This document shows, one piece after another, positions 1 through 64,000 of a stretch of DNA of 64,000 bases. Made by a program: the position numbers and the translations under genes. Numbering within the stretch: the stretch's first letter is position 1; each line of letters opens with the position of its first letter. The stretch is taken from sequence record NC_054906.1; one strand, given 5' to 3'. Source of the DNA: Enterobacteria phage RB18. Below the pieces are notes generated by a model, which worked only from the letters and a program-made list of their open reading frames with translations, was not told where the DNA came from and ran no database searches.

Positions 1-955
1 TGCTGCTAAATTAGATGCCGAAGTTAAGAAACAAATGGAAGCTGGTGTACTGGTAGAAATCGCTGAAGGCATGGCTACTTCTATCGCTGAACTTCAGGAA
101 GGTTTCAACGGTTCTACCGATAACCCATGGAATGAAATGGGCTTCCGTATCGATAAACAAGTTATCGAAGCTAAATCTCGTCAGCTGAAAGCTGCTTACT
201 CTATCGAATTAGCACAGGACCTCCGCGCTGTTCACGGTATGGATGCTGATGCTGAACTGTCTGGTATTCTGGCTACAGAAATTATGCTGGAAATCAACCG
301 CGAAGTTGTTGATTGGATTAACTACTCAGCTCAGGTTGGTAAATCTGGTATGACCCTGACTCCGGGTTCTAAAGCTGGTGTATTTGACTTCCAGGATCCG
401 ATTGATATTCGTGGTGCTCGCTGGGCAGGTGAATCCTTTAAAGCTCTGTTGTTCCAGATTGACAAAGAAGCAGTTGAAATTGCTCGTCAGACCGGTCGTG
501 GTGAAGGTAACTTCATTATCGCTTCCCGTAACGTAGTTAACGTTCTGGCTTCAGTTGATACCGGCATTTCTTATGCTGCACAGGGTCTGGCTACCGGCTT
601 TAACACTGATACTACCAAGTCAGTATTTGCTGGTGTTCTGGGTGGTAAATACCGTGTATATATCGACCAGTATGCTAAACAGGATTATTTCACTGTAGGT
701 TATAAAGGTCCGAACGAAATGGATGCTGGTATTTACTATGCTCCATATGTAGCTCTGACTCCGCTGCGTGGTTCCGATCCGAAGAACTTCCAACCGGTAA
801 TGGGATTCAAAACTCGTTACGGTATCGGTATCAACCCATTTGCAGAATCCGCTGCTCAGGCTCCGGCTTCTCGCATCCAGAGCGGTATGCCTTCTATTCT
901 GAATAGCCTTGGTAAAAACGCTTACTTTAGACGTGTATATGTTAAAGGTATCTAA
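1..955 (+). CDS. 23: Major capsid protein gp23, C-terminal portion (5' end outside window)
   Basis: ORF runs to the window edge; translation matches remembered T4 gp23 C-terminus; followed by terminator hairpin. Confidence 0.9.
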   Translation, partial: AAKLDAEVKKQMEAGVLVEIAEGMATSIAELQEGFNGSTDNPWNEMGFRIDKQVIEAKSRQLKAAYSIELAQDLRAVHGMDADAELSGILATEIMLEINREVVDWINYSAQVGKSGMTLTPGSKAGVFDFQDPIDIRGARWAGESFKALLFQIDKEAVEIARQTGRGEGNFIIASRNVVNVLASVDTGISYAAQGLATGFNTDTTKSVFAGVLGGKYRVYIDQYAKQDYFTVGYKGPNEMDAGIYYAPYVALTPLRGSDPKNFQPVMGFKTRYGIGINPFAESAAQAPASRIQSGMPSILNSLGKNAYFRRVYVKGI

Positions 956-981
956 TCTCTAACGATAGAAACACAATTTTA

Positions 982-1005
982 GGGAACCTTCGGGTTCCCT
1001 TTTTC
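982..1005 (+). terminator. Intrinsic terminator after gene 23
   Basis: gggaacc-TTCG-ggttccc stem-loop followed by T-run. Confidence 0.7.
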
Positions 1006-1667
1006 TATTTTATACGATAGCAATCAGGCATATCATCCGCATTTATCCAATTGCGAATAGTTTTAGGACTAACTTTAAAATGCTCCGCTGCGTAATCAGG
1101 ATTATCAAATTTAACGCCCTTTATACATATTGGAATAAATTTTTTAATACCACCAAGTTTTTCAGAAATAGCTTTACGATGTGAAATCGATATAGGTTTA
1201 TTTTTTCGTGGATGAACATGTGTTTTATAATATTCATTGCGCCCTTTAACTCGCTTCGCAATAGTTTCATCAGATTGCTTAACGCCTGTTTTTGCCTTTG
1301 ATATTTTTCGTTTAGCTTCCACAGTCATTCCTTCTTTTGTTCGTATTGATAACATATTACGATATGAAGGATCTTGCAAATGAACTATAACTGGATTTCC
1401 TCTGCCACCAATAGCAGCATTATAGGTATCAGTTCTCATAACGAATTCCTCATTGACTAGTAAAGCTTCCATTTTATACATCTCCTCAGATGAGGAGAAA
1501 GAATAAAGAATTTCTTTTTTAAAGTTATGAATACCATATTTTTTGATGGATTTTTTGATGTTTACGCCAGAACCCATATAACCATCGTTTTCGTCAAGAG
1601 TAGCATGAGCTCCGATGTAAATTTTTCCATTGATGATATTAGTAATTTGATATATTAAATATTTCAT
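1005..1667 (-). mobile_element. segD: GIY-YIG homing endonuclease, SegD-like (free-standing HEG between genes 23 and 24)
   Basis: N-terminal KYLIYQITNIINGKIYIG GIY-YIG motif; position between 23 and 24 as for T4 segD; start probably an internal Met with SD (track ORF extends to 1706). Confidence 0.6.
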
Positions 1668-1696
1668 TTTAAACATCGCTCCGTTTGTATATGAAT

Positions 1697-1725
1697 ATAA
1701 TATCATATTACTTTGGTCTTGTAAA
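1697..1725 (-). promoter_or_regulatory. Candidate early promoter for the segD-like gene
   Basis: TTTACA -35, 17 nt spacer, TATTAT -10 on minus strand. Confidence 0.3.
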
Positions 1726-1731
1726 TAACTT

Positions 1732-1739
1732 TATAAATA
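1732..1739 (+). promoter_or_regulatory. Late promoter (TATAAATA) for gene 24
   Basis: Exact TATAAATA about 28 nt upstream of the gene 24 ATG. Confidence 0.7.
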
Positions 1740-1766
1740 GTATTATATTTCAACAAGGAAAATACA

Positions 1767-3050
1767 ATGGCTAAAATCAACGAACTTCTGCGCGAATCAA
1801 CCACAACGAATAGCAACTCAATCGGTCGCCCAAATCTCGTTGCTTTGACTCGCGCTACCACTAAATTAATATATTCTGACATTGTAGCAACGCAAAGAAC
1901 TAATCAACCTGTTGCTGCTTTTTATGGTATCAAATACCTTAACCCAGACAATGAATTTACATTTAAAACTGGTGCTACTTACGCTGGCGAAGCTGGATAT
2001 GTAGACCGAGAACAAATCACAGAATTAACAGAAGAGTCTAAATTAACTCTCAATAAAGGCGATTTATTCAAATATAATAATATCGTTTATAAAGTATTAG
2101 AAGATACTCCATTTGCTGATATTGAAGAAAGCGACTTAGAGTTAGCTCTTCAGATTGCAATTGTTCTTTTAAAGGTTCGTCTATTTTCTGACGCAGCGTC
2201 AACAAGCAAATTTGAAAGCTCTGATAGTGAAATTGCGGATGCTAGATTCCAGATTAATAAATGGCAAACCGCAGTTAAATCTCGTAAACTTAAAACTGGC
2301 ATCACAGTTGAATTAGCACAAGATTTAGAAGCAAATGGATTCGATGCTCCTAATTTCTTGGAAGATTTGCTTGCAACTGAAATGGCAGATGAAATCAATA
2401 AAGATATTCTGCAGTCTTTGATTACAGTGTCAAAACGCTATAAAGTTACAGGAATTACTGATAGTGGATTCATCGATTTGAGTTATGCATCTGCTCCTGA
2501 AGCTGGTCGTTCATTATACCGAATGGTATGTGAAATGGTTTCGCATATCCAAAAAGAATCAACTTATACAGCAACGTTCTGTGTTGCTTCAGCTCGTGCT
2601 GCTGCGATTCTTGCTGCATCAGGTTGGTTAAAACATAAACCAGAAGATGACAAATATCTTTCACAAAATGCCTATGGGTTCTTAGCTAATGGTTTACCGC
2701 TTTATTGCGATACTAACAGCCCATTAGATTATGTAATCGTTGGCGTAGTAGAAAATATCGGTGAAAAAGAAATTGTTGGATCAATTTTCTATGCTCCGTA
2801 TACAGAAGGTCTCGACTTAGATGACCCTGAACATGTGGGTGCATTTAAAGTTGTTGTTGATCCAGAAAGCTTACAACCGTCTATCGGTTTATTAGTTAGA
2901 TATGCTTTATCAGCAAATCCTTATACCGTAGCAAAAGATGAAAAAGAAGCAAGAATAATTGACGGTGGAGACATGGATAAAATGGCGGGTCGTTCAGATT
3001 TGTCTGTTTTATTAGGTGTTAAATTACCAAAAATTATTATTGATGAATAA
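1767..3050 (+). CDS. 24: Head vertex protein gp24
   Basis: 427 aa, same length and position as T4 gp24; capsid-protein-like sequence. Confidence 0.85.
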   Translation: MAKINELLRESTTTNSNSIGRPNLVALTRATTKLIYSDIVATQRTNQPVAAFYGIKYLNPDNEFTFKTGATYAGEAGYVDREQITELTEESKLTLNKGDLFKYNNIVYKVLEDTPFADIEESDLELALQIAIVLLKVRLFSDAASTSKFESSDSEIADARFQINKWQTAVKSRKLKTGITVELAQDLEANGFDAPNFLEDLLATEMADEINKDILQSLITVSKRYKVTGITDSGFIDLSYASAPEAGRSLYRMVCEMVSHIQKESTYTATFCVASARAAAILAASGWLKHKPEDDKYLSQNAYGFLANGLPLYCDTNSPLDYVIVGVVENIGEKEIVGSIFYAPYTEGLDLDDPEHVGAFKVVVDPESLQPSIGLLVRYALSANPYTVAKDEKEARIIDGGDMDKMAGRSDLSVLLGVKLPKIIIDE

Positions 3051-3056
3051 AGCAAA

Positions 3057-3077
3057 GGGACCTTTCGGTCCCTTTTT
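3057..3077. terminator. Terminator hairpin between convergent genes 24 and rnlB
   Basis: gggacc-TTTC-ggtccc followed by T-run. Confidence 0.65.
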
Positions 3078-3079
3078 AT

Positions 3080-4084
3080 TTAGCTCACCAACTCAATCCA
3101 AGCTGGACGAAGTACATCTTGTACCATTTTAACTAATTCCTTCTTAATCAAAGAAGGATTATCCGCTTGAGTTAGAGTAATACCTTCACGAGAAGTTTCT
3201 TCCAAAATATCTTGAACAGTTAGCCCCATCACCTTTCCAAAATCCTTTGGACCAATTTCACCAATTTTAGAAATAACGTTATTTACTCGGTTTAGTGTAA
3301 CGTAACAAGCTAAAATCCCCACCAATTTGTTATCAGCTTCTGACAGTTCAACTTTAGCTTTAATAGGCTTATCAGACTTTTTCTTTTCACTAAATTTGGA
3401 ATTCTTGCATTTAATCGCTACACGATTGCGATTAGGCAGCCAAGAAGGATAACAAGGTTTCAATACATATCCTTCAGCGGTAAATACTTCGCCTTTTGCT
3501 TCGGCATTCCAAACGCATTTATTTGCATCAACTAATCCAGCATGGTCTACTGTAAAATTATAATCTTGGACAACAGAATCTAAATCATTTGGCAATTTAA
3601 TAAGCTCTTCAAATTTACCGCGACCTAAAAGTGGAGCCATTTTAAATTTAAATGTATTGCAGAATGATTCCATCATATAATCGTCGACATAAGTCACATC
3701 GCCACTTTCTGTAGTGACAATAATGTCAAATACATAAAAATCTTTATCACCATAATCGACATTCTTCTGAATGCCAGGTCCAGCGAATTCGCCAAAGACT
3801 TGATAAGATACAACCGCTGAGGTTTCCATAATATCTTGTACTGCTTTAATGGAATCAGCGTAATTCTTTAAAATAATTTCATACCCAAAGAAATCTTCAG
3901 CAGGAAGAATCGGTCCAGTACGTTTAGCGCAAGTTACTTTATCACGCTCAATAATCAATGAGAAATTTGTGCCGTGAATCTTTTCACGAGCTACCCATTC
4001 GCCGCCAGTCAATCCTAAGCTATAAAGTTTTTCAATAAATTTAGAGTTGTAATGATTTTCAAGACTGCTATACTTTTTAAACAT
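3080..4084 (-). CDS. rnlB: RNA ligase 2
   Basis: 334 aa; N-terminus [16 protein letters not shown] and KIHGTN lysine motif as in T4 Rnl2. Confidence 0.9.
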
Positions 4085-4093
4085 AATTAATCC

Positions 4094-4372
4094 TCAAAAT
4101 GTAATTTCTAACCAATCACCATCACGCTGATCACTATTAACTTTAAAGCTGAATCCTTCTTTTCTCAGCCAATCACCAATTTCTTCAGTAATCAATTTAT
4201 CACGAGCAATACAATAATAATTAAAATGTGTTTTACCTTGTTCAGCTGCTTTATTAGCAAGTTCCGAAAAATCTTTAATAAAACACTCTAGCTTAAACTG
4301 TTTACTTTTAAGTGCTTTTTCGCGCAATTGATTAGCAAAAGATTCATTTTCATAAAGATCATACTGTTCCAT
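4094..4372 (-). CDS. Hypothetical protein (T4 24.2 position)
   Basis: 92 aa ORF, syntenic. Confidence 0.5.
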   Translation of the reverse strand: MEQYDLYENESFANQLREKALKSKQFKLECFIKDFSELANKAAEQGKTHFNYYCIARDKLITEEIGDWLRKEGFSFKVNSDQRDGDWLEITF

Positions 4373-4574
4373 TTTTCACCTTTTTATTGATATGTCTTTT
4401 TCTATAGACAACTTTTTCTCGAGTTTCAAATTTATTCTTAGCAGTCATAGCTCGAGCCCATAATACAGCCACTTCTTTTGCCTGTAAGTTTAATTCACGA
4501 GCAATTTCAATGAATGGCTTTCCAGACTCATGAAGAGTAAACACCACAACCTCAGTTCTCATAATCAATCTCAT
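4359..4574 (-). CDS. Hypothetical protein (T4 24.3 position)
   Basis: 71 aa ORF, syntenic. Confidence 0.45.
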   Translation of the reverse strand: MRLIMRTEVVVFTLHESGKPFIEIARELNLQAKEVAVLWARAMTAKNKFETREKVVYRKRHINKKVKNGTV

Positions 4575-4642
4575 GTTATCGAGTTGGTGCCATTATATAC
4601 ATCATTTTCTGATTGTGTTTTGTGTGCTTTCAAAATGAAGAA

Positions 4643-4658
4643 AGGGGCCGAAGCCCCT
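4643..4658 (-). terminator. Terminator hairpin after hoc
   Basis: ggggc-CGAA-gcccc with T-rich tract on minus strand. Confidence 0.6.
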
Positions 4659-4662
4659 ATGA

Positions 4663-5793
4663 TTATGGATAGGTATAGATGATACCAGTTTCTAAAGCAG
4701 TTTTATGAATGATGTATCCATTACGCGATTCTTGGACATCAACTTCTGGATAGTCTTTCATCATCTTCTGAAGAGTGTAACGATGCAAGTAGTACTTACT
4801 ATCTGGATCGTCAGTTTTCCAATCTTTACCTTCTTCGGTCATTTTTTGGATTTCATCCATAACCCACCAACCGCACCAGATGTAAGCTGAAGTACGATGT
4901 GGAAGAGGATGAACATAAGGTAATTCACCTTCTGGTTCTGGAGCAACTTTATCAGTTACCTGAACTTGACCTTCTGCTGTAATAGTTTTGCTATCATAAT
5001 CAGTAGCAGTAACAATTGCAGTAACTTCAATAGTTTGACTTCCAATAGATGAGGTATCAACGGTATATACATTAGTTGACCCTTCTACAGGAGAAGAATC
5101 TTTCTTCCATGAATACTCAATTTGCGCTTCTTCTGGAGCATCAGTGACATTAGCGGTAAATGTAGCCGAAGCATCTTGCTGAACGTTAATAGAAGGAGGA
5201 GTCAATGTAACCTGTGGATTCATTGTCTTCTTATTAACTGTTAATGATACTTCATTAGAAGTAACTTCCTTTGCATCATAATCTGCCGCGGTTACTTGAG
5301 CCACACACTTAATTCTTTTTACTCCGCTTTCGGCAGGAGTGTAATTGAACGTAGCGTTAGTTGCTTCGCCCACAGGAGAATCATCTACATACCATTGATA
5401 AGTAGCGTTTGCGCCCGCTGGCTGCGAAGCTAAAGCGGCAGTAAATTCAACAGCTGTTCCGATTACTCCAGCAGCAGGGCTATCAGGAGTTACAGCCAAT
5501 GTAGTCGTCTGTGTCTTATTTTGAACTGTGATAGTTGTAGTAGCTTCTGCTGTTTCAGCTTCAGCTTCTGGAACTGTATTTGTTGCAACTACTTTAATAG
5601 TCTTTTGTCCAGCAGGTCCTTTTAATACATAATCAAAAGTTTCTTCAGCTCCATCTTGTGGAACATTATCTACAGTCCAAGCATATGTAATAGGTCCATC
5701 TCCAGTTTGACCACTGGGTGTAGCAGTAAACTGCTTGGTTTCATCAATAACCCCTGTCGGTGTTTTAGGAGTTATATCAACTGTAAAAGCCAT
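4663..5793 (-). CDS. hoc: Highly immunogenic outer capsid protein Hoc
   Basis: 376 aa, Thr/Val-rich Ig-like repeats; length and position as T4 Hoc. Confidence 0.85.
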   Translation of the reverse strand: MAFTVDITPKTPTGVIDETKQFTATPSGQTGDGPITYAWTVDNVPQDGAEETFDYVLKGPAGQKTIKVVATNTVPEAEAETAEATTTITVQNKTQTTTLAVTPDSPAAGVIGTAVEFTAALASQPAGANATYQWYVDDSPVGEATNATFNYTPAESGVKRIKCVAQVTAADYDAKEVTSNEVSLTVNKKTMNPQVTLTPPSINVQQDASATFTANVTDAPEEAQIEYSWKKDSSPVEGSTNVYTVDTSSIGSQTIEVTAIVTATDYDSKTITAEGQVQVTDKVAPEPEGELPYVHPLPHRTSAYIWCGWWVMDEIQKMTEEGKDWKTDDPDSKYYLHRYTLQKMMKDYPEVDVQESRNGYIIHKTALETGIIYTYP

Positions 5794-5802
5794 AAGTTAT
5801 CC

Positions 5803-6483
5803 TTATTTTAATGTTACGAAAGAAGAATTGCGTGTTTCACGAATTAAAACTGATCCGTCACGGTTAATGTAATAAATTAAGCTAAATAAAGTTTGGTGTG
5901 CTGACGCATGCTCAAAACTTGTTGGGTGAGATTTCCAATCCGGAGTTTCAGCAATCCATTGATAAATCCACCAAGGAACAGTACAGAATCCTGGATTTTT
6001 TCCAATCAACTGAAGATTCGGGCTAAAGTTTTCCGGAAGAGTAAATACAGACGGCTTTTCAGATTCAATAATCTCAGCTACAGCCTGTTCAAATTTTTCT
6101 TCAACAAAAGGAGTATCTTCAATCAAAACATCGGTATTTTCAGGAATTTTATCCGTTTCTACTACTTCAATTTTAATGTCAGATTTAACCGGAGAATCAA
6201 TCAAAAGTGCTGCTTCTGGATTGACTTCTTCATCGTCATATTTTAATCCCTCTGCAGCATCAGCAGCATCAATTAAGTCTTTAATAGATAACCCATCAGT
6301 CTCTGGCATAGGTTCACTAGCGAGCTTCTGGAGGGCTTCTTCAATATCAACAACGATATTATCAAAAGATTTATTCTTTTTGACCTTTATACCAAACTGT
6401 TCAGCATATTCAGCTAATTTAGCTTTAGCTTCTTTGTTATCATCAAGAGCCTTCAGCTCTGCAATATAATCTTTATCTATCAT
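5803..6483 (-). CDS. inh: Inh-like protein (inhibitor of prohead protease), acidic
   Basis: 226 aa acidic ORF between hoc and uvsW; assigned by synteny. Confidence 0.5.
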   Translation of the reverse strand: MIDKDYIAELKALDDNKEAKAKLAEYAEQFGIKVKKNKSFDNIVVDIEEALQKLASEPMPETDGLSIKDLIDAADAAEGLKYDDEEVNPEAALLIDSPVKSDIKIEVVETDKIPENTDVLIEDTPFVEEKFEQAVAEIIESEKPSVFTLPENFSPNLQLIGKNPGFCTVPWWIYQWIAETPDWKSHPTSFEHASAHQTLFSLIYYINRDGSVLIRETRNSSFVTLK

Positions 6484-6496
6484 AATATTTCCTCAG

Positions 6497-6504
6497 TATA
6501 AATA
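6497..6504 (+). promoter_or_regulatory. Late promoter (TATAAATA) for uvsW
   Basis: Exact TATAAATA about 30 nt upstream of the uvsW ATG. Confidence 0.7.
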
Positions 6505-6533
6505 TAGATATATTTATTACATGGTATTTAGAC

Positions 6534-8045
6534 ATGACTGACATTAAAGTACATTTTTATGATTTTAGTCACGTGAGAATTGATTGTGAAGAAAGTACAT
6601 TTCATGAACTCCGTGATTTCTTTAGCTTTGAAGCTGATGGGTATCGTTTTAATCCGAAATACAAATATGGCCACTGGGATGGACGAATCCGTCTTTTAGA
6701 TTATAATCGTCTTCTTCCATTCGGCTTAGTCGGGCAAATTAAAAAGTTCTGTGATAACTTTGGCTATAAAGCCTGGATTGACCCACAAATTAACGAAAAA
6801 GAAGAATTATCAAGAAAAGATTTTGATGAATGGCTTTCTAAATTAGAAATCTATTCAGGAAATAAAAGAATTGAACCACACTGGTATCAAAAAGATGCAG
6901 TGTTCGAAGGATTAGTTAATCGTCGTAGAATTCTTAATCTTCCAACATCCGCTGGTAAATCGTTAATTCAAGCTTTGCTTGCGCGATATTATTTGGAAAA
7001 TTATGAAGGTAAAATTCTTATCATTGTTCCAACAACTGCTTTAACAACTCAGATGGCTGATGACTTCGTTGACTATCGTTTATTCAGTCATGCAATGATA
7101 AAGAAAATTGGTGGCGGAGCATCAAAAGATGATAAATATAAAAATGATGCACCAGTTGTTGTTGGTACATGGCAAACTGTAGTAAAACAACCAAAAGAAT
7201 GGTTCTCACAGTTTGGAATGATGATGAATGATGAATGCCATCTTGCTACAGGAAAAAGTATTTCATCTATCATATCAGGTTTAAATAACTGCATGTTCAA
7301 ATTCGGTTTGTCTGGTTCATTACGTGATGGCAAAGCCAATATCATGCAGTATGTTGGAATGTTTGGTGAAATATTTAAGCCAGTAACGACTTCTAAATTA
7401 ATGGAAGATGGACAAGTAACTGAGCTAAAAATTAATAGTATTTTTCTTCGCTATCCCGATGAGTTCACTACTAAATTAAAGGGAAAAACTTATCAAGAAG
7501 AAATAAAAATTATTACTGGGCTTAGTAAAAGAAATAAATGGATCGCTAAATTAGCTATTAAGCTTGCGCAAAAAGATGAAAACGCTTTTGTCATGTTTAA
7601 ACATGTATCACATGGTAAAGCTATTTTCGATTTAATTAAAAATGAATACGATAAAGTTTATTACGTATCAGGGGAAGTTGATACCGAAACCCGCAATATA
7701 ATGAAAACCTTAGCTGAAAATGGTAAAGGAATAATTATAGTAGCTAGTTATGGTGTATTTTCTACTGGTATTTCAGTTAAAAATCTGCATCACGTTGTTT
7801 TAGCGCACGGTGTTAAATCAAAAATCATTGTATTACAAACAATCGGTCGTGTATTACGTAAGCATGGTTCTAAGACAATAGCAACCGTCTGGGACCTCAT
7901 AGATGATTGTGGCGTTAAGCCAAAATCTGCTAATACGAAAAAGAAATATGTTCATTTGAACTATCTTTTAAAACACGGCATTGATCGTATTCAGCGCTAC
8001 GCAGATGAAAAATTTAATTACGTAATGAAAACAGTTAATTTATAA
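6534..8045 (+). CDS. uvsW: UvsW RNA-DNA / DNA helicase (main 503-aa reading frame)
   Basis: SF2 helicase motifs (PTSAGKS Walker A, DECH box); T4 uvsW position. Confidence 0.85.
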   Translation: MTDIKVHFYDFSHVRIDCEESTFHELRDFFSFEADGYRFNPKYKYGHWDGRIRLLDYNRLLPFGLVGQIKKFCDNFGYKAWIDPQINEKEELSRKDFDEWLSKLEIYSGNKRIEPHWYQKDAVFEGLVNRRRILNLPTSAGKSLIQALLARYYLENYEGKILIIVPTTALTTQMADDFVDYRLFSHAMIKKIGGGASKDDKYKNDAPVVVGTWQTVVKQPKEWFSQFGMMMNDECHLATGKSISSIISGLNNCMFKFGLSGSLRDGKANIMQYVGMFGEIFKPVTTSKLMEDGQVTELKINSIFLRYPDEFTTKLKGKTYQEEIKIITGLSKRNKWIAKLAIKLAQKDENAFVMFKHVSHGKAIFDLIKNEYDKVYYVSGEVDTETRNIMKTLAENGKGIIIVASYGVFSTGISVKNLHHVVLAHGVKSKIIVLQTIGRVLRKHGSKTIATVWDLIDDCGVKPKSANTKKKYVHLNYLLKHGIDRIQRYADEKFNYVMKTVNL

Positions 8046-8070
8046 GGGCTTCGGCCCTTTGGAGAAAAAG

Positions 8071-8301
8071 ATGTTACTAGAATTTAAACAATTTCTTTAT
8101 GAAGCTTCTATTGATGAATTTATGGGTAAAATTGCCTCTTGTCAAACATTAGAAGGTCTAGAAGAACTTGAAGCTTATTATAAGAAAAGAGTCAAAGAAA
8201 CTGAATTAAAAGATACTGATGACATCTCAGTCAGAGATGCTTTGGCAGGAAAAAGAGCTGAATTAGAAGATTCAGACGATGAAGTAGAAGAAAGCTTTTA
8301 A
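8071..8301 (+). CDS. uvsW.1: UvsW.1, probably the C-terminal part of UvsW (see findings)
   Basis: 76-80 aa ORF directly downstream in +1 frame; track ORF begins at TTG 8059. Confidence 0.6.
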   Translation: MLLEFKQFLYEASIDEFMGKIASCQTLEGLEELEAYYKKRVKETELKDTDDISVRDALAGKRAELEDSDDEVEESF

Positions 8302-8356
8302 ATTAAAAAAGGCCCAACCAAAAAGGAAGGGCCAAAACTATAGACTAAAGGTCACA

Positions 8357-8524
8357 CTATAGCAAAAGTTGTGTTTCATTTAATTGTTCTTCCGAACTTT
8401 CTGAAACTGGTAGTTCTTTAATGTAATTATAGCAAGGCCCAGGATGTACAGGACCTTTGTCTGTTTCAACAACCAATGCAGAATCGATTGGAGTTTTACA
8501 GACAACACAAATCTTATCTGACAT
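8357..8524 (-). CDS. Small hypothetical protein (55 aa), uvsY.-2 position
   Basis: Hand-translated MSDKICVVCKTPIDSALVVETDKGPVHPGPCYNYIKELPVSESSEEQLNETQLLL; late promoter just upstream; not in ORF track. Confidence 0.4.
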   Translation of the reverse strand: MSDKICVVCKTPIDSALVVETDKGPVHPGPCYNYIKELPVSESSEEQLNETQLLL

Positions 8525-8549
8525 GATTGTCTCCTCTGAATTATATATC

Positions 8550-8557
8550 TATTTATA
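8550..8557 (-). promoter_or_regulatory. Late promoter (TATAAATA, minus strand)
   Basis: tatttata on plus strand about 25 nt upstream of the small ORF start at 8524. Confidence 0.5.
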
Positions 8558-8647
8558 ACCCCATCTTAAAGCGCATTTCTTGTACACGCTTTAAACATGC
8601 TTCCATTTCTGCTAAAAGTCTAAATACTTCTTTATAATTTGTCATAT

Positions 8648-8875
8648 TTACCCCATATCTCTCATATGCATATCAATGCCCATATCTTTAGAATAAAAAT
8701 ATTCATCAAGATATCCGGCAAATTTTCCTTTAATATAAAGGACATCTTCACCACACGGGTGGTCGGCCAGAATACGAATATCCTGACGCTTAAGATTATG
8801 CTTTTTCATTAAGAATTGAATCTCAGTTTCAAATTCTTCTTCATAATTAAAAGCATCATCAATGCTATATCTCAT
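8648..8875 (-). CDS. Hypothetical protein (uvsY.-1 position)
   Basis: 75 aa ORF overlapping uvsY stop. Confidence 0.5.
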   Translation of the reverse strand: MRYSIDDAFNYEEEFETEIQFLMKKHNLKRQDIRILADHPCGEDVLYIKGKFAGYLDEYFYSKDMGIDMHMRDMG

Positions 8876-9288
8876 TATTTTCCAGCCTCAAATGCTCGCA
8901 TGTCTTGAATATGCTTAATAGCAAATCCGCGTGATTTGATAGCATCAAGAGCTCCGCTACAGAAATCTAATAAAATTCCCCAATATTGTAATGAAGTATC
9001 AACCTTTAAAACATCCTTATCAGCTGATAGAACTGTCTTCATTTCTGATTTCTCGTAACGATCCATACTAAATTCATCACCATCTCCTCGTCCCGAGTAG
9101 TAGTCTAATTTAGCTTTAAGAGCAACTTTTTTCTGTGCATCAATTCTAAGCATTTCCTTTTTAATACTTGAATGCTTATTAAGCCATTTACTATATAACA
9201 TCACATTATTAGCTGCTTCATACTGTAATTTAGTCGAATCTATAAACACATCTTTCTTCAATTCTTCTTGAAGATCTTCTAATCTCAT
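8875..9288 (-). CDS. uvsY: UvsY recombination mediator
   Basis: 137 aa, same length and position as T4 UvsY. Confidence 0.85.
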   Translation of the reverse strand: MRLEDLQEELKKDVFIDSTKLQYEAANNVMLYSKWLNKHSSIKKEMLRIDAQKKVALKAKLDYYSGRGDGDEFSMDRYEKSEMKTVLSADKDVLKVDTSLQYWGILLDFCSGALDAIKSRGFAIKHIQDMRAFEAGK

Positions 9289-9328
9289 ATTGTTCTCTAT
9301 TCAATTGTTATTGGATGGACTTAGATTC

Positions 9329-9356
9329 ATTATACCACGTTTATACGTGAAGCATT
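9329..9356 (-). promoter_or_regulatory. MotA-dependent middle promoter for uvsY
   Basis: Minus strand AATGCTTCA MotA box, 13 nt spacer, TATAAT -10. Confidence 0.6.
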
Positions 9357-9753
9357 ATACTCTGTTACTGGAAGCCAGTTGTAGTTTTATCTGCTCAATA
9401 TCATCAGGGTTATCGATGACCGAAAAGCGTATTTCTACTATCAGAGTATAATCATCATAAACCGGTATTACATTAACTGCTAATTTATCAATACGTGGCT
9501 CATAGTTTCTTACTGCGCTTTCGATATTACGCTCAACCGTGTCAGCAGTAAGAGGAGTCATATTCTCAAAAAGTTGGTCAGATAAATCGCATCCAAATTC
9601 AGGGTCAAACGGTCTTGAACCTTTTCTTGTTGTAATAATTCCTAAAAGACTATTTTTAATTGACCTTAATCCAAGTGATCTTGAAACGTCTTTGTTCCAA
9701 TCCATTTTCATTTCTGGGTCAATATCAGAATAAAGCTTATTAATATTTGCCAT
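9355..9753 (-). CDS. 25: Baseplate wedge protein gp25
   Basis: 132 aa, synteny and length as T4 gp25. Confidence 0.85.
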   Translation of the reverse strand: MANINKLYSDIDPEMKMDWNKDVSRSLGLRSIKNSLLGIITTRKGSRPFDPEFGCDLSDQLFENMTPLTADTVERNIESAVRNYEPRIDKLAVNVIPVYDDYTLIVEIRFSVIDNPDDIEQIKLQLASSNRV

Positions 9754-10379
9754 TACAATAGCTCAAAGAATTCTTTGAGTCCTCTTATTACGTGAGCATG
9801 GGTTTTTCCACACTCTGGACACTTAATTGGAACAGCCAAATAAACAGTAGGCTTTAAAAGCATATCTTTTATAGCTACAATATCTGACTCTGTGATGATA
9901 GAATATAAATCTTCCAGTTCTTTTTCATTTAAGTCTTCAACTGGAATGCTTTCCCCGTTAGCATGAATCGTTTCTATGCATGATACTATCATGTGGGCTA
10001 TATTTTTATCATCAAAAATTTTAGGGTAATGGAATTTAATTTTAATGTCATCCAGTGTATACCAGAGGTCTTCTGGTGCATCTATTTGTGTATGTAATAG
10101 ATTTATATGGGTTGGTATTTCAGTTCCACAGGTGCACTTCCAGGAGTTTTCGTGATTAACTTCTCCAAGAGAATGCGCCCATAAATGAATCAGTAATAGT
10201 TCTGATTCTTGGCGGTTTAAATCTTTTGCATTTGTACAGTCTTTGATTAGCTTTTTAACAATCTCTTCTACTGAACCATTCTTTTTAGCAGTAATAAGTT
10301 CTAGATATTCTTTAAGAGTAAATGCGCGACAGTTGATTATTTTAGAACCAACTCTCACATCAAATTTGTATTCATACAT
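9753..10379 (-). CDS. 26: Baseplate hub protein gp26
   Basis: 208 aa, synteny. Confidence 0.8.
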
Positions 10380-10400
10380 ATTTAGCTCCTTTATTTATCA

Positions 10401-10408
10401 TATTTATA
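10401..10408 (-). promoter_or_regulatory. Late promoter (TATAAATA, minus strand) for genes 26-25
   Basis: tatttata on plus strand 22 nt upstream of gene 26 start. Confidence 0.55.
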
Positions 10409-10412
10409 AATA
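10405..10412 (+). promoter_or_regulatory. Late promoter (TATAAATA) for gene 51
   Basis: Exact TATAAATA 18 nt upstream of the gene 51 ATG; overlaps the divergent minus-strand box. Confidence 0.65.
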
Positions 10413-10429
10413 GAATAAAAGGAGCATCT

Positions 10430-11182
10430 ATGGCAAACATTATTCGTTGTAAATTACCAGATGGTGTTCATCGTTTTAAACCATTTACGGTAGAAGATTA
10501 TCGAGATTTTTTGTTAGTTCGAAACGATATAGAACATCGGTCACCACAAGAACAAAAAGAAGTAATTGCTGATTTAATTGCTGATTATTTTGGAGATTAT
10601 CCAAAGACTTGGCAACCATTTATATTTTTGCAGGTATTTGTAGGGTCAATAGGTAAAACTAAAGTACCAGTCACATTTGTATGTCCAAAATGTAAAAAAG
10701 AAAAGACAGTTCCATTTGAAATATATCAAAAAGAATTAAAGGAACCTGTTTTTGATGTAGCTAATGTTAAAATTAAATTAAAGTTTCCTTCTGAGTTTTA
10801 TGAAAATAAAGCAAAGATGATTACTGAAAATATTCATTCTGTCCAAGTAGATGAAACGTGGTATGATTGGAAGGAAATTAGTGAATCAAGTCAAATAGAA
10901 CTTGTTGACGCCATCGAGATAGAAACATTAGAAAAAATTCTCGATGCAATGAATCCTATTAATTTAACATTGCATATGTCATGTTGTAATAAGTATGTAA
11001 AAAAATACACTGATATAGTAGATGTGTTTAAGCTATTAGTTAACCCAGATGAAATATTTACTTTTTATCAAATCAATCACACGCTTGTAAAAAGTAATTA
11101 TAGCTTAAATTCAATAATGAAAATGATTCCTGCCGAGCGCGGATTCGTATTAAAACTGATTGAGAAGGATAAACATCAATGA
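10430..11182 (+). CDS. 51: Baseplate hub assembly protein gp51
   Basis: 250 aa, synteny. Confidence 0.8.
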
Positions 11183-12354
11183 GTATGTTACAACGCCCTG
11201 GATATCCAAATCTCAGCGTTAAATTATTTGAGAGTTATGACGCTTGGAGTAATAATAGATTTGTTGAATTAGCTGCTACTATTACCACATTAACTATGCG
11301 TGACTCTCTTTATGGTCGAAATGAAGGAATGCTACAATTTTATGATTCTAAAAACATTCATACAAAAATGGATGGAAATGAAATAATTCAGATTTCTGTA
11401 GCTAATGCAAACGATATTAATAATGTTAAAACACGAATTTATGGATGCAAGCATTTTTCCGTGTCAGTAGATTCAAAAGGCGATAACATCATTGCTATTG
11501 AATTAGGAACTATTCATTCTATAGAAAATCTTAAATTTGGTAGACCATTTTTCCCTGATGCCGGTGAATCTATAAAGGAAATGCTTGGCGTAATTTATCA
11601 AGATCGTACATTATTAACTCCAGCGATAAATGCTATTAATGCTTATGTTCCTGATATTCCATGGACTAGCACATTTGAAAACTATTTGTCCTATGTAAGA
11701 GAAGTTGCTCTAGCTGTAGGAAGTGACAAATTTGTATTTGTGTGGCAAGACATCATGGGAGTTAACATGATGGACTATGATATGATGATAAATCAAGAAC
11801 CATATCCAATGATTGTAGGTGAGCCAACTTTAATAGGTCAATTCGTCCAAGAATTGAAATATCCATTAGCATATGATTTTGTTTGGTTGACTAAATCAAA
11901 CCCGCATAAACGTGATCCAATGAAAAATGCTACTATCTATGCTCATTCATTTTTAGATTCTTCATTACCAATGATTACTACAGGAAAGGGTGAAAACTCT
12001 ATTGTAGTGTCAAGGTCAGGTGCTTATTCTGAAATGACTTATAGAAATGGATATGAAGAAGCTATTCGTCTTCAGACTATGGCGCAGTATGATGGTTACG
12101 CTAAATGTTCTACTGTCGGTAATTTTAACTTGACTCCTGGCGTTAAAATTATTTTTAATGATAGTAAAAACCAATTTAAAACAGAATTTTATGTTGATGA
12201 AGTTATCCATGAATTATCAAATAATAATTCAGTAACTCATCTTTATATGTTCACTAATGCAACGAAACTGGAAACAATAGACCCAGTTAAGGTTAAAAAT
12301 GAATTTAAATCTGATACTACCACTGAAGAAAGTAGTTCTTCCAATAAGCAATAA
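11179..12354 (+). CDS. 27: Baseplate hub protein gp27
   Basis: 391 aa, same length as T4 gp27. Confidence 0.85.
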
Positions 12355-12832
12355 AGAAGTTTCTATTCCTAAAATGGGTCTTAAACATTATAACATTTTA
12401 AAGGATGTTAAAGGTCCTGATGAAAATTTAAAACTTCTTATTGATTCTATTTGTCCGAATTTATCACCGGCAGAAGTTGATTTCGTTTCTATTCATTTAT
12501 TGGAATTTAATGGAAAGATTAAATCTCGTAAAGAAATAGATGGCTATACTTATGACATTAATGATGTCTATGTATGCCAAAGATTGGAATTTCAATACCA
12601 AGGAAATACATTTTATTTTAGACCTCCTGGAAAATTTGAACAATTTTTAACGGTGAGCGATATGTTATCTAAATGCTTACTTAAGGTCAATGATGAAGTT
12701 AAAGAAATTAATTTTCTTGAGATGCCAGCATTCGTTTTAAAATGGGCAAATGATATTTTTACAACTTTAGCAATTCCTGGCCCTAATGGTCCAATAACTG
12801 GAATTGGCAATATTATTGGATTATTTGAATGA
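12299..12832 (+). CDS. 28: Baseplate hub distal protein gp28
   Basis: 177 aa, synteny. Confidence 0.8.
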
Positions 12833-14601
12833 AAAAGCCACAAGAAATGCAAACGATGCGTAGAAAAGTTATTTCAGATAATAAACCAACACAGGAAGCG
12901 GCTAAATCTGCTTCTAACACTTTATCTGGACTTAATGATATATCTACGAAATTGGATGATACTCAAGCTGCTTCTGAATTAATAGCTCAGACTGTTGAAG
13001 AAAAATCAAATGAAATAGTTGGAGCAATTGATAACGTTGAAAGCGCAGTAAGTGATACTACTGCCGGTTCTGAGTTAATTGCTGAAACTGTTGAAATTGG
13101 AAACAATATTAATAAAGAAATCGGTGAATCGCTCGGAAGCAAATTAGATAAATTAACAAGTTTACTGGAACAAAAAATTCAGACAGCTGGAATTCAGCAA
13201 ACTGGAACGAGTTTAGCAGTAGTCGAAAATGCTATTCCTGTTAAAGTCGTCGAGGATGATACAGCTGAATCTGTGGGTCCTTTATTACCGGCTCCTGAAG
13301 CAGTTAATAATGATCCTGATGCTGATTTTTTCCCTACTCCTCAGCCAATTGAACCAAAACAAGAGTCTCCAGAAGAGAAGCAAAAAAGAGACGCATTTAA
13401 CTTAAAATTATCTCAAGCTTTAGATAAATTAACAAAGACAGTTGATTTCGGATTTAAGAAATCTATTTCAATTACTGATAAAATATCTAGCATGCTATTT
13501 AAGTATACCGTCAGTGCTGCTATTGAAGCTGCTAAAATGGTTGCATTGATAATGGCTGTTGTTATTGGAATAGACCTGCTGATGGTTCATTTTAAATACT
13601 GGTCAGATAAATTTTCAAAAGCCTGGGATTTATTTAGCACTGATTTTAAAACTTTCTCAAGCGAAACAGGAACTTGGGGCCCTTTATTACAAAGCATCTT
13701 TGAATCTATTGATGAAATTAAAAAGTTCTGGGAAGCTGGAGATTGGGGCGGATTAACAGTAGCTATTGTTGAAGGGCTTGGAAGTGTTCTTTATAATTTA
13801 GGAGAGCTTATTCAATTAGGTATGGCTAAATTATCTGCAGCAATTCTTCGAGTTATTCCTGGCATGAAGGATACTGCTGATGAAGTAGAAGGAAGAGCAT
13901 TAGAAAATTTTCAAAATTCTACTGGAGCATCTCTTAATAAAGAAGACCAAGAAAAAGTAGCAAATTATCAAGATAAACGAATGAATGATGATCTTGGCCC
14001 AATAGCAAAAGGATTAGACAAAATTGCGAACTGGAAAACTCGTGCATCTAACTGGATTCGTGGTGTAGATAATAAAGAAGCATTGACTACTGACGAAGAA
14101 CGTGCAGCAGAAGAAGAAAAATTAAAACAACTTTCACCGGAAGAAAGAAAAAATGCTTTAATGAAAGCTAATGAAGCTCGTGCTGCGATGATTCGTTTTG
14201 AAAAATACGCTGATTCAGCTGATATGAGCAAAGACTCGACAGTTAAATCAATTGAAGCTGCTCATGAAGACCTTAAAAAACGAATGAATGATCCGGATTT
14301 AAATAATTCACCAGCAGTTAAAAAAGAACTTGCTTCTAGATTTGCTAAAATTGATGCCACTTATCAAGAGCTCAAGAAAAATCAACCTGAAGCAAAACCT
14401 GAAACTTCTGCTAAATCACCAGAAGCAAAACAGGTCCAGGTGATTGAAAAGAACAAAGCACAACAAGCTCCTGTTCAACAAGCATCTCCTTCAATCAATA
14501 ATACTAATAATGTTATTAAGAAAAATACTGTCGTTCATAATATGACACCTGTCACAAGCACAACTGCTCCTGGTGTATTTGGTGCGACGGGAGTTAATTA
14601 A
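12829..14601 (+). CDS. 29: Tail tube tape measure / baseplate hub protein gp29
   Basis: 590 aa, coiled-coil rich, synteny. Confidence 0.85.
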   Translation: MKKPQEMQTMRRKVISDNKPTQEAAKSASNTLSGLNDISTKLDDTQAASELIAQTVEEKSNEIVGAIDNVESAVSDTTAGSELIAETVEIGNNINKEIGESLGSKLDKLTSLLEQKIQTAGIQQTGTSLAVVENAIPVKVVEDDTAESVGPLLPAPEAVNNDPDADFFPTPQPIEPKQESPEEKQKRDAFNLKLSQALDKLTKTVDFGFKKSISITDKISSMLFKYTVSAAIEAAKMVALIMAVVIGIDLLMVHFKYWSDKFSKAWDLFSTDFKTFSSETGTWGPLLQSIFESIDEIKKFWEAGDWGGLTVAIVEGLGSVLYNLGELIQLGMAKLSAAILRVIPGMKDTADEVEGRALENFQNSTGASLNKEDQEKVANYQDKRMNDDLGPIAKGLDKIANWKTRASNWIRGVDNKEALTTDEERAAEEEKLKQLSPEERKNALMKANEARAAMIRFEKYADSADMSKDSTVKSIEAAHEDLKKRMNDPDLNNSPAVKKELASRFAKIDATYQELKKNQPEAKPETSAKSPEAKQVQVIEKNKAQQAPVQQASPSINNTNNVIKKNTVVHNMTPVTSTTAPGVFGATGVN

Positions 14602-14609
14602 GGAATAAT

Positions 14610-15704
14610 ATGGCAATTGTTAAAGAAATAACTGCTGATTTAATTAAAAAGTCCGGTGAAACAATTTCAGCCGGACAGAGTACTAAATCAGAAGTAGGAA
14701 CTAAAACATACACAGCCCAGTTTCCAACTGGGCGTGCTAGTGGTAATGACACTACAGGGGACTTCCAGGTAACAGATCTATATAAGAATGGATTATTATT
14801 TACTGCATACAATATGTCATCTAGGGATTCTGGAAGTCTTAGAACGATGAGATCTAACTACTCTTCTTCATCTTCGAGTATTTTACGTACAGCCAGAAAC
14901 ACTATCAGTAATACAGTATCAAAACTATCAAATGGACTAATATCAGATAATAATTCAGGAACAATAAGTAAAGTTCCTGTTGCAAATATTCTTTTACCTA
15001 GATCTAAATCTGACGTCGATACGTCATCACATAGATTTAATGATGTTCAAGATAGTCTTATTACAAAAGGCGGAGGAACTGCTACGGGCGTATTAAGTAA
15101 TATGGCTTCAACTGCAGTATTTGGCGCGCTTGAAAGTATAACACAAGGAATAATGGCTGATAATAATGAACAGATTTATACGACAGCCAGAAGTATGTAT
15201 GGAGGTGCTGAAAATAGAACTAAAGTGTTTACATGGGATTTGACTCCACGTTCAACAGAAGATTTAATGGCTATTATTAATATCTATCAATATTTTAACT
15301 ATTTTTCTTATGGTGAAACGGGTAAATCTCAATATGCTGCTGAAATAAAAGGATATTTAGATGAGTGGTATCGTTCTACATTTATTGAACCATTAACGCC
15401 AGAAGACGCGATTAAAAACAAGACGTTATTTGAAAAAATGACATCGAGTTTAACGAACGTTCTTGTAGTTTCAAACCCGACAATTTGGATGGTGAAAAAC
15501 TTTGGTGCAACTTCTAAATTTGATGGAAAGACTGAAGTATTCGGTCCATGCCAAATACAGAGTATTAGATTTGATAAAACACCAAATGGTAACTTTAATG
15601 GATTAGCTATTGCTCCTAACCTTCCAAGTTCTTTTACACTCGAGATTACTATGAGAGAGATTATTACGTTAAACCGTGCTTCTTTATATACGGGGACTTT
15701 CTAA
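14610..15704 (+). CDS. 48: Baseplate-tail tube junction protein gp48
   Basis: 364 aa, synteny. Confidence 0.8.
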   Translation: MAIVKEITADLIKKSGETISAGQSTKSEVGTKTYTAQFPTGRASGNDTTGDFQVTDLYKNGLLFTAYNMSSRDSGSLRTMRSNYSSSSSSILRTARNTISNTVSKLSNGLISDNNSGTISKVPVANILLPRSKSDVDTSSHRFNDVQDSLITKGGGTATGVLSNMASTAVFGALESITQGIMADNNEQIYTTARSMYGGAENRTKVFTWDLTPRSTEDLMAIINIYQYFNYFSYGETGKSQYAAEIKGYLDEWYRSTFIEPLTPEDAIKNKTLFEKMTSSLTNVLVVSNPTIWMVKNFGATSKFDGKTEVFGPCQIQSIRFDKTPNGNFNGLAIAPNLPSSFTLEITMREIITLNRASLYTGTF

Positions 15705-16669
15705 TGTATTCTTTAGAGGAATTTAATAATCAAGCAATAAACGCAGACTTCCAACGTAATAATATGTTCAGCTGTGTTTTTGCTACAACTCCATCAACTA
15801 AAAGCTCATCGTTAATAAGCTCAATTAGTAACTTTGCTTATAATAACTTGGGTCTAAATTCAGATTGGTTGGGATTAACTCAAGGTGATATTAATCAGGG
15901 AATTACCACGCTAATTACCGCTGGCACACAAAAACTAATAAGAAAATCGGGAGTCAGTAAATATCTTATTGGCGCTATGAGTCAGCGTACTGTCCAGAGT
16001 TTATTAGGCTCATTTACAGTTGGTACATATTTAATTGACTTCTTTAACATGGCATATAATTCATCTGGATTGATGATATATTCTGTAAAAATGCCAGAAA
16101 ATAGATTATCTTATGAAACTGACTGGAACTATAACTCTCCTAATATTCGTATAACTGGAAGAGAATTAGACCCTTTGGTTATTTCATTCAGAATGGATTC
16201 AGAAGCTTGTAACTATCGTGCAATGCAAGACTGGGTTAACGCTGTTCAAGACCCAGTAACTGGATTGCGTGCTTTACCGCAAGATGTCGAGGCAGATATT
16301 CAGGTTAATCTTCATTCTCGCAATGGATTACCACATACTGCGGTGATGTTCACTGGCTGTATTCCAATATCTGTGAGTGCTCCTGAGTTATCGTATGATG
16401 GAGATAACCAAATAACTACATTTGATGTTACTTTCGCTTATAGAGTCATGCAGGCTGGAGCAGTTGATAGACAAGCTGCCCTTGAATGGCTTGAATCTGC
16501 TACTATAAATGGTATTCAAAGCGTTCTCGGAAATAGTGGAGGTGTTACTGGACTATCTAATTCGCTTTCACGACTTAGTAGATTAGGAGGAACTGCAGGA
16601 AGCATTTCAAATATTAATACTATGACAGGAATTATCAATTCGCAAAGTAAAATATTAGGAGCAATATAA
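15704..16669 (+). CDS. 54: Baseplate-tail tube initiator gp54
   Basis: 321 aa, synteny. Confidence 0.8.
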   Translation: MYSLEEFNNQAINADFQRNNMFSCVFATTPSTKSSSLISSISNFAYNNLGLNSDWLGLTQGDINQGITTLITAGTQKLIRKSGVSKYLIGAMSQRTVQSLLGSFTVGTYLIDFFNMAYNSSGLMIYSVKMPENRLSYETDWNYNSPNIRITGRELDPLVISFRMDSEACNYRAMQDWVNAVQDPVTGLRALPQDVEADIQVNLHSRNGLPHTAVMFTGCIPISVSAPELSYDGDNQITTFDVTFAYRVMQAGAVDRQAALEWLESATINGIQSVLGNSGGVTGLSNSLSRLSRLGGTAGSISNINTMTGIINSQSKILGAI

Positions 16670-16673
16670 CAAT

Positions 16674-16699
16674 GGGGACCGAAAGGTCCCCATATTTTT
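16674..16699. terminator. Bidirectional terminator between gene 54 and the alt-region ORF
   Basis: ggggacc-GAAA-ggtcccc followed by T-run. Confidence 0.7.
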
Positions 16700-16988
16700 A
16701 TTTACGGAATGAAATAAAAGCAGCAACTGAAGCAACAGAGGTTTCTTCAATATAAACTTCAATTTTTACCGGAGCTTCTGACTCAAATTTACCTGTTACT
16801 ACACCCTGAAAAATACTTTCAGTCTGTTCTGGCTTTGAAAAATTTTCAGAAGGAAAAATTCCGAACTTTTTATCTGTTCCAAAAATTTTAATAAATTCAT
16901 CGTAAACTGCTTCATTAAAAGCATTATCAGCAGGAATAACGCCTTCAACTACAAGTTCTTGACCTAAAAAGCGCAAAGAAGATTTCAT
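16698..16988 (-). CDS. Hypothetical early protein (alt.-3 position)
   Basis: 96 aa ORF with SD; preceded by conserved early promoter. Confidence 0.5.
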   Translation of the reverse strand: MKSSLRFLGQELVVEGVIPADNAFNEAVYDEFIKIFGTDKKFGIFPSENFSKPEQTESIFQGVVTGKFESEAPVKIEVYIEETSVASVAAFISFRK

Positions 16989-17019
16989 TTTGTGTTCCTC
17001 ATGTTATGTCAGTAAGACT

Positions 17020-17049
17020 ACTATAACACAATATGAGGGACTTGTAAAC
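17020..17049 (-). promoter_or_regulatory. T4-type early promoter with conserved leader
   Basis: Minus strand GTTTACA, 17 nt, TATAGT; roughly 55-nt block nearly identical to 32145-32188. Confidence 0.55.
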
Positions 17050-19106
17050 TACATTTTGAACTTTTTAGACATTCCGTTGATGTTAACCAAAGAAGCTAAG
17101 ATTTGAGAAACTTCGTTTTCCTCTTCTTTTGATTCTTCTACAAGGAATTGATTAAATCCAGCCATTGGACGAACTTCTCCGGTTTCCATTAGATAGTCAC
17201 CATCATATACTGATTCTTCTAATTGTTCAGAAGGAGGAACGATTGTACCTTCGATTAGATACTTGTTATAAGCAGTTTCTTTCATAAAGTAAGTACTTAC
17301 TTTATTAATCTTCAGTAAAATTCCACGCGGTAGAATAACTTCAGCTTCTGATGGAAATCCTGTTAAATGACCTGGAACGATAACTTTGATTCGCTCAGCT
17401 CCTTTAATTACCATACCCACGCTAGTTTCAGCATCTTCATTAGCATATGTAGAATGACTACCCATATGCATCAAATCTTCTGCATCAACAGAACCTTCTC
17501 CTTCACCAGAAAATACTGCGCCGGAATCATCTAGAGCCATATAGTTTTTACCATGCTCACCGAAGATATTTGGTTTAAGTGATGTCGATACGAAGTTCTT
17601 GAAATAGAACATTTTGTTTTCAATGTTATGACGCAAAGTTTTAAAGGTAACTTCTTGTCCACGATAAAGCGTAGTTCCTGGAGGAAGAACTGAACCTTTA
17701 GCGAATGCAGAATCCAACGTCTCGATGTGCTTAATAGCTCGTTCCATATATTCTTCACGGGTAGAATCTGGTTTACCCAAAAGGAACGAGTTCATTTCAA
17801 CATATGAATCTGCACAATAATCTTCAATTACATCAGATTCAGCTTGAGTTAATCCTTTTGGAGTTACTTCGGTGCTTGCGTATTCATATGCCTGAGCAGC
17901 AGATTCATTAATCAATTTATAAATGCCATTCATGACAAATTGAATAATAGCTGTCTTTTCATCTGGCGTAGCTTTAGAACCTTTAACCAAATCATTGATA
18001 ATTTTCTTAATAACATCAAAGCTATTAGAAATATTAATATCAGCAAGATCGCTTAAAATTTTATCAGTTTTATAATCAAAGAATTCTTTATTCTTTAAAT
18101 ATTCTTGAGAACCTTGATATGTTATATCGCTCTGCAACTTGATGGATGGATCACGTAAACGTGCATGGGCTAATGCAATATGATTTCGGAAGTTTTCTAG
18201 TTCATAATCGCTAGATTTAAAACGAGAAGCACTCCTCATACCACCGATAGCTCCTTTGTTGAAGTTTGAACCAATCTGAATAACGCCAGAGTTCATTGGT
18301 CCTTCTGCTTTATATACCGGAACTTTGGATTCAAACTCTTGATATTTCTTAGCAGCGAAGCTATCACCCTGAAGTGAAGCATCAACAGTAGAATATTGAG
18401 CTTGTGCTGCTAATCGACGACTAATTTTAGTTTTCTGAATAACAGCTTGGTCAGTGCGCTTATCATTTTCTAAAGCAATAGAAGCAGCAACTGCGACAGC
18501 TTTAGGAACAGCATTACCTGTTTTAACGTCTACATAAACATCACCAACCTTTGATTCAACTTTTGTGAATAACTCAGCTGAAATAGGAGGTACACCTGGA
18601 ATGTCTTCTAAATTGGCATTTTTACGGTAAACCATAATATATGCATATTTCTTATCATAGTCCCAGATTTCCTTTAAAAGAACATATCGGCCTGCTCCTT
18701 TAGTACGTACTAAACGGTCAGCAATAACTTGCATTTGACGAGCAGCGCCATTTGTTTTACTCTTTAGTACGCGGAATAAGCATGCATCAATTTTATACTG
18801 TTTCATTGTTTGAAGAGCAGTATCAAAAACAGCATTAATGACGCCAATTGGATTTCCACCCAAGTTTTTAAGCTTAACTAATGATAGTTTCTCATTAACA
18901 CCTATCATTACGATATGCATCATTTTGTCGCCTGGCTTAACGTTTTTATTCGTATCACCGCCAGAGGTGTATGTACAAAATCTAAATCCGGGGAGAACGC
19001 TTTCTTCACCGGCTTGAATAGCAAAAATTTGTGGTATTTTATGCTTAGGATTTAAGTTAACAACCGGCGCCGAAGCGCCGTCAAATAATTCTGTAATAAG
19101 TTCCAT
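17049..19106 (-). CDS. Alt-like mono-ADP-ribosyltransferase, second paralog (685 aa)
   Basis: N-terminal ~230 aa near-identical to neighbouring Alt; FVSTSL and EAEVILPRG ART motifs. Confidence 0.75.
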   Translation of the reverse strand: MELITELFDGASAPVVNLNPKHKIPQIFAIQAGEESVLPGFRFCTYTSGGDTNKNVKPGDKMMHIVMIGVNEKLSLVKLKNLGGNPIGVINAVFDTALQTMKQYKIDACLFRVLKSKTNGAARQMQVIADRLVRTKGAGRYVLLKEIWDYDKKYAYIMVYRKNANLEDIPGVPPISAELFTKVESKVGDVYVDVKTGNAVPKAVAVAASIALENDKRTDQAVIQKTKISRRLAAQAQYSTVDASLQGDSFAAKKYQEFESKVPVYKAEGPMNSGVIQIGSNFNKGAIGGMRSASRFKSSDYELENFRNHIALAHARLRDPSIKLQSDITYQGSQEYLKNKEFFDYKTDKILSDLADINISNSFDVIKKIINDLVKGSKATPDEKTAIIQFVMNGIYKLINESAAQAYEYASTEVTPKGLTQAESDVIEDYCADSYVEMNSFLLGKPDSTREEYMERAIKHIETLDSAFAKGSVLPPGTTLYRGQEVTFKTLRHNIENKMFYFKNFVSTSLKPNIFGEHGKNYMALDDSGAVFSGEGEGSVDAEDLMHMGSHSTYANEDAETSVGMVIKGAERIKVIVPGHLTGFPSEAEVILPRGILLKINKVSTYFMKETAYNKYLIEGTIVPPSEQLEESVYDGDYLMETGEVRPMAGFNQFLVEESKEEENEVSQILASLVNINGMSKKFKM

Positions 19107-19109
19107 GAT

Positions 19110-21206
19110 TTATCCTTGAACGAACTTGTAAGGCATGTTTGTAATATCTATGCAAGACGCAATAATTCCAAGAGATGATTCTACTTTCTGTTTAACATTT
19201 GATGAAACAAATGATGCAAAGTCAACTCTGTCTTCTATTTCAATATCACCTGTCATTGCAACCAATTCACCAGTTTCCATTAAATGGTCTCCGTCATAGA
19301 TTACCGATTCGGTGAGTTCTTCGGTGGTCATAACTTCAGCTTGAATGAGTTTTGTATTATTAGACGTGGTTCCGTCATTATTAGAAGCATCAGTTATTTT
19401 ATTAACTTTGACCATCAATCCGCGCGGTAGAATAACTTCAGCTTCTGTTGCTATTCCGAGATTTCCTGGATATACAACATTAACTTTATGAGCTCCATCA
19501 ATTGCCCATCCTATTTGAACTTTAACGTATTCAGGATTTTCTTTATACGCTCTTATTTCGCTTGGATTAATAGTTATTCCTTCTTCATTTTTATCAACTG
19601 TCAATTCATTACGAGCTTCTGGTTCTAAAAGACCAATACCAGCATGTGTAATTCCAAAACGTCCAAAAATGATAGGAGTTAAAGAAGTAGATACAAAATT
19701 TCTGAAATAGAACACTTTATTTTTAACTAGTGCTTCGTATATAGGAGCAGTCATACTTTGAGCACGATAAACTGTGATGCCTTCCGGTATGCGGTCACCA
19801 TTTTCAAAAGCTGAATCTAAGTTATTTATAGCAGATTCAATTTCTTTTTCACTCATTACATCATATCGTTCTGGATTGTAACGACCTAAAAGAAGATTAT
19901 TGATGTCAGTATATCCTGAACCGCAATATTCTCTAATGCCACGCTTTTGTGATGGAGTATATTTAGAACCATCGCGGGCAATAGTAATATCAATCATTGG
20001 ACCAGCACCAATTCCAGAAAAACTGTAAATCATTCGTTTGAGGAATTTAGTTTTTGCTGCGTTCCAGGAATTTTTAGTTATTTCTTCCCAGACTTCATCT
20101 GGTTGTCCTTTACGATTTTTATTATGATTAGCAAGCCATTTATCTTTATAATCTTCAAAGAATTGATTTACAGCTGCTGCGTATTTCTCTAAACATTTTA
20201 TTGAAGTAGTTGGTTCATTTTTAATTGCATTAAAAATTACTTCTTTAATTTTTTCTGAAACTTCACCGACTTGACTCATTGGAAAGAATTTATAATCATA
20301 GTGAAGTTCATCTGCCGTTCCTTCAGCAATAATTTTTGCTGCCTTTGTTTTAGAAGCTAATGAATTAATTCCAATTTTCATTTCTTCTGCTTCGGGAATT
20401 AAAGGTGCAGTAGCTGGTTTATTAAAATTAGCTGCTGTAGATTCATACTTCTGGAATAATTCACTTTCAAATCTAGAAGATTCCAATGACTGACTTTGTG
20501 CAATTGCTCTACGGGAAATTTTAACTTTAACGATTACAGCTTGGTCAGAACGTTTATCATTTTCTTGCGCAATAGATGCTGCAATTGCCTCATTTTTAGT
20601 TACTTGGGCTCCAGTATCTTTATTGATATAAACATCACCGACTTTCGATTCAACTTTAGTAAAGAGCTCGGTACTAATTTCCGGAACTCCTGGAATGTCT
20701 TCTAGTGATACATTTTTGCGATGTATAAGAATATATGCATACTTTTTATCGTAATCCCAGAGTTCCTTAAGAAGGACGTATCTACCACCTGAACGACTAC
20801 GGATAAGTCTATCAGCAATAACTTGAATTTGTCGAGCTTGGCCAGCAGTTTTAGACTTAAGAATACGAAGCATACAAGCATCAATTTTATATTGACGCAT
20901 TGTTTGCATTGCAACAGTAAAAACTGAATTGATATAATTAATCGGGCTTGGACCAAGACCTTTTAATTTGGCAATTGAACCTTTAGCAGTTAATGTAAAA
21001 GGAACAATATGCATCATTTTATCGCCCATCTTTAAATCGCGATTAGTATCACCTCCAGATGTATAGGTACATAAACGAAAGCCTGGTTGTTCAATTGCAT
21101 CATCAACATGAACTGAAAAAATTTGTGGTATTTTCTTCTTTGGATTTAAGTTTGTAATCGGAAGAGTAGTATCTTCGTCAAATAATTCTGTAATAAGTTC
21201 CATCAT
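19110..21206 (-). CDS. alt: Alt ADP-ribosyltransferase (capsid-packaged, 698 aa)
   Basis: FVSTSL (STS) and EAEVILPRG (ExE) motifs; late promoter upstream; T4 alt position next to ligase. Confidence 0.8.
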   Translation of the reverse strand: MMELITELFDEDTTLPITNLNPKKKIPQIFSVHVDDAIEQPGFRLCTYTSGGDTNRDLKMGDKMMHIVPFTLTAKGSIAKLKGLGPSPINYINSVFTVAMQTMRQYKIDACMLRILKSKTAGQARQIQVIADRLIRSRSGGRYVLLKELWDYDKKYAYILIHRKNVSLEDIPGVPEISTELFTKVESKVGDVYINKDTGAQVTKNEAIAASIAQENDKRSDQAVIVKVKISRRAIAQSQSLESSRFESELFQKYESTAANFNKPATAPLIPEAEEMKIGINSLASKTKAAKIIAEGTADELHYDYKFFPMSQVGEVSEKIKEVIFNAIKNEPTTSIKCLEKYAAAVNQFFEDYKDKWLANHNKNRKGQPDEVWEEITKNSWNAAKTKFLKRMIYSFSGIGAGPMIDITIARDGSKYTPSQKRGIREYCGSGYTDINNLLLGRYNPERYDVMSEKEIESAINNLDSAFENGDRIPEGITVYRAQSMTAPIYEALVKNKVFYFRNFVSTSLTPIIFGRFGITHAGIGLLEPEARNELTVDKNEEGITINPSEIRAYKENPEYVKVQIGWAIDGAHKVNVVYPGNLGIATEAEVILPRGLMVKVNKITDASNNDGTTSNNTKLIQAEVMTTEELTESVIYDGDHLMETGELVAMTGDIEIEDRVDFASFVSSNVKQKVESSLGIIASCIDITNMPYKFVQG

Positions 21207-21226
21207 AGCCTCTCTAGTGTTTATTC

Positions 21227-21234
21227 TATTTATA
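21227..21234 (-). promoter_or_regulatory. Late promoter (TATAAATA, minus strand) for alt
   Basis: tatttata on plus strand about 21 nt upstream of the alt ATG. Confidence 0.6.
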
Positions 21235-21238
21235 AAAT

Positions 21239-21258
21239 TAAAGGCCCGAAGGCCTTTA
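21239..21258 (-). terminator. Terminator hairpin downstream of the ligase operon
   Basis: aaaggcc-CGAA-ggccttt. Confidence 0.6.
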
Positions 21259-21444
21259 ATAATCTAGTGGTAAGAGAGTACGGTATATTTCAAACTTTGG
21301 ACCTTTTTCATAGGCATCAAATGTTTCTGTGAATTTATTATAAGCATATGCATCTACAAATTCGAGAATGACTTGTGATACAGAAGTAGAAACATCTCCA
21401 CCTTCTTTTTGAGCAATGACAATTGTTTCTAAGTAAGCTTTCAT
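21256..21444 (-). CDS. Hypothetical protein (62 aa)
   Basis: ORF with ATGA overlap to ligase stop. Confidence 0.4.
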   Translation of the reverse strand: MKAYLETIVIAQKEGGDVSTSVSQVILEFVDAYAYNKFTETFDAYEKGPKFEIYRTLLPLDY

Positions 21445-22904
21445 AAACCAGTTACCTCATGAAAATCACCAAATACATCCTCGAATGTATTAGCTTTAGT
21501 TTTATCTTCACGTAAACGAATCGCAATCGGAAGAAATAATTTAACGTAATCAGTGCGGCCATCAGATTTTAACCAACCGTTACATTCGCACTCTAGAATT
21601 TTTCCAATATAATAATTTTGGTTTTCCATAATGCGAGTACGGTCAAGTTCATGTGATTTTACGCCGGCTTTATCTTTTAAGCCTGAACCAGCATTTACCT
21701 TAATTTTTCCACACTCTGACTCAAGAATAAATCCACCCGCTTTAGTAGGGTCTTTACGGTGAGGATAAATTCCTACAATTTTTAAATCAACATCAATTAC
21801 TTCTTTAAATTTATAGAGATTTTTTGAACGAGCATTTTCCCATAATCCATCGATATTTTTGAGAATAATACCTTCAAGACCTTGGTCAATATACTTTTTA
21901 TAAATTACCTTAGCTTCATCTAGGTTATTTACTACTTGGTTTTCAATTAAAATTACTTTATCATATCCTGATGTCATTTGTTCTAGTTTAGAAAAACGTA
22001 CATCATATTTTAAACGAAACACCGGAAGACCATATATTTCTACTAATGGAACATAGTCCCAGACCTGAAACTTCATGCATTGAGCTTCTTTTTCTGAAAT
22101 AGTTCCCTTTAAAGATTTATTGGCGATGCCATTAGATGCAGTACGTGATTCAGCTACTTCGGCGAATTCTTTAGCTTTACTAATTTCAGGATAAGCATCA
22201 AAAAGAAAATCTAGGCCTTCTGGCTCCTTTTTAACTTGCTCATGGTATACCAATTCGCCATCAATTAACACACCTTCTGGATGAATCTGGCGGGCTTCAG
22301 CGGTCATTTTAATTAACTCTTCCTTAAGAAGATCTAATCCTAGATATTCATTACCAGCTCGTGATAAAAGACGAACATCATCTAATTCATCACCTCTGAC
22401 TTCAGCAAAGCACCGAGCTCCATCAGCTTTTAACTGGGCAAAAGCTGGAAATTTGATATTCTTATTAATGCCTTTTTCATCATAAGAACTTGCAAGCATT
22501 TGAGGTTGTTCAGGAATTAAACCTGGCCAAACTTTGTTTGCAATAGATACTGAAGCACCGCATTCAAGGTCTCGCATCATCACACGACGCAAAACTTCAA
22601 CATCATCTTTTTTACCGTCAGTAATATATCCAGTTAATTCCTCAATTGCCGCATTTCCAGTCAATTTCCGAGTAGCTAACGTTAATTCAATGAAGTCAAG
22701 CATATCGGTAAGAGTCAACATTCCAAAACTCTGGGTAGCAATACCCGGTTTAGGCCATTTCTTGATATAATACTGTAACCCGCGAGAATAAGTCAGACGA
22801 TATACTCGTTTAAGCAATTCATTATCTTTGTTCTTTTCAAGAATTGCTTGCTTCTGCTTAGTTGAACCAATAGATGCTATTTCGTTCAGAATTTTAAGAA
22901 TCAT
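21441..22904 (-). CDS. 30: ATP-dependent DNA ligase gp30
   Basis: 487 aa; KADGAR adenylation motif. Confidence 0.9.
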   Translation of the reverse strand: MILKILNEIASIGSTKQKQAILEKNKDNELLKRVYRLTYSRGLQYYIKKWPKPGIATQSFGMLTLTDMLDFIELTLATRKLTGNAAIEELTGYITDGKKDDVEVLRRVMMRDLECGASVSIANKVWPGLIPEQPQMLASSYDEKGINKNIKFPAFAQLKADGARCFAEVRGDELDDVRLLSRAGNEYLGLDLLKEELIKMTAEARQIHPEGVLIDGELVYHEQVKKEPEGLDFLFDAYPEISKAKEFAEVAESRTASNGIANKSLKGTISEKEAQCMKFQVWDYVPLVEIYGLPVFRLKYDVRFSKLEQMTSGYDKVILIENQVVNNLDEAKVIYKKYIDQGLEGIILKNIDGLWENARSKNLYKFKEVIDVDLKIVGIYPHRKDPTKAGGFILESECGKIKVNAGSGLKDKAGVKSHELDRTRIMENQNYYIGKILECECNGWLKSDGRTDYVKLFLPIAIRLREDKTKANTFEDVFGDFHEVTGL

Positions 22905-23170
22905 TGTTCATCCTTTAGAGTTTGGTTTACAGCTCTATTATAAATCAATTCATCATTAAGCTCAGTCAAAGACCTGTGGTACGTGGTTCTAACTTTATTT
23001 CCTTGCATCCAGTGCTTGACGTAAATGAAACCTTGCTCTACACATTTTTTAAAAATTCGTTCGTCTTTTTGAGCTCGGAATTCTGGATTGCATCTAAAAA
23101 ATTGATTTACGTGACCGTAATCACGTGTAGTATTACCTTCATTTTCATAAATAGTGTGAACGACAAACAT
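22901..23170 (-). CDS. Hypothetical protein (30.1 position)
   Basis: 89 aa ORF. Confidence 0.5.
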   Translation of the reverse strand: MFVVHTIYENEGNTTRDYGHVNQFFRCNPEFRAQKDERIFKKCVEQGFIYVKHWMQGNKVRTTYHRSLTELNDELIYNRAVNQTLKDEQ

Positions 23171-24006
23171 TAGAATGCTCCTTGGAAAATATTATCACCA
23201 CTAGTAGGTCTATTATACAAATACTCTATGCCACCAGGTTTAATATAGTTCCATGTCTGAAACGGATGTGTCTGATATGGATGATATAGATTATAAGGAT
23301 TAAATCCAGGAGTTCTCCAGGTAGTGTTCCAAGGAAAAGAATCATTTTTAATCATCTTTTCAATTACATCTTTTATAACTTTTTCACTATCAAAACTTTC
23401 TTTATTTTCCTTCGATGGAAAAAGCTTATTCTCTACATCATTCCATGTATAAACTCGCTGAGCGGTTTTTGGAATACTGTCACGCTCCCCTCGAGCCATC
23501 CAATAAACAGGAACATTTAATATTTCACTCGCGTGATCGCAATGGTGAGCGAGATCGTCAATATAACAAATTACGTTATATTTCTCTTTTGCCTTTTTGA
23601 ACAACTCTTCTTTTGAAGAATCATGACCACACATCAATACTTCTGAGAAGGCACCAGGAAAAAGAGCATTCAAATTAAATTGACGATTCAGCAGAGCGTC
23701 AATAGAATCACCCAATGCTGTAACAGCTACAAAATTATAATCTTCTTTTAATTTGTTAATTACACACAGGGCATCTTTATATGGAGACAAGTAACGAATA
23801 AAATCTGAACGATTATACTTTTCGATTAATTTAACACCGAGTTCTTCATCGCAATTAAAGAGCTTACCAGGAGAAATAAATTTTTCGTCCTGAATCATTT
23901 TTAAAATATGTTCCAACGGAAGATTATATTTTTGGGCAAAATAAGGAAGGCCCGATTGCCAGCTTAAACATACCCCGTCAATATCAGTCAAAATAGTAGG
24001 CTTCAT
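23170..24006 (-). CDS. HAD-like phosphatase / nucleotidase-like protein (30.2 position)
   Basis: N-terminal LTDIDGV DxDG motif typical of HAD superfamily. Confidence 0.5.
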   Translation of the reverse strand: MKPTILTDIDGVCLSWQSGLPYFAQKYNLPLEHILKMIQDEKFISPGKLFNCDEELGVKLIEKYNRSDFIRYLSPYKDALCVINKLKEDYNFVAVTALGDSIDALLNRQFNLNALFPGAFSEVLMCGHDSSKEELFKKAKEKYNVICYIDDLAHHCDHASEILNVPVYWMARGERDSIPKTAQRVYTWNDVENKLFPSKENKESFDSEKVIKDVIEKMIKNDSFPWNTTWRTPGFNPYNLYHPYQTHPFQTWNYIKPGGIEYLYNRPTSGDNIFQGAF

Positions 24007-24467
24007 AGAGAGTCTCTTAATAGGTTTAACACATCAATAAATTCAGCTTCGGTTAGTATTGTATCATCTTTTGTTAGACCGCTGGCCATGCTGTGCTTCA
24101 AAATTTTTCCTTTAGAGGCTTGTAAGGCATCACGAAACCCCTTGTTTTGAATCGCTGCTTCAAAATATGCATTTGTGTACAACTCTTTCCACGCTGGTGA
24201 GTATCTTGAAAACGGAACTCCAAGCCAGAAGAGGGTCCCACGGTCCTGAGCTCTAGCATAAGACCTTCCAGCTTGTTGGGCGGCAAGCCCGGATAACCCA
24301 AATATACGTCTTTGCTGCTCAACATTTTTCACCTTGCATCCTTGGAGGAATCCTTCGAGACCTCCAAATTGAATACCATCCATGACGAAAGGCCATTGGG
24401 CGAAATTACTTAATGCGCATGATGGCCATCTAAAATTGCTTCTAATCTCTAACTCAGACATTTTCAA
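24003..24467 (-). CDS. NADAR (YbiA-like) domain protein (30.3 position)
   Basis: LSNFAQWPFVMDGIQFGGLEGFLQGCKV resembles the YbiA/NADAR core motif. Confidence 0.55.
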   Translation of the reverse strand: MKMSELEIRSNFRWPSCALSNFAQWPFVMDGIQFGGLEGFLQGCKVKNVEQQRRIFGLSGLAAQQAGRSYARAQDRGTLFWLGVPFSRYSPAWKELYTNAYFEAAIQNKGFRDALQASKGKILKHSMASGLTKDDTILTEAEFIDVLNLLRDSL

Positions 24468-24660
24468 TACTTATAATTTCAACATCAGCCCAATGACCAT
24501 AACAAGGAAGACGAAATTCAACTGGCCAGTTAGGGTCCTTTTCTAATATAATAGACTTAACTTGTGGTTCTTCATGTTCATCAGTATATGGATTTTTATC
24601 TGTTACTTTATATGTGACCTTAATGTACTGAATTCCAAAAATCTTATTAATTATATTCAT
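24454..24660 (-). CDS. Hypothetical protein (68 aa)
   Basis: ORF in compact operon. Confidence 0.4.
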   Translation of the reverse strand: MNIINKIFGIQYIKVTYKVTDKNPYTDEHEEPQVKSIILEKDPNWPVEFRLPCYGHWADVEIISIENV

Positions 24661-24854
24661 GCTAATTCCTTTAATCCGTAAATAGGAGATAATTCATCAC
24701 CCATACGAAGGTCTTCATTTCCATCTACCCAGGAAACAATATAAGCCTCTTTTATTTGAACACCACTCCATTTAAATGGAGGTAGAACCTTAGAAATTAA
24801 TCCAGGTATACCAACTCCCTTTAATTCAACAGTTTGACCTAAAAAGAATTTCAT
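24657..24854 (-). CDS. Hypothetical protein (65 aa)
   Basis: ORF in compact operon. Confidence 0.4.
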   Translation of the reverse strand: MKFFLGQTVELKGVGIPGLISKVLPPFKWSGVQIKEAYIVSWVDGNEDLRMGDELSPIYGLKELA

Positions 24855-25177
24855 TAGAACCTCATCTGAAAACCGTGCGATTTAACATTACCACCGCCAA
24901 TATCAGAAATGTTAATTTCACTCGCAATTGAAGGGTCAATGTCAATTTCACGATTAAGTTTAGTGATAGCTAAAGTATCGCGCCCATTTACAGTACGGAA
25001 CTCTAAAGGGCAGACTACATTAACGTAGTTTTTAATCGATTCACTGGTAGGCTGCAAATGAGCAGGAAGGTCTTTGGGCGCCTTTGAGAAAACAACTTCA
25101 CAGAAATTTTTGCGGGTGTCAAAATAAGTAGTCATAAACATAATATTTTCCTCAGTAAGGGGCCGAAGCCCCCTCAT
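24854..25177 (-). CDS. Hypothetical protein (up to 107 aa; start may be internal Met)
   Basis: ORF; N-terminal codons overlap a GC hairpin, so a later start is likely. Confidence 0.4.
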   Translation of the reverse strand: MRGLRPLTEENIMFMTTYFDTRKNFCEVVFSKAPKDLPAHLQPTSESIKNYVNVVCPLEFRTVNGRDTLAITKLNREIDIDPSIASEINISDIGGGNVKSHGFQMRF

Positions 25178-25182
25178 TCATT

Positions 25183-25560
25183 TTAAATATCAAATTCGTT
25201 AAGAACTACATCAAAGATTGCTTCAAGATGCTCAGGTTTAGCTCTGTTACTCAGAATATGACGAATCCAAGTTTTAACCAAAAGCTTGCGATTAACGCCA
25301 TTCCAGCAAGGATGAGTCCCTAAATCGCGTTCACGGAAATCATCATCCAGAGCGATTTTAAAGTTGGAACCTTCCATCGTGATTGAAACCGTGATACCGT
25401 TTTCAAATCGCATATAAACGTAATTAGGAGTCATATACTGCTCAATTTCGCATACTGATCCATTTTGATGTTTCCAGAGGCAAATAGTATCAATAGAACC
25501 TGCAATACCATTAGAAACATATTTACGTTCAAAGTTAATGTAGTTCATTTTATTCTCCAA
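25183..25560 (-). CDS. Hypothetical protein (125 aa)
   Basis: ORF preceded by early promoter. Confidence 0.45.
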   Translation of the reverse strand: MENKMNYINFERKYVSNGIAGSIDTICLWKHQNGSVCEIEQYMTPNYVYMRFENGITVSITMEGSNFKIALDDDFRERDLGTHPCWNGVNRKLLVKTWIRHILSNRAKPEHLEAIFDVVLNEFDI

Positions 25561-25584
25561 GATGTTTAATTGCGGTACAGGTAT

Positions 25585-25613
25585 ATAATATCATATCCTG
25601 TACCAAAGTAAAC
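25585..25613 (-). promoter_or_regulatory. T4-type early promoter
   Basis: Minus strand GTTTACT, 17 nt, TATTAT. Confidence 0.5.
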
Positions 25614-25615
25614 AA

Positions 25616-25948
25616 TTATTTTACTACTTTCCAATGCTGCATGTCAAGTTTACCAACTTTTTTCATCTTCTCAATTAAGCGTTCGGCACGTTGGCGAGCT
25701 GTAACATAATACCATTCACCTAATTCATTTTGTTCAATTTTTCCAACGATTACTGTATTCAATTCATAAATCCAACCAGTAAAGAAATTATGAACTTGAA
25801 TTGTAAAGGTGAAATCTGTTCCCATACCTTCTGTTGTTTCTACTTCAATAATATCACCTTCAACTGCCATTAAGAACCACATAGTTTCATCATATTTACC
25901 ATTGAAGCATTTAGTTTTAACTGTAGCGTTCAGATTAATCGTTTTCAT
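25616..25948 (-). CDS. Hypothetical protein (110 aa)
   Basis: ORF with SD. Confidence 0.45.
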   Translation of the reverse strand: MKTINLNATVKTKCFNGKYDETMWFLMAVEGDIIEVETTEGMGTDFTFTIQVHNFFTGWIYELNTVIVGKIEQNELGEWYYVTARQRAERLIEKMKKVGKLDMQHWKVVK

Positions 25949-25975
25949 TTTATTCTCCTTTGTTTGTGTAAGATA

Positions 25976-26005
25976 ATACTATCACAAAGGAACCATACTG
26001 TAAAC
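25976..26005 (-). promoter_or_regulatory. T4-type early promoter
   Basis: Minus strand GTTTACA, 17 nt, TAGTAT. Confidence 0.45.
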
Positions 26006-26034
26006 AACTTTATGCAATCTTTGGAAAATAAAAA

Positions 26035-26052
26035 AGGACTCCCGAAGGAGTC
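26035..26052 (-). terminator. Intrinsic terminator
   Basis: ggactcc-CGAA-ggagtcc followed by T-run on minus strand. Confidence 0.65.
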
Positions 26053-26058
26053 CTCAAC

Positions 26059-26235
26059 TTATGCTTTCTGCTTACCAAAACGAGAAGCATCATCTCGAAG
26101 AACCGCACGTGCTCGGCGCATGATCTTCTCAACAGTTTGATTGATACGAGAGTTCGACCCACGCTTGTAGCCAGCGCGTTTAGAATCACCAACTTTCTTT
26201 TCAACTGCTTTCTTTGCTTTAGCTTGTTTTGCCAT
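26059..26235 (-). CDS. Small lysine/arginine-rich basic protein (30.9-like position)
   Basis: MAKQAKAKKAVEKK...; start at internal Met of track ORF. Confidence 0.4.
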   Translation of the reverse strand: MAKQAKAKKAVEKKVGDSKRAGYKRGSNSRINQTVEKIMRRARAVLRDDASRFGKQKA

Positions 26236-26358
26236 TATAAATTCTCTTTTAAATGAAAATGCAGGACTTATTGGCATTGCCTGCGCAAGCCCTCAAAAAA
26301 GGGGTACTTAGGTTTTGAATATTTACCGACAGGATAACCATAAACCTCGTCAACATAA

Positions 26359-26607
26359 TTACTTCAGTGTTACCACAAAGTGACGAACTGCTTTTCGTGC
26401 AGCAGAAGCCAAAGGCTTAGCATATTTAAGTTCATCTTTTTCCTGAAGCTCAGCAGCTAATGCAGTTTGAGCAGGATTCAGATGTTTGAAATAACGCAGG
26501 ATTTCAAGAGCTTCGGCTTCAACATCAATAGATGCGCCATAGTTTTCGTGACCATTATTCCATGCGTTTCGTTGCAGTTCAAGAGCGTGTTGTAATTGTT
26601 TAATCAT
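26359..26607 (-). CDS. rIII: rIII lysis inhibition accessory protein
   Basis: 82 aa ORF immediately downstream of gene 31, as T4 rIII. Confidence 0.6.
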   Translation of the reverse strand: MIKQLQHALELQRNAWNNGHENYGASIDVEAEALEILRYFKHLNPAQTALAAELQEKDELKYAKPLASAARKAVRHFVVTLK

Positions 26608-26733
26608 TTAAAAATTCTCGTTAGAGATTAAAACTCGGTAGTCACGTTCTTCTGAATTTCATCTTCTTTCGACAGATCTCTCAGTTGTAGACTACCACAT
26701 AGAATTGAAACTCAATTCATATTATTATTTATA

Positions 26734-27069
26734 TCACTTATAAAGACACGGAATAGCTTTATAGTGACAGGTAACGAATTTTTGTTTAATTTCTTTTGGC
26801 TGCTTAAGACCCAGAGCTACAAAAGGATGTGGAACGTTTCGAATTTGACCAACTGGAAGAGAAGTCAAATCACCAACTTCACAGAAACCTTCAGGAACAT
26901 CAGGACCAACAGAGTGAATTACACACAGTTCAGGAACTTCACCTTGAACACGTTTACCGATAATAAGTCCTGATTCTGTAACTTCTTCATCACCGGCTTG
27001 TGCAGGTTCAGAAACTAAAATAACATATTCACCGACAGCACGAATTGGTAGCTGTTGTACTTCAGACAT
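26734..27069 (-). CDS. 31: Co-chaperonin gp31 (GroES analogue)
   Basis: 111 aa, same length and position as T4 gp31. Confidence 0.85.
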
Positions 27070-27098
27070 CGTTTTTCCTTTTTGTTAACAGATGAATT

Positions 27099-27126
27099 AA
27101 TAATAACAAATAATTCTTAAAGCATT
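27099..27126 (-). promoter_or_regulatory. MotA-dependent middle promoter for gene 31
   Basis: Minus strand AAATGCTTTA MotA box, 12 nt, TATTAT -10. Confidence 0.55.
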
Positions 27127-27434
27127 TATTTACCAATAAATTGGAGTAAATGCTCAACTTTCATACCATTAACAGAAATCAATTTGTCAATAGAAAAACC
27201 TCGCCACTCGCCAAGCTCAACATCAAATACTGGAATCATGTCAGTAGATTCTTTCCGAGCAGATTCAGTCAATTTACCAGTTTGCATGGTTGGCATAAAG
27301 TCAGCATCGCGAGTACCTTTCATAGTACGAATAGTACCATCAGACTTTTCAAAAACTACGTTTGAAATACCCATGGACAATTTAGTTTTCAAAATTTCAC
27401 GAATTGCCACTTTCTGTTCAGTTGTCAGTTTCAT
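27126..27434 (-). CDS. Hypothetical protein (31.1 position)
   Basis: 102 aa ORF. Confidence 0.5.
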   Translation of the reverse strand: MKLTTEQKVAIREILKTKLSMGISNVVFEKSDGTIRTMKGTRDADFMPTMQTGKLTESARKESTDMIPVFDVELGEWRGFSIDKLISVNGMKVEHLLQFIGK

Positions 27435-27671
27435 TTATTTACCTATTACAGTTTTAATATGAGTTGTTCCACGTTCTTTAAGGGTGGAAAGTAATTTTTG
27501 GCATTTTTCTAAATCAGATTTCCAACTATATGGTCTATCAATACTAGTCCAATCAGTTTTATAATACTGTTTCCATTTAGAGAAAAAATATTTCTTATAC
27601 TCTACAGCAAACGAGATGTTCTCGTTAGAATAAGAACTAATTGCTGTGAGTTGTACCAAACGAAATTTCAT
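27435..27671 (-). CDS. Hypothetical protein (31.2 position)
   Basis: 78 aa ORF. Confidence 0.45.
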   Translation of the reverse strand: MKFRLVQLTAISSYSNENISFAVEYKKYFFSKWKQYYKTDWTSIDRPYSWKSDLEKCQKLLSTLKERGTTHIKTVIGK

Positions 27672-28252
27672 TATTCACCACAGAATTCGTTGATATTTTC
27701 CCAGTTTAACTTATTCAAGTTTTTCTTAGGAACATTAAACACTTCAATACCTGCATTTCGCAGAATATCATCCCAACCAGGTTTATTTTTATCGTATGTT
27801 TCGCAATAAACCAGCTTTTTAATACCAGATTGAGCTATCGCTTTTGCACAATCTGGACAAGGAGAAAGTGTTACATACATAGTAGCACCTTCAATAGAAG
27901 AACCATTTCGTGCAGCAAACAAAATTGCATTTAGTTCAGCATGAATTTCATTTTTAGACGACCATTCAGAGTGAGCGCTACGGTGTTCTTTCGCCAAGAC
28001 AAAGCGATCAGTTGAACCAAATGATACGCATTCAGGCTTATGGCCTTGGATAATAGTATGTTTAGGTTTATTCAGCAACCAACCTTGCTCGGCGGCATAA
28101 TCACAACAGTTCACACCACCAGCAGGTGAACCATTATATCCAGTAGAAATAATACGTCCATTCTTTTCAATTACTGCTCCTACCTTCCAGGAGCAACATT
28201 TTGATTCCTGCGATACTAAATATGCAATTTGAAGTACTGTACTCGCTTTCAT
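27671..28252 (-). CDS. cd: dCMP deaminase
   Basis: 193 aa; HAELNA and PCPDCAKA zinc-binding motifs. Confidence 0.9.
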   Translation of the reverse strand: MKASTVLQIAYLVSQESKCCSWKVGAVIEKNGRIISTGYNGSPAGGVNCCDYAAEQGWLLNKPKHTIIQGHKPECVSFGSTDRFVLAKEHRSAHSEWSSKNEIHAELNAILFAARNGSSIEGATMYVTLSPCPDCAKAIAQSGIKKLVYCETYDKNKPGWDDILRNAGIEVFNVPKKNLNKLNWENINEFCGE

Positions 28253-28587
28253 TTCATAATCACCAGATAAGCAGATTTAGCAGTTTCAACACGATAAATT
28301 TCGTGACGAAGTTTAGTTATACTTTTAATAACAGAACTAATTATATTCTGCCCATCTTTAAAGCGGTTTTTCTTATCAATAAAAATTGCGCCAACCATCT
28401 TTTTGTGAAGCTCAACTGGATACTTCGTCACAATAATAGCATCATATACGGAAGGATGAATACTATTCACCAGAGTGTCATTCATTAAAGTTATTCTAAT
28501 GAACTGAGCTGTTTCAGAGTCAAGCGCTCTATGATCGCCAGTATCATTTTCAAGACAATTATCAATTATATCAGTTAAATTCATCAT
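28249..28587 (-). CDS. Hypothetical protein (cd.1 position)
   Basis: 112 aa ORF. Confidence 0.45.
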   Translation of the reverse strand: MMNLTDIIDNCLENDTGDHRALDSETAQFIRITLMNDTLVNSIHPSVYDAIIVTKYPVELHKKMVGAIFIDKKNRFKDGQNIISSVIKSITKLRHEIYRVETAKSAYLVIMK

Positions 28588-28823
28588 AGTACGCCATACA
28601 CCCTTTGTGCTTCAACTAATCCATCAAAATCCAATTTGAGATGTGTTATTTGATCACCATCACCTGGATTCACAATTACTAATACTGAACGAGGAGTTTC
28701 GGTAATAACACGAACTGATGTTTCAGGAAATCGTTCAGAAACCTTATTTACCAATTCCTGTGCAAATAGCTTAACTTTTTCTTGGAATTCTTTAACAGTA
28801 ATCGGTTTTTCACTTAGCAGCAT
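28584..28823 (-). CDS. Hypothetical protein (cd.2 position)
   Basis: 79 aa ORF. Confidence 0.45.
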   Translation of the reverse strand: MLLSEKPITVKEFQEKVKLFAQELVNKVSERFPETSVRVITETPRSVLVIVNPGDGDQITHLKLDFDGLVEAQRVYGVL

Positions 28824-28852
28824 TTTGTTTTCCTCATTTGTTTGGTAGAGCT

Positions 28853-28882
28853 ATAATATCACAACTCTACCGTAAAGTAAAC
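28853..28882 (-). promoter_or_regulatory. T4-type early promoter
   Basis: Minus strand GTTTACT, 17 nt, TATTAT. Confidence 0.5.
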
Positions 28883-28884
28883 TA

Positions 28885-29160
28885 TTAAATTGCTTTGAAT
28901 TCTGCTGTCTGCGATTCAAAACGAATATCGCCTTTGATAACTAGCTCAGCATCAAGACCGAATACAACAATGATATGCGCGGAACCTGGATACAACGTAA
29001 TTGCAATAGAATCCACTTGGTCTGGAAGCAAAGCGTTCAATACATGAGTCACTTGAGCATGGATTCGAAGCTCAGCTGCATTATCAAGTTTTTCAAACAT
29101 ATTATTAGCGATAATTTGGCTAAACACTACTTCTACGATTTTAGAGTAAGTCGGAAACAT
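28885..29160 (-). CDS. Hypothetical protein (cd.3 position)
   Basis: 91 aa ORF. Confidence 0.45.
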   Translation of the reverse strand: MFPTYSKIVEVVFSQIIANNMFEKLDNAAELRIHAQVTHVLNALLPDQVDSIAITLYPGSAHIIVVFGLDAELVIKGDIRFESQTAEFKAI

Positions 29161-29162
29161 AT

Positions 29163-29355
29163 TTACCTCACATAATTTTCTTCAAGCCAATCAATAACAT
29201 CCAACGCATTATCAAAAGTTGAACCATCTACTCTGTCTTCTGTTTCATAATCAAGAACATCTAAGCCTACTCTTCCATCAACAATAGGCCATAAACAAAA
29301 TAGATATTTCTTTTCTTTTTCAATTTTATCACAAAGACGATAAATCTTTTCTAGG

Positions 29356-29363
<8 letters not shown>
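29163..29363 (-). CDS. Hypothetical protein (cd.4 position)
   Basis: 66 aa ORF. Confidence 0.45.
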
Positions 29364-30756
<1,393 letters not shown>

Positions 30757-30760
<4 letters not shown>

Positions 30761-30987
30761 TTATTTTTCTCAACCAATGATTGAATATAATCATGTAGGT
30801 CTTTAGATGCTTTACCCCACTTATTTTGGTATTCATTTTTAAGATTAGCACGTGATTGAGCTAATAAAACATCATTAGTTGGAGGTAAAGATTCTAACCG
30901 CTGAATCTGGCGTCCATAAATCATTGCAGCCATCTCGGATTCATAAATCAATCCTTTGAGATGTTCAAATTGATGCCACGAAATCAT
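30757..30987 (-). CDS. Hypothetical protein (76 aa)
   Basis: ORF. Confidence 0.45.
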
Positions 30988-31283
30988 TTACATTTATCCT
31001 CTTTTAACTCTTGACGATAATAACATATCATAGTTTTCTGGTCATGTACATATCGTTTTACATCATTAAGCCAAATACGAAATTCCTGGGAATCTTCAAA
31101 TGGCATACCGACCCAAGCTTTACCATCGATAACTTTAACTTGCCAAGATAGTTTAGCTTCGTCATATGACTTTATTTGCACAGGCCAATTGGGATGAACT
31201 GTTTCTTTCTTTACTTCTAGAGGCTTTGTAGAACAACCAACTAGAAGACCAATAGATAATATTACTGCTGATAGTTTAATCAT
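30984..31283 (-). CDS. Outer-membrane spanin (o-spanin) lipoprotein
   Basis: Signal peptide with lipobox LLVGC; overlaps i-spanin by 4 nt; T4 pseT.2/pseT.3 spanin position. Confidence 0.6.
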   Translation of the reverse strand: MIKLSAVILSIGLLVGCSTKPLEVKKETVHPNWPVQIKSYDEAKLSWQVKVIDGKAWVGMPFEDSQEFRIWLNDVKRYVHDQKTMICYYRQELKEDKCK

Positions 31284-31633
31284 TTAGAAAGGTCCTGGAT
31301 GTCTTCTGCGAACTTGTTGAAGGAGTTGTTGATTTGTTTTTCAACCAATCCTGGCTTATGAGCCACCACATCCGCCTTCTTTGCGTCTTTGCGCAGCTTT
31401 TCATTTTCACGCTCAATAGCAGCAATTGCCTCACGATTTTTATTATTCATCGCATCAATATAATTATACTGAATTCGCAAATTATTTAATGCTAAAGCGT
31501 TTTCATTGGCCGTTTTTGTAATTTCTACAACAGACGTTTCTAATCTTTCAATTTTATTTTTTAAAATTAAAGAAGTTCCGCCCAATGCAATTACAATTAA
31601 TAACAAGCCTGCTGTCGTATTACTTAATTGCAT
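31280..31633 (-). CDS. Inner-membrane spanin (i-spanin)
   Basis: N-terminal TMD followed by coiled-coil periplasmic domain. Confidence 0.6.
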   Translation of the reverse strand: MQLSNTTAGLLLIVIALGGTSLILKNKIERLETSVVEITKTANENALALNNLRIQYNYIDAMNNKNREAIAAIERENEKLRKDAKKADVVAHKPGLVEKQINNSFNKFAEDIQDLSK

Positions 31634-32130
31634 AAAGTTTTAATAACCTCTATAATATCGTCTTGAGAAAGACCGTTAATTAAAATATGATGTTCAGCCG
31701 GAGATTTAGAAATTTTAAAGCATGCCTCAACATCTTCTGCCATATCCGATGCACTACGATTTGGATTACTAATACCAAGGCGGTGTTTTCCCGTCAAAGG
31801 ATTAACGATGATATAGCATTTGCAGCTATTGATATGAACATTGGGTTGAGTCTGATTAATGAACACTTCACAATCATACTTAGCGAGTTGATTTTCTAAA
31901 AAGACTTTCATCTCTTCAACCGCATCAGGAAGCATATCACGGGCTTGCTCAAGACGACGATTTCGATATTCTTTAATGGTCGTTTTCCGCTTGACTTGCT
32001 TTGCTAAATCTTTCTTAAGATCGGTGATATATCCAACTCGACGATTTCCTTTGAATACAGAAATCCCATCTGTAGTATCACCGTATGCTTCAACGACCAT
32101 TTCAGTAGTAATAAGCTGTAAATCCATCAT
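31624..32130 (-). CDS. alc: Alc-like protein (host transcription inhibitor on C-containing DNA)
   Basis: 168 aa; position between rnlA and the spanins as T4 alc. Confidence 0.55.
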   Translation of the reverse strand: MMDLQLITTEMVVEAYGDTTDGISVFKGNRRVGYITDLKKDLAKQVKRKTTIKEYRNRRLEQARDMLPDAVEEMKVFLENQLAKYDCEVFINQTQPNVHINSCKCYIIVNPLTGKHRLGISNPNRSASDMAEDVEACFKISKSPAEHHILINGLSQDDIIEVIKTLCN

Positions 32131-32158
32131 AAAGTCCTCATGTTATGTCAGTAAGACT

Positions 32159-32188
32159 ACTGTAACACAACACGAGGGACTTGTAAAC
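32159..32188 (-). promoter_or_regulatory. T4-type early promoter with conserved leader (copy of 17020-17049)
   Basis: Minus strand GTTTACA, 17 nt, TACAGT, then shared leader CTTACTGACATAACATGAGGA. Confidence 0.5.
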
Positions 32189-32191
32189 AGC

Positions 32192-33779
<1,588 letters not shown>

Positions 33780-33806
33780 AATAAAATGGGCCTTGCGGCC
33801 CACTCC

Positions 33807-34985
33807 TTAAAAATATTTTTTAAAACTCATCATAACTTTATCATCAACATCATTATCAATCTGTGCAACAAGGTAAGATGACAGTTCTACTTCTTGCGGT
33901 GCAGATTGAACATTATCAGAATTAAGATATTCACGAATCCAAGGATATGGATGTTTAACCGGAGCATCGGTAATTGGGCATGGAAGACCGCACTGTTTCA
34001 TACGAGATACAGTTAAGTAATCAATAAAGCTCCACATGCTATTTGTATTTAATCCAGGAACATCGCCATCTTTAAATAAATGAACTGCCCAATCTTTTTC
34101 TTGGCGGTTAACTTCCATGAAAATATCAACTGCTTCTTGTTCACACTCTTGAGCAATTTTAACCCATTCATCGCCATCAGTACCAGATTGAAGTTGACGA
34201 ATAATATATTGAGTGCCTTTAAGGTGAAGCTGTTCATCGCGTGCAATGAACTTCATAATCTTGGCATTACCTTCCATGATTTCCATGTTCTTATGGAAGT
34301 TAAAGGTACATGCGAAAGATACATAAAAACGAATAGCTTCCAATGCGTTGATTACATGCAAACAGAGGTAAAGAGATTTCATTAGCTCACGCTTCCAATA
34401 TGTCTCATGCTCAATAGCATCTTCAATAACGTCTTCGTCTGCATTAATTTCTTTTTGGTATTCGATATCAGCTTTAGCGTTTTCCCAATAACGAGTTTTA
34501 ATCAGAACATCATCATAATAACGTCCAATGGATTCAGCACGTTTCATAATAGCTTCATCTAATACAATTTCATCAAATACCTTCGATGGATCAGTATAAA
34601 GATTTCGCATGATATGTGTATATGAACGGCTGTGAATAGTTTCACTAAAAGTCCACGTAGCAACCCATGTATCAAGGCTTGGGTCTGAAATTAATGACAT
34701 AAGTACAGCAGACGGCGCACGACCCTGAATGCTATCCAAAAGTGATTGATACTTCAAGTTATTAGTAAAAATATCTTGCTGATACTGAGGAAGCTTGTTA
34801 AATTGTGCAGCATCCATCATCAAGTTTACTTCTTCAGGACGCCAGAAAAATGACAATTGCTTTTCGGTTAAATCTTCAAAAACTTTATGACGTTGAATAT
34901 CATAACGCGCAATACCAAGACCTGAACCAAAAAACATAGGTTCTTTTAAAACATCAACTGGATTTGTATTAAAAACTGTGCTCAT
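33807..34985 (-). CDS. nrdB: Ribonucleotide reductase beta subunit, uninterrupted
   Basis: 392 aa continuous ORF with ferritin-like di-iron motifs; no intron. Confidence 0.9.
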   Translation of the reverse strand: MSTVFNTNPVDVLKEPMFFGSGLGIARYDIQRHKVFEDLTEKQLSFFWRPEEVNLMMDAAQFNKLPQYQQDIFTNNLKYQSLLDSIQGRAPSAVLMSLISDPSLDTWVATWTFSETIHSRSYTHIMRNLYTDPSKVFDEIVLDEAIMKRAESIGRYYDDVLIKTRYWENAKADIEYQKEINADEDVIEDAIEHETYWKRELMKSLYLCLHVINALEAIRFYVSFACTFNFHKNMEIMEGNAKIMKFIARDEQLHLKGTQYIIRQLQSGTDGDEWVKIAQECEQEAVDIFMEVNRQEKDWAVHLFKDGDVPGLNTNSMWSFIDYLTVSRMKQCGLPCPITDAPVKHPYPWIREYLNSDNVQSAPQEVELSSYLVAQIDNDVDDKVMMSFKKYF

Positions 34986-35036
34986 AAATTTTCCGCTTAG
35001 TTAATAGTTGGTGACTCGTCCGTGAGTCAAATTATA

Positions 35037-37301
35037 TCATAATTTACAGGATGAACAATCTTCAGCTTTTGGAGTTTCTATTTCATAATCATCAGTACCA
35101 GAACCATCGCGGGTATTGTGATAATAGAAATTTTTTCCGCCAAAATACCAAAAATACAAAAGGTCATCAATCATTATTGACATTGGAACCTTGCCTTTAG
35201 GGAAGATTTGGGGGTCATAGTATGTATTCGCCGAAGCTGATTGACAAACCCATTTCAGCATAATAGCTACCTGCGTAAGATAAGGTTTATTACCTTTCTT
35301 AGCTAATTTCCATGTATAGTCGTAAAGGTCTATGTTATGCTCAATATTGGGCACGACTTGATTAAAGGAGCCCTCTTTTGATTCTTTAACAGAGACTGGT
35401 CCACGTGGAGGCTCGATACCGTTTGTACTGTTAGAAACTTGGGAAGATGACTCACATGGCATAAGTGCTGATAATGTGCTATTACGGATGCCAAAGAGCT
35501 TAAGGTCTTCCCGCAACGACGACCAGTCACAAACGTATTTTGGAGCTGCGATTTGGTCAATCTTTTTATTGTACCAGTCGATAGGTAATTCGCCTCGAGA
35601 CCAACGAGTGTCTGAATAATATTCACAAGGTCCTTTTTCTTTGGCGAGCTTAATGGATGCTTTAATGAGTCCATACTGTAATCTCTCAAATAGTTCATGT
35701 GTTAAATCGTTAGCATCTTCATAAGAAGCAAAGTTACTTGCCAGCCAAGCTGCATAGTTAGTAACACCTACACCGAGGTTACGACGCTTTTTAGCTTTTT
35801 CTGCTTCAGGAACTGGATATCCTTGGTAATCCAAAAGATTATCAAGAGCACGAACTTGGACTTCTGCCAATTCATTAATTTTATCTTGGTCTTGCCAGTC
35901 AAAATTATCTAGTACGAATGCAGAGAGAGTACACAATCCAATTTCAGCATCAGGGCTATTCACATCATTTGTTGGAATAGCAATTTCACAGCACAAGTTA
36001 CTCTGACGAATAGGTGCCTTTTCACGAATAAACGGAGTGTAGTTATTCGTATTATCAATGAACTGTACATAAATCCTTGCTGTTCCTGAGCGTTCAGTCA
36101 TGAGCAATTCAAATAGTTCACGGGCTTTAATACGCTTTTTACGAATATTAGGGTCTTTTTCTGCTGCTTCGTATAATTCACGGAAACGGTCTTGGTCTTT
36201 AAAATAAGAATAATAAAGCTCGCCACCCATTTCATGCGGACTGAACAAAGTAATGTAATCGTTCTTTCCGAATCGTTCCATCATCAAATCATTCAGCTGA
36301 ACACCATAATCCATATGACGAATGCGGTTTTCTTCTACGCCTTTGTTATTTTTCAAAACGAGAAGATTTTCAACTTCCAAATGCCAAATAGGATAATAAG
36401 CAGTAGCAGCGCCGCCACGAATTCCACCCTGTGAACATGATTTAACTGCAGTCTGAAAATGTTTCCAAAAAGGAATAACACCGGTATGGCGTACTTCACC
36501 CATACCAATCTTAGAACCTTCAGCACGAATCATACCAACGTTAATACCAATTCCAGCGCGTTTAGAGATATATTCAACAATTGAAGCGGAAGCCTTGTTG
36601 ATAGACTTTAATGAATCACCTGCCTCAATAACAACACATGAACTAAACTGTCTAGTCGGAGTACGACAACCAGCCATAATAGGAGTTGGCAATGAAATCT
36701 GTCGAGTGGATACTGCTTCATAAAAATGGATAACATGTTTTAATCTATCAACAGGTTCATCTTGATGCAGTGCCATTCCAATAGTCATAAATGCAAACTG
36801 TGGAGTTTCATAAATTTGACCAGTGGTTTTATCTTTAACTAAATATTTTTCTTTTAATTGCATCGCCCCGGAATAAGTAAATTCCATATCCCGTTCGTGC
36901 TTAATTTTTGATTCTAAAAATGTAATTTCTTCTGCTGAATATTTTGACAATAATTCAGGGTCATATTTACCTGCATTTACACAATAAGAAATATGGTCAA
37001 TAAATGAACGTGGTTCATACTGCCCATAAACATGCTTACGAAGAGCGAACATTAAACAACGTGCAGCTACATATTGGTAATCAGGCTCTTCAACCGAAAT
37101 AGAATTCGCAGCGGCCTTAATGACAATAGTCTGAATATCATCAGTTGTCATTCCATCACGGAGATAAGATTTAATATTTTCATATAATTCATAAGGATCT
37201 ACTGATGTTCCTTCAGCTGCCCAAGATAAAACTTTAATAATTTTTTGTGGGTCAAAGCTCTGAGAAACACCACTACTTTTGATAACATTAATTAATTGCA
37301 T
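35037..37301 (-). CDS. nrdA: Ribonucleotide reductase alpha subunit
   Basis: 754 aa; class I RNR large-subunit signatures. Confidence 0.9.
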   Translation of the reverse strand: MQLINVIKSSGVSQSFDPQKIIKVLSWAAEGTSVDPYELYENIKSYLRDGMTTDDIQTIVIKAAANSISVEEPDYQYVAARCLMFALRKHVYGQYEPRSFIDHISYCVNAGKYDPELLSKYSAEEITFLESKIKHERDMEFTYSGAMQLKEKYLVKDKTTGQIYETPQFAFMTIGMALHQDEPVDRLKHVIHFYEAVSTRQISLPTPIMAGCRTPTRQFSSCVVIEAGDSLKSINKASASIVEYISKRAGIGINVGMIRAEGSKIGMGEVRHTGVIPFWKHFQTAVKSCSQGGIRGGAATAYYPIWHLEVENLLVLKNNKGVEENRIRHMDYGVQLNDLMMERFGKNDYITLFSPHEMGGELYYSYFKDQDRFRELYEAAEKDPNIRKKRIKARELFELLMTERSGTARIYVQFIDNTNNYTPFIREKAPIRQSNLCCEIAIPTNDVNSPDAEIGLCTLSAFVLDNFDWQDQDKINELAEVQVRALDNLLDYQGYPVPEAEKAKKRRNLGVGVTNYAAWLASNFASYEDANDLTHELFERLQYGLIKASIKLAKEKGPCEYYSDTRWSRGELPIDWYNKKIDQIAAPKYVCDWSSLREDLKLFGIRNSTLSALMPCESSSQVSNSTNGIEPPRGPVSVKESKEGSFNQVVPNIEHNIDLYDYTWKLAKKGNKPYLTQVAIMLKWVCQSASANTYYDPQIFPKGKVPMSIMIDDLLYFWYFGGKNFYYHNTRDGSGTDDYEIETPKAEDCSSCKL

Positions 37302-37618
37302 AAGTCCTCAACTTGAAAATCGTCTTTAAACAATCGGTTAACTATATGAGCTATTATATCACCATGACACGGCTTTGGTTTACATGTGCATCCTAGCCTC
37401 ATTCCACGTAAAGGCTCTAAATGTGCTTTAGTTATTTCTCCGGATTTAATTCGACGTATAAAATCTTTTTTGAATAATTCAATGGCAGCCTCCCGGCTGC
37501 CAGCATCTTTACCGACGTAATTTCCCCAAAATGTACCACGGTGAATATTAACATCAAAGTCGGATTTGTATTTATTCACTACCCGGCATAGACGGCCCAC
37601 GCTGGAATAATTCGTCAT
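37292..37618 (-). CDS. Small protein with C-terminal CxC-x4-CHGD motif
   Basis: 108 aa; [16 protein letters not shown] cysteine/histidine cluster. Confidence 0.45.
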
Positions 37619-37835
37619 ATTGTTTTTCCGTTAATACAGTAATATCATAGTAACAATCGGAAGAAGTTTTAACTGTGGAAATTTTATTGTCAAAATACTC
37701 ACGAGTCATTTTATGAGTATAGTATTTTTTACCATAAATGGTAATAGGCTGTTCTGGTCCTGGAACTTCTAACTCGCTTGGGTTAGGAAGTGTAAAAAGA
37801 ACAACGCCAGAAGTATCTTTAAATCGTAAAATCAT
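37572..37835 (-). CDS. Hypothetical protein (87 aa)
   Basis: ORF overlapping td start by 4 nt. Confidence 0.4.
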
Positions 37836-38692
37836 ATTGCCATTTTCCCTTTAATTGCTGGATGCGATTCATAATTTTCAAGGATAAAATCTTTCGGTTT
37901 CATGTATTCAGTTAACCAGTAAAGCTGTGTTTCGGTGTCACAATTTCCAAACTCTATAGGCCAATCAATTTTAAGTTCACACAGTTCTTTAGGCTCACGA
38001 CGTAAAATTTCTTTACATTGCGCAGTATGATTCATATAGATGTGAGTATTACCACCAGAAAATATCAAATCTCCTGGGATAAGATTACACATCTTAGCCA
38101 CAATATGCGTCAAGGCAGCGTACGAGGCAATGTTGAATGGCAATCCCAAGAAAACATCTACACTTCTTTGGTACCATTGTAAATCAAGATAACCATTACG
38201 CACATTAAACTGATAGAACATATGACAGGGCGGTAATGCCATTTGATTGATTTCAGCTGGATTCCATGCTGAAACGATTTGACGTCGATCAGTTGGTAAT
38301 TTTTTAATACGATCAATAGTTTCAACTAATTGATCCACACCGCCGAAATCACGCCATTGTTTACCGTATATAGGACCAAGTTCACCACTATGATATCCTA
38401 GGTCTTTAGCCTGGTTTTCATAGTTATCGTCCCAAATAGTTTTACCTTGAATAAGACTGCCATGAGTGCGAAGACGTAAATCATTAACATTGGTAGAACC
38501 GGAAATAAACCATAGAAGCTCAGCAATGCATGCATTCCAGGCGAGCTTTTTAGTTGTTACCGCAGGAAAACCTTTAGTTAAATCCCAGCGTAATTTAGTA
38601 CCGAACAAAGCAATTGTTCCTGTGCCTGTTCGGTCATCGGTTTCATAGCCATTTTCAAAAATGTCTTTAATTAAATCTTGGTATTGTTTCAT
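37832..38692 (-). CDS. td: Thymidylate synthase, uninterrupted
   Basis: 286 aa continuous ORF; PPCH active-site motif; no intron. Confidence 0.9.
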
Positions 38693-38737
38693 TTAGTACC
38701 TTATATAAATTATAATACATTTTATGAAGCTAAATAA

Positions 38738-39097
38738 TCAATACGGTTTAGCATCAAATTTTCTCTCAATTTCAGGCGTGAAATATAATTCTTTACCGCG
38801 TTTGGAAAAGCGACCAATAATATGATAATTATTTTCATCAAATGTGATATTACCAATATCCATAGCTTTCAACCAAATATCGATATTTCTATCCAGCTTT
38901 ATGTCAAAATTCCAATACGGAGAACTATTACCGAAAATACTGCAAGCGGATTCAGTGAAACAACTGCTATAAATCTTGTCTTTAGGAACTACTAATTGAT
39001 AGACGCCTTTAATAAACTGAGGACCTTGCCATTTTGGCTGTTTCACGTCTTTTTCTAATAGAATAGGGTAATAATTAAAATTCATATTTTCCGCCAC
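38738..39097 (-). CDS. Hypothetical protein (119 aa) inserted between frd and td
   Basis: ORF with SD filling a roughly 410-bp frd-td spacer. Confidence 0.5.
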   Translation of the reverse strand: MAENMNFNYYPILLEKDVKQPKWQGPQFIKGVYQLVVPKDKIYSSCFTESACSIFGNSSPYWNFDIKLDRNIDIWLKAMDIGNITFDENNYHIIGRFSKRGKELYFTPEIERKFDAKPY

Positions 39098-39105
39098 GCG
39101 TTATT

Positions 39106-39932
<827 letters not shown>

Positions 39933-39943
39933 ATTATCTCCTA

Positions 39944-40276
39944 TTAAAAAGGATCAGGAACATATCCGCTAGCTTTAATCATTTTAATTAACGTTAACAT
40001 TCCTTTGTTAACTGCTCGTGAGATTTCATCAAAAACTTCATCACTAAAAAGTTCTAACACGCCCTTCTGAACTTTTAATTTACAGCCAACAATTTCTTCA
40101 TCGCCTATAGTAAATTCATTACCACCAATTCCACCGAAAAACTTAATTACACCAGTTAACTGTCTTCCACGAGAATATGGGTCGTGTGATAAAGTAATAT
40201 GAGTCACCCCGGGTACAGTTTTAAATTGGCAGCGAATATTTACTTGTGAAATTCCAGTTACATGAATGTCAGACAT
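39944..40276 (-). CDS. Hypothetical protein (110 aa)
   Basis: ORF. Confidence 0.45.
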   Translation of the reverse strand: MSDIHVTGISQVNIRCQFKTVPGVTHITLSHDPYSRGRQLTGVIKFFGGIGGNEFTIGDEEIVGCKLKVQKGVLELFSDEVFDEISRAVNKGMLTLIKMIKASGYVPDPF

Positions 40277-40286
40277 AATATTTTCC

Positions 40287-40529
40287 TCAAATAGACTTTT
40301 TCACAATTTTCCAATCAGCTTTAAACTGATCAACGTCAGAGTGATAAATCCAAAATCCTGCGCTTTCACCGTCTTCATAAAGCGGACACCCATCGCATTC
40401 ATCTTCCCATCCCATATCACGCAAAAGATGTTCAGCTTTTTCAACAAGCTCAGAATCTTTACCGATGATATTAAAATACCATTTACCTCTAACTTCTGAA
40501 TCTTTGATGCTCTGACGTTGTAATCTCAT
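40287..40529 (-). CDS. Hypothetical protein (80 aa from SD-proximal start)
   Basis: Track ORF 40287-40586; upstream part overlaps an early promoter, AAGGAGAATAAAATG start at 40529 preferred. Confidence 0.4.
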   Translation of the reverse strand: MRLQRQSIKDSEVRGKWYFNIIGKDSELVEKAEHLLRDMGWEDECDGCPLYEDGESAGFWIYHSDVDQFKADWKIVKKSI

Positions 40530-40552
40530 TTTATTCTCCTTAGTTGATAAGG

Positions 40553-40584
40553 CTATAGTATCACTACCATAGCCTGTTGTAAAC
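40553..40584 (-). promoter_or_regulatory. T4-type early promoter
   Basis: Minus strand GTTTACA, spacer, ATACTATAG. Confidence 0.45.
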
Positions 40585-40586
40585 AA

Positions 40587-40847
40587 TTATTTTTGAATTT
40601 TATCAAGCCACTTACCAAGCTTAATCATTTCTTTAGTAGCCTTTTCCATACTTCTGAACTTAACCAATAGAGGATAGGTATCGACACCCATAACTAAGCT
40701 AGTTACAAGACTGTGTTCACCCACAAGCCATAACGAATACGTTTGAATATCGAGCCCGTAATTTCTGTCTTTATGGACCCGTACACCCATCACTTCAAAT
40801 TTCTCACTAGCTTTTTCTACCGCATCCAGGAAATCATCTTTAGTCAT
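40587..40847 (-). CDS. Hypothetical protein
   Basis: ORF (track 40587-40889; internal Met start avoids overlap). Confidence 0.4.
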   Translation of the reverse strand: MTKDDFLDAVEKASEKFEVMGVRVHKDRNYGLDIQTYSLWLVGEHSLVTSLVMGVDTYPLLVKFRSMEKATKEMIKLGKWLDKIQK

Positions 40848-40848
40848 A

Positions 40849-41229
40849 TTAGGCCTTAAAAGTTTTTCGCAAAAGTTCAATGATTTCATCTACATTGTTT
40901 TCGTCAACAATGCAGTGAATTTTTGTTACGCCAGAAACCTTGTCTTTGACTTCATCTTTTTCAGAAGTCGGTTCTTTATACTCACGAAAACAATGAAATT
41001 CGTCTTCGCAAATTTCTAAAAGTCTATCTTTGAGGTAAAAATGCTTTCCATTTGCGCATTCAATGTGTTTTACTGCTTTATATCCATTAGCGACGGAAAC
41101 TTCTTTAACTTCAAACCATCCGCCATTATCTCGAATCGCTTTAACTATTGATGAATTAGAACGTGGGCTATAATTAATAAATGTATCAATAAGTCTTGGA
41201 ACAAGCTCATACTTTTTACCGGTATACAT
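40849..41229 (-). CDS. Hypothetical protein (126 aa)
   Basis: ORF. Confidence 0.45.
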   Translation of the reverse strand: MYTGKKYELVPRLIDTFINYSPRSNSSIVKAIRDNGGWFEVKEVSVANGYKAVKHIECANGKHFYLKDRLLEICEDEFHCFREYKEPTSEKDEVKDKVSGVTKIHCIVDENNVDEIIELLRKTFKA

Positions 41230-41274
41230 TACGTTTTCCTCATTTTAATAGGGGCTGTAATAGCCCCTCGATAA

Positions 41275-41502
41275 TTATTGTTCAATCAGTCCCATGTAAA
41301 ATTCTGCGTCTTCAGAATCCATGCCATCACAGTATTCATTAGCCATAAAGCGGGTGAGGTCTTCAAGAGGACCTTCAATAACAATTTGAATACTCCAAAA
41401 CTTAGAATCTTGCACGCTTGTGATACTAAGTTCAGGATAACGATTACGAATAATTTCTTCGATATATTCAAAATCAACGATGTCAATATCAACTTTAGCC
41501 AT
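41275..41502 (-). CDS. Small acidic hypothetical protein
   Basis: ORF; start at second Met which has SD AAAGAGGAA. Confidence 0.4.
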
Positions 41503-41543
41503 ATTATTTTCCTCTTTAATCATCAGCAGTATTGCCGATAGTT

Positions 41544-41575
41544 GTATAGTACCATGGAAGAACAGGGATGTAAAC
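41544..41575 (-). promoter_or_regulatory. T4-type early promoter
   Basis: Minus strand GTTTACA, 17 nt, GGTACTATAC. Confidence 0.5.
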
Positions 41576-41606
41576 AGTTTTGTGAAAAAATTTTTGAAAT
41601 AAAAAA

Positions 41607-41625
41607 GGGGACCCTAGAGGTCCCC
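41607..41625 (-). terminator. Terminator after gene 32
   Basis: ggggacc-CTAGA-ggtcccc followed by T-run on minus strand. Confidence 0.7.
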
Positions 41626-41647
41626 AATTAATTAGTAATATAATCTA

Positions 41648-42556
41648 TTAAAGGTCATTCAAAAGGTCATCCAGGTCCGTGTCATCAGCACTAGATGAAC
41701 TGCCAGAGCTTGAGCTCATAAAATCATCTTCAGTTTTTGTATTGAAGTCATCAACATTGAATGCATCCAAATCATCAGCAACTTTATCAGCTTTCTTAGC
41801 GGCAGTTGCTGCGGCACCGCCCATCACAGCAGTTCCCATAACTTGACCGAATTTAGTGCTCAGTTCTTCAAACGATTTGAATTTATCTTTAGAAGTCATT
41901 TCAGAAAGGTCAACCATTTGTTCGAACAGTTCTTTCTGGAAAGATTCATCGTCAATGTTTGGAATCGCAGATTGATTCAGGAATTTAGATTCGTCGTAGT
42001 TACTAAATCCAGAAACTTGTTTAACTTTCAGTACAAAGTTAGCACCTTCCCACGGACAAGTTACATCAACCGGAGTTTCACCCATTTCAACATCAACTGC
42101 AATCATTGCATTGATTTTATCCCAGATTTTCTTACCGAAACGGTATTTAAATACTTTACCTTCATTTTCTGGAGCAGCTGGGTCTTTTACTACAAGAATG
42201 TTAGCCCAGTAAGAAGTTTTACGTTTAACAAGACTGTACTCTTTATTGTCAGTGTTGTACAGATCATTTTTACTAATGTATTGACATACTGGGCAAGAAT
42301 CGTAATCACCGTGGGTAGATGAACAGTTTTCAATATACCATTTACCATTTTTCTTGAAACCGTGATTTACAAGAATTGCGAATGGTGCTTGTTCATCATT
42401 TTTAGACGGAAGAAAACGAATTACTGCTTGACCGTTACCCGCATTATCGAGTTTCAGTTTCCACTCGCCTTTATCTTCAGAAGAAAAACCGCCTTTATTT
42501 CCAGCCAGTTTAGCCATTTGTGCAGCGAGTTCAGCAGTAGATTTACGTTTAAACAT
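41648..42556 (-). CDS. 32: Single-stranded DNA-binding protein gp32
   Basis: 302 aa; acidic Ser/Asp-rich C-terminal tail; T4 gp32 position. Confidence 0.9.
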
Positions 42557-42639
42557 TTTTATTTCCTTTTTAATTTAATTAACAGTTGGTGCTATGACGA
42601 TGTATGACCTCATAGCTGGTCAGTGAGATAATTATAATC

Positions 42640-42647
42640 TATTTATA
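42640..42647 (-). promoter_or_regulatory. Late promoter (TATAAATA) in composite gene 32 promoter region
   Basis: tatttata on plus strand with adjacent TATAAT and MotA-like TTGCTTA on minus strand. Confidence 0.45.
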
Positions 42648-42655
42648 ATAAGCAA

Positions 42656-43309
42656 TTAATACTTGCAAGATTTCACAGTTTCAATAAAAACACTTTTAGC
42701 TTTCTGTGAATCAATATTTAAAATTTTTCTATAAGCCTTTAACTTTATAGAATAATTATTCCAGACTAAATTATCAGTCTGTTCATCATGTTTATCAATT
42801 ATATTTAAAAACGAATCAAGCAAGATAAACGTCTCAAACGAAATTATATTTGATTGAAGTAGTTTAAAAATATAACTTGATTGAACTTTTGGATTATACT
42901 CAAAAATTTCTTTAAAAGCAGAAACTTCAACTTTTTTACTAAAATAATAAATGTTGCGAATATCTTCTTCAAACTTAAATTTAATTTGCTTTAAGCGTCC
43001 GATATATTCACGATAAAACACAAGTGCATCAGCGTCAGAGATGTCACCAATCCAAGCATCTTGGTTAGCAACCAAATTACTTATAAAGATTAAAGCAAGT
43101 TCCTTTAATTTATATTTTTCTGATAACTTCTGGAAAAAATACTTATCCCTTCGCTTTTGATAAGCGGCATCAGACACCCGCATGCACCAATTATACTTAA
43201 TAACATCATACTTTCCATTCATATGTTGTTTTATCATTAAGTATAATTTATAAACTGATTTACCATCAATGTATCTTTCACCACCAGCAGGCATGCGGAG
43301 TTTAATCAT
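42656..43309 (-). CDS. 59: Helicase loader gp59
   Basis: 217 aa, synteny. Confidence 0.8.
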   Translation of the reverse strand: MIKLRMPAGGERYIDGKSVYKLYLMIKQHMNGKYDVIKYNWCMRVSDAAYQKRRDKYFFQKLSEKYKLKELALIFISNLVANQDAWIGDISDADALVFYREYIGRLKQIKFKFEEDIRNIYYFSKKVEVSAFKEIFEYNPKVQSSYIFKLLQSNIISFETFILLDSFLNIIDKHDEQTDNLVWNNYSIKLKAYRKILNIDSQKAKSVFIETVKSCKY

Positions 43310-43653
43310 AGTAGAAAATCTAATGTATTAGTTTTTTCACAACGAACAACAGAAGGACGTAAAAGATTTTCGTCAATAGCTTCTGACTGAATTTTTTCAA
43401 TTATACCCGAAGGAATAAATTTAGCAAATTGGGTTTCAGGAATAGAGTTTTCTTCCAAGAATGCTGTCGTAGCTTCAAGATAACTCATTCCAAACTCTTC
43501 TACCATTTTTTCAATGATAAATCCATTTTCTTGACGATCAAGAAGCTTTGCAATTTCATCCTTTTCTTTCTTAAGGGAAAGTTCTTTTTCTGAAAGCCCG
43601 GCCTCATCGACCGGACGAATATCATTTAGAGAAAACTGTGTCATAAAGTTCAA
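43306..43653 (-). CDS. 33: Late transcription co-activator gp33
   Basis: About 112 aa from internal Met; synteny. Confidence 0.7.
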   Translation of the reverse strand: MNFMTQFSLNDIRPVDEAGLSEKELSLKKEKDEIAKLLDRQENGFIIEKMVEEFGMSYLEATTAFLEENSIPETQFAKFIPSGIIEKIQSEAIDENLLRPSVVRCEKTNTLDFLL

Positions 43654-43891
43654 CTACCTCTTCAGTTTCAGCTTCAAACACATCACGATTATCTTTATGA
43701 TACAAAGCTAATAGACGATTAAACATCTTACCATCAACGCCAAGTTCATCTTTAGCACGAATTCGAATATCTTTAATCAGTTCATTATAACCGGAAATTT
43801 TCAGTTTATGATCAGATGCTTCTTTAATAAATTTAGCCAAGTCTTCGCCATGGATAGCTTCATCAAATTCAACCATTTCTTTTTTAGCCAT
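43622..43891 (-). CDS. dsbA: DsbA double-stranded DNA-binding protein
   Basis: 89 aa, synteny. Confidence 0.65.
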   Translation of the reverse strand: MAKKEMVEFDEAIHGEDLAKFIKEASDHKLKISGYNELIKDIRIRAKDELGVDGKMFNRLLALYHKDNRDVFEAETEEVVELYDTVFSK

Positions 43892-43899
43892 TATTCACC

Positions 43900-44832
43900 T
43901 CAAAATTCATTAATGCTATTAGTTAATTTAGAAAGACCCGCTTTTACAAAATATGAATAAATTTTGCCACGCGGTGGTAATTTATATGAATTATAGTAAT
44001 TCACAATGTTTGAAGCAATATTATCAGGAATATAATCAAAATCAATTAGAACTAGATTTTCTTTATAACGATTATATTCAGATTCTGTGAGAAGCACCTT
44101 AGCTTGCTCACGGTCATTAGCAATAGCTTCAACGATTGAAGTTTTCATTGAAGGAGTTCGTTCACCTTCAACTTTGGTAAACCAAAAGTCAGATCGTACT
44201 TTAACTGAAGCAACGTTATCCTTTTTGTCGCCTTTAAGGATTTTAGTCATACAGTCAATTTCAGCAGAACCGCTTTTAATTTTAACCCATTTCTTGTGCA
44301 TCGGTGACCATTGCTTAACATTTGGGTATTTGTGAAGTTGAGTAAAGTCACCATCCGACGAAATGATTAAAATCTTATGTCCTTCTAAAGAGAACTTTTT
44401 AACAAGAACAGCAATGTGGTCATCTGCTTCATACTTATCAATATCCATAACAATGTATGGCATATAAGCTTTCAATTCATCTATAACTTTATGGCTGGAT
44501 TCAAAATAACCTTCCCAGTCCCAAGTAGATTCTTCTCGTGCTTTTCCACGGTTTTTCTTGTAATAGTAAGCAAAATCACGACGCCAGTATCCAGATTTCG
44601 CATTATCAATACACAGTACAATTTTAGTGTATCCAAGCGTTTTTGCTTTTTTGACATTAAACTTAATTGAGTTCAATATCAAATGACGAACCATTGATAA
44701 ATTAATTTTTTCTTTATCTGGGAAGTTTACCAGAGCAGTTGAAAGCGCGATTTGACTAAAGTCAATAAAGCAAATTCCCTCTTTGTAATCTTCATCCAGC
44801 ATCATTTCTAAATCCATATGAACCTCGTTCAA
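43900..44832 (-). CDS. rnh: RNase H (5'-3' exonuclease / flap endonuclease)
   Basis: About 305-310 aa; FEN-family acidic residue pattern; synteny. Confidence 0.8.
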   Translation of the reverse strand: MNEVHMDLEMMLDEDYKEGICFIDFSQIALSTALVNFPDKEKINLSMVRHLILNSIKFNVKKAKTLGYTKIVLCIDNAKSGYWRRDFAYYYKKNRGKAREESTWDWEGYFESSHKVIDELKAYMPYIVMDIDKYEADDHIAVLVKKFSLEGHKILIISSDGDFTQLHKYPNVKQWSPMHKKWVKIKSGSAEIDCMTKILKGDKKDNVASVKVRSDFWFTKVEGERTPSMKTSIVEAIANDREQAKVLLTESEYNRYKENLVLIDFDYIPDNIASNIVNYYNSYKLPPRGKIYSYFVKAGLSKLTNSINEF

Positions 44833-44879
44833 TTAGTGAGATTTCTATTATATACCATCCAAATCTTAAAGTAAACAAG

Positions 44880-44887
44880 TATAAATA
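44880..44887 (+). promoter_or_regulatory. Late promoter (TATAAATA) for gene 34
   Basis: Exact TATAAATA about 35 nt upstream of the gene 34 ATG. Confidence 0.7.
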
Positions 44888-44921
44888 CTTATTATTGAAA
44901 ACACAATAGGAGCCCGGGAGA

Positions 44922-47900
44922 ATGGCCGAGATTAAAAGAAAGTTCAGAGCAGAAGATGGTCTGGACGCAGGTGGTGATAAAATAATCAACGTAGCTTTAG
45001 CTGATCGTGCCGTAGGAACTGACGGTGTTAACGTTGATTACTTAATTCAAGAAAACACAGTTCAACAATATGATCCAACTCGTGGATATTTAAAAGATTT
45101 TGTAATCATTTATGATAACCGCTTTTGGGCTGCTATAAATGATATTCCAAAACCAGCAGGAGCTTTTAATAGCGGACGCTGGAGAGCATTACGTACTGAT
45201 GCTAACTGGATTACGGTTTCATCTGGTTCATATCAATTAAAATCTGGTGAAGCAATTTCGGTTAACACCGCAGCTGGAAATGACATCACGTTTACTTTAC
45301 CATCTTCTCCAATTGATGGTGATACTATCGTTCTCCAAGATATTGGAGGAAAACCTGGAGTTAACCAAGTTTTAATTGTAGCTCCAGTACAAAGTATTGT
45401 AAACTTTAGAGGTGAACAGGTACGTTCAGTACTAATGACTCATCCAAAGTCACAGCTAGTTTTAATTTTTAGTAATCGTCTGTGGCAAATGTATGTTGCT
45501 GATTATAGTAGAGAAGCTATAGTTGTAACACCAGCGAATACTTATCAAGCGCAATCCAACGATTTTATCGTGCGTAGATTTACTTCTGCCGCACCGATAA
45601 ATATTAAACTTCCAAGATTTGCTAATCATGGAGATATTATTAATTTCGTCGATTTAGATAAACTAAATCCACTTTATCATACAATTGTTACTACATACGA
45701 TGAAACGACTTCAGTACAAGAAGTTGGAACTCATTCCATTGAAGGCCGTACAACAATTGACGGTTTCTTGATGTTTGATGATAATGAGAAATTGTGGAGA
45801 TTGTTTGACGGGGATAGTAAAGCACGTTTACGCGTTATAACAACTAATTCTAATATTCGTCCAAATGAAGAAGTTATGGTATTTGGTGCGAATAACGGAA
45901 CAGCTCAGACAATTGAACTTCAGCTTCCAACTAATATTTCTGTTGGTGATACTGTTAAAATTTCCATGAATTACATGAGAAAAGGACAAACAGTTAAAAT
46001 CAAAGCTGCCGGTGAAGATAAAATTGCTTCTTCGGTTCAATTGTTGCAATTCCCAAAACGCTCAGAATATCCGCCTGAAGCTGAGTGGGTTACAGTTCAA
46101 GAATTAGTTTTTAACGGTGAAACTAATTATGTTCCAGTTTTACAACTTGCTTATATAGAAGATTCTGATGGAAAATACTGGGTTGTGCAACAAAATGTTC
46201 CAACCGTAGAAAGAGTAGACTCTTTAAATGATTCTACTAGAGCAAGATTAGGCGTAATAGCTTTAGCTACACAAGCTCAAGCTAATGTCGATTTAGAAAA
46301 TTCTCCACAAAAAGAATTAGCAATTACTCCAGAAACATTAGCTAACCGTACTGCTACTGAAACTCGTAGAGGTATTGCAAGAATAGCAACTACTGCTCAA
46401 GTGAATCAGAACACCACATTCTCTTTTGCTGATGACCTTATCATCACTCCTAAAAAGCTGAATGAAAGAACTGCTACAGAAACTCGCAGAGGTGTCGCAG
46501 AAATTGCTACACAACAGGAAACTAATACAGGTACTGATGATACTACAATCATCACTCCTAAAAAGCTTCAAGCTCGTCAAGGTTCTGAATCATTATCTGG
46601 TATTGTAACTTTTGTATCTACTGCAGGTGCTACTCCGGCTTCTAGCCGCGAATTAAATGGTACCAACGTTTATAATAAAAACACTAATAATTTAGTTGTT
46701 TCACCTAAAGCTTTGAATCAGTATAAAGCTACTCCAACGCAACAAGGTGCAGTAATTTTAGCAGTTGAAAGTGAAGTAATTGCTGGACAAAGTCAGCAAG
46801 GATGGGCAAATGCTGTTGTAACGCCAGAAACGTTACATAAAAAGACATCAACTGATGGAAGAATTGGTTTAATTGAAATTGCTACGCAAAGTGAAGTTAA
46901 TACAGGAACTGATTATACTCGTGCAGTCACTCCTAAAACTTTAAATGACCGCAGAGCAACTGAAAGTTTAAGTGGTATAGCTGAAATTGCTACACAAGTT
47001 GAATTCGACGCAGGCGTCGACGATACTCGTATCTCTACACCATTAAAAATTAAAACCAGATTTAATAGTACTGATCGTACTTCTGTTGTTGCTCTATCTG
47101 GATTAGTTGAATCAGGAACTCTCTGGGACCATTATACCCTTAATATTCTTGAAGCAAATGAGACACAACGTGGTACACTTCGTGTAGCTACACAAGTTGA
47201 AGCTGCTGCAGGAACACTAGATAATGTTTTAATAACTCCTAAAAAGCTTTTAGGTACTAAATCTACTGAAGCACAGGAAGGTGTTATTAAAGTTGCAACT
47301 CAGTCTGAAACTGTGACTGGAACGTCGGCAAATACTGCTGTATCTCCAAAAAATTTAAAATGGATTGTGCAGAGTGAACCTACTTGGGCAGCTACTACTG
47401 CAATAAGAGGTTTTGTTAAAACTTCATCTGGTTCAATTACATTCGTTGGTAATGATACAGTCGGTTCTACACAAGATTTAGAACTGTATGAGAAAAATAG
47501 CTATGCGGTATCACCATATGAATTAAACCGTGTATTAGCAAATTATCTGCCGTTAAAAGCAAAAGCTGCAGATAGTAATTTATTGGATGGTCTAGATTCA
47601 TCTCAGTTCATTCGTAGGGATATTGCACAGACGGTTAATGGTTCACTAACCTTAACCCAGCAAACGAATCTGAGTGCCCCTCTTGTATCATCTAGTACTG
47701 CTACGTTTGGTGGATCAGTTTCGGCAAATAGTACATTAACTATTTCTAACACTGGAACGGCAACTCGTCTGATTTTTGAGAAAGGACCTCAAACTGGAAC
47801 TAACCCAGCACAGACGATGACTATCAGAGTTTGGGGAAATCAGTTTGGCGGCGGTTCAGATACAACACGTTCTACTGTATTTGAAGTTGGTGATGAAACA

Positions 47901-48791
47901 TCTAATCACTTTTATTCTCAACGTAATAAAGCTGGGAATATAACGTTTAGTATCAATGGTACTGTGATGCCAATAAATGTTAACGCTTCAGGCACGTTGA
48001 ATGCGAATGGCGTTGCAACATTCGGTCGTTCAGTTACAGCCAATGGTGAATTCATTAGCAAGTCTGCAAATGCTTTCAGAGCAATAAACGGTGATTATGG
48101 ATTCTTTATCAGGAATGATGGTGGCAGCACATATTTTATGCTTACTGCATCTGGTGATCAGACTGGCGGATTTAATGGATTACGTCCTTTAGCTATTAAT
48201 AATGTATCTGGTCAAGTAACAATTGGTGAAAGCTTAATCATTGCCAAAGGTGCTACTATAAATTCAGGTGGTTTAACTGTTAACTCGAGAATTCGTTCTC
48301 AGGGCACTAAAACATCTGATTTATATACCCGCGCGCCAACATCTGATACTGTAGGATTCTGGTCAATCGATATTAACGATTCAGCCACTTATAACCAATT
48401 CCCGGGTTATTTTAAAATGGTTGAAAAAACTAATGAAGTGACTGGGCTTCCATACTTAGAACGTGGCGAAGAAGTTAAATCTCCTGGTACATTGACTCAG
48501 TTTGGTAACACACTTGATTCGCTTTACCAAGATTGGATTACTTATCCAACGACGCCAGAAGCGCGTACCACTCGCTGGACACGTACATGGCAGAAAACCA
48601 AAAATTCTTGGTCAAGTTTTGTTCAGGTATTTGACGGAGGTAACCCTCCTCAACCATCTGATATCGGTGCTTTACCATCTGATAATGCCACAATGGGTAA
48701 TCTTACTATTCGTGATTTCTTGCGAATTGGTAATGTTCGCATTATTCCTGACCCAGTGAATAAAACTGTTAAATTTGAATGGGTTGAATAA
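44922..48791 (+). CDS. 34: Long tail fibre proximal subunit gp34
   Basis: 1289 aa, same length as T4 gp34. Confidence 0.9.
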   Translation: MAEIKRKFRAEDGLDAGGDKIINVALADRAVGTDGVNVDYLIQENTVQQYDPTRGYLKDFVIIYDNRFWAAINDIPKPAGAFNSGRWRALRTDANWITVSSGSYQLKSGEAISVNTAAGNDITFTLPSSPIDGDTIVLQDIGGKPGVNQVLIVAPVQSIVNFRGEQVRSVLMTHPKSQLVLIFSNRLWQMYVADYSREAIVVTPANTYQAQSNDFIVRRFTSAAPINIKLPRFANHGDIINFVDLDKLNPLYHTIVTTYDETTSVQEVGTHSIEGRTTIDGFLMFDDNEKLWRLFDGDSKARLRVITTNSNIRPNEEVMVFGANNGTAQTIELQLPTNISVGDTVKISMNYMRKGQTVKIKAAGEDKIASSVQLLQFPKRSEYPPEAEWVTVQELVFNGETNYVPVLQLAYIEDSDGKYWVVQQNVPTVERVDSLNDSTRARLGVIALATQAQANVDLENSPQKELAITPETLANRTATETRRGIARIATTAQVNQNTTFSFADDLIITPKKLNERTATETRRGVAEIATQQETNTGTDDTTIITPKKLQARQGSESLSGIVTFVSTAGATPASSRELNGTNVYNKNTNNLVVSPKALNQYKATPTQQGAVILAVESEVIAGQSQQGWANAVVTPETLHKKTSTDGRIGLIEIATQSEVNTGTDYTRAVTPKTLNDRRATESLSGIAEIATQVEFDAGVDDTRISTPLKIKTRFNSTDRTSVVALSGLVESGTLWDHYTLNILEANETQRGTLRVATQVEAAAGTLDNVLITPKKLLGTKSTEAQEGVIKVATQSETVTGTSANTAVSPKNLKWIVQSEPTWAATTAIRGFVKTSSGSITFVGNDTVGSTQDLELYEKNSYAVSPYELNRVLANYLPLKAKAADSNLLDGLDSSQFIRRDIAQTVNGSLTLTQQTNLSAPLVSSSTATFGGSVSANSTLTISNTGTATRLIFEKGPQTGTNPAQTMTIRVWGNQFGGGSDTTRSTVFEVGDETSNHFYSQRNKAGNITFSINGTVMPINVNASGTLNANGVATFGRSVTANGEFISKSANAFRAINGDYGFFIRNDGGSTYFMLTASGDQTGGFNGLRPLAINNVSGQVTIGESLIIAKGATINSGGLTVNSRIRSQGTKTSDLYTRAPTSDTVGFWSIDINDSATYNQFPGYFKMVEKTNEVTGLPYLERGEEVKSPGTLTQFGNTLDSLYQDWITYPTTPEARTTRWTRTWQKTKNSWSSFVQVFDGGNPPQPSDIGALPSDNATMGNLTIRDFLRIGNVRIIPDPVNKTVKFEWVE
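46315..47330 (+). repeat. Tandem degenerate peptide repeats within gp34
   Basis: Repeated ITPKKL-x-TATETRRG-x-IAT-Q units in translation. Confidence 0.6.
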
Positions 48792-48799
48792 GAGGTATT

Positions 48800-49915
48800 A
48801 TGGAAAAATTTATGGCAGAGTTTGGACAAGGATATGTCCAAACACCATTTTTATCGGAAAGTAATTCAGTAAGATATAAAATAAGTATAGCGGGTTCTTG
48901 TCCGCTTTCTACCGCAGGACCGTATGTTAAATTTCAGGATAATCCTGTAGGAAGTCAAACATTTAGCGCAGGTCTTCATTTAAGAGTTTTTGACCCTTCC
49001 ACCGGAGCATTAGTTGATAGTAAGTCATATGCTTTTTCGACTTCAAATGATACTACATCAGCTGCTTTTGTTAGTTTCATGAATTCTTTGACGAATAATC
49101 GAATTGTTGCTATATTAACTAGTGGAAAGGTTAATTTTCCTCCTGAAGTAGTATCTTGGTTAAGAACCGCAGGAACGTCTGCCTTTCCATCTGACTCTAT
49201 ATTGTCAAGATTTGACGTATCATATGCTGCTTTTTATACTTCTTCTAAAAGAGCTATTGCATTAGAGCATGTTAAACTGAGTAACAGAAAAAGCACAGAT
49301 GACTATCAAACTATTTTAGATGTTGTATTTGACAGTTTAGAAGACGTCGGAGCTACCGGGTTTCCAAGAAGAACGTATGAAAGCGTTGAGCAATTTATGT
49401 CAGCGGTTGGTGGAACTAATAACGAAATTGCGCGTCTACCAACTTCAGCTGCTATAAGTAAACTCTCTGATTATAATTTAATTCCTGGTGATGTTCTTTA
49501 TCTTAAAGCACAGTTATATGCTGATGCTGATTTACTTGCTCTTGGAACTACAAATATATCTATCCGTTTTTATAATGCATCTAATGGATATATTTCCTCG
49601 ACACAAGCTGAGTTTACTGGACAAGCTGGGTCATGGGAATTAAAGGAAGATTATGTAGTTGTTCCAGAAAACGCAGTAGGATTTACGATATATGCACAAA
49701 GAACTGCACAAGCTGGTCAAGGCGGCATGAGAAATTTAAGTTTTTCTGAAGTATCAAGAAACGGCGGCATTTCAAAACCTGCTGAATTTGGCGTCAATGG
49801 TATTCGTGTTAATTATATCTGTGAATCTGCTTCACCTCCGGATATAATGGTACTTCCTACACAAGCATCGTCTAAAACTGGTAAAGTGTTTGGGCAAGAA
49901 TTTAGAGAAGTATAA
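48800..49915 (+). CDS. 35: Long tail fibre hinge protein gp35
   Basis: 371 aa, synteny. Confidence 0.8.
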   Translation: MEKFMAEFGQGYVQTPFLSESNSVRYKISIAGSCPLSTAGPYVKFQDNPVGSQTFSAGLHLRVFDPSTGALVDSKSYAFSTSNDTTSAAFVSFMNSLTNNRIVAILTSGKVNFPPEVVSWLRTAGTSAFPSDSILSRFDVSYAAFYTSSKRAIALEHVKLSNRKSTDDYQTILDVVFDSLEDVGATGFPRRTYESVEQFMSAVGGTNNEIARLPTSAAISKLSDYNLIPGDVLYLKAQLYADADLLALGTTNISIRFYNASNGYISSTQAEFTGQAGSWELKEDYVVVPENAVGFTIYAQRTAQAGQGGMRNLSFSEVSRNGGISKPAEFGVNGIRVNYICESASPPDIMVLPTQASSKTGKVFGQEFREV

Positions 49916-49920
49916 ATTGA

Positions 49921-49943
49921 GGGAGCCTTCGGGTTCCCTTTTT
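49921..49943 (+). terminator. Terminator hairpin after gene 35
   Basis: gggagcc-TTCG-ggttccc followed by T-run. Confidence 0.6.
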
Positions 49944-49946
49944 CTT

Positions 49947-49954
49947 TATAAATA
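49947..49954 (+). promoter_or_regulatory. Late promoter (TATAAATA) for gene 36
   Basis: Exact TATAAATA about 24 nt upstream of the gene 36 ATG. Confidence 0.7.
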
Positions 49955-49977
49955 CTATTAAAATAAAGGGGCATACA

Positions 49978-50643
49978 ATGGCTGATTTAAAAGTAGGTTC
50001 AACAACCGGAGGCTCTGTCATTTGGCATCAAGGAAATTTTCCATTGAATCCAGCCGGTGACGATGTACTCTATAAATCATTTAAAATATATTCAGAATAT
50101 AATAAACCACAAGCTGCTGATAACGATTTCGTTTCTAAAGCTAATGGTGGTACTTATGCATCAAAGGTAACATTTAATGCTGGTGTTCAAGTACCATATG
50201 CTATAAACAACACAAACCAATGTGGTATTTATCCAGGTAACGGTGATAATGCTACTTTTGCTGTAGCAAATATTGATATTGTTTCGTGGAATGGTATTGG
50301 TTTTAAATCATCACAGGGTTCAGCAGAACGAACTGTTGTAATTAATGCACGTAATGGTGATATTAGTACAAAAGGCGTTGTGACAGCAGTAGGTCAAATA
50401 AGAAGTAATGCAGTTGCTCCTATAGCAGCGAATGACCTTACTAGAAAGGACTATGTTGATGGAGCAATAAATACTGTTACGGCAAATGCAAACTCTAGGG
50501 TGCTACGGTCTGGTGACATCATGACAGGTAATTTAACAGCGCCAAACTTTTTCTCACAGAATCCTGCATCTCAACCTTCACATGTTCCACGATTTGACCA
50601 AATCGTAATTAAGGATTCTGTTCAAGATTTCGGCTATTATTAA
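49978..50643 (+). CDS. 36: Long tail fibre distal connector gp36
   Basis: 221 aa, synteny. Confidence 0.8.
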   Translation: MADLKVGSTTGGSVIWHQGNFPLNPAGDDVLYKSFKIYSEYNKPQAADNDFVSKANGGTYASKVTFNAGVQVPYAINNTNQCGIYPGNGDNATFAVANIDIVSWNGIGFKSSQGSAERTVVINARNGDISTKGVVTAVGQIRSNAVAPIAANDLTRKDYVDGAINTVTANANSRVLRSGDIMTGNLTAPNFFSQNPASQPSHVPRFDQIVIKDSVQDFGYY

Positions 50644-50651
50644 GAGGACTT

Positions 50652-53600
50652 ATGGCTACTTTAAAACAAATACAATTTAAAAGAAGCAAAATCGCAGGTG
50701 CACGTCCTGCTGCTTCAGTATTAGCCGAAGGTGAATTGGCTATAAACTTAAAAGATAGAACAATTTTTACTAAAGATGATTCAGGAAATATCATTGACTT
50801 AAGCATTTCTGCTGGTGGTAATATCAGTGGAAATATCACTCAAACTGGTGATTATACACAGACTGGAAAATTTAATTTAATTGGTCCGCAAATTGTAGCA
50901 AGCGGTGGATATATTGAGTTTAATTATCGTACTACTGGAAGTGGGGCTTGGTCCGGTCAACATACTGCGAAAGCTCCAATTTTTGTAGATTTAAGCTCAG
51001 CTACTTCCACATCTGAATATAATCCTATAATTAAACAGCGCTTTAAAGATGGAACTTTTTCATTAGGTACTTTAGTTTCTGAAGGTTCGTTGAAGATTCA
51101 TTATATCAATGAATCTGGCGATTCGAAATATTGGACGTTTCGACGTGACGGCGGATTTACTGTTGACGGTGGAGGTTTAGGAGTATCAGGAGGTAGTATA
51201 ACTACATCTGGAAATATTGCAGCTCTCGGAAATATTACTTCGCCTCAGATTAATACTAAAAATATTATTTTAGATACAAAAGCATTTGGACAATACGATT
51301 CGCAATCATTAGTTCAATATGTTTATCCTGGAACAGGTGAAGAAAATGGTATAAACTATCTTCGTAAAGTTCGAGCTAAATCAGGCGGAACCATTTACCA
51401 TGAAATCGCTTCAGCTCAAACCGGTAAAAATGATGAAATTTCTTGGTGGACCGGAAATACACTTACTACTAAATTAATGGGTCTTCGTAATGATGGCGCA
51501 ATGGTATTACGTCGTTCACTTGCTATTGGCACAATTACCACTGACGAAAATACTAACAACTATGGTTCTCCTACTCCAATGGGAGAAAGATATATTGCTT
51601 TGGGCGATGCTGCCACTGGTTTAAAATACATTAAGCAGGGTGTTTATGATTTAGTAGGTAATTGGAATTCTGTTGCTTCTATTACTCCTGATAGTTTCCG
51701 TAGTACTCGTAAAGCGTTATTTGGACGTTCAGAAGACCAAGGCGGAACCTGGACAATGCCTGGAACGAACGCTGCCTTTTTATCAGTTCAAACACAGGCT
51801 GATGAAAACACTGCTGGAGACGGCCAGACGCATATTGGCTATAACTCAGGCGGAAAAATGAACCACTATTTCCGTGGTAAAGGCAAAACTAATATTAATA
51901 CTCAGGAAGGTATGGAAGTTAATCCGGGTATTTTGAAATTGGTAACTGGCTCTAATAATGTAATGTTTTATGCTGATGGCGGTATTACATCTGTTAAGCA
52001 GCTTTCAATATATAATGGCATATATTTAGCAGCTAATAATTCTACTGCTGGGCTAACATTCGCTCCAACTACTACAATTGATGGTACTAAGCAAATTTTG
52101 TGGGAAGGCGGTACTCGCGCTGGGCAGAATAAAAGCTATGTAACTGTTAAAGCATGGGGTAATTCATTTAACGCATCTGGCGATCGTAATCGTGAAACGG
52201 TTTTTGAAGTAGCTGATGGACAAGGATATTATTTTTATTCACAGCGTGTGGCTCCAAGTGGCTCTGAAACTACTGGGCCTGTTGTAACCCAGTTCAATGG
52301 ACAAGTTAATGCTAGAGGAAGTATTATTACTGACGGAAGTTTTAAAGTTAATGGATTAAGCACTTTAGTCGGTAATGTTACTATGTCTAATGGTTTGTTT
52401 GTCCAAGGTGGTTCTTCTATTACTGGACAGGTAAAAATTGGTGGAACGGCTGATGCATTAAGAATTTGGAATGCTGAATACGGTGCTATTTTCCGTCGCT
52501 CAGAAAGTAATCTTTATATTATCCCGACTCCTAAAGATGCTGGAGAATCGGGCGGTATAAGTAATCTTAGACCATTGATAATAGAACTGAACACTGGCAC
52601 AGTTAAAATGTCGCATGATGTTCATTTAGGAGATTCTGGATCTGGTACAGGACTTTTACAAGTAAGTAATAGTCTTAAAACTATTAAAATGATATGTCCA
52701 GTAACTATTAATTCACCTAATGCAGTGCTTACTCTAGATTCTCCTTCATCTTCTGCTAATTATTTACTGGGTTCTAGAGATGGAACTAGATCGTGGTATG
52801 TTGGTCTTGGTGGCGCTGGAAATGATTTATCGCTTTATAGTCAATATAATGGACACGGTCTTGTTATAAGCAATAATTTAGTATCAATCACTAAACCTCT
52901 TAAAGTCGGAAATGCACAATTAGGAACTGACGGTAATATTACCAATGGTTCAGGAAACTTTGCCAACTTAAATACCACGTTAAATCGTAAAGTTAATTCT
53001 GGATTTATTACTTATGGAGCAACCTCTGGATGGTATAAGTTTGCAACAGTAACAATGCCACAATCCACTTCAACAGTCTTCTTTAAAATAGTTGGAGGTT
53101 CTGGATTTAATAGCGGATTATTCACCCAATGTAATATTGCTGAAATTGTTTTACGTACTGGTAATGAAAGACCTTCTGACTTAAATGCTGTATTATACAC
53201 AAGAACAACTGGAATGTATAGCGCAGCATTTAGAAATATTGCAGTTAACAATGTCTCTGGAAATACATATGACATTTATGTTTATGCTGGAACATATTGT
53301 AATCAACTAGTTTGTGAATGGTCATGTACCGAAAATGCTACTGTTAGCGTTATTGGTATTAACTCATCTACCCAATCACCTGTGGATGCTCTTCCAGATA
53401 CAGCAGTTGATGGGCAAGTTGCTAATGTTCTTAATAACTTGGTTGATCGCGGTAAAGTTAAGCGTTATGAAGCCGATTCTGAAATAGCTATTAATAGCCC
53501 AACCGGTATTCGTATCAGAAGCAATGGCGATAAAACTGGTTCTGTTGCTACAATGCTACGAAATGATGGCGGCAGTTTTTATATTCTGTTTACAGATAAA

Positions 53601-54437
53601 AATGCCACCGATGGCGCAGCAACTGTTAATGGTGATTGGAATAGTAAACGTCCTTTCGCAATTAACTTAACAACCGGCGAAGTGATGATGAATAATGGCA
53701 TAGCTGTTCGCAGCGCTGCTTTATTCTATAATAGCATAAACGTCAAAGATAATGGTTCTATTAACTTTGATAAATCAGGTGCTAACCCGAGAAATATGAG
53801 AATATTTCATGCTGGCGATGCTTCTCGCGGTAACCGCATTGAAATTGCAGATGAAACTAACTATATTGCTTACTTTGAAAAGGCTCCAGGTGGAGCTAAC
53901 CGCTTTGTAGTAAATAATGCTACTGTAGCTGGTGTTAACCAAATGAATTCATTTGGTATTAATATCAATAACGCACTTGGTGGAAATAGTATAGCATTTG
54001 GTGATAGCGATACTGGTATTAAGCAAAATGGCGATGGATTATTAGACATATATGCGAACAGCGTACAAGTGTTCCGTTTCCAAAACGGTGATTTGTACTC
54101 ATACAAAAATATAAATGCTCCAAACGTTTATATTCGTTCTGATATTCGTTTAAAATCCAACTTTAAGCCTATCGAAAATGCACTTGATAAAGTTGAAAAA
54201 CTTAACGGTGTCATTTACGATAAAGCTGAATACATCGGTGGAGAGGCAATTGAAACTGAAGCGGGTATTGTGGCTCAAACGTTACAAGACGTTTTACCAG
54301 AAGCTGTCCGCGAAACAGAAGATAGCAAGGGTAATAAAATACTCACTGTTTCTTCTCAAGCCCAGATTGCTCTTCTGGTTGAAGCTGTGAAAACACTTTC
54401 TTCTCGTGTAAAAGAACTTGAATCTAAACTTATGTAA
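50652..54437 (+). CDS. 37: Long tail fibre distal subunit gp37, T2-type with C-terminal auto-processing chaperone domain
   Basis: 1261 aa; C-terminal SDIRLK...VKELESKL resembles intramolecular chaperone/peptidase S74 module. Confidence 0.85.
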   Translation: MATLKQIQFKRSKIAGARPAASVLAEGELAINLKDRTIFTKDDSGNIIDLSISAGGNISGNITQTGDYTQTGKFNLIGPQIVASGGYIEFNYRTTGSGAWSGQHTAKAPIFVDLSSATSTSEYNPIIKQRFKDGTFSLGTLVSEGSLKIHYINESGDSKYWTFRRDGGFTVDGGGLGVSGGSITTSGNIAALGNITSPQINTKNIILDTKAFGQYDSQSLVQYVYPGTGEENGINYLRKVRAKSGGTIYHEIASAQTGKNDEISWWTGNTLTTKLMGLRNDGAMVLRRSLAIGTITTDENTNNYGSPTPMGERYIALGDAATGLKYIKQGVYDLVGNWNSVASITPDSFRSTRKALFGRSEDQGGTWTMPGTNAAFLSVQTQADENTAGDGQTHIGYNSGGKMNHYFRGKGKTNINTQEGMEVNPGILKLVTGSNNVMFYADGGITSVKQLSIYNGIYLAANNSTAGLTFAPTTTIDGTKQILWEGGTRAGQNKSYVTVKAWGNSFNASGDRNRETVFEVADGQGYYFYSQRVAPSGSETTGPVVTQFNGQVNARGSIITDGSFKVNGLSTLVGNVTMSNGLFVQGGSSITGQVKIGGTADALRIWNAEYGAIFRRSESNLYIIPTPKDAGESGGISNLRPLIIELNTGTVKMSHDVHLGDSGSGTGLLQVSNSLKTIKMICPVTINSPNAVLTLDSPSSSANYLLGSRDGTRSWYVGLGGAGNDLSLYSQYNGHGLVISNNLVSITKPLKVGNAQLGTDGNITNGSGNFANLNTTLNRKVNSGFITYGATSGWYKFATVTMPQSTSTVFFKIVGGSGFNSGLFTQCNIAEIVLRTGNERPSDLNAVLYTRTTGMYSAAFRNIAVNNVSGNTYDIYVYAGTYCNQLVCEWSCTENATVSVIGINSSTQSPVDALPDTAVDGQVANVLNNLVDRGKVKRYEADSEIAINSPTGIRIRSNGDKTGSVATMLRNDGGSFYILFTDKNATDGAATVNGDWNSKRPFAINLTTGEVMMNNGIAVRSAALFYNSINVKDNGSINFDKSGANPRNMRIFHAGDASRGNRIEIADETNYIAYFEKAPGGANRFVVNNATVAGVNQMNSFGININNALGGNSIAFGDSDTGIKQNGDGLLDIYANSVQVFRFQNGDLYSYKNINAPNVYIRSDIRLKSNFKPIENALDKVEKLNGVIYDKAEYIGGEAIETEAGIVAQTLQDVLPEAVRETEDSKGNKILTVSSQAQIALLVEAVKTLSSRVKELESKLM

Positions 54438-54439
54438 AA

Positions 54440-54462
54440 GAGGGCTTCGGCCCTCTAAGGAT
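54440..54462 (+). terminator. Hairpin between genes 37 and 38
   Basis: agagggc-TTCG-gccctct followed by T-rich tract. Confidence 0.5.
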
Positions 54463-54467
54463 TTTTA

Positions 54468-55259
54468 ATGGCAATTGTAGGTGTTCCTGGCTGGATTGGC
54501 GAATCTGCCGTGAATGAAACTGGACAACGTTGGATGGATGCTGCAATGAAAGCAGTTCGTGTTTCAGTTCCTGGTTGGATGAGCTCAATGGCTGGACAAT
54601 CTAAAGAAGTATATTACAGCATTGGTGCTAGCAATTCTTATAATAAAGATACACTAATAAATTGGATAAAAGCCCAAGGAAGTACTCCTGTTGTTATTAC
54701 TATTACAGGAAATATTGTTTCTCAATCTACTGGTGTTCCATGCTTAGATTTTCCTAGCTCATTAACTAATGCATATGTTACCTTAAATATTAATAGTGGG
54801 GTTCATGTATTAGGTCGGGGAGGAAATGGCGGAAGTAACTCTGCTGGTGGAGCAGGAGGAACTGCAATAAATAACGGAATTGGAACTCGTTTAAGAATAA
54901 ACAATAATGGTATTATTGGTGGCGGTGGCGGTGGCGGCGCAGGTGCTAGATACAATCCTTTCCCTCAAATGGATATGAAATTTGGTGGCGGCGGAGGTCG
55001 TCCATTTGGCGCAGCTGGCGCAGCAGGAGGTGGCGCAGCTGCAGCATCTGCTGGTACAATTTCTGCTCCCGGTAAAGGCACTGTTTCTGGGGTTCACCAT
55101 GGAGGAGATGGTGGAGATTTAGGAGCTGCTGGCAAATCTTCATATATTCAAGGTGGTACTGGAGGAACTGTTCACTCGGGTGGTGCTGCGGGTAAAGCTG
55201 TTACTGGTAATGCTCCAACTTGGACTAAAGTTGGCACAATATATGGTTCAAGAGTATAA
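54468..55259 (+). CDS. 38: Tail fibre tip adhesin gp38 (T2-type, glycine-rich)
   Basis: 263 aa with poly-Gly blocks (GGGGGGGAGA, GGGGGRPFGAAGAAGGG) separated by short variable segments. Confidence 0.8.
   Translation: MAIVGVPGWIGESAVNETGQRWMDAAMKAVRVSVPGWMSSMAGQSKEVYYSIGASNSYNKDTLINWIKAQGSTPVVITITGNIVSQSTGVPCLDFPSSLTNAYVTLNINSGVHVLGRGGNGGSNSAGGAGGTAINNGIGTRLRINNNGIIGGGGGGGAGARYNPFPQMDMKFGGGGGRPFGAAGAAGGGAAAASAGTISAPGKGTVSGVHHGGDGGDLGAAGKSSYIQGGTGGTVHSGGAAGKAVTGNAPTWTKVGTIYGSRV
54918..54940 (+). repeat. GGY-codon simple repeat encoding poly-glycine in gp38
   Basis: ggtggcggtggcggtggcggcgc. Confidence 0.7.
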
Positions 55260-55291
55260 TTTTTGAATAAATATCCTTAAAAGGAGGGTCT

Positions 55292-55948
55292 ATGGCAGCA
55301 CCTAGAATATCATTTTCGCCCTCTGATATTCTATTTGGTGTTCTAGATCGCTTGTTCAAAGATAACGCTACCGGGAAAGTTCTTGCTTCCCGGGTAGCTG
55401 TCGTAATTCTTTTATTTATGATGGCGATTGTTTGGTATAGGGGAGATAGTTTCTTTGAGTACTATAAGCAATCAAAGTATGAAACATACAGTGAAATTAT
55501 TGAAAAGGAAAGAAATGCACGCTTTGAATCTGTCGCCCTGGAACAACTCCAGATAGTTCATATATCATCTGAGGCAGACTTTAGTGCGGTGTATTCTTTC
55601 CGCCCTAAAAACTTAAACTATTTTGTTGATATTATAGCATACGAAGGAAAATTACCTTCAACAATAAGTGAAAAATCACTTGGAGGATATCCTGTTGATA
55701 AAACTATGGATGAATATACAGTTCATTTAAATGGACGTCATTATTATTCCAACTCAAAATTTGCTTTTTTACCAACTAAAAAGCCTACTCCCGAAATAAA
55801 CTACATGTACAGTTGTCCATATTTTAATTTGGATAATATCTATGCTGGAACGATAACCATGTACTGGTATAGAAATGATCATATAAGTAATGACCGCCTT
55901 GAATCAATATGTGCTCAGGCGGCCAGAATATTAGGAAGGGCTAAATAA
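55292..55948 (+). CDS. t: Holin T
   Basis: 218 aa; single TMD and large periplasmic domain; T4 t position. Confidence 0.85.
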   Translation: MAAPRISFSPSDILFGVLDRLFKDNATGKVLASRVAVVILLFMMAIVWYRGDSFFEYYKQSKYETYSEIIEKERNARFESVALEQLQIVHISSEADFSAVYSFRPKNLNYFVDIIAYEGKLPSTISEKSLGGYPVDKTMDEYTVHLNGRHYYSNSKFAFLPTKKPTPEINYMYSCPYFNLDNIYAGTITMYWYRNDHISNDRLESICAQAARILGRAK

Positions 55949-56221
55949 TTATTTGTTCGTATACATCTCTAGATATCGATATACACCCTCAAAACCCTCG
56001 TTGAATTCGTCGATGAGGGTTTTCTTATCTTCTTGAGTTAATTCAGAAACAATTTTACGGAATGAATTCTGATTTAATTTTCTACCTTCATGCGTTACTC
56101 CAATCTCATTCAGAAATGCAATAAAATTAGCACGATTCTCAACAATATCTTCTCTGGAAAATTTAATCAAAATAGACGCAATAGTAATAATTTCACGAAC
56201 TGTATCAATATTTTTATTCAT
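55949..56221 (-). CDS. asiA: Anti-sigma-70 factor AsiA
   Basis: 90 aa, length and position as T4 AsiA. Confidence 0.85.
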   Translation of the reverse strand: MNKNIDTVREIITIASILIKFSREDIVENRANFIAFLNEIGVTHEGRKLNQNSFRKIVSELTQEDKKTLIDEFNEGFEGVYRYLEMYTNK

Positions 56222-56233
56222 TAACTATACCAC

Positions 56234-56386
56234 TCAATTAGTTGACTTTGTTATAATATCATCAGACGCTTGATTTGTAAACTGGTCTGTGTTATTTTCT
56301 TCAAAAATTTTTTCTACGAATTCCTTGAACGACTCACGTTCCTGAGCTACATTATGCTCGATTACCATTTCAAGATTATGACTCAT
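56234..56386 (-). CDS. Small hypothetical protein (50 aa)
   Basis: Hand-found ORF with ATGA overlap to upstream gene; not in track. Confidence 0.3.
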   Translation of the reverse strand: MSHNLEMVIEHNVAQERESFKEFVEKIFEENNTDQFTNQASDDIITKSTN

Positions 56387-56661
56387 TCGAAATAATCTTC
56401 AATTTCGTAATCATGGACATAAAACATTATAGTTTTTAATACATCATCGATACTTTTTCCTGGAGCTGGAATTACGTAAAAATATCCTGCTTTTGAGAGG
56501 TCTTTATAAGTTCCAATCAAGAAATCATTATTCTCGAGATGTAGTTCTTCAACTAATTCATTAACAATTGAGTGGTATAAATTTGGTAGAAACTTATATA
56601 GCTTTTCTAGAATATCAATTTTGATTGTGTATTGAACCACAGACTGAGAATCAATAATCAT
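56383..56661 (-). CDS. Acidic 92-aa protein, candidate Arn (anti-restriction nuclease)
   Basis: Length, acidity and position next to asiA fit T4 arn; sequence not independently recognised. Confidence 0.4.
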   Translation of the reverse strand: MIIDSQSVVQYTIKIDILEKLYKFLPNLYHSIVNELVEELHLENNDFLIGTYKDLSKAGYFYVIPAPGKSIDDVLKTIMFYVHDYEIEDYFE

Positions 56662-56744
56662 AGACCTTCCCCTTATGTTTCTGTTTGCGATTAGATTCTT
56701 TAAACGCTTTCTTCTTATCTTTATGAACAGAAGCTTTATTAAAA

Positions 56745-56963
56745 TTATGCTTTGCGACTAAATTGTTCATAGTGCTGAATTACCTCTCTCAAACATTTGC
56801 ATGTGAATGAAAACTTTTTAGCTACACCACATTCAAATATGTGTTCTCTTAAATCACATGTATCGGTATATCCCATCTCAACAATAAAATGCCGTATTAG
56901 ATTTTTATCTTTATCATTGAGAGAATTAAAATAATCAGATTTTGAATTAATTTCCCTGGCCAA
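56745..56963 (-). CDS. Hypothetical protein (72 aa)
   Basis: ORF. Confidence 0.4.
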   Translation of the reverse strand: MAREINSKSDYFNSLNDKDKNLIRHFIVEMGYTDTCDLREHIFECGVAKKFSFTCKCLREVIQHYEQFSRKA

Positions 56964-57243
56964 ATTGAATCACCTTCAGTTGACGTTTTAATTCTTTTAT
57001 CATTTCTTCGTTCATCGCAATATAAAGATCGCGTAAAGCAGGTTTTAGCATGTCATTTATTATAGAACTAAATGGACATACATAATCTTTTCCTACGAGC
57101 TTTTTGGTGAATTCCATATCACAGAACTTAAATCCCGGCTCATTGGTATAAATTCCCCAATTAGTTGACATCATTTTATTGGCATATTCTAGTGCCTGGA
57201 TTTGATTCATAATTCCATCAATTTGAAACTTTTTAATATTCAT
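56947..57243 (-). CDS. Hypothetical protein (98 aa)
   Basis: ORF. Confidence 0.4.
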   Translation of the reverse strand: MNIKKFQIDGIMNQIQALEYANKMMSTNWGIYTNEPGFKFCDMEFTKKLVGKDYVCPFSSIINDMLKPALRDLYIAMNEEMIKELKRQLKVIQFGQGN

Positions 57244-57704
57244 TAGTAAAGGTCCTCAGAGTAAAGTTCTTTTTCACTACCACCACGTTCAATACGTACT
57301 TGTCCAGCGTAAGTTGCAATAATCATTGCTTCTTCACGAGTCCAATAATTACTATATTGGTCAATAAATCCTTGGTCATCATCACAAACTTGCTGAGTAA
57401 CTAATTGAGGTTTAACTACATCTAAAACTTCTGCCATATCTTTAGAATAATGACGAGCACCTGGAATAATAAGAGTTCGTCCATCTTTTAATTTAAAACG
57501 ATTTGCTGCGCAAACAATTCGTCGTTGATACTTTTGGTTTTCATCCCAATACGCAGTCTGCCAACAAATTTCAGGAACTTCTTTCAGAATATCTTCTTCT
57601 GTGCATTTATAACCATGTGCTTTAAATTTTTGAACAAGACTTTCTGGAGTCTCACGAGATAAAGGAACATTCAGCATTTTTAAACGATTAATAAATGGAT
57701 TCAT
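57243..57704 (-). CDS. Hypothetical protein (153 aa)
   Basis: ORF. Confidence 0.45.
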
Positions 57705-58030
57705 TTAAACCACCCTTTAATACGCTGCCACAAAGTTTTCTGTTGAGCTTTGTTAACACCAATTGAACGAATAACCGGTTGAGATTCCTGGAATTCTTTA
57801 TAATCGGCAAGGTAAATTTCGTAAGCTGCATCTGTAAAGGAACTTATCGCTGCCATGAAATTATTGCGAATACCTACTGGAGCATCTTTACTTTCACGAA
57901 TAATCATGTATTTACCAGTCTTAATCTTTACAATAGTTCCAAGATAAGCTCCATGGTACCAAATATCCCAACCCTCTTGAGTAGGTTCTGCACAACGACG
58001 AAGTTCATTGACAATTTCTAACTTGTTCAT
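57701..58030 (-). CDS. Hypothetical protein (109 aa, motA.1 position)
   Basis: ORF. Confidence 0.45.
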
Positions 58031-58040
58031 TATTTATTCC

Positions 58041-58676
58041 TCATAGTTCAGATGCTACAGTGATTACGGCTTCAATGTTTTCTGCCGAGCGTTTAATGTC
58101 AAGATACACATTACCGTTTTTAGCGATTTTACATGACATTCCGATATCAGTAAATTTCTGAATATGATGTTCCATCATTTTGTATCCAAAAATTCGCATA
58201 TTTCCATTGTTGTTAATTTCAAAATTACGAATTCCGTGAGTGCGTTTTTCTAAAATAGCGAGATAGTTACTGCGATAAGTTTCAACCTTTTTAAGAACAA
58301 ATCCATTTTCATCTAAAAGTTTTAACATGAGGTCTTTATCTTCTTCCATATCAGAAGTAATCTCACGAGCTTTACGAGTTGCTCGTTTTTTCAGCAGTTC
58401 AGGAGCGTTTTCCTGTGCGTATAAAGTTGCTGCGTTTGAAATAATATCCTGAGCTTCACCAGTAATGATTAATCCATCACCAGATTTCTCTACCAGGCCT
58501 TTTTTAATCAATACCCCAATATTACTATTAACTACTGCGTTACCTAAATCTGGATGCACCTCACGAACTTCTGCAGCTGTAATGAAATCTTTCTTAGCAA
58601 TGGTAATTAAAATCGCAGCAGTTTTTTCATTCAGAACATCGTTAGAAGCTTTGATGATGTAAGTTACTTTAGACAT
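58041..58676 (-). CDS. motA: Middle-transcription activator MotA
   Basis: 211 aa, length and position as T4 MotA; early promoter upstream. Confidence 0.8.
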   Translation of the reverse strand: MSKVTYIIKASNDVLNEKTAAILITIAKKDFITAAEVREVHPDLGNAVVNSNIGVLIKKGLVEKSGDGLIITGEAQDIISNAATLYAQENAPELLKKRATRKAREITSDMEEDKDLMLKLLDENGFVLKKVETYRSNYLAILEKRTHGIRNFEINNNGNMRIFGYKMMEHHIQKFTDIGMSCKIAKNGNVYLDIKRSAENIEAVITVASEL

Positions 58677-58715
58677 TTTCTAATCTCCGTAATTCTGTAT
58701 CAGTAGTTGATAGTT

Positions 58716-58747
58716 GTATAGTACCACAGTATGCTTTGGTTGTAAAC
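58716..58747 (-). promoter_or_regulatory. T4-type early promoter for motA
   Basis: Minus strand GTTTACA, 17 nt, GGTACTATAC. Confidence 0.55.
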
Positions 58748-58776
58748 CGTTTTGTGAAAAAATTTTAAAATAAAAA

Positions 58777-58796
58777 GGGAGAGCCGAGGCTCTCCC
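58777..58796 (-). terminator. Intrinsic terminator
   Basis: gggagagcc-GAG-gctctccc followed by T-run on minus strand. Confidence 0.65.
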
Positions 58797-58801
58797 TAAA
58801 A

Positions 58802-58951
58802 TTACTGCATGACTGTGATAACTGTCATGATAACACGTTGAATTCCGAACGCAAGAAGACCTCCTGCTACGGCTGGAACAACGCCTAAACCCGCCAGTAA
58901 AATGCTACCGGATACTAATGCAGCGCTTGTAATACCTATGAATGGACTCAT
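58802..58951 (-). CDS. Small hydrophobic membrane protein (about 49 aa)
   Basis: MSPFIGITSAALVSGSILLAGLGVVPAVAGGLLAFGIQ...; internal start with ATGA overlap to gp52 stop. Confidence 0.35.
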   Translation of the reverse strand: MSPFIGITSAALVSGSILLAGLGVVPAVAGGLLAFGIQRVIMTVITVMQ

Positions 58952-60276
58952 TTGATTTCCTCTAAATCTTTGGTGTATTCTGTAACTACATCGGTAGTTT
59001 TCCAATATTCGTTTTCTTCTTTTTTGGCTTTAGCTTCTTCAGCAAGTTTCTTTGCTTCATCTGAAGTCATATGAAAAATATTCATTCCAACTAGTTTATC
59101 AACATAAGAAGAATACATCTCAATTTTAGAAAGTTCTTCGGTCAGTTCTTTACGAGTTTTACCCTGCACAACAATTTCACCTGAAATTACTTTCTTAATG
59201 AAATGTGCCTTGGCAAAAGCTAAACGAAAAGCTGACTCAGTTTCTTTAATTTTATTATCAATTCGTTTTTGGACATAAGTTTTACGAACTTCAACAAAGT
59301 CTTTAATTAAATCGACTACGTTATCGTAAACTTGTAGTTTTCCTTTCTCATTAATAACCGTAATATTCTGAGAACGACGCTCAATCAACCCGAAGTCTTT
59401 CATAATTTTTGCATGACGTTCTTCTTCATTATCGCTCAAAGAATATTCTTTGCGGAATTTAACTTTGAATCCAAAACCATGCTCACCACAAGCATCATCC
59501 CATGTAATGAAGCCTTTATCTTCAAGTGGGTCTAAGATTTTACTCACATAAGTTTCACGATCATACTTATACGGAATCTCAGTGATATGCATTTGAGTTC
59601 GTGAAGTAAACTTATATGTTCCACGAATTTCATATTGCCCATCAATTTCAACGACTTCACCACGAAATTCTGGGAATTCTACCTTCGGTTTAGTTACTTT
59701 CTTTCCTTGAAGAGCTTGTAGTACAGCTTTCTTGACAGAAGAAACACTATGAGGAAGAATGTAAGTTGCATAACCAGTTGCAATACCGGAAACGCCATTA
59801 AGAAGAACAGTAGGAATAATAGGCAAATAGAAAGCAGGCGGAATGTGTTCTTTATCTTGATGTACCGGAGCATATTCAGTATCTTTATATACGTTATAGA
59901 AATTTTTACTTACACGAGCAAAAATATAACGACTTGCCGCTGCCTTTTGGACAGTACGAGAACCAAAGTTTCCTTGACCATCTAATAGAGGAAAGTTATT
60001 ATTCCAAGTATTAGCCATCAAAGCACCTGCGTCTTGCGCAGAGTTTTCGCCATGATGATATCCAAGGTCCGCTACACCACCTGCGATAGAAGCGAGTTTG
60101 TGAAACTTATCTTTATTTCCTCGTGCCAAATCAAGAGCTCGAGCAATAACAAATCGTTGAACTGGCTTAAATCCATCAATCATATTTGGGATAGCACGAT
60201 TTTCAACCGTGTACATAGCATAAGCCAATGCTTCATTATCAATGATACTTTTTAAATCGCGATTATTCAGTTGCAT
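58948..60276 (-). CDS. 52: DNA topoisomerase II medium subunit gp52
   Basis: 442 aa; GyrA-like DNA breakage-reunion domain; T4 gp52 length. Confidence 0.85.
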   Translation of the reverse strand: MQLNNRDLKSIIDNEALAYAMYTVENRAIPNMIDGFKPVQRFVIARALDLARGNKDKFHKLASIAGGVADLGYHHGENSAQDAGALMANTWNNNFPLLDGQGNFGSRTVQKAAASRYIFARVSKNFYNVYKDTEYAPVHQDKEHIPPAFYLPIIPTVLLNGVSGIATGYATYILPHSVSSVKKAVLQALQGKKVTKPKVEFPEFRGEVVEIDGQYEIRGTYKFTSRTQMHITEIPYKYDRETYVSKILDPLEDKGFITWDDACGEHGFGFKVKFRKEYSLSDNEEERHAKIMKDFGLIERRSQNITVINEKGKLQVYDNVVDLIKDFVEVRKTYVQKRIDNKIKETESAFRLAFAKAHFIKKVISGEIVVQGKTRKELTEELSKIEMYSSYVDKLVGMNIFHMTSDEAKKLAEEAKAKKEENEYWKTTDVVTEYTKDLEEIK

Positions 60277-60280
60277 AAAT

Positions 60281-60421
60281 TTACCATACTAGTGAATGTA
60301 GTGCCATAATAACATCAGAAATGAAAAGCACGACTTGAATTAATCCGAACATTACTCCATAATATAGTGCTACTAATAAAGTAGCAAGGGCTAATGAATA
60401 GCCCAAGATTTTCTTAATCAT
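60281..60421 (-). CDS. Small hydrophobic protein (46 aa)
   Basis: Hand-translated MIKKILGYSLALATLLVALYYGVMFGLIQVVLFISDVIMALHSLVW. Confidence 0.3.
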   Translation of the reverse strand: MIKKILGYSLALATLLVALYYGVMFGLIQVVLFISDVIMALHSLVW

Positions 60422-60572
60422 TAGTAGATAACAACACAAATGTTAAATATGCACACATACCCTGAGCTAAAGCTTGCGAAAACACACTGCTGGCATCAAT
60501 ACAGATAGTTAAAACACATGCTACTATCCAACAAATAAATGAAATAACTCCTAATAATTTTACAATATTCAT
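60414..60572 (-). CDS. Small hydrophobic protein (52 aa), possible ac-like
   Basis: Hand-translated MNIVKLLGVISFICWIVACVLTICIDASSVFSQALAQGMCAYLTFVLLSTND. Confidence 0.3.
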   Translation of the reverse strand: MNIVKLLGVISFICWIVACVLTICIDASSVFSQALAQGMCAYLTFVLLSTND

Positions 60573-60579
60573 ATTTTCC

Positions 60580-60660
60580 TCACTGGCGTCCGAAGACGCC
60601 TTTAGTTTTAAGATTATTACGATAGAACTGCATCACGTGTTCGTTGTGGAAATTACTCAT
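60580..60660 (-). CDS. stp: Stp peptide (suppressor of three-prime phosphatase), 26 aa
   Basis: Hand-translated [26 protein letters not shown], matching remembered T4 Stp; below track size cutoff. Confidence 0.7.
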
Positions 60661-61118
60661 TAATATGCCTGCAAAACGAATTTAAAGTTATCAGCCAACA
60701 TACGGTTCATTTCTTCAAGTGTTTGATACTCGGAATGATGATTACGGGTAAACGCCAAAGCTAACTGACCTTTACCAAATCCTGTCGTCAGAGGTTTCAT
60801 CTTAGAAGCAGGCAGATAAAATACTGTGTATACCATATTGTTATTTGCAATAGTACGTGCAAGCTGAGACCGACGTTGACGAATATGACTTAGAACTGCA
60901 CTGAATCCTTGCTTAGAACGCTGATTACCTACATAAAATCGTGCTGACACACATGGATTACTAAATGGACGACCATCTAATTTACTTACTAAAAAGTAAA
61001 ATCCAGGTTTAGATAAAATATCTTTATGCGGAGTTCCCAAAAACCACTCACCACCCTTGATTGTACCAATAACAGTAGCGCCTGCGTTGTTCAGATCAGT
61101 AACAGTCATGTATTTCAT
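60660..61118 (-). CDS. ndd: Nucleoid disruption protein Ndd
   Basis: 152 aa, position immediately upstream of stp as in T4. Confidence 0.6.
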
Positions 61119-61176
61119 ATTAATTTCCTCTAAATTATTTTCTACTCCATGGCCGCGTATTCATGCGGCCATTAAA

Positions 61177-61392
61177 TTAATCGTCGCAGTCGACGCTCAA
61201 TTCCCAAAACTCTTCTACGGTATAAGTTTCAGTATCATTTTCAATACAGAAACGTTCATTACTGTTATTTGCTAAAGTAGCATTAACTGTCGGTTTCTCG
61301 CTAGTGCTCTTAAGAGGTGAAATACGAATTAACTGATCACCGTTATCTAAACAGAAAATTTCACCAACTTTTACATCTTTAAAGCTTTTCAT
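61177..61392 (-). CDS. Hypothetical protein (71 aa)
   Basis: ORF. Confidence 0.4.
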   Translation of the reverse strand: MKSFKDVKVGEIFCLDNGDQLIRISPLKSTSEKPTVNATLANNSNERFCIENDTETYTVEEFWELSVDCDD

Positions 61393-61507
61393 AATTCACC
61401 TCAAGGAGTATAAAATCCGAATGCAGTTGTTGACCATCCCATCCAATACGGGAAATTTGCACCAATGTAAAACATAAGAATATAAAACCAACCGCTCAAC
61501 AAATTCA

Positions 61508-61726
61508 TCATTTTACACCATTCCAAATTGTTTCAACTACGGATTTTAAACCATTTTGATGAATATCCATTCCGACTACTGCCATCAAATATATTCCAAC
61601 TACCACTGAACCTAGCGCAAAAATCAGCATGAAAATGAATAAAGCCGGAAAAATATTATCGAAAAACCATTCAATAAATGTAAAAGCACTGCGTTTACGC
61701 TTCATATTTTCCTCACATAAATCCAA
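61508..61726 (-). CDS. Small membrane protein (72 aa)
   Basis: Two hydrophobic segments. Confidence 0.4.
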   Translation of the reverse strand: MDLCEENMKRKRSAFTFIEWFFDNIFPALFIFMLIFALGSVVVGIYLMAVVGMDIHQNGLKSVVETIWNGVK

Positions 61727-61826
61727 AGTAAACGTTTAATACATCAATCATTAAAACGATTGGGAATATACTCAAAACTACTAGTATTATAACTACATTC
61801 CATATAGCTTTAACAATCTTTTTCAT
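61713..61826 (-). CDS. Small membrane protein (37 aa)
   Basis: MKKIVKAIWNVVIILVVLSIFPIVLMIDVLNVYFGFM with SD GGAGGAA; upstream part of track ORF overlaps a promoter. Confidence 0.3.
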   Translation of the reverse strand: MKKIVKAIWNVVIILVVLSIFPIVLMIDVLNVYFGFM

Positions 61827-61852
61827 TTTCTGTTCCTCCGTAGTTGATAGGG

Positions 61853-61884
61853 TAATAGTACCACGGAAGAACAGTCTTGTAAAC
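61853..61884 (-). promoter_or_regulatory. T4-type early promoter
   Basis: Minus strand GTTTACA, 17 nt, GGTACTATTAC. Confidence 0.45.
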
Positions 61885-62131
61885 AACTTTTTTAAAAATA
61901 TTCGTAATAAATGTGAATACCAACTACTACCGCTGAAACCTGTGCAACCCACCACGCACAAGCAATAAGTACAGAATTCAAAATTTTCATAATAACCTCA
62001 TCACAAAAGTAAATGTTAAACAAATTACTGGAATACTAATTAACCAAACAAAACACCACCATAATGAACTCATAGCTCAATCTCAGCGATTTTCATTTTA
62101 TTCTCCAAATCTGTATCAGTAGTTGATAGTT

Positions 62132-62163
62132 GTATAGTACCACGGTCCTTGTGGTATGTAAAC
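62132..62163 (-). promoter_or_regulatory. T4-type early promoter
   Basis: Minus strand GTTTACA, 17 nt, GGTACTATAC. Confidence 0.5.
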
Positions 62164-62179
62164 TGTTTTGTGAAATTTT

Positions 62180-62737
62180 TTAAATGGAAAGATACCATCC
62201 GTTGTAGTTGCTTTTTCGCACTACCTTACGAAGGTCTTCTCTGTCACCGATGAACTTCGGAGTGTACTGGATGACACCTGGATGAATTTCTTTAGTGTTG
62301 AATATAATTATACAGTCAGCGACTTGATGATTTAGAATGGGCCCTAGATTTATTCCAGAACCGTATGGATACTCTCCGCTGCATCCTGTTGTTACCGAAA
62401 TCCAACGTGAGTCAGTTTGATGTGTCTTAACTTCTACACGAAGCCCACAGTATTTTGGATGTGCTAAAACATCCCATGCATATGTGTACGGATCATCGAC
62501 ATCTTCTTGGCCTTTATTGACATATCCGCTTAGCCAATCTGCTACAAAAAACTCTGCGTACACAGCGATACGGCATCTTTCGATAACTTCTGCCTTATCC
62601 TGATTTGGGTTTTGTTTTAAAGAGTATCTTACAGTATCAGCAATTTTGACCTTCATTTCATTGGTTAAATCGCTGTTCGATAGAGTAAATGTCGGAATCT
62701 GAAATAGTCTCTGTAACCCAGGATTCGTTTTCTGCAT
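62180..62737 (-). CDS. denB: Endonuclease IV
   Basis: 185 aa, length and position as T4 denB. Confidence 0.65.
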   Translation of the reverse strand: MQKTNPGLQRLFQIPTFTLSNSDLTNEMKVKIADTVRYSLKQNPNQDKAEVIERCRIAVYAEFFVADWLSGYVNKGQEDVDDPYTYAWDVLAHPKYCGLRVEVKTHQTDSRWISVTTGCSGEYPYGSGINLGPILNHQVADCIIIFNTKEIHPGVIQYTPKFIGDREDLRKVVRKSNYNGWYLSI

Positions 62738-62803
62738 TTAAACTTTCCTTTATGTCGGAATCACTGATATTCATATAATAAATCATAATTTCTCTTAAAA
62801 CAA

Positions 62804-62819
62804 AAGGGCCGAAGCCCTT
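62804..62819 (-). terminator. Terminator hairpin
   Basis: aagggc-CGAA-gccctt followed by T-rich tract on minus strand. Confidence 0.55.
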
Positions 62820-62823
62820 TATT

Positions 62824-63018
62824 TTACTTGAATTGTGCAATTCTTTTCTCTAGACATTCAGCATAAGATTTCATTGAGATGAACTGCGAAAGTAGCAGTT
62901 CTTGCTCAACTGCGTTAACTGTTAGAAACTTTGCGCTTTCTAAAAATTTACTCAGTGCATTAATTTTGAGCATTAATTGATCGTATTCTTCTTTTACTCG
63001 TGCTTGATAACCTAACAT
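62824..63018 (-). CDS. Hypothetical protein (64 aa)
   Basis: ORF. Confidence 0.4.
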   Translation of the reverse strand: MLGYQARVKEEYDQLMLKINALSKFLESAKFLTVNAVEQELLLSQFISMKSYAECLEKRIAQFK

Positions 63019-63050
63019 AATTTTCCTTAATGTGATAAGGGCCGAAGCCC

Positions 63051-63989
63051 TTATTTAAATTGTTCAGTAACGTCTTCAACTACTTCATATTGGCAGGTAC
63101 GCATTTTAGCATCGTTGTAATCAATCGGAATTGATACTACATCACGCGGATGTACTTTAACTTTTACAACTCGACTGGTTGAACTGCCAAAGTGACGAAT
63201 ATAAGATTTAGAACACACATGCAGACCACGAGAACAAGTTTGTGTATCATCGTCATTCACACGAGTACGTGGCATTTTAACTACTTTACCCGGACTGTTA
63301 TCAAAGGTGTTTGAGTGACAGTCAAAGTAGTTGTCACGAACTACTTTCCAAGCATAGAAGTAACCATCTTCTGTAATTTCAATATCGTTTGCTACCAAGA
63401 AATCAAAAAGTCGAGATACCGCTTTTTGGCTTGGGTTTTCCAGCAGATTTTCCAAGAACGGAAAATAAAATTCAAAGTTTTCGCCTTTTTCCATCGAATC
63501 AAGAATACGATCAACTAAACCAGACCGCAATTCAATATTTTGATAGAACAAGCTTCCACCTTCAATTCGAACATCGCCGGAAATATATTTTTCAACAGCG
63601 CGACGAACATTAATTTTTTGTGCAGCTTCTTCCAGCTTATCCGCTACGAGCAGATTAAGAATTTCCTGGAAGTTTGAATGAGTATTAGGTGTTGCATTAT
63701 AAGTTACACCATCAACAGTAATCGAAATGAATTTTTTAGATGCATTCCAAATAATGTCAGATTTAGCAACTGGAGCAATAACTTCATCGCTATTAACTTT
63801 AACTGTAATATCACCGCTAATAGTAACTTTAGGGCGTTTAGCTTCTTCAGCATTTTTCAAAACACGACGGATTGTGTCAACCGATACATCCTTCCAATAA
63901 GCTAATTCCTGCTGAGTGTAATTACCGCTTGAATACAGTTTAACAATTTCAGCTTGTTCGTTTTTGGTCAGGCATTTAATATTGTACAT
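63051..63989 (-). CDS. rIIB: rIIB membrane-associated protein
   Basis: 312 aa, length and position as T4 rIIB. Confidence 0.8.
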   Translation of the reverse strand: MYNIKCLTKNEQAEIVKLYSSGNYTQQELAYWKDVSVDTIRRVLKNAEEAKRPKVTISGDITVKVNSDEVIAPVAKSDIIWNASKKFISITVDGVTYNATPNTHSNFQEILNLLVADKLEEAAQKINVRRAVEKYISGDVRIEGGSLFYQNIELRSGLVDRILDSMEKGENFEFYFPFLENLLENPSQKAVSRLFDFLVANDIEITEDGYFYAWKVVRDNYFDCHSNTFDNSPGKVVKMPRTRVNDDDTQTCSRGLHVCSKSYIRHFGSSTSRVVKVKVHPRDVVSIPIDYNDAKMRTCQYEVVEDVTEQFK

Positions 63990-64000
63990 AATTTTCCTTA

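Follow-up and report, generated by a model that had tools for sequence, protein, structure and literature searches.

What is the gene that lies between capsid genes 23 and 24 and is read against both of them, how does it come to be expressed, and does it, as a preliminary description suggested, serve to exclude the 23/24 markers of other phages in mixed infections? The window considered here, by which is meant the whole analysed stretch of 64,000 nucleotides of Enterobacteria phage RB18 (NC_054906.1), offers a set of comparisons from which these questions can be answered in turn. The locus is laid out as follows.

35 to 955, plus strand: 3′ part of gene 23 (major capsid protein), the left neighbour, an open reading frame identified by the T4 annotation
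981 to 1005, plus strand: intrinsic terminator of gene 23, a GGGAACC-TTCG-GGTTCCC stem-loop (981 to 1000) and T run
1005 to 1667, minus strand: segD coding sequence, 220 amino acids when read from its conserved start, with the TAA stop codon at 1007-1005
Parts of the segD protein: GIY-YIG domain at residues 1 to about 90, then a NUMOD3-like linker and a C-terminal helix-turn-helix
1732 to 1739, plus strand: late promoter of gene 24, TATAAATA, the same motif being annotated as a late promoter in segD-less relatives
1767 to 3050, plus strand: gene 24 (capsid vertex protein, 427 amino acids), the right neighbour
3054 to 3075: perfect hairpin, AAAGGGACC-TTTC-GGTCCCTTT, at the place where genes 24 and rnlB converge, with a terminator score on both strands
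3080 to 4084, minus strand: open reading frame of 334 amino acids beyond gene 24

Minus-strand positions 1005 to 1706 form a single uninterrupted open reading frame, of 233 amino acids when counted from its first ATG, with further in-frame ATGs at 1676 (223 amino acids, the start annotated in T4) and at 1667 (220 amino acids, beginning MKYLIYQ). Its stop codon adjoins the gene 23 terminator, which scored as such on the plus strand only (on the minus strand the hairpin has no T run after it). At its other end, 6 nt separate the -35 hexamer of the putative segD promoter from the late promoter of gene 24, TATAAATA, which points the opposite way. When positions 900 to 1800 of the window were compared by megablast with 50,697 phage records, the full-length matches were 98.9-99.8% identical among the matches listed, those to T4, T6, PST and PP01, at 99.4-99.8%, and to ECML-134 included, and the annotations underlying them were the major capsid protein (23), the segD homing endonuclease and the capsid vertex protein (24). 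The protein read from the ATG at 1676 and T4 SegD (AAD42657.2, UniProt P19895) are identical at 223 of 223 residues. At the level of DNA the window and T4 differ at 5 nt in 901 bases (99.4% identity): two of the differences are silent changes in the coding sequence, two fall in the 5′ leader, one of these just past the -10 element (TATTATAAT in T4, TATTATATT in the window), and the last is a 1-nt change in the T run. Neighbours, orientation, terminator and upstream region are also the same as in T4, where the order of genes (AF158101.6) is 23, segD on the minus strand, 24 and rnlB.

Since its protein is identical to T4 SegD, the gene is segD itself, which is to say more than the "SegD-like" of the preliminary description; that account was right in recognising a free-standing GIY-YIG endonuclease gene and in placing it antisense to the flanking capsid genes, as the T4 annotation also does. 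By its sequence, in its usual place and orientation, the feature is thus the already described segD of a T4-type phage (Tequatrovirus). An annotated and biochemically studied T4 gene with an identical protein has small discovery value, and what can be added to it here are two refinements of the annotation, one of the promoter and the other of the start codon.

The phage represented in the window is not T4: its Hoc protein is 89% identical to T4 Hoc, and a tblastn search of positions 1-64000 with T4 proteins found no counterpart of T4 segE, segG, I-TevI, mobE or I-TevIII. In keeping with the absence of segE from its place, inh is directly followed by uvsW at ~5806-8298.

The account that best explains the locus as a whole, and in which we have considerable confidence, is that segD is a selfish mobile gene, I-TevI-like in its protein, with a T4-early-type promoter of its own and a start at ATG 1667. 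From the present analysis this account draws on sequence identity, architecture, the statistics and conservation of the promoter, conservation of the start, distribution, and the lack of linked polymorphism in the flanks; from published work it draws on the early RNA class, detection of the protein, the SegD activity of extracts from infected cells, and the reported absence of homing. We infer that transcription really does use this promoter, and where exactly it starts.

The family to which the protein belongs is recognised by several models at different depths. SegD passes the SegE_GIY-YIG model PF19835 (27.8 bits, cutoff 25) and falls just under the threshold of the general GIY-YIG model PF01541 (19.1 against a cutoff of 22.6); the NCBIfam model of group I intron endonucleases, TIGR01453, is a near miss (55.8 bits against 56.05, with residues 5-212 of 220 aligned). 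Weak Pfam matches to NUMOD3 and to a helix-turn-helix lie in the C-terminal half, and in PHROGs the protein falls into phrog_314, homing endonuclease (E 5e-57). The gene is not inside a group I intron: it is intergenic, extending from a terminator to a late promoter, and the segD-less allele of the region is a simple 83-nt spacer.

BLASTP aligns residues 1-211 of SegD with residues 1-236 of I-TevI, the endonuclease of the T4 td group I intron (E 5e-8, 25% identity). The two proteins have the same full-length layout, with the GIY-YIG domain at the N-terminus and, at the C-terminus, a DNA-binding module in which both carry the pattern '..GV.FD....AA.HFK.S'. A sequence search of the PDB gave no match to the catalytic domain; its sole match, a weak one (E 0.43), joined the C-terminal part of SegD to the I-TevI DNA-binding domain 1i3j. 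Structures of the I-TevI catalytic domain are those of PDB entries 1MK0 and 1LN0. SegD and I-TevI also differ: one is free-standing and the other intron-encoded; the zinc-finger insertion of I-TevI is missing from SegD, where it corresponds to a gap in the BLASTP alignment; and segD has an apparent early-type promoter, whereas I-TevI is expressed from a late promoter according to the 2010 review by Edgell, Gibb and Belfort (PMC2988022). SegD is probably a site-specific DNA endonuclease, in which a catalytic GIY-YIG domain is tethered to a NUMOD3/helix-turn-helix DNA-binding part.

An alignment of eight sequences (SegD, I-TevI, SegE, SegG and four SegD homologues from other genera) bears on whether the catalytic core is kept. 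Y6 of the GIY element (LIYQ), Y17 and G19 of the YIG element (KIYIG) and Y82 of the distal YN motif are invariant, and N83 of the latter, the counterpart of I-TevI N90, is kept in seven of the eight, SegG having Gln. E67 is conserved in the six sequences of the SegD/SegE clade and comes within one column of I-TevI E75; BLASTP pairs SegD E73, not E67, with that residue. I-TevI R27 falls into a gap opposite the segment GAHATxDxNDxYMGSG of the SegD clade. The preliminary description had named loss of the catalytic residues, the mark of a pseudogene, as the finding that would tell against its reading, and that loss is not seen: Y6, Y17, G19, a conserved Glu and N83 are all present.

The proposal that segD is a decaying remnant with no functional product, for which one might cite the Arg equivalent to R27 that cannot be aligned, the two curated models (PF01541 and TIGR01453) that are missed by so little and the poor Shine-Dalgarno spacing at the start annotated in T4, is extremely improbable. 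Against it stand an open reading frame that is intact in six of six segD+ copies examined (with pN/pS of 0.07-0.39, on few substitutions), conservation of the Tyr, Tyr, Gly, Glu and Asn core residues across genera, detection of the SegD protein by mass spectrometry, and a SegD activity that was 'easily detected' in extracts of T4-infected cells (PMC2330249). The protein of the window being identical to this experimentally active enzyme, the question of a pseudogene is settled.

The choice of start codon turns on two elements of the leader.

1668 to 1676, minus strand: three extra codons (MFK) of the 223-amino-acid product in the T4 GenBank annotation
1679 to 1682, minus strand: Shine-Dalgarno GGAG, conserved in the six segD+ phages and in CGG4-1

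GGAG is 2 nt from the ATG at 1676, a closeness to the annotated start that the 2010 review (PMC2988022) also notes, and 11 nt from the ATG at 1667, which is more than the optimal distance. Among the six segD+ phages, ATG 1667 is invariant, and codon 1676 is GTG in three (CJY920, SHFML-11 and BCPEco_001), two of whose records annotate the 220-amino-acid product. Distant tblastn alignments all begin at residue 4 of annotated SegD, and the homologues start M-x-Y-L-I-Y. On this pattern of conservation ATG 1676 is probably not the real start, and translation most likely starts at ATG 1667 (MKYLIYQ, 220 amino acids). The preliminary description had put the start at the KYLIYQ motif, and this is where homologues begin. 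The conserved start would then be the second ATG, correcting the start given in GenBank and UniProt (223 amino acids). The two alternatives predict different N-terminal peptides of SegD, MKYLIYQITNIINGK as opposed to MFKMKYLIYQ. When the predicted 5′ leader was folded together with the start of the coding region, the structure was no stronger than chance would give (z 0.14), and there is no evidence for a hairpin sequestering the ribosome-binding site of the kind that has been reported for other T4 endonuclease genes.

How the gene is transcribed is the subject of the other refinement. The elements that come into question are these.

1697 to 1725, minus strand: putative T4-early-type sigma-70 promoter of segD, proposed from motif statistics and cross-genus conservation
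25976-26004, 40555-40583, 41546-41574, 56253-56281, 58718-58746, 61855-61883 and 62134-62162, all minus strand: the seven other exact sites of the same pattern in the window

The segD site consists of a -35 hexamer TTTACA (1725-1720), a 17-nt spacer, a TGn extension of the -10 element (1705-1703) and a -10 hexamer TATTAT (1702-1697), the two hexamers and their spacing being exactly as the preliminary description had given them, and its -10 region, TATGATATTAT, agrees at 10 of 11 positions with the published early motif TGTG(A/G)TA(C/T)(A/T)AT. It lies in non-coding DNA on the minus strand, which is the early-transcribed one, and from the end of its -10 element it is 21 nt to ATG 1676 and 30 nt to ATG 1667. 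Upstream of segD the sequence, read by eye, has no MotA box (TGCTTtA) and no TATAAATA on the minus strand.

A generic sigma-70 scan of positions 800-4700, which are 3.9 kb of AT-rich DNA, gave 15 sites against 14.9 in shuffled sequence, and so no excess; the segD site was one of three that matched at 10 of 12 positions. A scan that performs at the level of chance neither supports nor rejects the promoter, and a pattern specific to T4 early promoters was used instead. In the 64-kb window TTTACA-N14-TGnTAnnAT has 8 matches where 0.02 would be expected (an enrichment of ~400-fold), and all eight are on the minus strand. Five of the seven sites other than that of segD are non-coding and 23-42 nt upstream of orthologues of T4 30.8, frd.1, frd.3, asiA and motA, and one more is 150 nt upstream of an open reading frame that maps to the ndd.2a/ndd.3 region of T4. 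The remaining site, at 62134-62162, has no minus-strand open reading frame of at least 50 amino acids within 400 nt downstream, and only a very short one after a GGAG. AsiA and MotA count among the early products in the description of PMC2988021, and the seven sites are presumably early promoters. A looser version of the early pattern matches the window 14 times against 2.05 expected, and one of these looser matches precedes the cd.2 orthologue by 30 nt, in agreement with the position of the early promoter Pe133295, located between cd.2 and cd.3 in the T4 record.

Comparison with other genera extends the argument to SegD homologues that lie antisense in the 23/24 gap of CGG4-1 (Gelderlandvirus, 61% protein identity), AV114 (Mosigvirus, 58%) and IME08 (Dhakavirus, 56%). 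Upstream of these cassettes are TTTACA-accataggatattatga-TAAAAT in CGG4-1, TTTACA-gcaaggttatcacatgt-TACTAT in IME08 and TTTACA-cacaaaaagcgtcgtgt-TACTAT in AV114. The -35 hexamer, the 17-nt spacing, TGn and TAnnAT are kept in all three, and the spacers are largely unrelated in sequence; AV114 and IME08 are closely related and were counted as one lineage in judging the conservation of the promoter. The AV114 and IME08 cassettes differ from segD of the window in having an extra open reading frame of 88-93 amino acids (phrog_6003) between promoter and seg gene, which is found at the following places.

AV114, 1377-1643 of our record L003, minus strand: phrog_6003 open reading frame
IME08, 416-697 of our record L006, plus strand: phrog_6003 open reading frame

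The 2010 review (Edgell, Gibb and Belfort; PMC2988022) reports that bioinformatic searches found no segD-specific promoter and assumes that transcript levels are very low. Its authors take the view that segD has no promoter of its own and depends wholly on read-through, early or middle transcripts begun upstream of rnlB, 24.2 or inh crossing gene 24 in antisense to reach it; TTTACA-17-TATTAT would then be a chance occurrence in AT-rich DNA, a notion with which the outcome of the generic sigma-70 scan (no better than shuffles) is consistent. Time-resolved omics of T4 infection assign segD to the early class of RNA and to the middle class of protein, and the level of SegD protein climbs through infection (PMC9697503, supplements). 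The genes upstream, rnlB, 24.2 and 24.3, however, belong to the early RNA class as well, so that the class data alone are compatible with read-through. We nevertheless regard dependence on read-through as quite unlikely. The T4-early motif is not a commonplace of AT-rich DNA, being strand-specific as well as so strongly enriched that the segD site is one of only eight; the geometry of the segD site is the same as that of the sites upstream of motA and asiA; the motif has been conserved in three other genera although the spacers have diverged; and read-through transcripts would need to pass the bidirectional terminator at 3054-3075.

The early-type promoter of segD is, in our assessment, very probably real: it is the motif statistics and the cross-genus conservation, together with the published early RNA class, that speak for the promoter put forward in the preliminary description. 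As it appears, a bona fide and conserved early-type promoter corrects the 2010 review (PMC2988022) on this point. In the mechanism that we propose, segD would be transcribed by unmodified host sigma-70 RNA polymerase from TTTACA-N14-TGaTATTAT (1725-1697), and we predict a +1 position near 1690 of the window, which corresponds to 107,246 of T4, on the minus strand. Having an early promoter of its own would account for the ready detection of SegD protein and activity in infection.

The distribution of the cassette was followed with positions 600-2100 of the window as query, and it is sporadic. The whole region is present in 51 of ~500 closely related records; in ~450 records with flanks that are 95-99% identical, the matched span is 773 bases as against 1501, the 23-24 spacer being 728 bp shorter. 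In this empty allele the 83-nt spacer runs from the stop codon through a terminator (GGGACC-TTCG-GGTCCC) and TATAAATA to the gene 24 ATG. The occupied allele has a ~730-bp cassette between the GGGAACC-TTCG-GGTTCCC terminator and TATAAATA at 1732-1739, and the short intergenic stretches on both sides of the cassette have diverged from the empty allele. The boundaries of the alleles were read by eye, since in the MAFFT output the right flank of segD-less alleles was out of place. Patchy occurrence, combined with the presence of related cassettes in the same gap of other genera, argues that segD is a selfish mobile gene, and the evolutionary pattern points to past mobility into the 23/24 gap. A record named as that of a T4 derivative, LR597660.1 ('Escherichia phage T4_ev151'), has the empty spacer between flanks that are 98.9% identical; if this phage arose from T4 by recombination, then segD was lost and not preferentially inherited.

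The flanks were compared in six segD+ and five segD- Tequatroviruses. Within the last 950 nt of gene 23 and the 2.8 kb that start at the gene 24 ATG there is no fixed difference between segD+ and segD- phages, and the 190-200 nt that adjoin the cassette have 0-9 differing positions. The lack of any fixed difference implies that the coding flanks hold no sequence-immune donor allele. Among the six segD+ phages, the flanks differ from the window at ~1x to ~4x the rate of segD, the cassette being the less diverse. Divergence is also patchy: FL33 has 48-70 mismatches per 200 nt in the part of rnlB that lies 1600-2200 nt past the gene 24 ATG, and T4 has 33-34 mismatches per bin beyond 2600 nt from that ATG (the last bin comprising ~40 alignment columns), with the sequence around these patches otherwise 95-99% identical. 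The 23/24 neighbourhood is a mosaic shaped by recombination.

SegD reportedly recognises a site of 16 bp whose sequence is the same in phages with and without segD, and the absence of segD-linked polymorphism in the flanks is consistent with such an identity of sites and with the published lack of homing. These observations bear on the proposal that SegD is active in homing, cleaving the DNA of co-infecting phages without segD near 23/24 and thereby favouring inheritance of the 23/24 region (marker exclusion), as SegB, SegC, SegE, SegF and SegG do at their own loci. According to Sokolov et al. 2018, T4 SegD does not initiate homing, and a paper citing that work says that neither homing nor recombination occurred at a SegD site inserted into rII. 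One can set on the other side the sporadic distribution of the gene, the lower diversity of the cassette relative to its flanks in the six segD+ phages, and the fact that cassettes of the SegD clade have settled in the 23/24 gap of at least five genera, in one orientation or the other, which implies targeting of the gap in the past. With that report, and with zero fixed differences between six segD+ and five segD- phages across the 950 nt compared in gene 23 and the 2.8 kb that begin with gene 24, current homing by SegD strikes us as quite unlikely, and the marker exclusion of the 23/24 region envisaged in the preliminary description is not supported. Past mobility of a selfish gene is the reading that we retain.

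The other free-standing GIY-YIG genes of T4, those of SegB, SegC, SegE, SegF and SegG, resemble segD in lying in intergenic gaps beside essential genes and in their sporadic distribution; in the case of SegE the likeness extends to an N-terminal domain that is 46% identical to that of SegD. All five are listed as demonstrated homing endonucleases, with genes oriented as their neighbours are, and the endonuclease-specific promoters found for free-standing genes are, according to the 2010 review (PMC2988022), middle or late, never early. In contrast, segD is antisense to its neighbours, has an apparent early-type promoter and is reported not to home.

Cassettes of the SegD clade, found in the 23/24 gap of at least five genera, stand there in either orientation. 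In GAP161 (Pseudotevenvirus) the SegD homologue in the 23/24 gap, 41% identical, is in the sense orientation (590-760 of our record L007), with the terminator of gene 23 and a late-promoter motif, TATAAATA, immediately in front of it. The Pseudotevenvirus cassette (GAP161/RB16), sense and with a late TATAAATA, thus differs from segD of the Tequatroviruses, antisense and with an early-type promoter. It is conceivable, and we offer it tentatively as less probable than not, that SegD-clade cassettes may still be mobile on an evolutionary scale and may be targeted to the junction of terminator and late promoter between 23 and 24, a conserved early promoter serving to provide the nuclease ahead of replication. 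In that case segD would stand alone among the homing-type genes of T4 in having an early promoter, and the T4 crosses in which homing was not seen would reflect suppression in vivo or identity of the targets, not loss of function. This clade has occupied the gap repeatedly in five genera, and T4 SegD is reported as non-homing.

One more gene bears the name. In RB7 a GIY-YIG gene that is 32% identical and called 'segD' is found at another locus, between nrdD and nrdG, and it follows that the name segD is loosely used in database records.

Follow-up and report, generated by a model that had tools for sequence, protein, structure and literature searches.

The window analysed here, meaning the whole 64-kb stretch of DNA, is Tequatrovirus sequence, and the region discussed below is 97-98% identical to many Tequatrovirus genomes. 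Two minus-strand genes in it, a homologue of alt.-3 and alc, are each preceded by the block GTTTACAAGTCCCTC(A/G)T(A/G)TTGTGTTA(T/C)AGTAGTCTTACTGACATAACATGAGGA, located at 17049-16996 and at 32188-32135, and a degenerate pattern search returned exactly these two sites in the window. The genes, the two block copies (hereafter the cassette) and the elements recognised within them are as follows.

16698..16988, minus strand: alt.-3 homologue, 96 aa, DUF5498 (Pfam), served by copy 1
16996..17049, minus strand: cassette copy 1, upstream of alt.-3
17048-17043, minus strand: -35 element of copy 1, TTTACA (promoter scan)
17025-17020, minus strand: -10 element of copy 1, TATAGT (promoter scan)
near 17013, minus strand: predicted +1 of copy 1, from the position of the -10 element
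17000-16996, minus strand: Shine-Dalgarno GAGGA of copy 1 (sequence)
31624..32130, minus strand: alc, 167-168 aa, Pfam ALC, served by copy 2
32135..32188, minus strand: cassette copy 2, between rnlA and alc
32187-32182, minus strand: -35 element of copy 2, TTTACA (promoter scan)
32164-32159, minus strand: -10 element of copy 2, TACAGT (promoter scan)
near 32152, minus strand: predicted +1 of copy 2, from the position of the -10 element
32139-32135, minus strand: Shine-Dalgarno GAGGA of copy 2 (sequence)

The sequence-only reading that preceded this work had described a near-identical promoter and leader block duplicated on the minus strand in front of unrelated genes. The two copies are indeed identical at 51 of 54 positions (94%, recovered as a two-copy family of 54 nt in a repeat search of the window), the chance expectation being 0 matches in 100 dinucleotide-preserving shuffles, and the genes behind them belong to different Pfam families (DUF5498 versus ALC). 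Conservation through the -35, the -10, the leader and the Shine-Dalgarno sequence was also described correctly, as the shared block runs from GTTTAC to GAGGA. Its edges are sharp, with the G of GTTTAC as the 5' limit, the last A of GAGGA as the 3' limit and unrelated flanks on either side. The block starts originally assigned, 17049 and 32188, are retained here, whereas the ends, 16989 and 32131, overrun the shared block toward the start codons by a few bases.

Each copy occupies the entire intergenic gap before its gene. Copy 1 overlaps, at the first G of the block, the stop codon TAG (17051-17049) of the upstream alt paralogue and ends 7 nt 5' of the ATG of the 96-aa ORF, while the stop codon TAA upstream of copy 2 lies 3 nt before the block, which ends 4 nt 5' of the first ATG of the 167-168-aa ORF. 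There are two in-frame ATGs for alc, at 32130 and 32127, and the T4 annotation starts at the second. In both copies GAGGA closes the block and an ATG follows 4-7 nt further on. Copy 1 also borders a variable segment comprising the alt paralogue, alt.-1 and alt.-2.

Both copies have a 17-nt spacer between TTTACA and the -10 element, and the last bases of the spacer, TGT, constitute an extended -10 (TGn). The T4-type early pattern (-35 GTTTAC(A/T), -10 TAnnnT, 17 +/- 1 nt) is present as TTTACA-17-TATAGT at 17048-17020 and as TTTACA-17-TACAGT at 32187-32159, followed in the cassette by a leader of ~17 nt and then the Shine-Dalgarno GAGGA. A scan of both strands of the window with TTTAC(A/T)-N16-18-TAnnnT found 17 minus-strand versus 4 plus-strand sites, a bias toward the early-gene strand, and ~14 of the minus-strand sites are intergenic, preceded by G and TG-extended. 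The scan sites fit the description of the T4 early promoter class (PMC2988021), and both cassette sites are labelled "predicted early promoter" in the record of Yersinia phage fPS-65. Comparison with the T4 early promoter consensus, which the sequence-only reading had proposed as a check, thus gives agreement in the hexamers, the spacing and the extended -10. The region 5' of the -35 element reads AAAAAGTTCAAAATGTA at the alt.-3 copy and CCCAGAAGGATACTAAGCT, which is not A/T-rich, at the alc copy. No RegB motif (GGAG), RegA AU-rich operator or MotA box occurs in the block, and the late-promoter motif TATAAATA is also absent from it. A literature search, to which the classical T4 early-promoter tables are external, returned no transcript-start data for the two cassette sites, no T4 map of transcription start sites and no mention of alt.-3; it likewise returned no structure-probing or translation data for the two sites.

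When the 14 early-promoter-like sites of the window were compared pairwise over 54 nt from GTTTAC, the mean identity was 25.6 (sd 5.9; 91 comparisons). The alt.-3/alc pair, with 51 identities, ranks at the top of the 91 comparisons and the runner-up, 62162/58746, has 45. The similarity of the pair includes the spacer, which agrees at 15 of 17 positions; the spacers of T4 early promoters normally show no agreement. The two blocks are very probably both early promoters, with a start site predicted from the position of the -10 element, and paralogous copies of one early-promoter cassette.

In addition, the block has the form of an imperfect inverted repeat. According to RNA folding, positions 10-54 form a hairpin of 19-22 bp, and positions 1-9, which carry the -35 element, lie outside it. 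The spacer segment 10-24 (UCCCUCGUGUUGUGU) pairs with positions 41-54 (ACATAACATGAGGA), within the leader and Shine-Dalgarno sequence (ACAUAACAUGAGGA), and positions 27-31, which are part of the -10 element and the next bases, pair with 36-40 around a loop at 32-35. The -10 hexamer is placed near the top of the 5' arm, and UCC(C)UC is the pairing partner of the Shine-Dalgarno GAGGA. Of the 19 pairs 6 are G-C, making the stem AT-rich, and it contains bulges. The two hairpins are located as follows.

16996..17040, minus strand: hairpin of copy 1; loop 17018-17015, 5' arm formed by the spacer and -10, 3' arm by the leader and Shine-Dalgarno sequence
32132..32182, minus strand: hairpin of copy 2; shares all 19 pairs of copy 1 and is lengthened by an AAG/CUU extension, which reaches past the shared block at its 3' end

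The repeated block corresponds exactly to a -35 element plus a hairpin, which explains its limits, and the inverted repeat explains why conservation extends across both the spacer and the leader. The suggestion of a portable promoter-leader unit or of shared post-transcriptional control, made before the repeat was recognised, agrees with this computable evidence and takes a concrete form in the hairpin. The inverted repeat itself had been overlooked in that earlier reading. No Rfam family matches the 64-kb window at gathering thresholds, so the hairpin is not a described RNA family.

Folding of 76 nt of read-through RNA was compared with 200 shuffles for both copies in the window and in T4, giving the following minimum free energies (MFE).

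Window alc copy: MFE -28.6 kcal/mol, z -5.8, 0/200 shuffles fold equally well
Window alt.-3 copy: MFE -17.2 kcal/mol, z -2.3 (only moderate), 4/200 shuffles fold equally well
T4 alt.-3 copy: MFE -23.0 kcal/mol, z -4.9, 0/200 shuffles fold equally well
T4 alc copy: MFE -26.2 kcal/mol, z -4.1, 0/200 shuffles fold equally well

The +1 is predicted at A37, at the usual 7-nt distance from the -10 element, and the 3' arm begins with this base. RNA beginning at the predicted +1 is unstructured for both the alt.-3 copy (-2.5 kcal/mol, z +0.2) and the alc copy (-4.6 kcal/mol, z -0.6). In silico, the probability that the Shine-Dalgarno sequence is unpaired is 0.00 in the read-through RNA versus 0.41-0.71 in the cassette's own transcript.

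The specificity of this complementarity was examined with chimeras, in which the 5' half (-35 through -10) of each of 13 early promoters was joined to the 3' half of each other. For the focal pair, the cognate values are -25.7 versus a chimera mean of -9.4 and -17.2 versus -8.3, and the cognate combination ranks first for both. Seven of the 13 promoters (61883, 40583, 32187, 28881, 26004, 25612, and 17048) fold much better with their own 5' half than with the others, the cognate ranking first among 12 or 13 combinations, and the other 6, including most of the second family described below, show no cognate effect. Five of these seven (61883, 32187, 28881, 26004, and 17048) have the Shine-Dalgarno sequence paired to the promoter half at P >= 0.9, so that promoters 61883, 26004, and 28881 are further independent cases of the spacer/Shine-Dalgarno architecture in the window. 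These results place the focal pair in a hairpin-type subclass of early promoters.

The second family, GTTTACA-N15-GGTACTAT, has four occurrences in the window against 0 expected, and the minus strand carries all of them. The sequence-only reading had correctly reported four recurrences, although the gap after GTTTACA is 15 nt rather than 17 (the 17-nt spacer extends from TTTACA to TACTAT), and three copies have the sequence it gave whereas the copy at 61855 has GGTACTATTA instead of GGTACTATAC.

41546..41575, minus strand: second-family promoter; no significant hairpin
58718..58747, minus strand: second-family promoter before a gene starting MSKVTYI, which we take to be motA from the N-terminus of T4 MotA; no hairpin
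61855..61884 (promoter 61883), minus strand: second-family promoter; spacer pairs with its own Shine-Dalgarno sequence, -22.7 kcal/mol, z -4.3
62134..62163, minus strand: second-family promoter in the ndd-denB region; no significant hairpin, 45/54 identical to the copy at 58718

The promoter at 61855-61884 has the hairpin architecture of the focal pair in a different sequence. The second family represents the mainstream early consensus, with an upstream TTTTTTCACAAAAC and a downstream ACAACTATCAACTAC. The focal pair shares GTTTACA, the 17-nt spacer and the TG-extended -10 with such canonical T4 early promoters (motA; second family), as well as the strand and the position relative to early genes. 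However, both cassette copies lack the upstream TTTTTTCACAAAAC and the downstream ACAACTATCAACTAC, their -10 elements are weaker (TATAGT/TACAGT), their Shine-Dalgarno sequence is GAGGA and not GGAG, and their spacer is conserved and complementary to their own leader.

The same pair of blocks is found before alt.-3 and alc in T4 (AF158101), 53/54 identical. A 71-nt query matched 594 phage records, in 497 of which a place spans 80% or more of the query, and the Tequatrovirus records among the matches listed (40) have two places in each. The block pair is a fixed feature of T4 and the genus and not a peculiarity of this genome. A pattern scan of IMG/VR recovered only the two known contexts and one Mosigvirus-type copy.

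Variation was sampled in both copies from 13 Tequatrovirus genomes. The -35 element and the segment 41-54 are invariant among them and the 3' arm is nearly so (pi 0-0.015), the variable block positions being 11, 12, 15, 16, 18, 27, 29, 32, 33, 34, and 40. Polymorphism is concentrated in the 4-nt loop, where three of the four positions vary (pi 0.10-0.12). Several stem changes preserve pairing, namely C to U opposite G at 11 and 15 and G to A opposite U at 16, and the pair 27-40 occurs as U.G, C-G, and U-A. Pairs are broken by G18A (the window alt.-3 copy), G16T (the T6 alc copy), and G40T; G29A, found in T6, Nami, and G50, also breaks a pair but improves the -10 element to TATAAT. There are no double-sided changes in 16 distinct copies and the shuffle control for covariation does not separate structure from chance, so the structural support is thermodynamic only. 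Moreover, the diversity of the block (pi 0.024-0.030) is no lower than that of flanking coding sequence, and the near-identity of the copies could simply reflect close relatedness within the genus.

The distance between paralogues (1.81/54) is about equal to the diversity within orthologues (1.3-1.6/54), with no fixed difference between the paralogues. C27 is found in alc copies only, A29 and A32 are found in alt.-3 copies only, and no recombinants between the two copies were seen among the 13 genomes. The copies now evolve independently, and their identity either dates from approximately the base of the genus or has been held by constraint. Recent concerted evolution within Tequatrovirus was rejected, as no derived variant is common to both copies of any genome (n = 13).

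In Mosigvirus (moskry, TU01; ~96 records), the part of the cassette from the -10 element to the ATG is located before a 66-aa gene next to ndd, a homologue of T4 ndd.1. The leader there is TATAGTAGTCCTACTGA-AACATGAGGAACACAAAATG, including the ACACAAA tail that is specific to the alt.-3 copy, and the cassette seems fuller in its alt.-3 version. Across the two genera, one leader is thus found in front of three different genes. With its sharp homology boundaries and this third gene, the block can be regarded as a portable cassette, as had been suggested from the window, and we infer that it was copied between loci by recombination.

In sequence, the Mosigvirus alt.-3 and alc promoters are distinct from the Tequatrovirus cassette. 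Yet they are mutual best matches (44/54, tied for the top among 28 promoter pairs), sequence from upstream of alc used as a query matches Mosigvirus records at two places each, and the locus-specific differences are stable between RB69 and moskry. The alt.-3/alc leader pairing is thus either older than either genus or arose twice; it was not seen in Moonvirus or Gaprivervirus. The hairpin mechanism is not universal, as the moskry alt.-3 and alc leaders have no significant hairpin (z +0.2 and +0.6) and the alt.-3 leader of Gaprivervirus VR20 has none (z 0.0). On the other hand, the alc leader of Citrobacter phage Merlin (Moonvirus), which is unrelated in sequence, has a hairpin of -24.7 kcal/mol (z -5.8) with a perfect 13-bp complement between the spacer and the GGAG-containing leader, and Merlin alt.-3 has a spacer-only hairpin.

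These features may couple translation to the site of transcription initiation. RNA started at the cassette's own promoter would carry the 3' arm only, leaving the ribosome-binding site free, whereas RNA arriving from upstream would carry both arms, fold, and hide the ribosome-binding site. Two further features bear on the origin of such upstream RNA.

21227..21234, minus strand: late-promoter motif TATAAATA, 21 nt upstream of alt (19110-21206)
16672..16693, no strand assigned: GC-rich hairpin between convergent alt.-3 and 54, terminator-like on both strands

The motif at 21227-21234 is a likely source of late transcripts, which would traverse both alt genes and enter the alt.-3 leader. A late motif before alt accords with the presence of the Alt protein in the virion. 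Along this path the terminator scan flags no terminator-like site until 16672-16693, past copy 1, and late transcription is accordingly expected to run across the alt.-3 leader. The same scan found no terminator-like site between rnlA and alc, and upstream RNA would arrive at alc through rnlA. Read-through into both leaders is therefore plausible, and at alt.-3 it would include the late transcripts from the promoter before alt. Since RNA without the 5' arm cannot form the hairpin and read-through RNA can, Alc and Alt.-3 would depend for their translation on transcripts begun at the early promoter of each gene, and expression would be restricted to the early period. Alc is a terminator of host transcription. 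It is a known early product (PMC2988021).

Elements with a comparable organization have been described in T4-related phages. The published PeSL cassettes consist of an upstream stop codon, an AT-rich tract, an early promoter, a stem-loop, a Shine-Dalgarno sequence, and an ATG (PMC2839356, PMC4122927), and the stem-loop can occupy five possible positions, including a defined subclass in which it overlaps the -10 box (PMC2839356). The PeSL papers give the T4/PST consensus as TTTACW-N17-TAYWAT and interpret the stem-loops as terminators and recombination sites (PMC2839356, PMC4122927); translation is never mentioned in the 2010 paper of Arbiol et al. (PMC2839356). The focal blocks contain these PeSL components, apart from the AT-rich tract at alc. 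They carry a sigma-70-type early promoter that conforms to TTTACW-N17-TAYWAT, a stem-loop over the -10 element and a 3' Shine-Dalgarno sequence, they are repeated before unrelated genes, and their 3' part precedes a third gene in another genus, as recombination-mediated shuffling predicts. The focal pair therefore fits a published kind of element, and the cassette idea itself is not new (PMC2839356, PMC4122927). There are also differences, however. The focal copies lie 15 kb from each other and adjoin essential genes, in place of a single ORFan in a hyperplastic region, and excision as a mini-circle would not be viable for this reason. The stem of the focal copies is rich in A-T pairs, and no U tract occurs in the part they share. 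Moreover, the 3' arm of the stem is the Shine-Dalgarno sequence, which suggests translational and not transcriptional insulation; the translational reading would be an extension of the PeSL interpretation.

Hairpins over a ribosome-binding site with a nested promoter are established for T4 e, soc, 49, and I-TevI (PMC3014915). The focal pair resembles these genes in that the Shine-Dalgarno sequence is paired in long transcripts (here in silico) and the promoter lies within the structure, such that the proximal transcript lacks the inhibitory arm (here according to the predicted +1). In contrast, the nested promoter of e, soc, 49, and I-TevI is late and translation is late-only, whereas that of the focal pair is early and translation is predicted to be early-only.

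Other functions, or no function, could be assigned to the stem-loop. As proposed for the PeSL stem-loops, it could be a transcription terminator or attenuator that insulates the downstream gene transcriptionally, and one RB49 PeSL stem-loop had terminator activity (Arbiol et al., PMC2839356). The CUUUAUGAU that follows the alc copy is moderately U-rich, but the shared block stops at GAGGA and the ACACAAAAUG that follows the alt.-3 copy has no U tract. Moreover, the few G-C pairs and the bulges of the stem are unfavorable to termination, a consensus scan for intrinsic terminators flagged neither cassette site, and a terminator would leave the coincidence of the 3' arm with the Shine-Dalgarno sequence unexplained; we consider this reading unlikely. 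The palindrome could also be incidental to one successful promoter, as a leftover of duplication or gene conversion shortly before the Tequatrovirus radiation. Paralogues that are no more distant from each other than orthologues and lack a fixed difference, block diversity equal to that of the coding flanks, the absence of covariation, and Mosigvirus orthologues without the hairpin are all consistent with such a leftover. It is doubtful, however, that a structure without function would reach z values down to -5.8 with 0/200 shuffles as stable, would vary mainly in its loop, would recur as cognate-specific 5'/3' complementarity in 7 of the 13 early promoters of the window, and would have a counterpart in the Merlin alc leader, where an unrelated sequence has the same spacer/Shine-Dalgarno pairing.

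An RNA processing or stability element, such as an RNase III-type site or a stabilising 5'/3' structure, could instead separate the cistrons in read-through RNA. The stem of ~20 bp is largely uninterrupted, and this length, as in RNase III substrates, is sufficient for a double-strand-specific RNase. However, the targets of RegB, RNase E/G, and RNase LS given in reviews of T4 post-transcriptional control include none at these sites (PMC3014915), and the Shine-Dalgarno sequence is GAGGA and not the RegB motif GGAG, leaving this an improbable reading. Two genes have this inverted repeat, centred on the -10/+1 region, as would be expected of a DNA operator at which a dimeric phage or host protein shuts off both promoters together. 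Yet the inverted repeats at the same position in other early promoters differ entirely in sequence, so there is no common recognition sequence, and the bulges and G.T pairs, although acceptable in an RNA stem, lack symmetry in duplex DNA. An operator is accordingly very improbable.

We therefore favor, as the probable overall explanation, paralogous early cassettes with a hairpin that makes translation depend on the cassette's own promoter; for the gating of translation by the hairpin taken by itself, the odds are even or slightly better. More generally, the spacer of such a promoter may act as an anti-Shine-Dalgarno arm, so that downstream translation would be licensed only by starts at that promoter. 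A matched pair of leaders that differs between two genera would point to repeated copying between the loci or to selection that keeps Alc and Alt.-3 expressed together. A joint reading, in which about half of the T4-type early promoters sequester their own Shine-Dalgarno sequence and the alt.-3/alc pair has been recopied or co-selected, is offered only tentatively.

For annotation, near-identical intergenic blocks in T4-like genomes should be regarded as regulatory cassettes and not as assembly artefacts, and for phage engineering the cassette is a compact 54-nt part. If the translational reading is true, PeSL stem-loops would be translational insulators rather than terminators, and a mobile gene borne by a PeSL would bring with it a promoter, a ribosome site, and insulation from neighbouring transcription. 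It would also provide a rule in cis for why some T4 early proteins appear only in the first minutes despite later transcripts, and an early-only counterpart, with Alc and Alt.-3 as examples, would exist for the hairpins that confine e, soc, 49, and I-TevI to the late period.

An inverted repeat enclosing the -10 was found in seven of the 13 early promoters of the window, including the pair of 54-nt promoter-leader cassettes in front of alt.-3 and alc (17048 and 32187, promoters being named by the position of the -35). The five further promoters of this type are as follows.

61883, minus strand: early promoter with inverted repeat
40583, minus strand: early promoter with inverted repeat
28881, minus strand: early promoter with inverted repeat
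26004, minus strand: early promoter with inverted repeat
25612, minus strand: early promoter with inverted repeat

The repeats of all seven fold only with the cognate spacer, that is, the spacer of the same promoter. In five of them, this spacer base-pairs with the Shine-Dalgarno sequence of that promoter. The -10-enclosing repeat is absent from the other six early promoters of the window, among them the putative motA promoter. The latter and a promoter in the ndd-denB region (58718-58780 and 62134-62195, minus strand) have 45 of 54 nt in common. They also share an identical upstream element (TTTCACAAAAC) and match at all 24 positions that were compared downstream of the -10, whereas their spacers are unrelated. 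With differing spacers and matching flanks, these two promoters show the reverse of the pattern seen in the alt.-3 and alc pair.

Within the leaders of the alt.-3 and alc cassettes, an AUG (CAUGAGGA) starts a mini-ORF of five or four codons (17003-16986 and 32142-32128, minus strand), and in both copies the UGA that ends it shares bases with the main start codon (AUGA). This mini-ORF is probably a coincidence because no Shine-Dalgarno sequence precedes it in either copy. The Gaprivervirus VR20 has, between rnlA and alc, a short ORF whose annotation reads "similar to T4 Alc" (comparison stretch L020, 14623-14856). This ORF, which has its own leader and a GC-rich hairpin upstream, seems to have arisen by partial duplication of the 5' end of alc.

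Two full-length alt paralogues of 685 and 698 aa are located in tandem in the window (17049-19106 and 19110-21206, minus strand), whereas this position is occupied in T4 by just the remnants alt.-1 and alt.-2. Their aligned repeat segments are approximately 70-78% identical, reaching 97% over one 31-nt stretch, and two full copies also occur in T6, Nami, G50, fPS-65, and Merlin. A hairpin downstream of alt.-3 was flagged as terminator-like on both strands.

16672-16693, both strands: hairpin ATGGGGACC-TTTC-GGTCCCCAT, located between alt.-3 and gene 54, which are convergent

The nrdB gene of T4 carries a group I intron and I-TevIII. Both are absent from nrdB of the window phage, as the nrdB ORF (33807-34985, 392 aa) is uninterrupted. 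An Rfam search of positions 1-64000 gave zero matches.

Two early promoters of the Citrobacter phage Merlin (Moonvirus; stretch L021, 17348 and 9224) have perfect 13-bp complements between spacer and GGAG leader.

CTCCATTTGGTTG/CAACCAAATGGAG: spacer and GGAG leader
CTCCGTTGTATGT/ACATACAACGGAG: spacer and GGAG leader

One is the alc promoter, which was folded computationally, and the other, read by eye, is upstream of a gene adjoining the gp30.7-like ORF. In Mosigvirus, the ndd.1 homologue is preceded by the -10-to-ATG part of the alt.-3-type cassette (moskry stretch L009, 2484-2544; also L010 and L022). Here the spacer differs, and the hairpin is shorter and leaves the Shine-Dalgarno sequence uncovered. 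The Mosigvirus alt.-3 and alc promoter-leaders are likewise a matched pair, approximately 80% identical (moskry stretch L019, 5935 and 20399; RB69 stretches L025 and L027). Their sequence is unlike the Tequatrovirus cassette, and the differences between the alt.-3 and alc loci are stable across two species, moskry and RB69.

Follow-up and report, generated by a model that had tools for sequence, protein, structure and literature searches.

Alt is the textbook case of an enzyme that is injected with phage DNA to reprogram the host. To our knowledge, almost all work on it has been done with T4. T4 Alt (gpAlt) is an NAD+:arginine mono-ADP-ribosyltransferase that is packaged in the head and injected (NP_049811). 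T4 also carries the fragments alt.-1 and alt.-2, which GenBank notes describe as an old, partial duplication covering the beginning of alt (NP_049810, NP_049809). Tandem pairs of alt genes are annotated in T2 (PV648364.1), AR1, REP1, wV7, RB51, ime09 (as “alt.-2”) and the Dhakavirus phages JS98 (“alta/altb”) and JS10; their gene order and 3-nt spacing are those of the locus described here, and nothing essential differs. A tandem alt pair is therefore not new, being annotated in hundreds of genomes: the biology discussed below stands, its novelty does not.

In the window, by which we mean the whole 64,000-nt stretch analysed, the pair consists of two adjacent minus-strand ORFs at 19110–21206 (698 aa from the first ATG) and 17049–19106 (685 aa), which we call altA and altB. 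All features below are on the minus strand unless stated otherwise. The start of altA is likely to be the second ATG, giving a gene at 19110–21203 and a protein of 697 aa, because this matches the MELITE N-terminus of T4 Alt, lies 5 nt from the ribosome-binding site GAGAGG (21209–21214) and gives the 2094-nt length that the CDS has in the REP1 and T2 annotations. The junction between the genes reads TAA stop, ATC, ATG, which is the 3-nt gap that had been claimed from the sequence alone. The locus is flanked by alt.1 and DNA ligase upstream and by alt.-3 and gp54 downstream, the conserved alt position; the alt.-3 homolog (DUF5498; 16698–16988; PF17602, E 3e-62) is the next gene after altB. REP1 DNA is 98% identical over the entire locus, and T2 has the gene lengths and spacing of the window.

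The sequence-only reading took the two ORFs for full-length, Alt-like paralogs, and this proved correct. The proteins align over their full length with 41% identity (BLASTP, E 4e-157), and phrog_802 matches each end to end (altA, residues 1–696, E 2e-273; altB, residues 1–685, E 2e-255). Both also exceed the gathering cut-off of 23.4 bits for PF03496 (ADPrib_exo_Tox), with 129.2 bits for altA (E 1.6e-37) and 70.3 bits for altB (E 1.8e-19). Precomputed matches to PF26846 (Tevenvirinae_ADPRT) are on record for homologs that are 98% identical to the window proteins, and neither altA nor altB has a match in NCBIfam. The first ~230 residues had been described as near-identical; they are not, since identity over the first ~236 residues is 67–68%. 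Identity falls to 23% in the middle region and 36% in the ADP-ribosyltransferase domain, and synonymous sites are near saturation.

altA is the positional ortholog of T4 alt, with which it shares its flanks and late promoter. The two proteins are 71% identical overall, but this identity is unevenly distributed. Residues 1–246 of altA are ~97–100% identical to T4 Alt, the N-terminal domain (residues 1–236; 20496–21203) is 100% identical, and the C-terminus is 95–100% identical. Over residues ~247–640, which include the catalytic domain, 30-column windows range from 15 to 80% in identity, and third codon positions are 33–52% identical. Judged from these alignments, the effector half of altA exists as deeply diverged alleles. 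AR1 pairs altB with a T4-type A allele.

altB shares the entire architecture of T4 Alt, at 41% identity, and has no intact counterpart in T4. Whether the 685-aa copy corresponds to one of the T4 alt.-x genes had been left undecided, and the answer is that altB is the intact counterpart of alt.-1 plus alt.-2. T4 alt.-1 corresponds to altB residues 1–56 (95% identity) and alt.-2 to residues 62–116 (98%), with 96% identity at the DNA level. T4 lacks the 1,699 bp between the two copies of a 9-nt repeat, CTAAAGAGT upstream (18759–18767; altB codons 114–116) and CTAAAAAGT downstream (17060–17068; codons 680–682). Comparison of the two sequences indicates that T4 lost the rest of altB through a 1-nt frameshift deletion and a 1,699-bp microhomology deletion between the repeats. 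Since the window gene is full-length, the T4 fragments are what is left of a whole-gene paralog and not the product of a partial duplication. T4 is the exceptional phage, having lost most of its second alt copy. The distal 1,352 nt of altB are found at 90–99% identity in 400 records, as compared with 497 records that have the neighbouring ligase at ≥95%; of the roughly 500 Tequatrovirus-level records, about 400 (~80%) thus have an intact altB, T2 and AR1 among them.

The catalytic apparatus of both proteins is complete. The ADP-ribosyltransferase domain of altA lies at 19323–20072 (the Pfam envelope, within which a CdtA alignment places the Arg and ExE) and that of altB at 17247–17861 (from Pfam, the family profile and Foldseek). 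The catalytic residues, each verified at the codon level, are R480 (19764–19766), S505-T-S507 (19683–19691) and E587-A-E589 (19437–19445) in altA, and R482 (17661–17663), S507-T-S509 (17580–17588) and E587-A-E589 (17340–17348) in altB. R482, S507, S509, E587 and E589 (altB numbering) are invariant across 13 homologs, so that loss of the catalytic Glu or STS residues from the 685-aa copy, raised earlier as a possibility, does not apply. Both copies contain YR(A/G)Q, and the FVSTSL and EAEVILPRG signatures reported for both are present, the latter identical between them. T4 Alt has EME where altA and altB both have EAE, and the substitution E577A in this equivalent glutamate motif abolishes its activity (PMC11404850).

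Outside the phages, the closest described enzymes are the C3-like and binary-toxin R-S-E ADP-ribosyltransferases (C3bot/C3cer, Vis, Certhrax, VIP2, iota Ia and CDTa; PF03496), which have the catalytic fold and the R / S-T-S / E-x-E triad in common with altA and altB. In the Alt family profile, the Arg and ExE line up with the corresponding Arg and ExE/QxE residues in C3cer, BECa and CdtA. altA matches CdtA and iota Ia directly in sequence; a phmmer search with altB alone against PDB sequences gave no match, and the family profile was needed. Foldseek searches with the altB model returned Vis, C3bot, CDTa, VIP2 and Certhrax at probability 1.00 (E 2e-7 to 1e-4), with a TM-score of about 0.6 on the target for a region modelled mostly at pLDDT 56–91. 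The toxins are only 13–20% identical to the phage enzymes, in which an N-domain and a helical region together extend the N-terminus by ~400 residues. The toxins are also secreted, whereas the phage enzymes are delivered by virion ejection, as is presumed for AltB.

The N-terminal α/β domain of altB (residues 1–236; 18399–19106) is 67% identical to that of altA, and its AF2 model has a pLDDT of 83.4 and a pTM of 0.81. Similar folds are predicted for the N-termini of other myophage proteins, which carry Zeta-toxin, ParB/Srx or deaminase domains. altA and altB both start with MELITE, as does T4 Alt, and the I-T-E of this leader fits (L/I)xE, the cleavage rule of the prohead protease. For T4 Alt, the sequence record notes “6 amino acids cleaved off” (X15811.1), and a review places gpAlt in the prohead core, with its N-terminus trimmed by gp21 (PMC9958956). 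At the other end, a conserved tail had been claimed for both proteins. The shared motif exists, as DGDHLMETGE in altA (19266–19295) and DGDYLMETGE in altB (17175–17204), and its columns are invariant in 13 homologs. However, it is not the protein end: 51 residues follow in altA, as a variable tail, and 41 in altB, whose tail, predicted to be disordered, begins at the motif. We considered this motif as a second prohead-protease site, cut after LME, and did not adopt it; the only points in its favor are that the sequence fits L-x-E and does not vary. A second site would reconcile older reports in which mature Alt is much smaller.

A T4-type late promoter box, TATAAATA, lies upstream of altA at 21227–21234 as an exact match. 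It is found at the same offset in 7/7 related loci, T4 among them, and the T4 alt record has a late promoter annotated at the equivalent place (X15811.1). The claim that such a box precedes only the upstream copy holds for this site but overlooked a second exact octamer inside altA (19823–19830), 717 nt upstream of the altB ATG. The internal octamer is confined to this A allele (the window, REP1 and T2). It is probably there by chance, since AR1 lacks it despite having an intact altB, and since 12 such octamers are observed in the window against 8.9 expected. For the same reasons we rejected it as a conserved late promoter of altB, although in this allele it may give altB some late transcription of its own. 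altB has its own ribosome-binding site, AAGGA, within the last altA codons (19113–19117). No terminator-like site was found on the coding strand between altA and altB, nor on the minus strand before 16693; the first one downstream, located between gp54 and alt.-3 (16672–16693), is a terminator-like hairpin that is bidirectional. The 3-nt gap and the absence of a terminator between the genes suggest that altA and altB share one transcript.

altB is under strong purifying selection. Its orthologs in four phages have dN/dS of 0.04–0.06 at dS of 0.11–0.18, and the 685-codon frame is intact, with no internal stops. Within one genome the N-domains of the two copies are 68, 66 or 56% identical, as compared with 37–46% between genera. 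Recent gene conversion can be rejected as the source of this similarity, since third-codon-position identity between the altA and altB N-domains is just 37–76%. The effector halves behave differently: those of JS10, whose genes are orthologous to altA and altB in this part, are 78% (A) and 54% (B) identical to their counterparts, against 27–31% between paralogs. These patterns support older concerted evolution of the N-domain within each genome, with effector halves that keep separate A and B lineages. A and B are also found fused in a single gene. The sole Alt protein of ECML-134 joins the N-terminal ~155 residues of A to the B effector, and a Logan contig carries a second natural fusion of an A N-domain to a B effector, with a different junction. 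We considered an assembly artefact in the contig, where exact matches between A and B close to the junction reach at most 16 nt. We treat the fusions as real because ECML-134 was sequenced independently and its fusion, though similar, is joined at another point.

What is the functional significance of a second alt gene? We consider it probable that this is an ancestral two-gene locus, carried here by a T2-like Tequatrovirus, and that both products are injected, late-made ADP-ribosyltransferases with targets that are most likely distinct and possibly overlapping. The two proteins follow a common plan: the six-residue MELITE leader, a ~230-residue α/β N-domain, a helical middle, a C3/VIP2-type R-S-E transferase, DGDxLMETGE and a disordered tail. 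One late message, from the TATAAATA ahead of altA, would carry both genes, with altB translated from its own AAGGA site. The N-domain would take each protein into the prohead core, where the prohead protease would remove the leader. Both enzymes would then be ejected with the DNA and would mono-ADP-ribosylate host proteins with NAD+ at the very start of infection. Capsid packaging and injection of AltB are what we infer. With only 23–36% identity in the middle region and the catalytic domain, AltA and AltB are expected to differ in their targets, and it is this divergence that points to an altered specificity of AltB. Natural phages lacking one effector or the other (T4 that of B, ECML-134 that of A) are viable, and hence neither enzyme is essential.

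That either effector half can be dispensed with in nature also fits a rather unlikely alternative, namely that AltA and AltB are both injected to modify essentially the same host targets, for example RNA polymerase α, with the second copy providing dose or backup. Their like architecture and catalytic motifs, with an identical EAEVILPRG, point the same way, as does the account of T4 Alt acting on many proteins that one paper gives on the authority of earlier work (PMC5512222, citing Depping 2005). Against redundancy are the low identity and near-saturated synonymous sites outside the N-domain, and the effector lineages that stay distinct across genera; a pure dosage role does not predict the long-term keeping of two diverged lineages, of which altB is under strong purifying selection. 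T2, AR1 and JS98/JS10 do carry both genes, but we found no paper that characterizes them as redundant.

It is less likely still that AltB is not injected, and instead acts late in infection within the cell that produces it or is mainly a structural component of the prohead core with catalysis secondary. Alt has indeed been described both as an enzyme and as a core protein (PMC11404850, discussion). However, AltB keeps the MELITE leader, an N-domain resembling that of AltA, and invariant catalytic residues. Moreover, the ECML-134 fusion, the only Alt protein there, places the B effector behind an A N-terminal segment, which indicates that the A and B segments are interchangeable. Finally, altB as a functionless, decaying duplicate or annotation artefact, as the broken T4 remnant and its GenBank note might suggest, is contradicted by the selection analysis, the intact frame in every phage examined, its presence in most Tequatrovirus-level records and the orthologous pair in Dhakavirus, and can be dismissed.

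The reading with two injected enzymes can be extended, and we do so tentatively. AltB may be a second virion-delivered effector with a target set unlike that of Alt (e.g. translation factors, toxin/defence components or nucleic acids), one that T-even research would have missed since its gene is deleted in the model phage T4; the N-domain common to both paralogs would serve as a genome-matched module for incorporation into the head, kept similar by recombination and able to carry interchangeable cargo. The natural A/B fusions and the similar N-terminal folds predicted in other myophage proteins hint at such a module. In any case T4 is atypical: T2 and most other close relatives of T4 have a further Alt paralog that is conserved and apparently active. 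Our literature searches found no biochemical study of this paralog, whether virion proteomics, enzymology or other functional work on altB. The concrete question is what AltB modifies, and nature offers a comparison set: T2-like phages with A and B, T4 with A only, and ECML-134 with its A N-terminal segment and B effector.

Further putative regulatory elements border the gene pair. Between the altB stop and alt.-3 is a site resembling a T4 early promoter by consensus match (17020–17049; GTTTACA, 17 nt, TG-TATAGT). Just past the stop of alt.1 (Phage_blade), and adjoining the late promoter, a 10-bp hairpin with a UUCG loop is followed by a U-rich tract (21237–21260); its fold energy is −13.5 kcal/mol, with a z of −3.5 relative to shuffled sequences.

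The Alt-like pair consists of two adjoining minus-strand ORFs, altA (A, the upstream copy; 698 aa, 19110-21206) and altB (B, the downstream copy; 685 aa, 17049-19106), whose coordinates were confirmed in the ORF list. The sequence-only reading proposed that they are paralogs, and BLASTP supports this with 41% full-length identity (E 4e-157). FVSTSL and EAEVILPRG, the signatures it named, are present in both proteins, as is YR(A/G)Q. Other details need correction: the first ~230 residues were described as near-identical, but the first ~236 are 67–68% identical, and the conserved motif described as the protein end, DGD(H/Y)LMETGE, is followed by 51 more residues in A and 41 in B. Overall, the finding was accurate and its interpretation was largely right.

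The neighbours of the pair are DNA ligase and a 62-aa “Phage_blade” gene to one side and, to the other, a DUF5498 gene (alt.-3). The DUF5498 gene is convergent with plus-strand homologs of gp54 and gp48, named by length and position relative to the T4 and REP1 annotations. Toward A, the order of elements is a 10 bp hairpin with a UUCG loop (21237-21260; -13.5 kcal/mol, z -3.5), the late-promoter box TATAAATA (21227-21234), GAGAGG and ATGATG. The proposed late promoter is in place. The start assigned to the 698-aa protein is probably one codon too early. The ribosome-binding-site spacing, the N-terminus of T4 Alt, and the 2094-nt CDS in REP1 and T2 all argue for the second ATG (21203), giving 697 aa. 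The A-B junction reads TAA-ATC-ATG, which is the 3-nt gap claimed, and AAGGA lies just 5ʹ of the B start.

Does the second copy correspond to a T4 gene? The sequence-only reading left this question undecided. B is 41% identical to T4 Alt and is the full-length counterpart of alt.-1 and alt.-2: T4 alt.-1 (61 aa) matches B residues 1–56 at 95%, and alt.-2 (67 aa) matches residues 62–116 at 98%. The DNA of the T4 remnant (5066-5451 of the T4 comparison locus) is 96–97% identical to the window. It has lost one nucleotide from an A-run at B codon 54 (window 18942-18950), and T4 lacks 1,699 bp between two imperfect 9-nt direct repeats, CTAAAGAGT (18759-18767) and CTAAAAAGT (17060-17068). A note in the T4 GenBank record describes alt.-1 and alt.-2 as the product of an old duplication covering the initial part of alt. 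Our comparison shows instead a full-length duplication, with most of B lost from T4 afterwards; the GenBank note appears to have the history reversed. Some clusters of B homologs (P0007, P0008 and P0010, at 97–98% identity) are shortened to 624, 528 and 415 aa, and one shortened cluster was found on 14 contigs, one of them 166 kb long. Differing start calls, frameshifted alleles or more advanced decay of B may account for them.

The pair itself is already known: hundreds of public annotations, that of T2 among them, contain and name it. Across the 4.9-kb locus the window is 98% identical to Escherichia phage REP1, and 366 phage records match at least 80% of the locus length; in most of the matches listed, two “Alt-like RNA polymerase ADP-ribosyltransferase” genes are annotated. 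The distal 1,352 nt of B, missing from T4, are found in 400 records at 90–99% identity, as compared with 497 records for the neighbouring ligase at ≥95% identity. From these counts, we infer that the intact pair is the majority state in Tequatrovirus and that T4 is the exception. Both genes are present in T2 and AR1. The pair also occurs, identically spaced, in the Dhakaviruses JS10 and JS98, where the JS98 annotation calls the genes alta and altb, and an Aeromonas phage likewise has two tandem copies. Duplications of alt were noted previously in T4, RB49 and 44RR (Nolan et al. 2006, PMC1524935).

B is free of internal stops in the window, REP1, T2 and AR1, and its dN/dS across these four is 0.04–0.06 at dS 0.11–0.18; the corresponding dN/dS for A is 0.075–0.10. 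Both proteins match Pfam ADPrib_exo_Tox (129 bits for A and 70 bits for B; cut-off 23.4). R482, S507, S509, E587 and E589 (B numbering) are invariant in 13 aligned homologs reaching down to 42% identity. A profile of this alignment matches C3cer, BECa and Certhrax, with the family Arg on the catalytic Arg and EAE on the Q/ExE of these toxins; A by itself aligns with CdtA in the same way, at the Arg and ExE. In the AlphaFold model of B (mean pLDDT 73.8), an alpha/beta N-domain is followed by a helical middle region and the ART domain, and the residues from 629 onward form a disordered tail; Foldseek pairs this model, at probability 1.00, with Vis toxin, C3bot, CDTa, VIP2 and Certhrax. In T4 Alt, the substitution E577A abolishes activity (PMC11404850). 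By our own count the glutamate motif is E574-M-E576 in NP_049811, and we assume that E577 is the second Glu of EME, with the numbering offset by one.

A is 71% identical to T4 Alt (NC_000866), and this identity is unevenly distributed. Residues 1–246 and the last ~60 are essentially identical to T4 Alt, whereas the centre, including the catalytic domain, is 15–80% identical per 30-column window, with third-codon-position identity near saturation. Comparison with T4, AR1 and JS10 indicates that the effector half of A (about aa 247–640; window 19300-20480) exists as deeply diverged alleles of at least two types. The type shared by the window, T2 and RB51 has 78% protein identity to Dhakavirus JS10 as compared with 58% to T4, and AR1 has a T4-type A effector beside an intact B. 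Since the allele boundaries are sharp and lie within otherwise ~100% identical flanks, the effector part of A may well have been swapped, cassette-like, among T-even phages.

The two halves of the proteins differ in their relationships. We compared the N-domains (18399-19106 and 20496-21203 in the window) with those of JS10 and AS4. The paralogs within a genome share 68% of N-domain residues in the window phage, 66% in JS10 and 56% in AS4, more than any pair across genera (37–46%). Effector halves show the opposite: paralogs are 31%, 30% and 27% identical, respectively, whereas the upstream copies of the window and JS10 are 78% identical (N-domain 46%) and the downstream copies 54% (N-domain 46%). 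By these measures, the N-domain follows the genome, whereas each effector half keeps to a separate lineage. The pattern is the mark of concerted evolution, or of N-domains matched to the head components of the same phage. It is compatible with two histories: N-domains that evolved in concert, or repeated duplication with effector exchange. Lone fusion genes, which take the place of the tandem pair, are direct traces of recombination between the copies. ECML-134 (NC_025449.1, 3701-5761) has a single 686-aa gene that joins A residues 1–~155 to B, with the junction at about aa 155–165, and metagenomic Logan contig SRR24155011_2765 (4001-6055) has a single 684-aa gene with a junction near residue 180. 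The junctions differ, and the fusions are products of two independent unequal crossovers inside the conserved N-domain. It is this modular pattern that is new here, and the advance is modest.

How are the two genes expressed and delivered? The late promoter was said to precede only the upstream copy. TATAAATA does precede A, its offset is constant across the seven loci compared, and in the original T4 alt record a late promoter and a ribosome-binding site are marked at the equivalent place; however, a second exact TATAAATA lies on the coding strand inside A (19823-19830). Among the loci compared, this internal copy occurs only with the A allele of the window, and it is absent in AR1, where B is intact. 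On the coding strand there is no terminator-like site between A and a bidirectional hairpin at 16672-16693. Together, these observations make co-transcription of A and B from one late promoter the simplest reading. Both proteins start with MELITE, and the T4 alt record lists six residues removed post-translationally; according to a review, gpAlt is present in ~40 copies in the prohead core, and gp21 trims its N-terminus (PMC9958956). The DGDxLMETGE motif (window 17175-17204 and 19266-19295) is invariant in the 13 homologs and marks the start of the variable, predicted-disordered tail. Its L-M-E conforms to (L/I)xE, the pattern cut by the T4 prohead protease, and a second, C-terminal processing site is therefore conceivable. 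Between the B stop and alt.-3 there is also an early-promoter-like site on the minus strand (GTTTACA, 17 nt, TG-TATAGT; 17020-17049), which may give alt.-3 an early expression of its own, separate from the late alt message.

We propose tentatively, at slightly less than an even chance, that AltB is an injected effector in its own right, borne on a packaging module matched to the genome. The literature searched yielded no proteomic or enzymatic data on B, whose biochemical role was beyond the reach of T4-centred work. The fold of the Alt N-domain (model of B aa 1–245 against BFVD) recurs at 12–16% identity in the N-termini of uncharacterised proteins from myophages of Erwinia, Dickeya, Agrobacterium (Atu_ph07) and Vibrio, some of them annotated with Zeta-toxin, ParB/Sulfiredoxin or cytidine-deaminase domains. 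This fold may be a shared virion-delivery module.

Elsewhere in the window, plus-strand ORFs of 1261 aa (50652-54437) and 263 aa (54468-55259) follow ORFs of 1289, 371 and 221 aa. Judging by ORF length set against the T4 map, the 1261-aa and 263-aa ORFs may be a gp37 distal tail fibre and gp38 adhesin of the T2/T6 type rather than the T4 type.

Follow-up and report, generated by a model that had tools for sequence, protein, structure and literature searches.

What does the short reading frame between genes 30.4 and 30.2 of Enterobacteria phage RB18 encode, and which host defense, if any, would its product oppose? The window analyzed here is a 64,000-nucleotide stretch of this phage (NC_054906.1). 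A preliminary description, made from the sequence alone, had proposed that a 154-aa open reading frame (ORF) in it encodes a NADAR (YbiA-like) protein, plausibly a counter-defense against DarTG-like systems. We are highly confident that the gene is adfN (gene 30.3 of phage T4) and that it encodes a NADAR anti-DarTG1 enzyme acting as T4 AdfN does. The gene, its fold, its mechanism, and its biological role are all already known, and a sequence-only reading of a short motif recovered a real counter-defense gene.

An Uninterrupted Reading Frame with an ATG Start

The 154-aa ORF of the preliminary description is real. At 24003-24467, the minus strand is open without interruption and gives 154 aa when read from a TTG; the translation includes both of the strings quoted there, LSNFAQWPFVMDGIQFGGLEGFLQGCKV and GLAAQQAGR. 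We divide this stretch as follows:

24003-24461, minus strand: adfN (gene 30.3) coding sequence, predicted NADAR-fold DNA ADP-ribosylglycohydrolase, 152 aa plus stop (ORF, PF08010, identity to T4, T4 and RB51 annotation, NADAR fold)
24462-24467, minus strand: two extra codons, TTG AAA, taken in by the preliminary description; part of the 3' end of gene 30.4 (ATG/30.4-stop overlap, T4 and RB51 annotation)

Translation of adfN almost certainly starts at the ATG at 24461, six bases in from the TTG at 24467, because this ATG and the stop codon with which gene 30.4 ends just upstream overlap (aATGtcTGA; stop 24454-24456), because the 459-nt 30.3 coding sequence annotated in T4 and RB51 matches, and because the published residue numbering (E36, K43) is reproduced. 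We therefore rejected the TTG start, and the two extra codons are probably not translated.

The 152-aa product is identical to T4 gp30.3 (NP_049816) at 150 of 152 positions, with V120I and I124M as the sole differences. At the DNA level, 22 of the 459 positions differ from T4; 20 of these changes are synonymous and only 2 are non-synonymous, hence the frame is under strong purifying selection. Together with a full-length match to PF08010 (E=5e-70), this ratio places the ORF well beyond chance.

An internal ORF annotated in T4, 30.3' (75 aa; 24098-24325, minus strand, in another frame within 30.3), is open in RB18 as well. Its changes are 12 non-synonymous to 1 synonymous when compared to T4, and 12 to 2 when compared to RB51; read in the 30.3 frame, nearly all of them are synonymous. 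The ratio against T4 argues against constraint, and we rejected 30.3' as a real overlapping gene. It looks like an unconstrained ORF.

A T4-Type Gene Neighborhood with Two ADP-Ribosyltransferase Genes

Matches to the 2.4-kb region surrounding the ORF came from 677 phage records, nearly all of them Tequatrovirus or other T-even phages (best match, Escherichia phage JLBYU22 at 97.7%). On this similarity, we assign the window to Tequatrovirus, i.e., to a T4-like phage. Locally, the genes follow the T4 order: alt.-2, alt, alt.1, 30 (ligase), 30.1, 30.2, 30.3, 30.4 through 30.9, rIII, and 31. Gene 30.3 occupies its T4-type site between 30.4 and 30.2, with rIII/31 upstream of it and ligase and alt downstream, and a T4-like relative with 57% identity (L012) has the same order around it. 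Three of the neighbors are considered below:

17049-19106, minus strand: alt.-2, Alt-type ADP-ribosyltransferase, 685 aa (PF03496)
19110-21206, minus strand: alt, Alt-type ADP-ribosyltransferase, 698 aa (PF03496)
23170-24006, minus strand: gene 30.2, HAD-fold hydrolase immediately downstream of adfN, with an ATGA overlap (HAD motifs, model, PDB matches)

The Alt transferases that the preliminary description placed a few kb away are these tandem paralogs, which both carry PF03496 and together span 17049-21206, on the same strand as adfN and 2.8-7 kb from it. In RB51, alt.-2 is annotated only as hypothetical. That NADARs of T4-like phages are early genes alongside ADP-ribosyltransferases (ARTs) was already noted (Iyer et al., 2022). 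This arrangement and the proximity of the two PF03496 genes would suit a writer-eraser pair, in which AdfN erases ADP-ribosylation made by the phage's own Alt, its alt.-2 paralog, and ModA/ModB. We consider such a pairing exceedingly improbable. The known targets of Alt and Mod are protein arginines. NADARs, in contrast, act on guanine-ADP-ribose (PMC11543638). Moreover, the phage can do without adfN on hosts that lack DarTG1 (bioRxiv 10.1101/2025.11.20.689424), and its distant homologs have no ART neighbor.

Profile and Fold Comparisons Support a NADAR Assignment

Against Pfam, the adfN protein returned only PF08010 (Phage_30_3; E=5e-70, 234 bits versus a cut-off of 36, profile positions 1-138 of 138), with no match to PF08719 (NADAR) at E<=0.1. 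NCBIfam and PADLOC scans of the protein gave no match, and a phmmer search of the PDB with the single adfN sequence found only 3rjz at E=0.66, a chance match. Relatives score 15.6-32.3 bits against PF08719, under its gathering threshold of 35.1 bits (P0083: 32.3 bits, E=1.5e-7). Since Pfam gives the phage branch a family of its own (PF08010), the PF08719 miss does not speak against membership of the NADAR superfamily. These plain library scans left membership unsettled, and profile-profile and fold comparisons were therefore needed.

Several metagenomic homologs at about 40% identity are labelled "YbiA (DUF1768 family)" by JGI, and the PF08719 scores close to the threshold, such as that of P0083, come from these homologs. 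A profile built from 52 family members found E. coli YbiA as its top match when searched against the PDB with hmmsearch (E=0.003), and hhalign aligned the same 52-member profile with E. coli YbiA at 93.7% probability (E=1.9e-7). An AlphaFold2 model made on the family alignment was confident (pLDDT 92.4, pTM 0.88). With this model, the only Foldseek matches above a probability of 0.08 were three solved NADARs, namely YbiA (2b3w), Phytophthora NADAR with ADP-ribose (8bau), and Geobacter lovleyi NADAR (8bat).

The fold, the profile alignment with YbiA, and the catalytic residues thus support membership of the NADAR superfamily. This bears out the identity claimed in the preliminary description, whose rendering of the YbiA core was also accurate (E. 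coli YbiA reads FSNFAAWPIKVDGKTWPTSEHYFQAQKF). It had put forward a Pfam search and a structural comparison with YbiA as ways to check the claim, and had named the lack of a significant profile hit to NADAR, or of the conserved catalytic residues, as what would refute it. Read literally, the first refuting outcome did occur in the plain Pfam scan, which found no PF08719 match; the profile-profile alignment with YbiA and the structural comparison, which returned 2b3w, 8bau, and 8bat, nonetheless agree on a NADAR, and E36, K43, and H123 are all in place.

Catalytic Residues Place the Protein in the Phage Branch of NADARs

The active-site residues and the C-terminal helix lie as follows in the coding sequence:

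24354-24356, minus strand: codon of catalytic Glu36 (GAA), equivalent to YbiA E48 and PnNADAR E43; invariant in 52 homologs, aligned to YbiA SEHYF
24333-24335, minus strand: codon of catalytic Lys43 (AAG), equivalent to YbiA K55; at least 90% conserved in 52 homologs, aligned to YbiA AQKF
24093-24095, minus strand: codon of His123 (CAC) in the last beta-strand; invariant in 52 homologs, paired with YbiA E125
24006-24050, minus strand: intact C-terminal alpha-helix, residues 138-152 (model helix 138-151; full-length identity to T4)

E36 and K43 are the Glu and Lys of the E..FQ..K motif. The pairing of H123 with YbiA E125 is a one-residue extension of the alignment, the hhalign match stopping at K122 versus YbiA V124. 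The last-strand residue sets the NADAR subfamily: Glu in YbiA, Asp in the DarT1-associated BC4488/DarG1 proteins, and His in phage gp30.3-type proteins (PMC11125620, PMC11543638). Since this residue is a histidine here, the adfN protein falls in the phage branch of the superfamily.

E. coli YbiA (2b3w) and Phytophthora NADAR (8bau) are about 18-19% identical to the adfN protein and have a last-strand Glu in place of its His; YbiA, in addition, comes from a housekeeping gene of the LexA regulon and is tied to riboflavin intermediates, whereas adfN is a phage counter-defense gene. DarG1 (BC4488 family; Geobacter lovleyi NADAR 8bat and E. coli C7 NADAR) is encoded beside darT, whereas adfN is an orphan: its neighbors are 30.4 and the HAD-fold 30.2, no DarT1 gene adjoins it, and PADLOC returned no match for 30.3 or 30.2. 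DarG1 also has an N-terminal extension, whereas the adfN protein has only about 12 residues before the conserved core, and DarG1 has a catalytic Asp where the adfN protein has His (criteria from PMC11543638 and PMC11825919). AdfN works like DarG1, yet it is not a component of a toxin-antitoxin system.

In the published view, His-type NADARs cluster mainly in the T4 superfamily. We also observed His-type PF08010 NADARs of 35-45% identity outside T4-like phages, on metagenomic contigs of 18-424 kb (L003-L010 and L014). These contigs are large and phage-like, with dense small ORFs, and genes near their NADARs include ones for NUDIX, Thg1, AAA ATPase, PRPP synthetase, GGDEF, SprT-like, and HD_4 proteins.

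T4 AdfN Removes ADP-Ribose from Guanine in DarT1-Modified DNA

The bioinformatic surveys of de Souza and Aravind, 2012 (as relayed in PMC11543638), and Iyer, 2022, counted T4 gp30.3 among the phage NADARs. The protein was renamed AdfN by Johannesman et al. (Nat Commun 2025, PMC11825919; preprint July 2024), and in 2024-2025 it was established as the main anti-DarTG1 factor that T-even phages possess. In that work, the DarTG1 resistance of T2 and T4 was mapped to gene 30.3, which is necessary and sufficient for it: T2 and T4 no longer plaque on DarTG1 hosts when adfN is deleted. E36A and K43A mutants are impaired. Purified T4 AdfN strips ADP-ribose from DarT1-modified DNA, E36A fails to do so, and AdfN neither binds DarT1 nor counters DarTG2 (all PMC11825919). 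Consistent results came from an in vitro study in 2024, in which T4 gp30.3 hydrolyzed guanosine-ADP-ribose but not thymidine-ADP-ribose (PMC11125620), and, independently, from a transposon screen in 2025, in which 30.3/adfN insertions were lost specifically on DarTG1 hosts (bioRxiv 10.1101/2025.11.20.689424).

The construct given in Methods 4.2 of PMC11125620 is "E. coli T4 phage NADAR (gp30.3; residues 1-208)", yet T4 gp30.3 has 152 aa. The discrepancy could come from a tag, from another phage protein, or from a misprint.

These experiments bear on whether the main substrate might instead be a small molecule, either a host immune-signaling ADP-ribose derivative or, as for YbiA, a reactive riboflavin intermediate. 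YbiA is annotated as an N-glycosidase, and the NUDIX and PRPP-synthetase genes near distant His-type homologs would fit such a role. However, T4 AdfN takes ADP-ribose off DNA in vitro, and phages that lose it fail to grow specifically on DarTG1 hosts (PMC11825919, PMC11125620), whereas no small-molecule phenotype is reported in the literature. We therefore regard a small-molecule substrate as extremely unlikely.

For the DNA-directed enzyme, we are highly confident of the following sequence of events. AdfN is made early in infection as a 152-aa single-domain NADAR enzyme. When the infected host carries DarTG1, the DarT1 toxin ADP-ribosylates guanine in phage DNA and so blocks replication; AdfN hydrolyzes the guanine-ADP-ribose N-glycosidic bond via Glu36, Lys43, and His123, and replicable DNA is restored. 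AdfN is thus an orphan, phage-borne analog of the DarG1 antitoxin that does not bind DarT1, and it leaves DarTG2 (thymidine-ADP-ribose) uncountered. The suggestion that the gene counters DarTG-like systems accordingly holds for DarTG1 (guanine), as shown for the T4 protein, and fails for DarTG2 (thymidine).

Two further anti-DarTG factors are known in T4, and their folds are unrelated to that of AdfN. AdfM (Tk.4, a macrodomain) is likewise an orphan antitoxin-like eraser, but it counters DarTG2 (thymidine). AdfA (gp61.2) acts through binding to DarT1 rather than through catalysis. Neither gene is found within the annotated part of the window (about 14-27 kb).

Gene 30.2 and the Requirement for a T-Even Factor

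T4 AdfN cannot replace DarG1 in uninfected cells: uninfected E. coli is not rescued from DarT1, and T5 and Bas25 are rescued only weakly (PMC11825919, PMC11125620). Full action is confined to T-even infection, and the authors postulate an additional T-even factor (PMC11825919). The picture of a free-standing eraser is incomplete because, on these results, such a factor is apparently needed.

The translationally coupled gene 30.2 is a candidate by position. The preliminary description had called it HAD-like, and gp30.2 indeed adopts a HAD fold and carries all four motifs: D8 and D10 (D8-x-D10), K132, D150, and D151 are invariant, T96 is close to invariant, and the motifs are kept across Straboviridae. 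The structural model is confident for residues 1-220. Foldseek returned 107 PDB matches at E<=0.001; the best 50 of the 107 are all HAD-family proteins, and the best-superposing among the matches listed are 5'(3')-deoxyribonucleotidases. The top sequence-profile match, 2jao (E=0.022), is also a 5'(3')-deoxyribonucleotidase. Beyond the modeled core lies a disordered C-terminal tail of ~55 residues, in which Trp, Tyr, Pro, and Asn abound; this tail is variable or absent in relatives. gp30.2 is a predicted HAD-fold hydrolase nearest to 5'(3')-deoxyribonucleotidases, although it is usually annotated as hypothetical.

As a potentiating factor, gp30.2 might recruit or stabilize AdfN or process the released product. 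The 30.3-30.2 adjacency is kept across T4-like phages, including the 57%-identical relative. Beyond them, we compared gp30.2 by BLASTP with the flanking genes of distant His-type NADARs in three contigs (L003, L007, and L014), with no match. An all-against-all BLASTP of the distant NADAR flanks versus every ORF of the window returned the NADAR itself and two short marginal matches, which we regard as chance. Hence, we rejected as unsupported a NADAR-HAD pair conserved beyond T4-like phages, as the flanks in these three contigs share nothing with gp30.2. The HIDEN-SEQ text on the DarTG1 screen makes no mention of 30.2. Since the pairing is absent in distant His-type NADAR phages and 30.2 goes unmentioned in that text, we consider it very unlikely that gp30.2 is the T-even factor.

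An Intact Allele in RB18 and Broken Alleles in Related Phages

In RB69, the allele is non-functional, a frameshift having deleted the last 15 residues, and RB69 is rescued by ectopic adfN (PMC11825919). The RB18 gene is collinear with T4 to the final residue (152 aa), with no RB69-type frameshift, and it keeps the C-terminal helix required for full activity. RB18 is a different Tequatrovirus isolate, and its protein resembles T4 AdfN in length, in its position between 30.4 and 30.2, in E36/K43/H123, and in the intact C-terminal helix; at 99% identity, it differs by V120I and I124M. Both changes are conservative; in the wider family (52 homologs), position 124 is commonly a Met.

Could RB18 nevertheless carry a decayed, non-functional copy like that of RB69? 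Disrupted alleles are common in related phages and the two substitutions flank H123, but the copy runs to full length, its C-terminal helix is intact, no catalytic residue is missing, Met124 is common in the family, and the 20:2 ratio of synonymous to non-synonymous changes indicates purifying selection. We judge decay extremely unlikely. [quoted passage not shown] With high confidence, we infer that it shares the function of T4 AdfN, taking enzymatic activity and phenotype from the 99%-identical T4 protein. RB18, with this intact adfN, should resist DarTG1.

Broken adfN alleles occur in several T4-like phages and contigs (P0007, P0013-P0017, and P0053 among the relatives). Their lesions include the following. 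First, there are frameshifts that enter or leave the 30.3' frame (vB_Eco_NR1 and P0015). Second, deletions fuse the N termini of gp30.7 or gp30.8 to the C terminus of AdfN (P0014 and vB_EcoM-RPN226). Third, N- or C-terminal truncations occur in SV76, UGJNEcP4, and P0013. Because all of these alleles lack E36/K43 or H123, the phages that carry them are predicted from sequence to be DarTG1-sensitive, like RB69.

Follow-up and report, generated by a model that had tools for sequence, protein, structure and literature searches.

The stretch of DNA analysed here (64,000 nucleotides; hereafter the window) very probably represents part of a Tequatrovirus (T4-like) genome in which five of the six sites in this interval that carry selfish DNA in T4 are unoccupied and only the segD site is filled. 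Alignment with T4 reveals that the td intron with I-TevI, the nrdB intron with I-TevIII, mobE, segE and segG are the elements without a counterpart, and the two sequences are colinear, such that exactly the mobE, segE and segG segments and both introns are missing from the window. Two of the three T4 intron sites fall inside the window, and the third, in nrdD, lies outside it.

The T4 introns, mobE, segE, segG, I-TevI and I-TevIII had no significant match in the window by blastn (at a word size of 7) or tblastn, with hits for the td intron and I-TevI at chance level apart from the one to segD described below, and a T4 control yielded 100% recovery with the same queries. An Rfam covariance-model scan at the gathering score was negative for group I introns in the window, and the T4 locus that has both introns likewise gave no hit. 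Because this control was also missed, the negative Rfam result carries no weight. The test is powerless for ORF-bearing introns of this type, and a negative scan by a model that misses the td and nrdB introns of T4 is unusable for calling either gene intron-less.

Continuous td and nrdB genes

The td gene (37832..38692, minus strand) encodes a thymidylate synthase of 286 amino acids in 861 uninterrupted nucleotides, as evident by a match to Thymidylat_synt that is continuous over positions 1-266 of 266 (E=2.5e-95). Relative to T4, a 1017-nt intron is missing, whose insertion would follow nucleotide 549 (...TTGGGT/CTACCG..., where the slash marks the junction). The alignment is free of gaps across this junction, and the exons are joined in frame (...FLG/LPF...).

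Similarly, nrdB (33807..34985, minus strand) is an uninterrupted ORF for the ribonucleotide reductase small subunit that matches PF00268 (Ribonuc_red_sm) over its full length (E=6e-37). Its product has the T2 length of 392 amino acids, whereas the spliced T4 product has 388, and alignment with spliced T4 nrdB reveals a missing intron of 598 nt and an indel of 12 nt. The T4 insertion follows nrdB nucleotide 664 (...TTTTGCGT/GTACC...), and the window junction at 34310/34309 reads TTTCGCAT/GTACC with no intervening sequence. This empty insertion-site equivalent, located by alignment between nrdB nucleotides 676 and 677 (34309..34310, minus strand), has the sequence TCTTTCGCAT/GTACCTTTAAC, which is two nucleotides off the fused exons of T4 and one off T2, and it joins the exons in frame (...SFAC/TFNF...). 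An earlier note on this DNA had described both genes as uninterrupted here and intron-bearing in T4. The continuous ORFs and their uninterrupted alignment to the spliced T4 exons at both insertion points bear this out, as the window proves to lack exactly the two introns.

The remaining genes of this cluster are nrdA (35037..37301, minus strand), which encodes the 754-amino-acid large subunit (Ribonuc_red_lgC, E=3.8e-135) and has near its 3′ end (about nucleotides 2050-2150, window about 35150-35250) a patch unlike both T4 and T2, and the ordinary T4-type small genes nrdA.1 (DUF4326, 108 amino acids) and nrdA.2 (DUF5496, 87 amino acids), which together span 37292..37835 on the minus strand.

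Empty spacers and a candidate MobE target

Each of the three spacers that hold free-standing endonuclease genes in T4 is empty in the window. The nrdA-nrdB spacer (34986..35036) is 51 bp long, and no ORF, homing endonuclease gene or terminator-like site was found within it. This gap is occupied in FriedrichMiescher and FL08 by HNH endonuclease genes of 243 and 213 amino acids, respectively, and tblastn with these two proteins and with T4 MobE gave no match in the window. The inh-uvsW spacer (6484..6533; inh at 5803-6483, uvsW from 6534) and the 32-59 spacer (42557..42655; gene 32 at 41648-42556, gene 59 from 42656), of 50 and 99 bp, are the empty segE and segG sites. Both are base-for-base identical to those of T2 and contain neither a GIY-YIG ORF nor a tblastn match for segE or segG. 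The spacers thus have the lengths given in the earlier note and are without endonuclease genes, and the T4 annotation agrees with the occupants named there: mobE (with nrdB.1), segE and segG fill the corresponding T4 gaps, and segD resides between genes 23 and 24.

Sequences that flank the empty spacers are T2-like at nearly every informative site: 41 of 41 in the first 170 nucleotides of uvsW, 20 of 20 beside the 32-59 spacer and 56 of 57 at the 5′ end of nrdB. For the SegE site, this T2-like flank is the feature that bears on its status as a homing target. Within gene 32, a T4-like patch (nucleotides 170-375; 10 T4-like versus 3 T2-like informative sites) lies inside T2-like flanks. We take the SegG cut site to be located in this segment, and its mostly T4-like sequence implies that SegG may not target the window.

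The equivalent of the polymorphic MobE recognition and nick region (nrdB nucleotides 114-131; 34855..34872, minus strand), located by comparison with T2, is identical to T2 at 17 of 18 positions. The single difference is a synonymous change (CAG to CAA) at nucleotide 129, 3 nt from the nicks that have been mapped in T2 nrdB to nucleotides 122-126 (PMC2790892). Codon 42 is AAG, which is found in all phages that lack mobE (PMC2790892), and the FFWRPEE block beside the region is the same as in T2. Judged by these matches, the nrdB gene of the window is a well-supported candidate for a natural MobE homing target. The earlier note had proposed that the vacant intervals in general are natural homing targets, and sequence comparison backs this well for the MobE site only; the I-TevI and SegG sites are uncertain targets, and those of SegE and I-TevIII putative ones.

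The occupied segD site

The free-standing GIY-YIG homing endonuclease gene segD (1005..1706, minus strand) lies antisense between gene 23, which ends at 955, and gene 24, which starts at 1767. Its product matches Pfam SegE_GIY-YIG at 27.8 bits against a cut-off of 25 bits and is identical to T4 SegD at 223 of 223 amino acids, with the T4 start codon corresponding to position 1676. The GIY-YIG gene that had been noticed in this interval is therefore present, but the label ‘SegD-like’ is too weak for a protein that is SegD itself. This ORF is also the sole match of the I-TevI protein in the window (E=1e-5), and the N-terminus of SegE matches it as well by tblastn.

The 842-nt segD cassette differs from that of T4 by only four substitutions and one indel (99.4% identity), the flanks are about 96% identical, and the tract from 901 to 1800 is T4-like at 24 of 24 informative sites. 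T2 is without segD and has a 23-24 gap of 83 bp. The target of SegD is entered as unknown in Table 1 of PMC2988022.

A third td allele and its I-TevI site

The td gene of the window is a third, RB14-type allele that shares 83-84% nucleotide identity with both T4 and T2 over its first 715 nucleotides (83.6% for T2, whose td is also intron-less and encodes 286 amino acids). RB14 (NC_012638), Ozark, JLBYU22, WilhelmHis, teqsoen and others carry an intron-less td that is at least 99% identical over the 861 nt. At an identity of at least 95%, about 101 records have this allele, and all those among 60 sampled records are intron-less.

The 38 bp that correspond to the I-TevI homing site (-27 to +11, as defined in PMC2988022 and PMC5009752) span 38133..38170 on the minus strand, with the insertion point between 38144 and 38143. 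Cleavage by I-TevI depends on a 5′-CNNNG-3′ motif whose C and G occupy positions -27 and -23, counted from the point of intron insertion (PMC5009752). In the window this motif is CAAAG (CAACG in T4) at td nucleotides 523-527 (38166-38170), and both C-27 and G-23 are kept at the right distance from the insertion point. The recoded cleavage region reads CAAAG-AAGT in the window versus CAACG-CTCA. Ten of the 38 positions differ from T4, all synonymously, and four of these are within 8 nt around the cut. The 20-bp primary binding region is identical to T4 at 14 positions in the window and at 15 in T2. According to a statement in PMC2790892 that cites Liu et al. (2003), the td gene of T2 was converted after I-TevI cutting in T4 x T2 crosses.

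KarlGJung (MZ501089) appears to record an exchange between the two states. Through nucleotide 374 of its td, within exon 1, 64 of 67 informative sites are of the window type, whereas from nucleotide 394 on the sequence is mostly T4/T2-type. The frd-td ORF of the window is found upstream of td in this phage as well, but the td gene itself is interrupted by the I-TevI-bearing intron, which is 99.7% identical to that of T4. As judged from these identities, its td is the occupied counterpart of the window allele, as expected after homing, and KarlGJung is a natural chimera of an RB14-type td and an intron-bearing td. The chimera could alternatively have been generated by ordinary recombination rather than by homing.

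Alternative interpretations

It has to be considered whether RB14-type td is partly or fully resistant to I-TevI, such that cutting is made less efficient by synonymous changes in the binding region and around the point of cleavage (CAACGCTCA to CAAAGAAGT). If true, a refractory td would help explain the existence of ~100 intron-less Tequatroviruses with this allele while the intron is present in ~40% of their relatives, and rare chimeras such as KarlGJung would be escapes. This interpretation fits with the exclusively synonymous nature of the 10 changes in 38 positions, by which Arg and Ser are moved to other codon families, with the intron-less state of the RB14-type records among the 60 sampled, and with the finding that I-TevI acts poorly on many CNNNG triplets (PMC5009752). 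However, synonymous changes affect 8 of the 15 homing-site codons and 43 of the 108 codons in the rest of the diverged part (Fisher p=0.40). The site therefore exhibits no excess of recoding, and its changes are those of an allele that is old and diverged over the whole gene. Furthermore, both critical bases are retained, substitutions in the homing site are described as tolerated by I-TevI (PMC2988022), and KarlGJung joins this very allele to the intron, with the changeover 130-150 nt upstream of the I-TevI cut, as homing predicts. We consider resistance unlikely, and the td gene of the window remains a plausible I-TevI homing target on the basis of its retained motif.

Two other proposals concern the history of the sites and the neighbourhood of td. 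Rather than never having been invaded, the lineage might have had its introns and endonuclease genes precisely deleted, for instance through recombination with an intron-less copy or one derived from spliced RNA. The life-cycle model for homing endonucleases includes loss (PMC2988022), and both the T4-like patch in gene 32 and the location of segD in a T4-like tract indicate past exchange with T4-type genomes. An exact empty site looks alike under either history, but the empty spacers are identical to those of T2 and are embedded in the T2-like flanks described above, and remnants of the elements are nowhere detectable in the window. Precise loss accordingly seems distinctly improbable to us. 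Even less credible is the notion that the neighbourhood of td is an occupied mobile site after all, due to a small or degenerate homing endonuclease gene. The 405-bp frd-td segment contains an ORF of 119 amino acids (38738..39097, minus strand) that is also present in T2 and many relatives. This segment is an insertion relative to T4, in which frd and td overlap, and orthologues in FriedrichMiescher and KarlGJung (BASEL collection) are annotated as ‘putative homing endonuclease’. Yet the predicted protein has no Pfam match even at E<=1, belongs to PHROG 1928, a family without known function, and lacks GIY-YIG, HNH and LAGLIDADG motifs. The homologues found form only three clusters, all of them devoid of nuclease domains; no PDB sequence scored below E=0.24 in a profile search; and the AlphaFold model (pLDDT 55) had no Foldseek match with E<1. 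An endonuclease origin for this ORF is very hard to credit, and we regard td as an unoccupied site.

Expected homing behaviour and significance

As continuous genes, td and nrdB would be expressed without any need for splicing. When a T4-type phage infects the same cell, the empty loci would be expected to act as recipients: the donor endonuclease would cut or nick the unoccupied allele, and repair off the donor would then insert the intron or endonuclease gene along with adjoining DNA (homing with co-conversion). The reverse direction applies to SegD, which would work against phages that lack segD. We infer from sequence comparisons that the empty sites would indeed be cut.

That group I introns and the seg and mob genes are patchily distributed among T-even phages has been on record since the late 1980s, and the same applies to the role of T2-type genomes as recipients of homing. 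Both points are summarised by Edgell, Gibb and Belfort (2010; PMC2988022). An intron-free td and nrdB with mostly empty sites is thus the already described, usual state of T4 relatives, and the importance of the window beyond correct annotation is small, as it represents one more mostly unoccupied example. A modest by-product is the third td allele, whose I-TevI site is unlike both experimental substrates.

Comparison with T4, T2 and other relatives

Gene order and insertion points in the window are the same as those of the T4 mobile elements compiled in Table 1 of Edgell, Gibb and Belfort (2010; PMC2988022), although five of the six T4 elements in the interval are absent and only the SegD protein is shared, in identical form. 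T4 is the outlier in this respect, since most of its relatives have few endonuclease insertions (PMC2988022). Our census gives the same picture. Among the about 496 Tequatrovirus records that cover the region (about 450-500 are comparable), the td intron is present in 197, the T4-type block of nrdB intron and mobE in 23, segE in 159, segG in 142 and segD in about 51. Each T4 element is therefore the minority state, and the empty majority states do not mark a special lineage, contrary to the earlier view that the mix of occupied and empty sites identifies a particular intron-poor one.

The related description of this genome as T2-like is correct for site occupancy, the spacers and gp38, which is a T2-type adhesin (PF05268). 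Like the window, T2 (AP018813) has gaps of 51, 50 and 99 bp, a 392-amino-acid NrdB, an intron-less td, the extra frd-td ORF and the T2-type MobE target. The description is weakened by the td allele, which is not that of T2, by segD, which T2 lacks, and by the overall identity, which at 93.5-97% to T2 does not exceed that to T4. The window is mosaic and, by this measure, about as far from T2 as from T4. No record found is identical to the window as a whole; the best 25-kb match has 97.1% identity, and teqsoen reaches 98.1% over window positions 33000-40000 (about 7 kb). The closest experimental parallel is the recipient in MobE trans-homing (Wilson and Edgell, 2009; PMC2790892), which, like the window, is free of mobE and the nrdB intron, has a spacer lacking a terminator and reads AAG at nrdB codon 42.

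td and nrdB are uninterrupted

The genes nrdB (33807-34985, minus strand, 392-aa ORF), nrdA (35037-37301, minus strand, 754-aa ORF) and td (37832-38692, minus strand, 286-aa ORF) all yield very strong Pfam matches over their full length. Global alignment to the genes of T4 (NC_000866) reveals that an extra 1017 nt of T4 td and 598 nt of T4 nrdB are missing in the window. When the T4 introns are removed at positions that conform to the group I pattern of a T closing exon 1 and a G closing the intron, the resulting T4 frames, like those of the window, run uninterrupted across the td and nrdB junctions. At the nrdB insertion site, the 40 nt upstream differ by 1 nt from T2 (AP018813) and by 2 nt from the fused exons of T4, and the downstream sequence is identical among all three. 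An earlier note had described td and nrdB as uninterrupted, which is borne out by the ORFs, by the full-length Pfam matches and by the alignment to T4 that it had proposed as a check; all of its numbers for genes and spacers are correct.

A scan of the window with the Rfam group I intron model, at gathering score and E-value thresholds, gave no match. With Rfam release 15 at the gathering threshold, the positive control, a T4 segment (133000-148500) that carries both the td and nrdB introns, was likewise blank. We therefore rejected the Rfam negative as evidence of intron absence, which is judged from the alignments instead. The model is unusable for excluding ORF-bearing phage introns.

Endonuclease sites are empty except for segD

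In the T4 annotation, I-TevI lies within the td intron, a defective I-TevIII lies within the nrdB intron, and segD is found between genes 23 and 24. Three further intervals that hold endonuclease genes in T4 are short in the window: the nrdA-nrdB spacer (34986-35036) is 51 bp where T4 has nrdB.1 and mobE, the inh-uvsW spacer (6484-6533) is 50 bp where T4 has segE, and the 32-59 spacer (42557-42655) is 99 bp where T4 has segG. Measurement and the T4 annotation thus agree with the three empty sites that had been proposed, and the T4 positions match those tabulated by Edgell, Gibb & Belfort 2010 (PMC2988022, Table 1). Sensitive blastn and tblastn searches with the T4 elements, and with two HNH genes from the nrdA-nrdB gap of relatives, found no significant match in the window except segD, and the T4 control was recovered at 100%. 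In the empty spacers, terminators, promoters and stable RNA structure did not rise above shuffled controls.

Between nrdA and nrdB lies a hot spot, which holds mobE in T4 and an HNH/NUMOD protein in FL08 (213 aa) and FriedrichMiescher (243 aa). The latter two phages have a backbone nearly the same as that of the window. These occupants fit the published finding that hef has taken the place of mobE in certain phages (PMC2988022). Just upstream of this hot spot, at ~35150-35250 (nrdA nt ~2050-2150), the window carries a patch of 21 differences in 150 nt that neither T4 nor T2 shares. Its changes include M to L, G to F and Y to F, and it is common to teqsoen and FL08 and not found in FriedrichMiescher.

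The occupied site is the interval between genes 23 and 24, where segD is located at 1005-1706 on the minus strand. The GIY-YIG gene reported there by the earlier note is indeed present, and its product matches Pfam SegE_GIY-YIG above threshold; the description 'SegD-like' is an understatement, as evident by identity to T4 SegD at 223 of 223 residues. A mechanically called ORF of 233 aa is due to an upstream in-frame ATG. Counted with the intergenic stretches on either side, the cassette spans 842 nt and carries four substitutions and one indel relative to T4 (99.4% identity), and the flanking genes are ~96% identical to T4. All 24 sites within 901-1800 that distinguish T4 from T2 are T4-like in the window, whereas T2 has a gap of only 83 bp and no segD.

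A census places these states among relatives, with counts given as records, GenBank/RefSeq duplicates included. For the 7 kb at 33000-40000, approximately 496 records reach a coverage of 80% or more. The td intron with I-TevI is present in 197 records, counted only at a coverage of at least 80%, since the query was displaced by ~146 nt and reached into exon 1. The T4-type block of truncated-I-TevIII intron plus mobE occurs in 23 records, segE in 159 and segG in 142, and segD is rare among the counted elements (51-53 records). Among the remaining records are some with the full I-TevIII intron and some with just one gene, either mobE-like or Hef-like. Therefore, the empty states of the window represent the majority condition, and its one occupied site is the unusual feature. 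This census agrees with the published view that T4 is the outlier and that most of its relatives have few endonuclease insertions (PMC2988022).

One further segment was considered. In T4, frd and td overlap, whereas in the window they are 405 bp apart (38693-39105), with a 119-aa ORF at 38738-39097 on the minus strand. This ORF is also present in T2, teqsoen, KarlGJung and many other relatives, and an orthologue is annotated as a putative homing endonuclease in two BASEL-collection records. It has no Pfam match at E<=1 and belongs to a PHROG of unknown function, a homologue search returned three clusters, none with domains, and a profile search of the PDB gave no sequence match. We therefore rejected this ORF as a hidden endonuclease. 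Its AlphaFold2 model (pLDDT 55), too poor to weigh, gave no fold match with Foldseek against the PDB.

Predicted homing targets differ in their support

I-TevI has a 38-bp recognition site with a 20-bp bound region centred on the insertion site, and it cuts 23/25 nt upstream at 5'-CAACG-3', a motif that depends critically on C1 and G5 and is a poor substrate with many of the possible central triplets (PMC2988022, PMC5009752). The corresponding site (-27 to +11) reads CAAAGAAGTGTAGATGTTTTCTTGGGA|TTGCCATTCAA in the window and CAACGCTCAGTAGATGTTTTCTTGGGT|CTACCGTTTAA in T4. The encoded peptide is identical and C-27 and G-23 are retained; the window differs from T4 at 10 of 38 positions of the full site (T2, 6), at 6 of 20 in the binding region (T2, 5) and at 4 of the 8 nt at the cut (T2, 1). 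According to the passage of PMC2790892 that cites Liu et al. 2003, T2 td undergoes conversion from an I-TevI cut when T4 is crossed with T2; therefore, binding-region divergence of the size seen in the window would probably be tolerated. For CAAAG, the motif that the window has at the cut, a literature search returned no I-TevI activity data.

These differences could be viewed as a targeted recoding of the site. However, synonymous changes in the window td affect 8 of 15 homing-site codons versus 43 of 108 among the other codons of the diverged part (p=0.40), and we rejected this as the main reading because no synonymous concentration is present. Over its first 715 nt, window td is 83-84% identical to both T2 and T4, which are 95.5% identical to each other, and this third allele recurs at >=95% identity in ~101 records, RB14 among them. 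The simplest view is that td in the window represents an old diverged allele rather than a targeted escape. As a separate observation, synonymous differences between T2 td (37836-38696 of the T2 locus) and T4 td are concentrated in the homing-site codons (5 of 15, versus 8 of 121 in nt 151-519; Fisher p=0.006).

An intron-bearing chimera of this allele is found in KarlGJung (MZ501089; 2501-4377 of the retrieved locus). Its td is of the window (RB14) type up to nt 374, where 64 of 67 informative sites agree, and mostly of the T4 type from nt 394; its intron is 99.7% identical to that of T4. The switch precedes the I-TevI cut site by 130-150 nt, as expected of a homing co-conversion tract, although ordinary recombination could also have generated such a chimera.

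The MobE site is the best-supported of the predicted homing targets in the window. MobE-dependent nicks were mapped by Wilson & Edgell to nt 122-126 of T2 nrdB, and the proposed bipartite site combines polymorphic nt 114-131 with a conserved FFWRPEE-coding block; codon 42 is AAG in all mobE-less phages (PMC2790892). Window nrdB has AAG at codon 42, an identical FFWRPEE-coding block and 17 of 18 nt of the 114-131 region in common with T2, the sole difference being a synonymous CAG to CAA change. FL08, which has the same nrdB backbone as the window and a mobE-like gene in the gap, carries T4-like 'immune' polymorphisms at this site. The nrdA-nrdB spacer of the window has no terminator-like site, as reported for mobE-less phages (PMC2790892).

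In phages without segE, the SegE cut is reported to be intergenic (PMC2330249), and the inh-uvsW spacer of the window is identical to that of T2. In gene 32, nt ~170-375 (window 42180-42390) include 10 T4-like versus 3 T2-like informative sites between T2-like flanks; such a patch could be what remains of an earlier conversion in which segG was not inherited. Liu and co-workers are said to have placed the SegG cut, in 2003, within gene 32 at ~332 bp from the insertion site, a position that we take to lie within this same region. Given this T4-like patch, SegG may not recognise the window as a target. The proposal that the empty sites are natural homing targets is best supported for MobE and is, overall, only partly demonstrated.

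Comparison with T4, T2 and other Tequatroviruses

A blastn map reveals that the window is colinear with T4 105556-168903, a stretch that extends from the gene 23 end to rIIB; identity is ~94-97%, and the alignment is broken by a few clean gaps and replacements. T2 is equally colinear (93.5-98% identity). Among database records, other Tequatroviruses match best, at 97.1% for the first 25 kb and at 98.1% for the nrd-td genes (33000-40000; teqsoen), and none of the records searched is identical to the window. Therefore, the window represents a mosaic T4-like coliphage genome.

Several stretches lack a T4 counterpart and show no endonuclease likeness: 30458-30760, with a 100-aa ORF (PHROG 2364) adjoining pseT; 39687-40276, with ORFs of 81 aa and 110 aa (DUF7247) between frd and frd.1; and ~100 bp at 8557-8659, between the uvsW region and uvsY.-2, also missing in T2. 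The interval 17049-21206 encodes two Alt-like ADP-ribosyltransferases in tandem (PF03496; 685 and 698 aa), an arrangement also seen in T2 and T6, whereas T4 has one alt plus alt.-1/-2 fragments. At 6534-8301, the window resembles T2 in having a 503-aa uvsW ORF and, after it, a distinct ORF of 80 aa; in the reference record of T4, uvsW is annotated as one gene of 1764 nt, and the record itself flags sequence discrepancies in that section. Gene 37 (50652-55259 region) encodes 1261 aa, with a distal part unlike T4. The 263-aa gp38 (54468-55259) is of the T2-type adhesin family (PF05268/PF21721), whereas that of T4 is of the assembly-factor type.

T2 shares with the window the 392-aa NrdB, the intron-less 286-aa td, the three gap lengths and the extra frd-td ORF. 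Two of the spacers (50 bp and 99 bp) match T2 at every base, and that of 51 bp has 4 mismatches. T4/T2-distinguishing sites are T2-like at 41 of 41 in the first ~170 nt of uvsW, 20 of 20 at the 32-59 junction, and 56 of 57 across the nrdB 5' end and spacer. By these comparisons, site occupancy in the window is very T2-like. However, the td allele, the presence of segD and an overall identity no higher to T2 than to T4 argue against its use as a lineage marker, and the phrase 'T2-like, intron-poor lineage' stands for site occupancy and is overstated as a statement of descent. The interpretation is nevertheless right in substance, and the observation itself (introns absent, sites empty, one occupied) is confirmed in every detail. 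Nothing departs from the well-described mobile-element biology of the T-even phages, and the finding is therefore already known.
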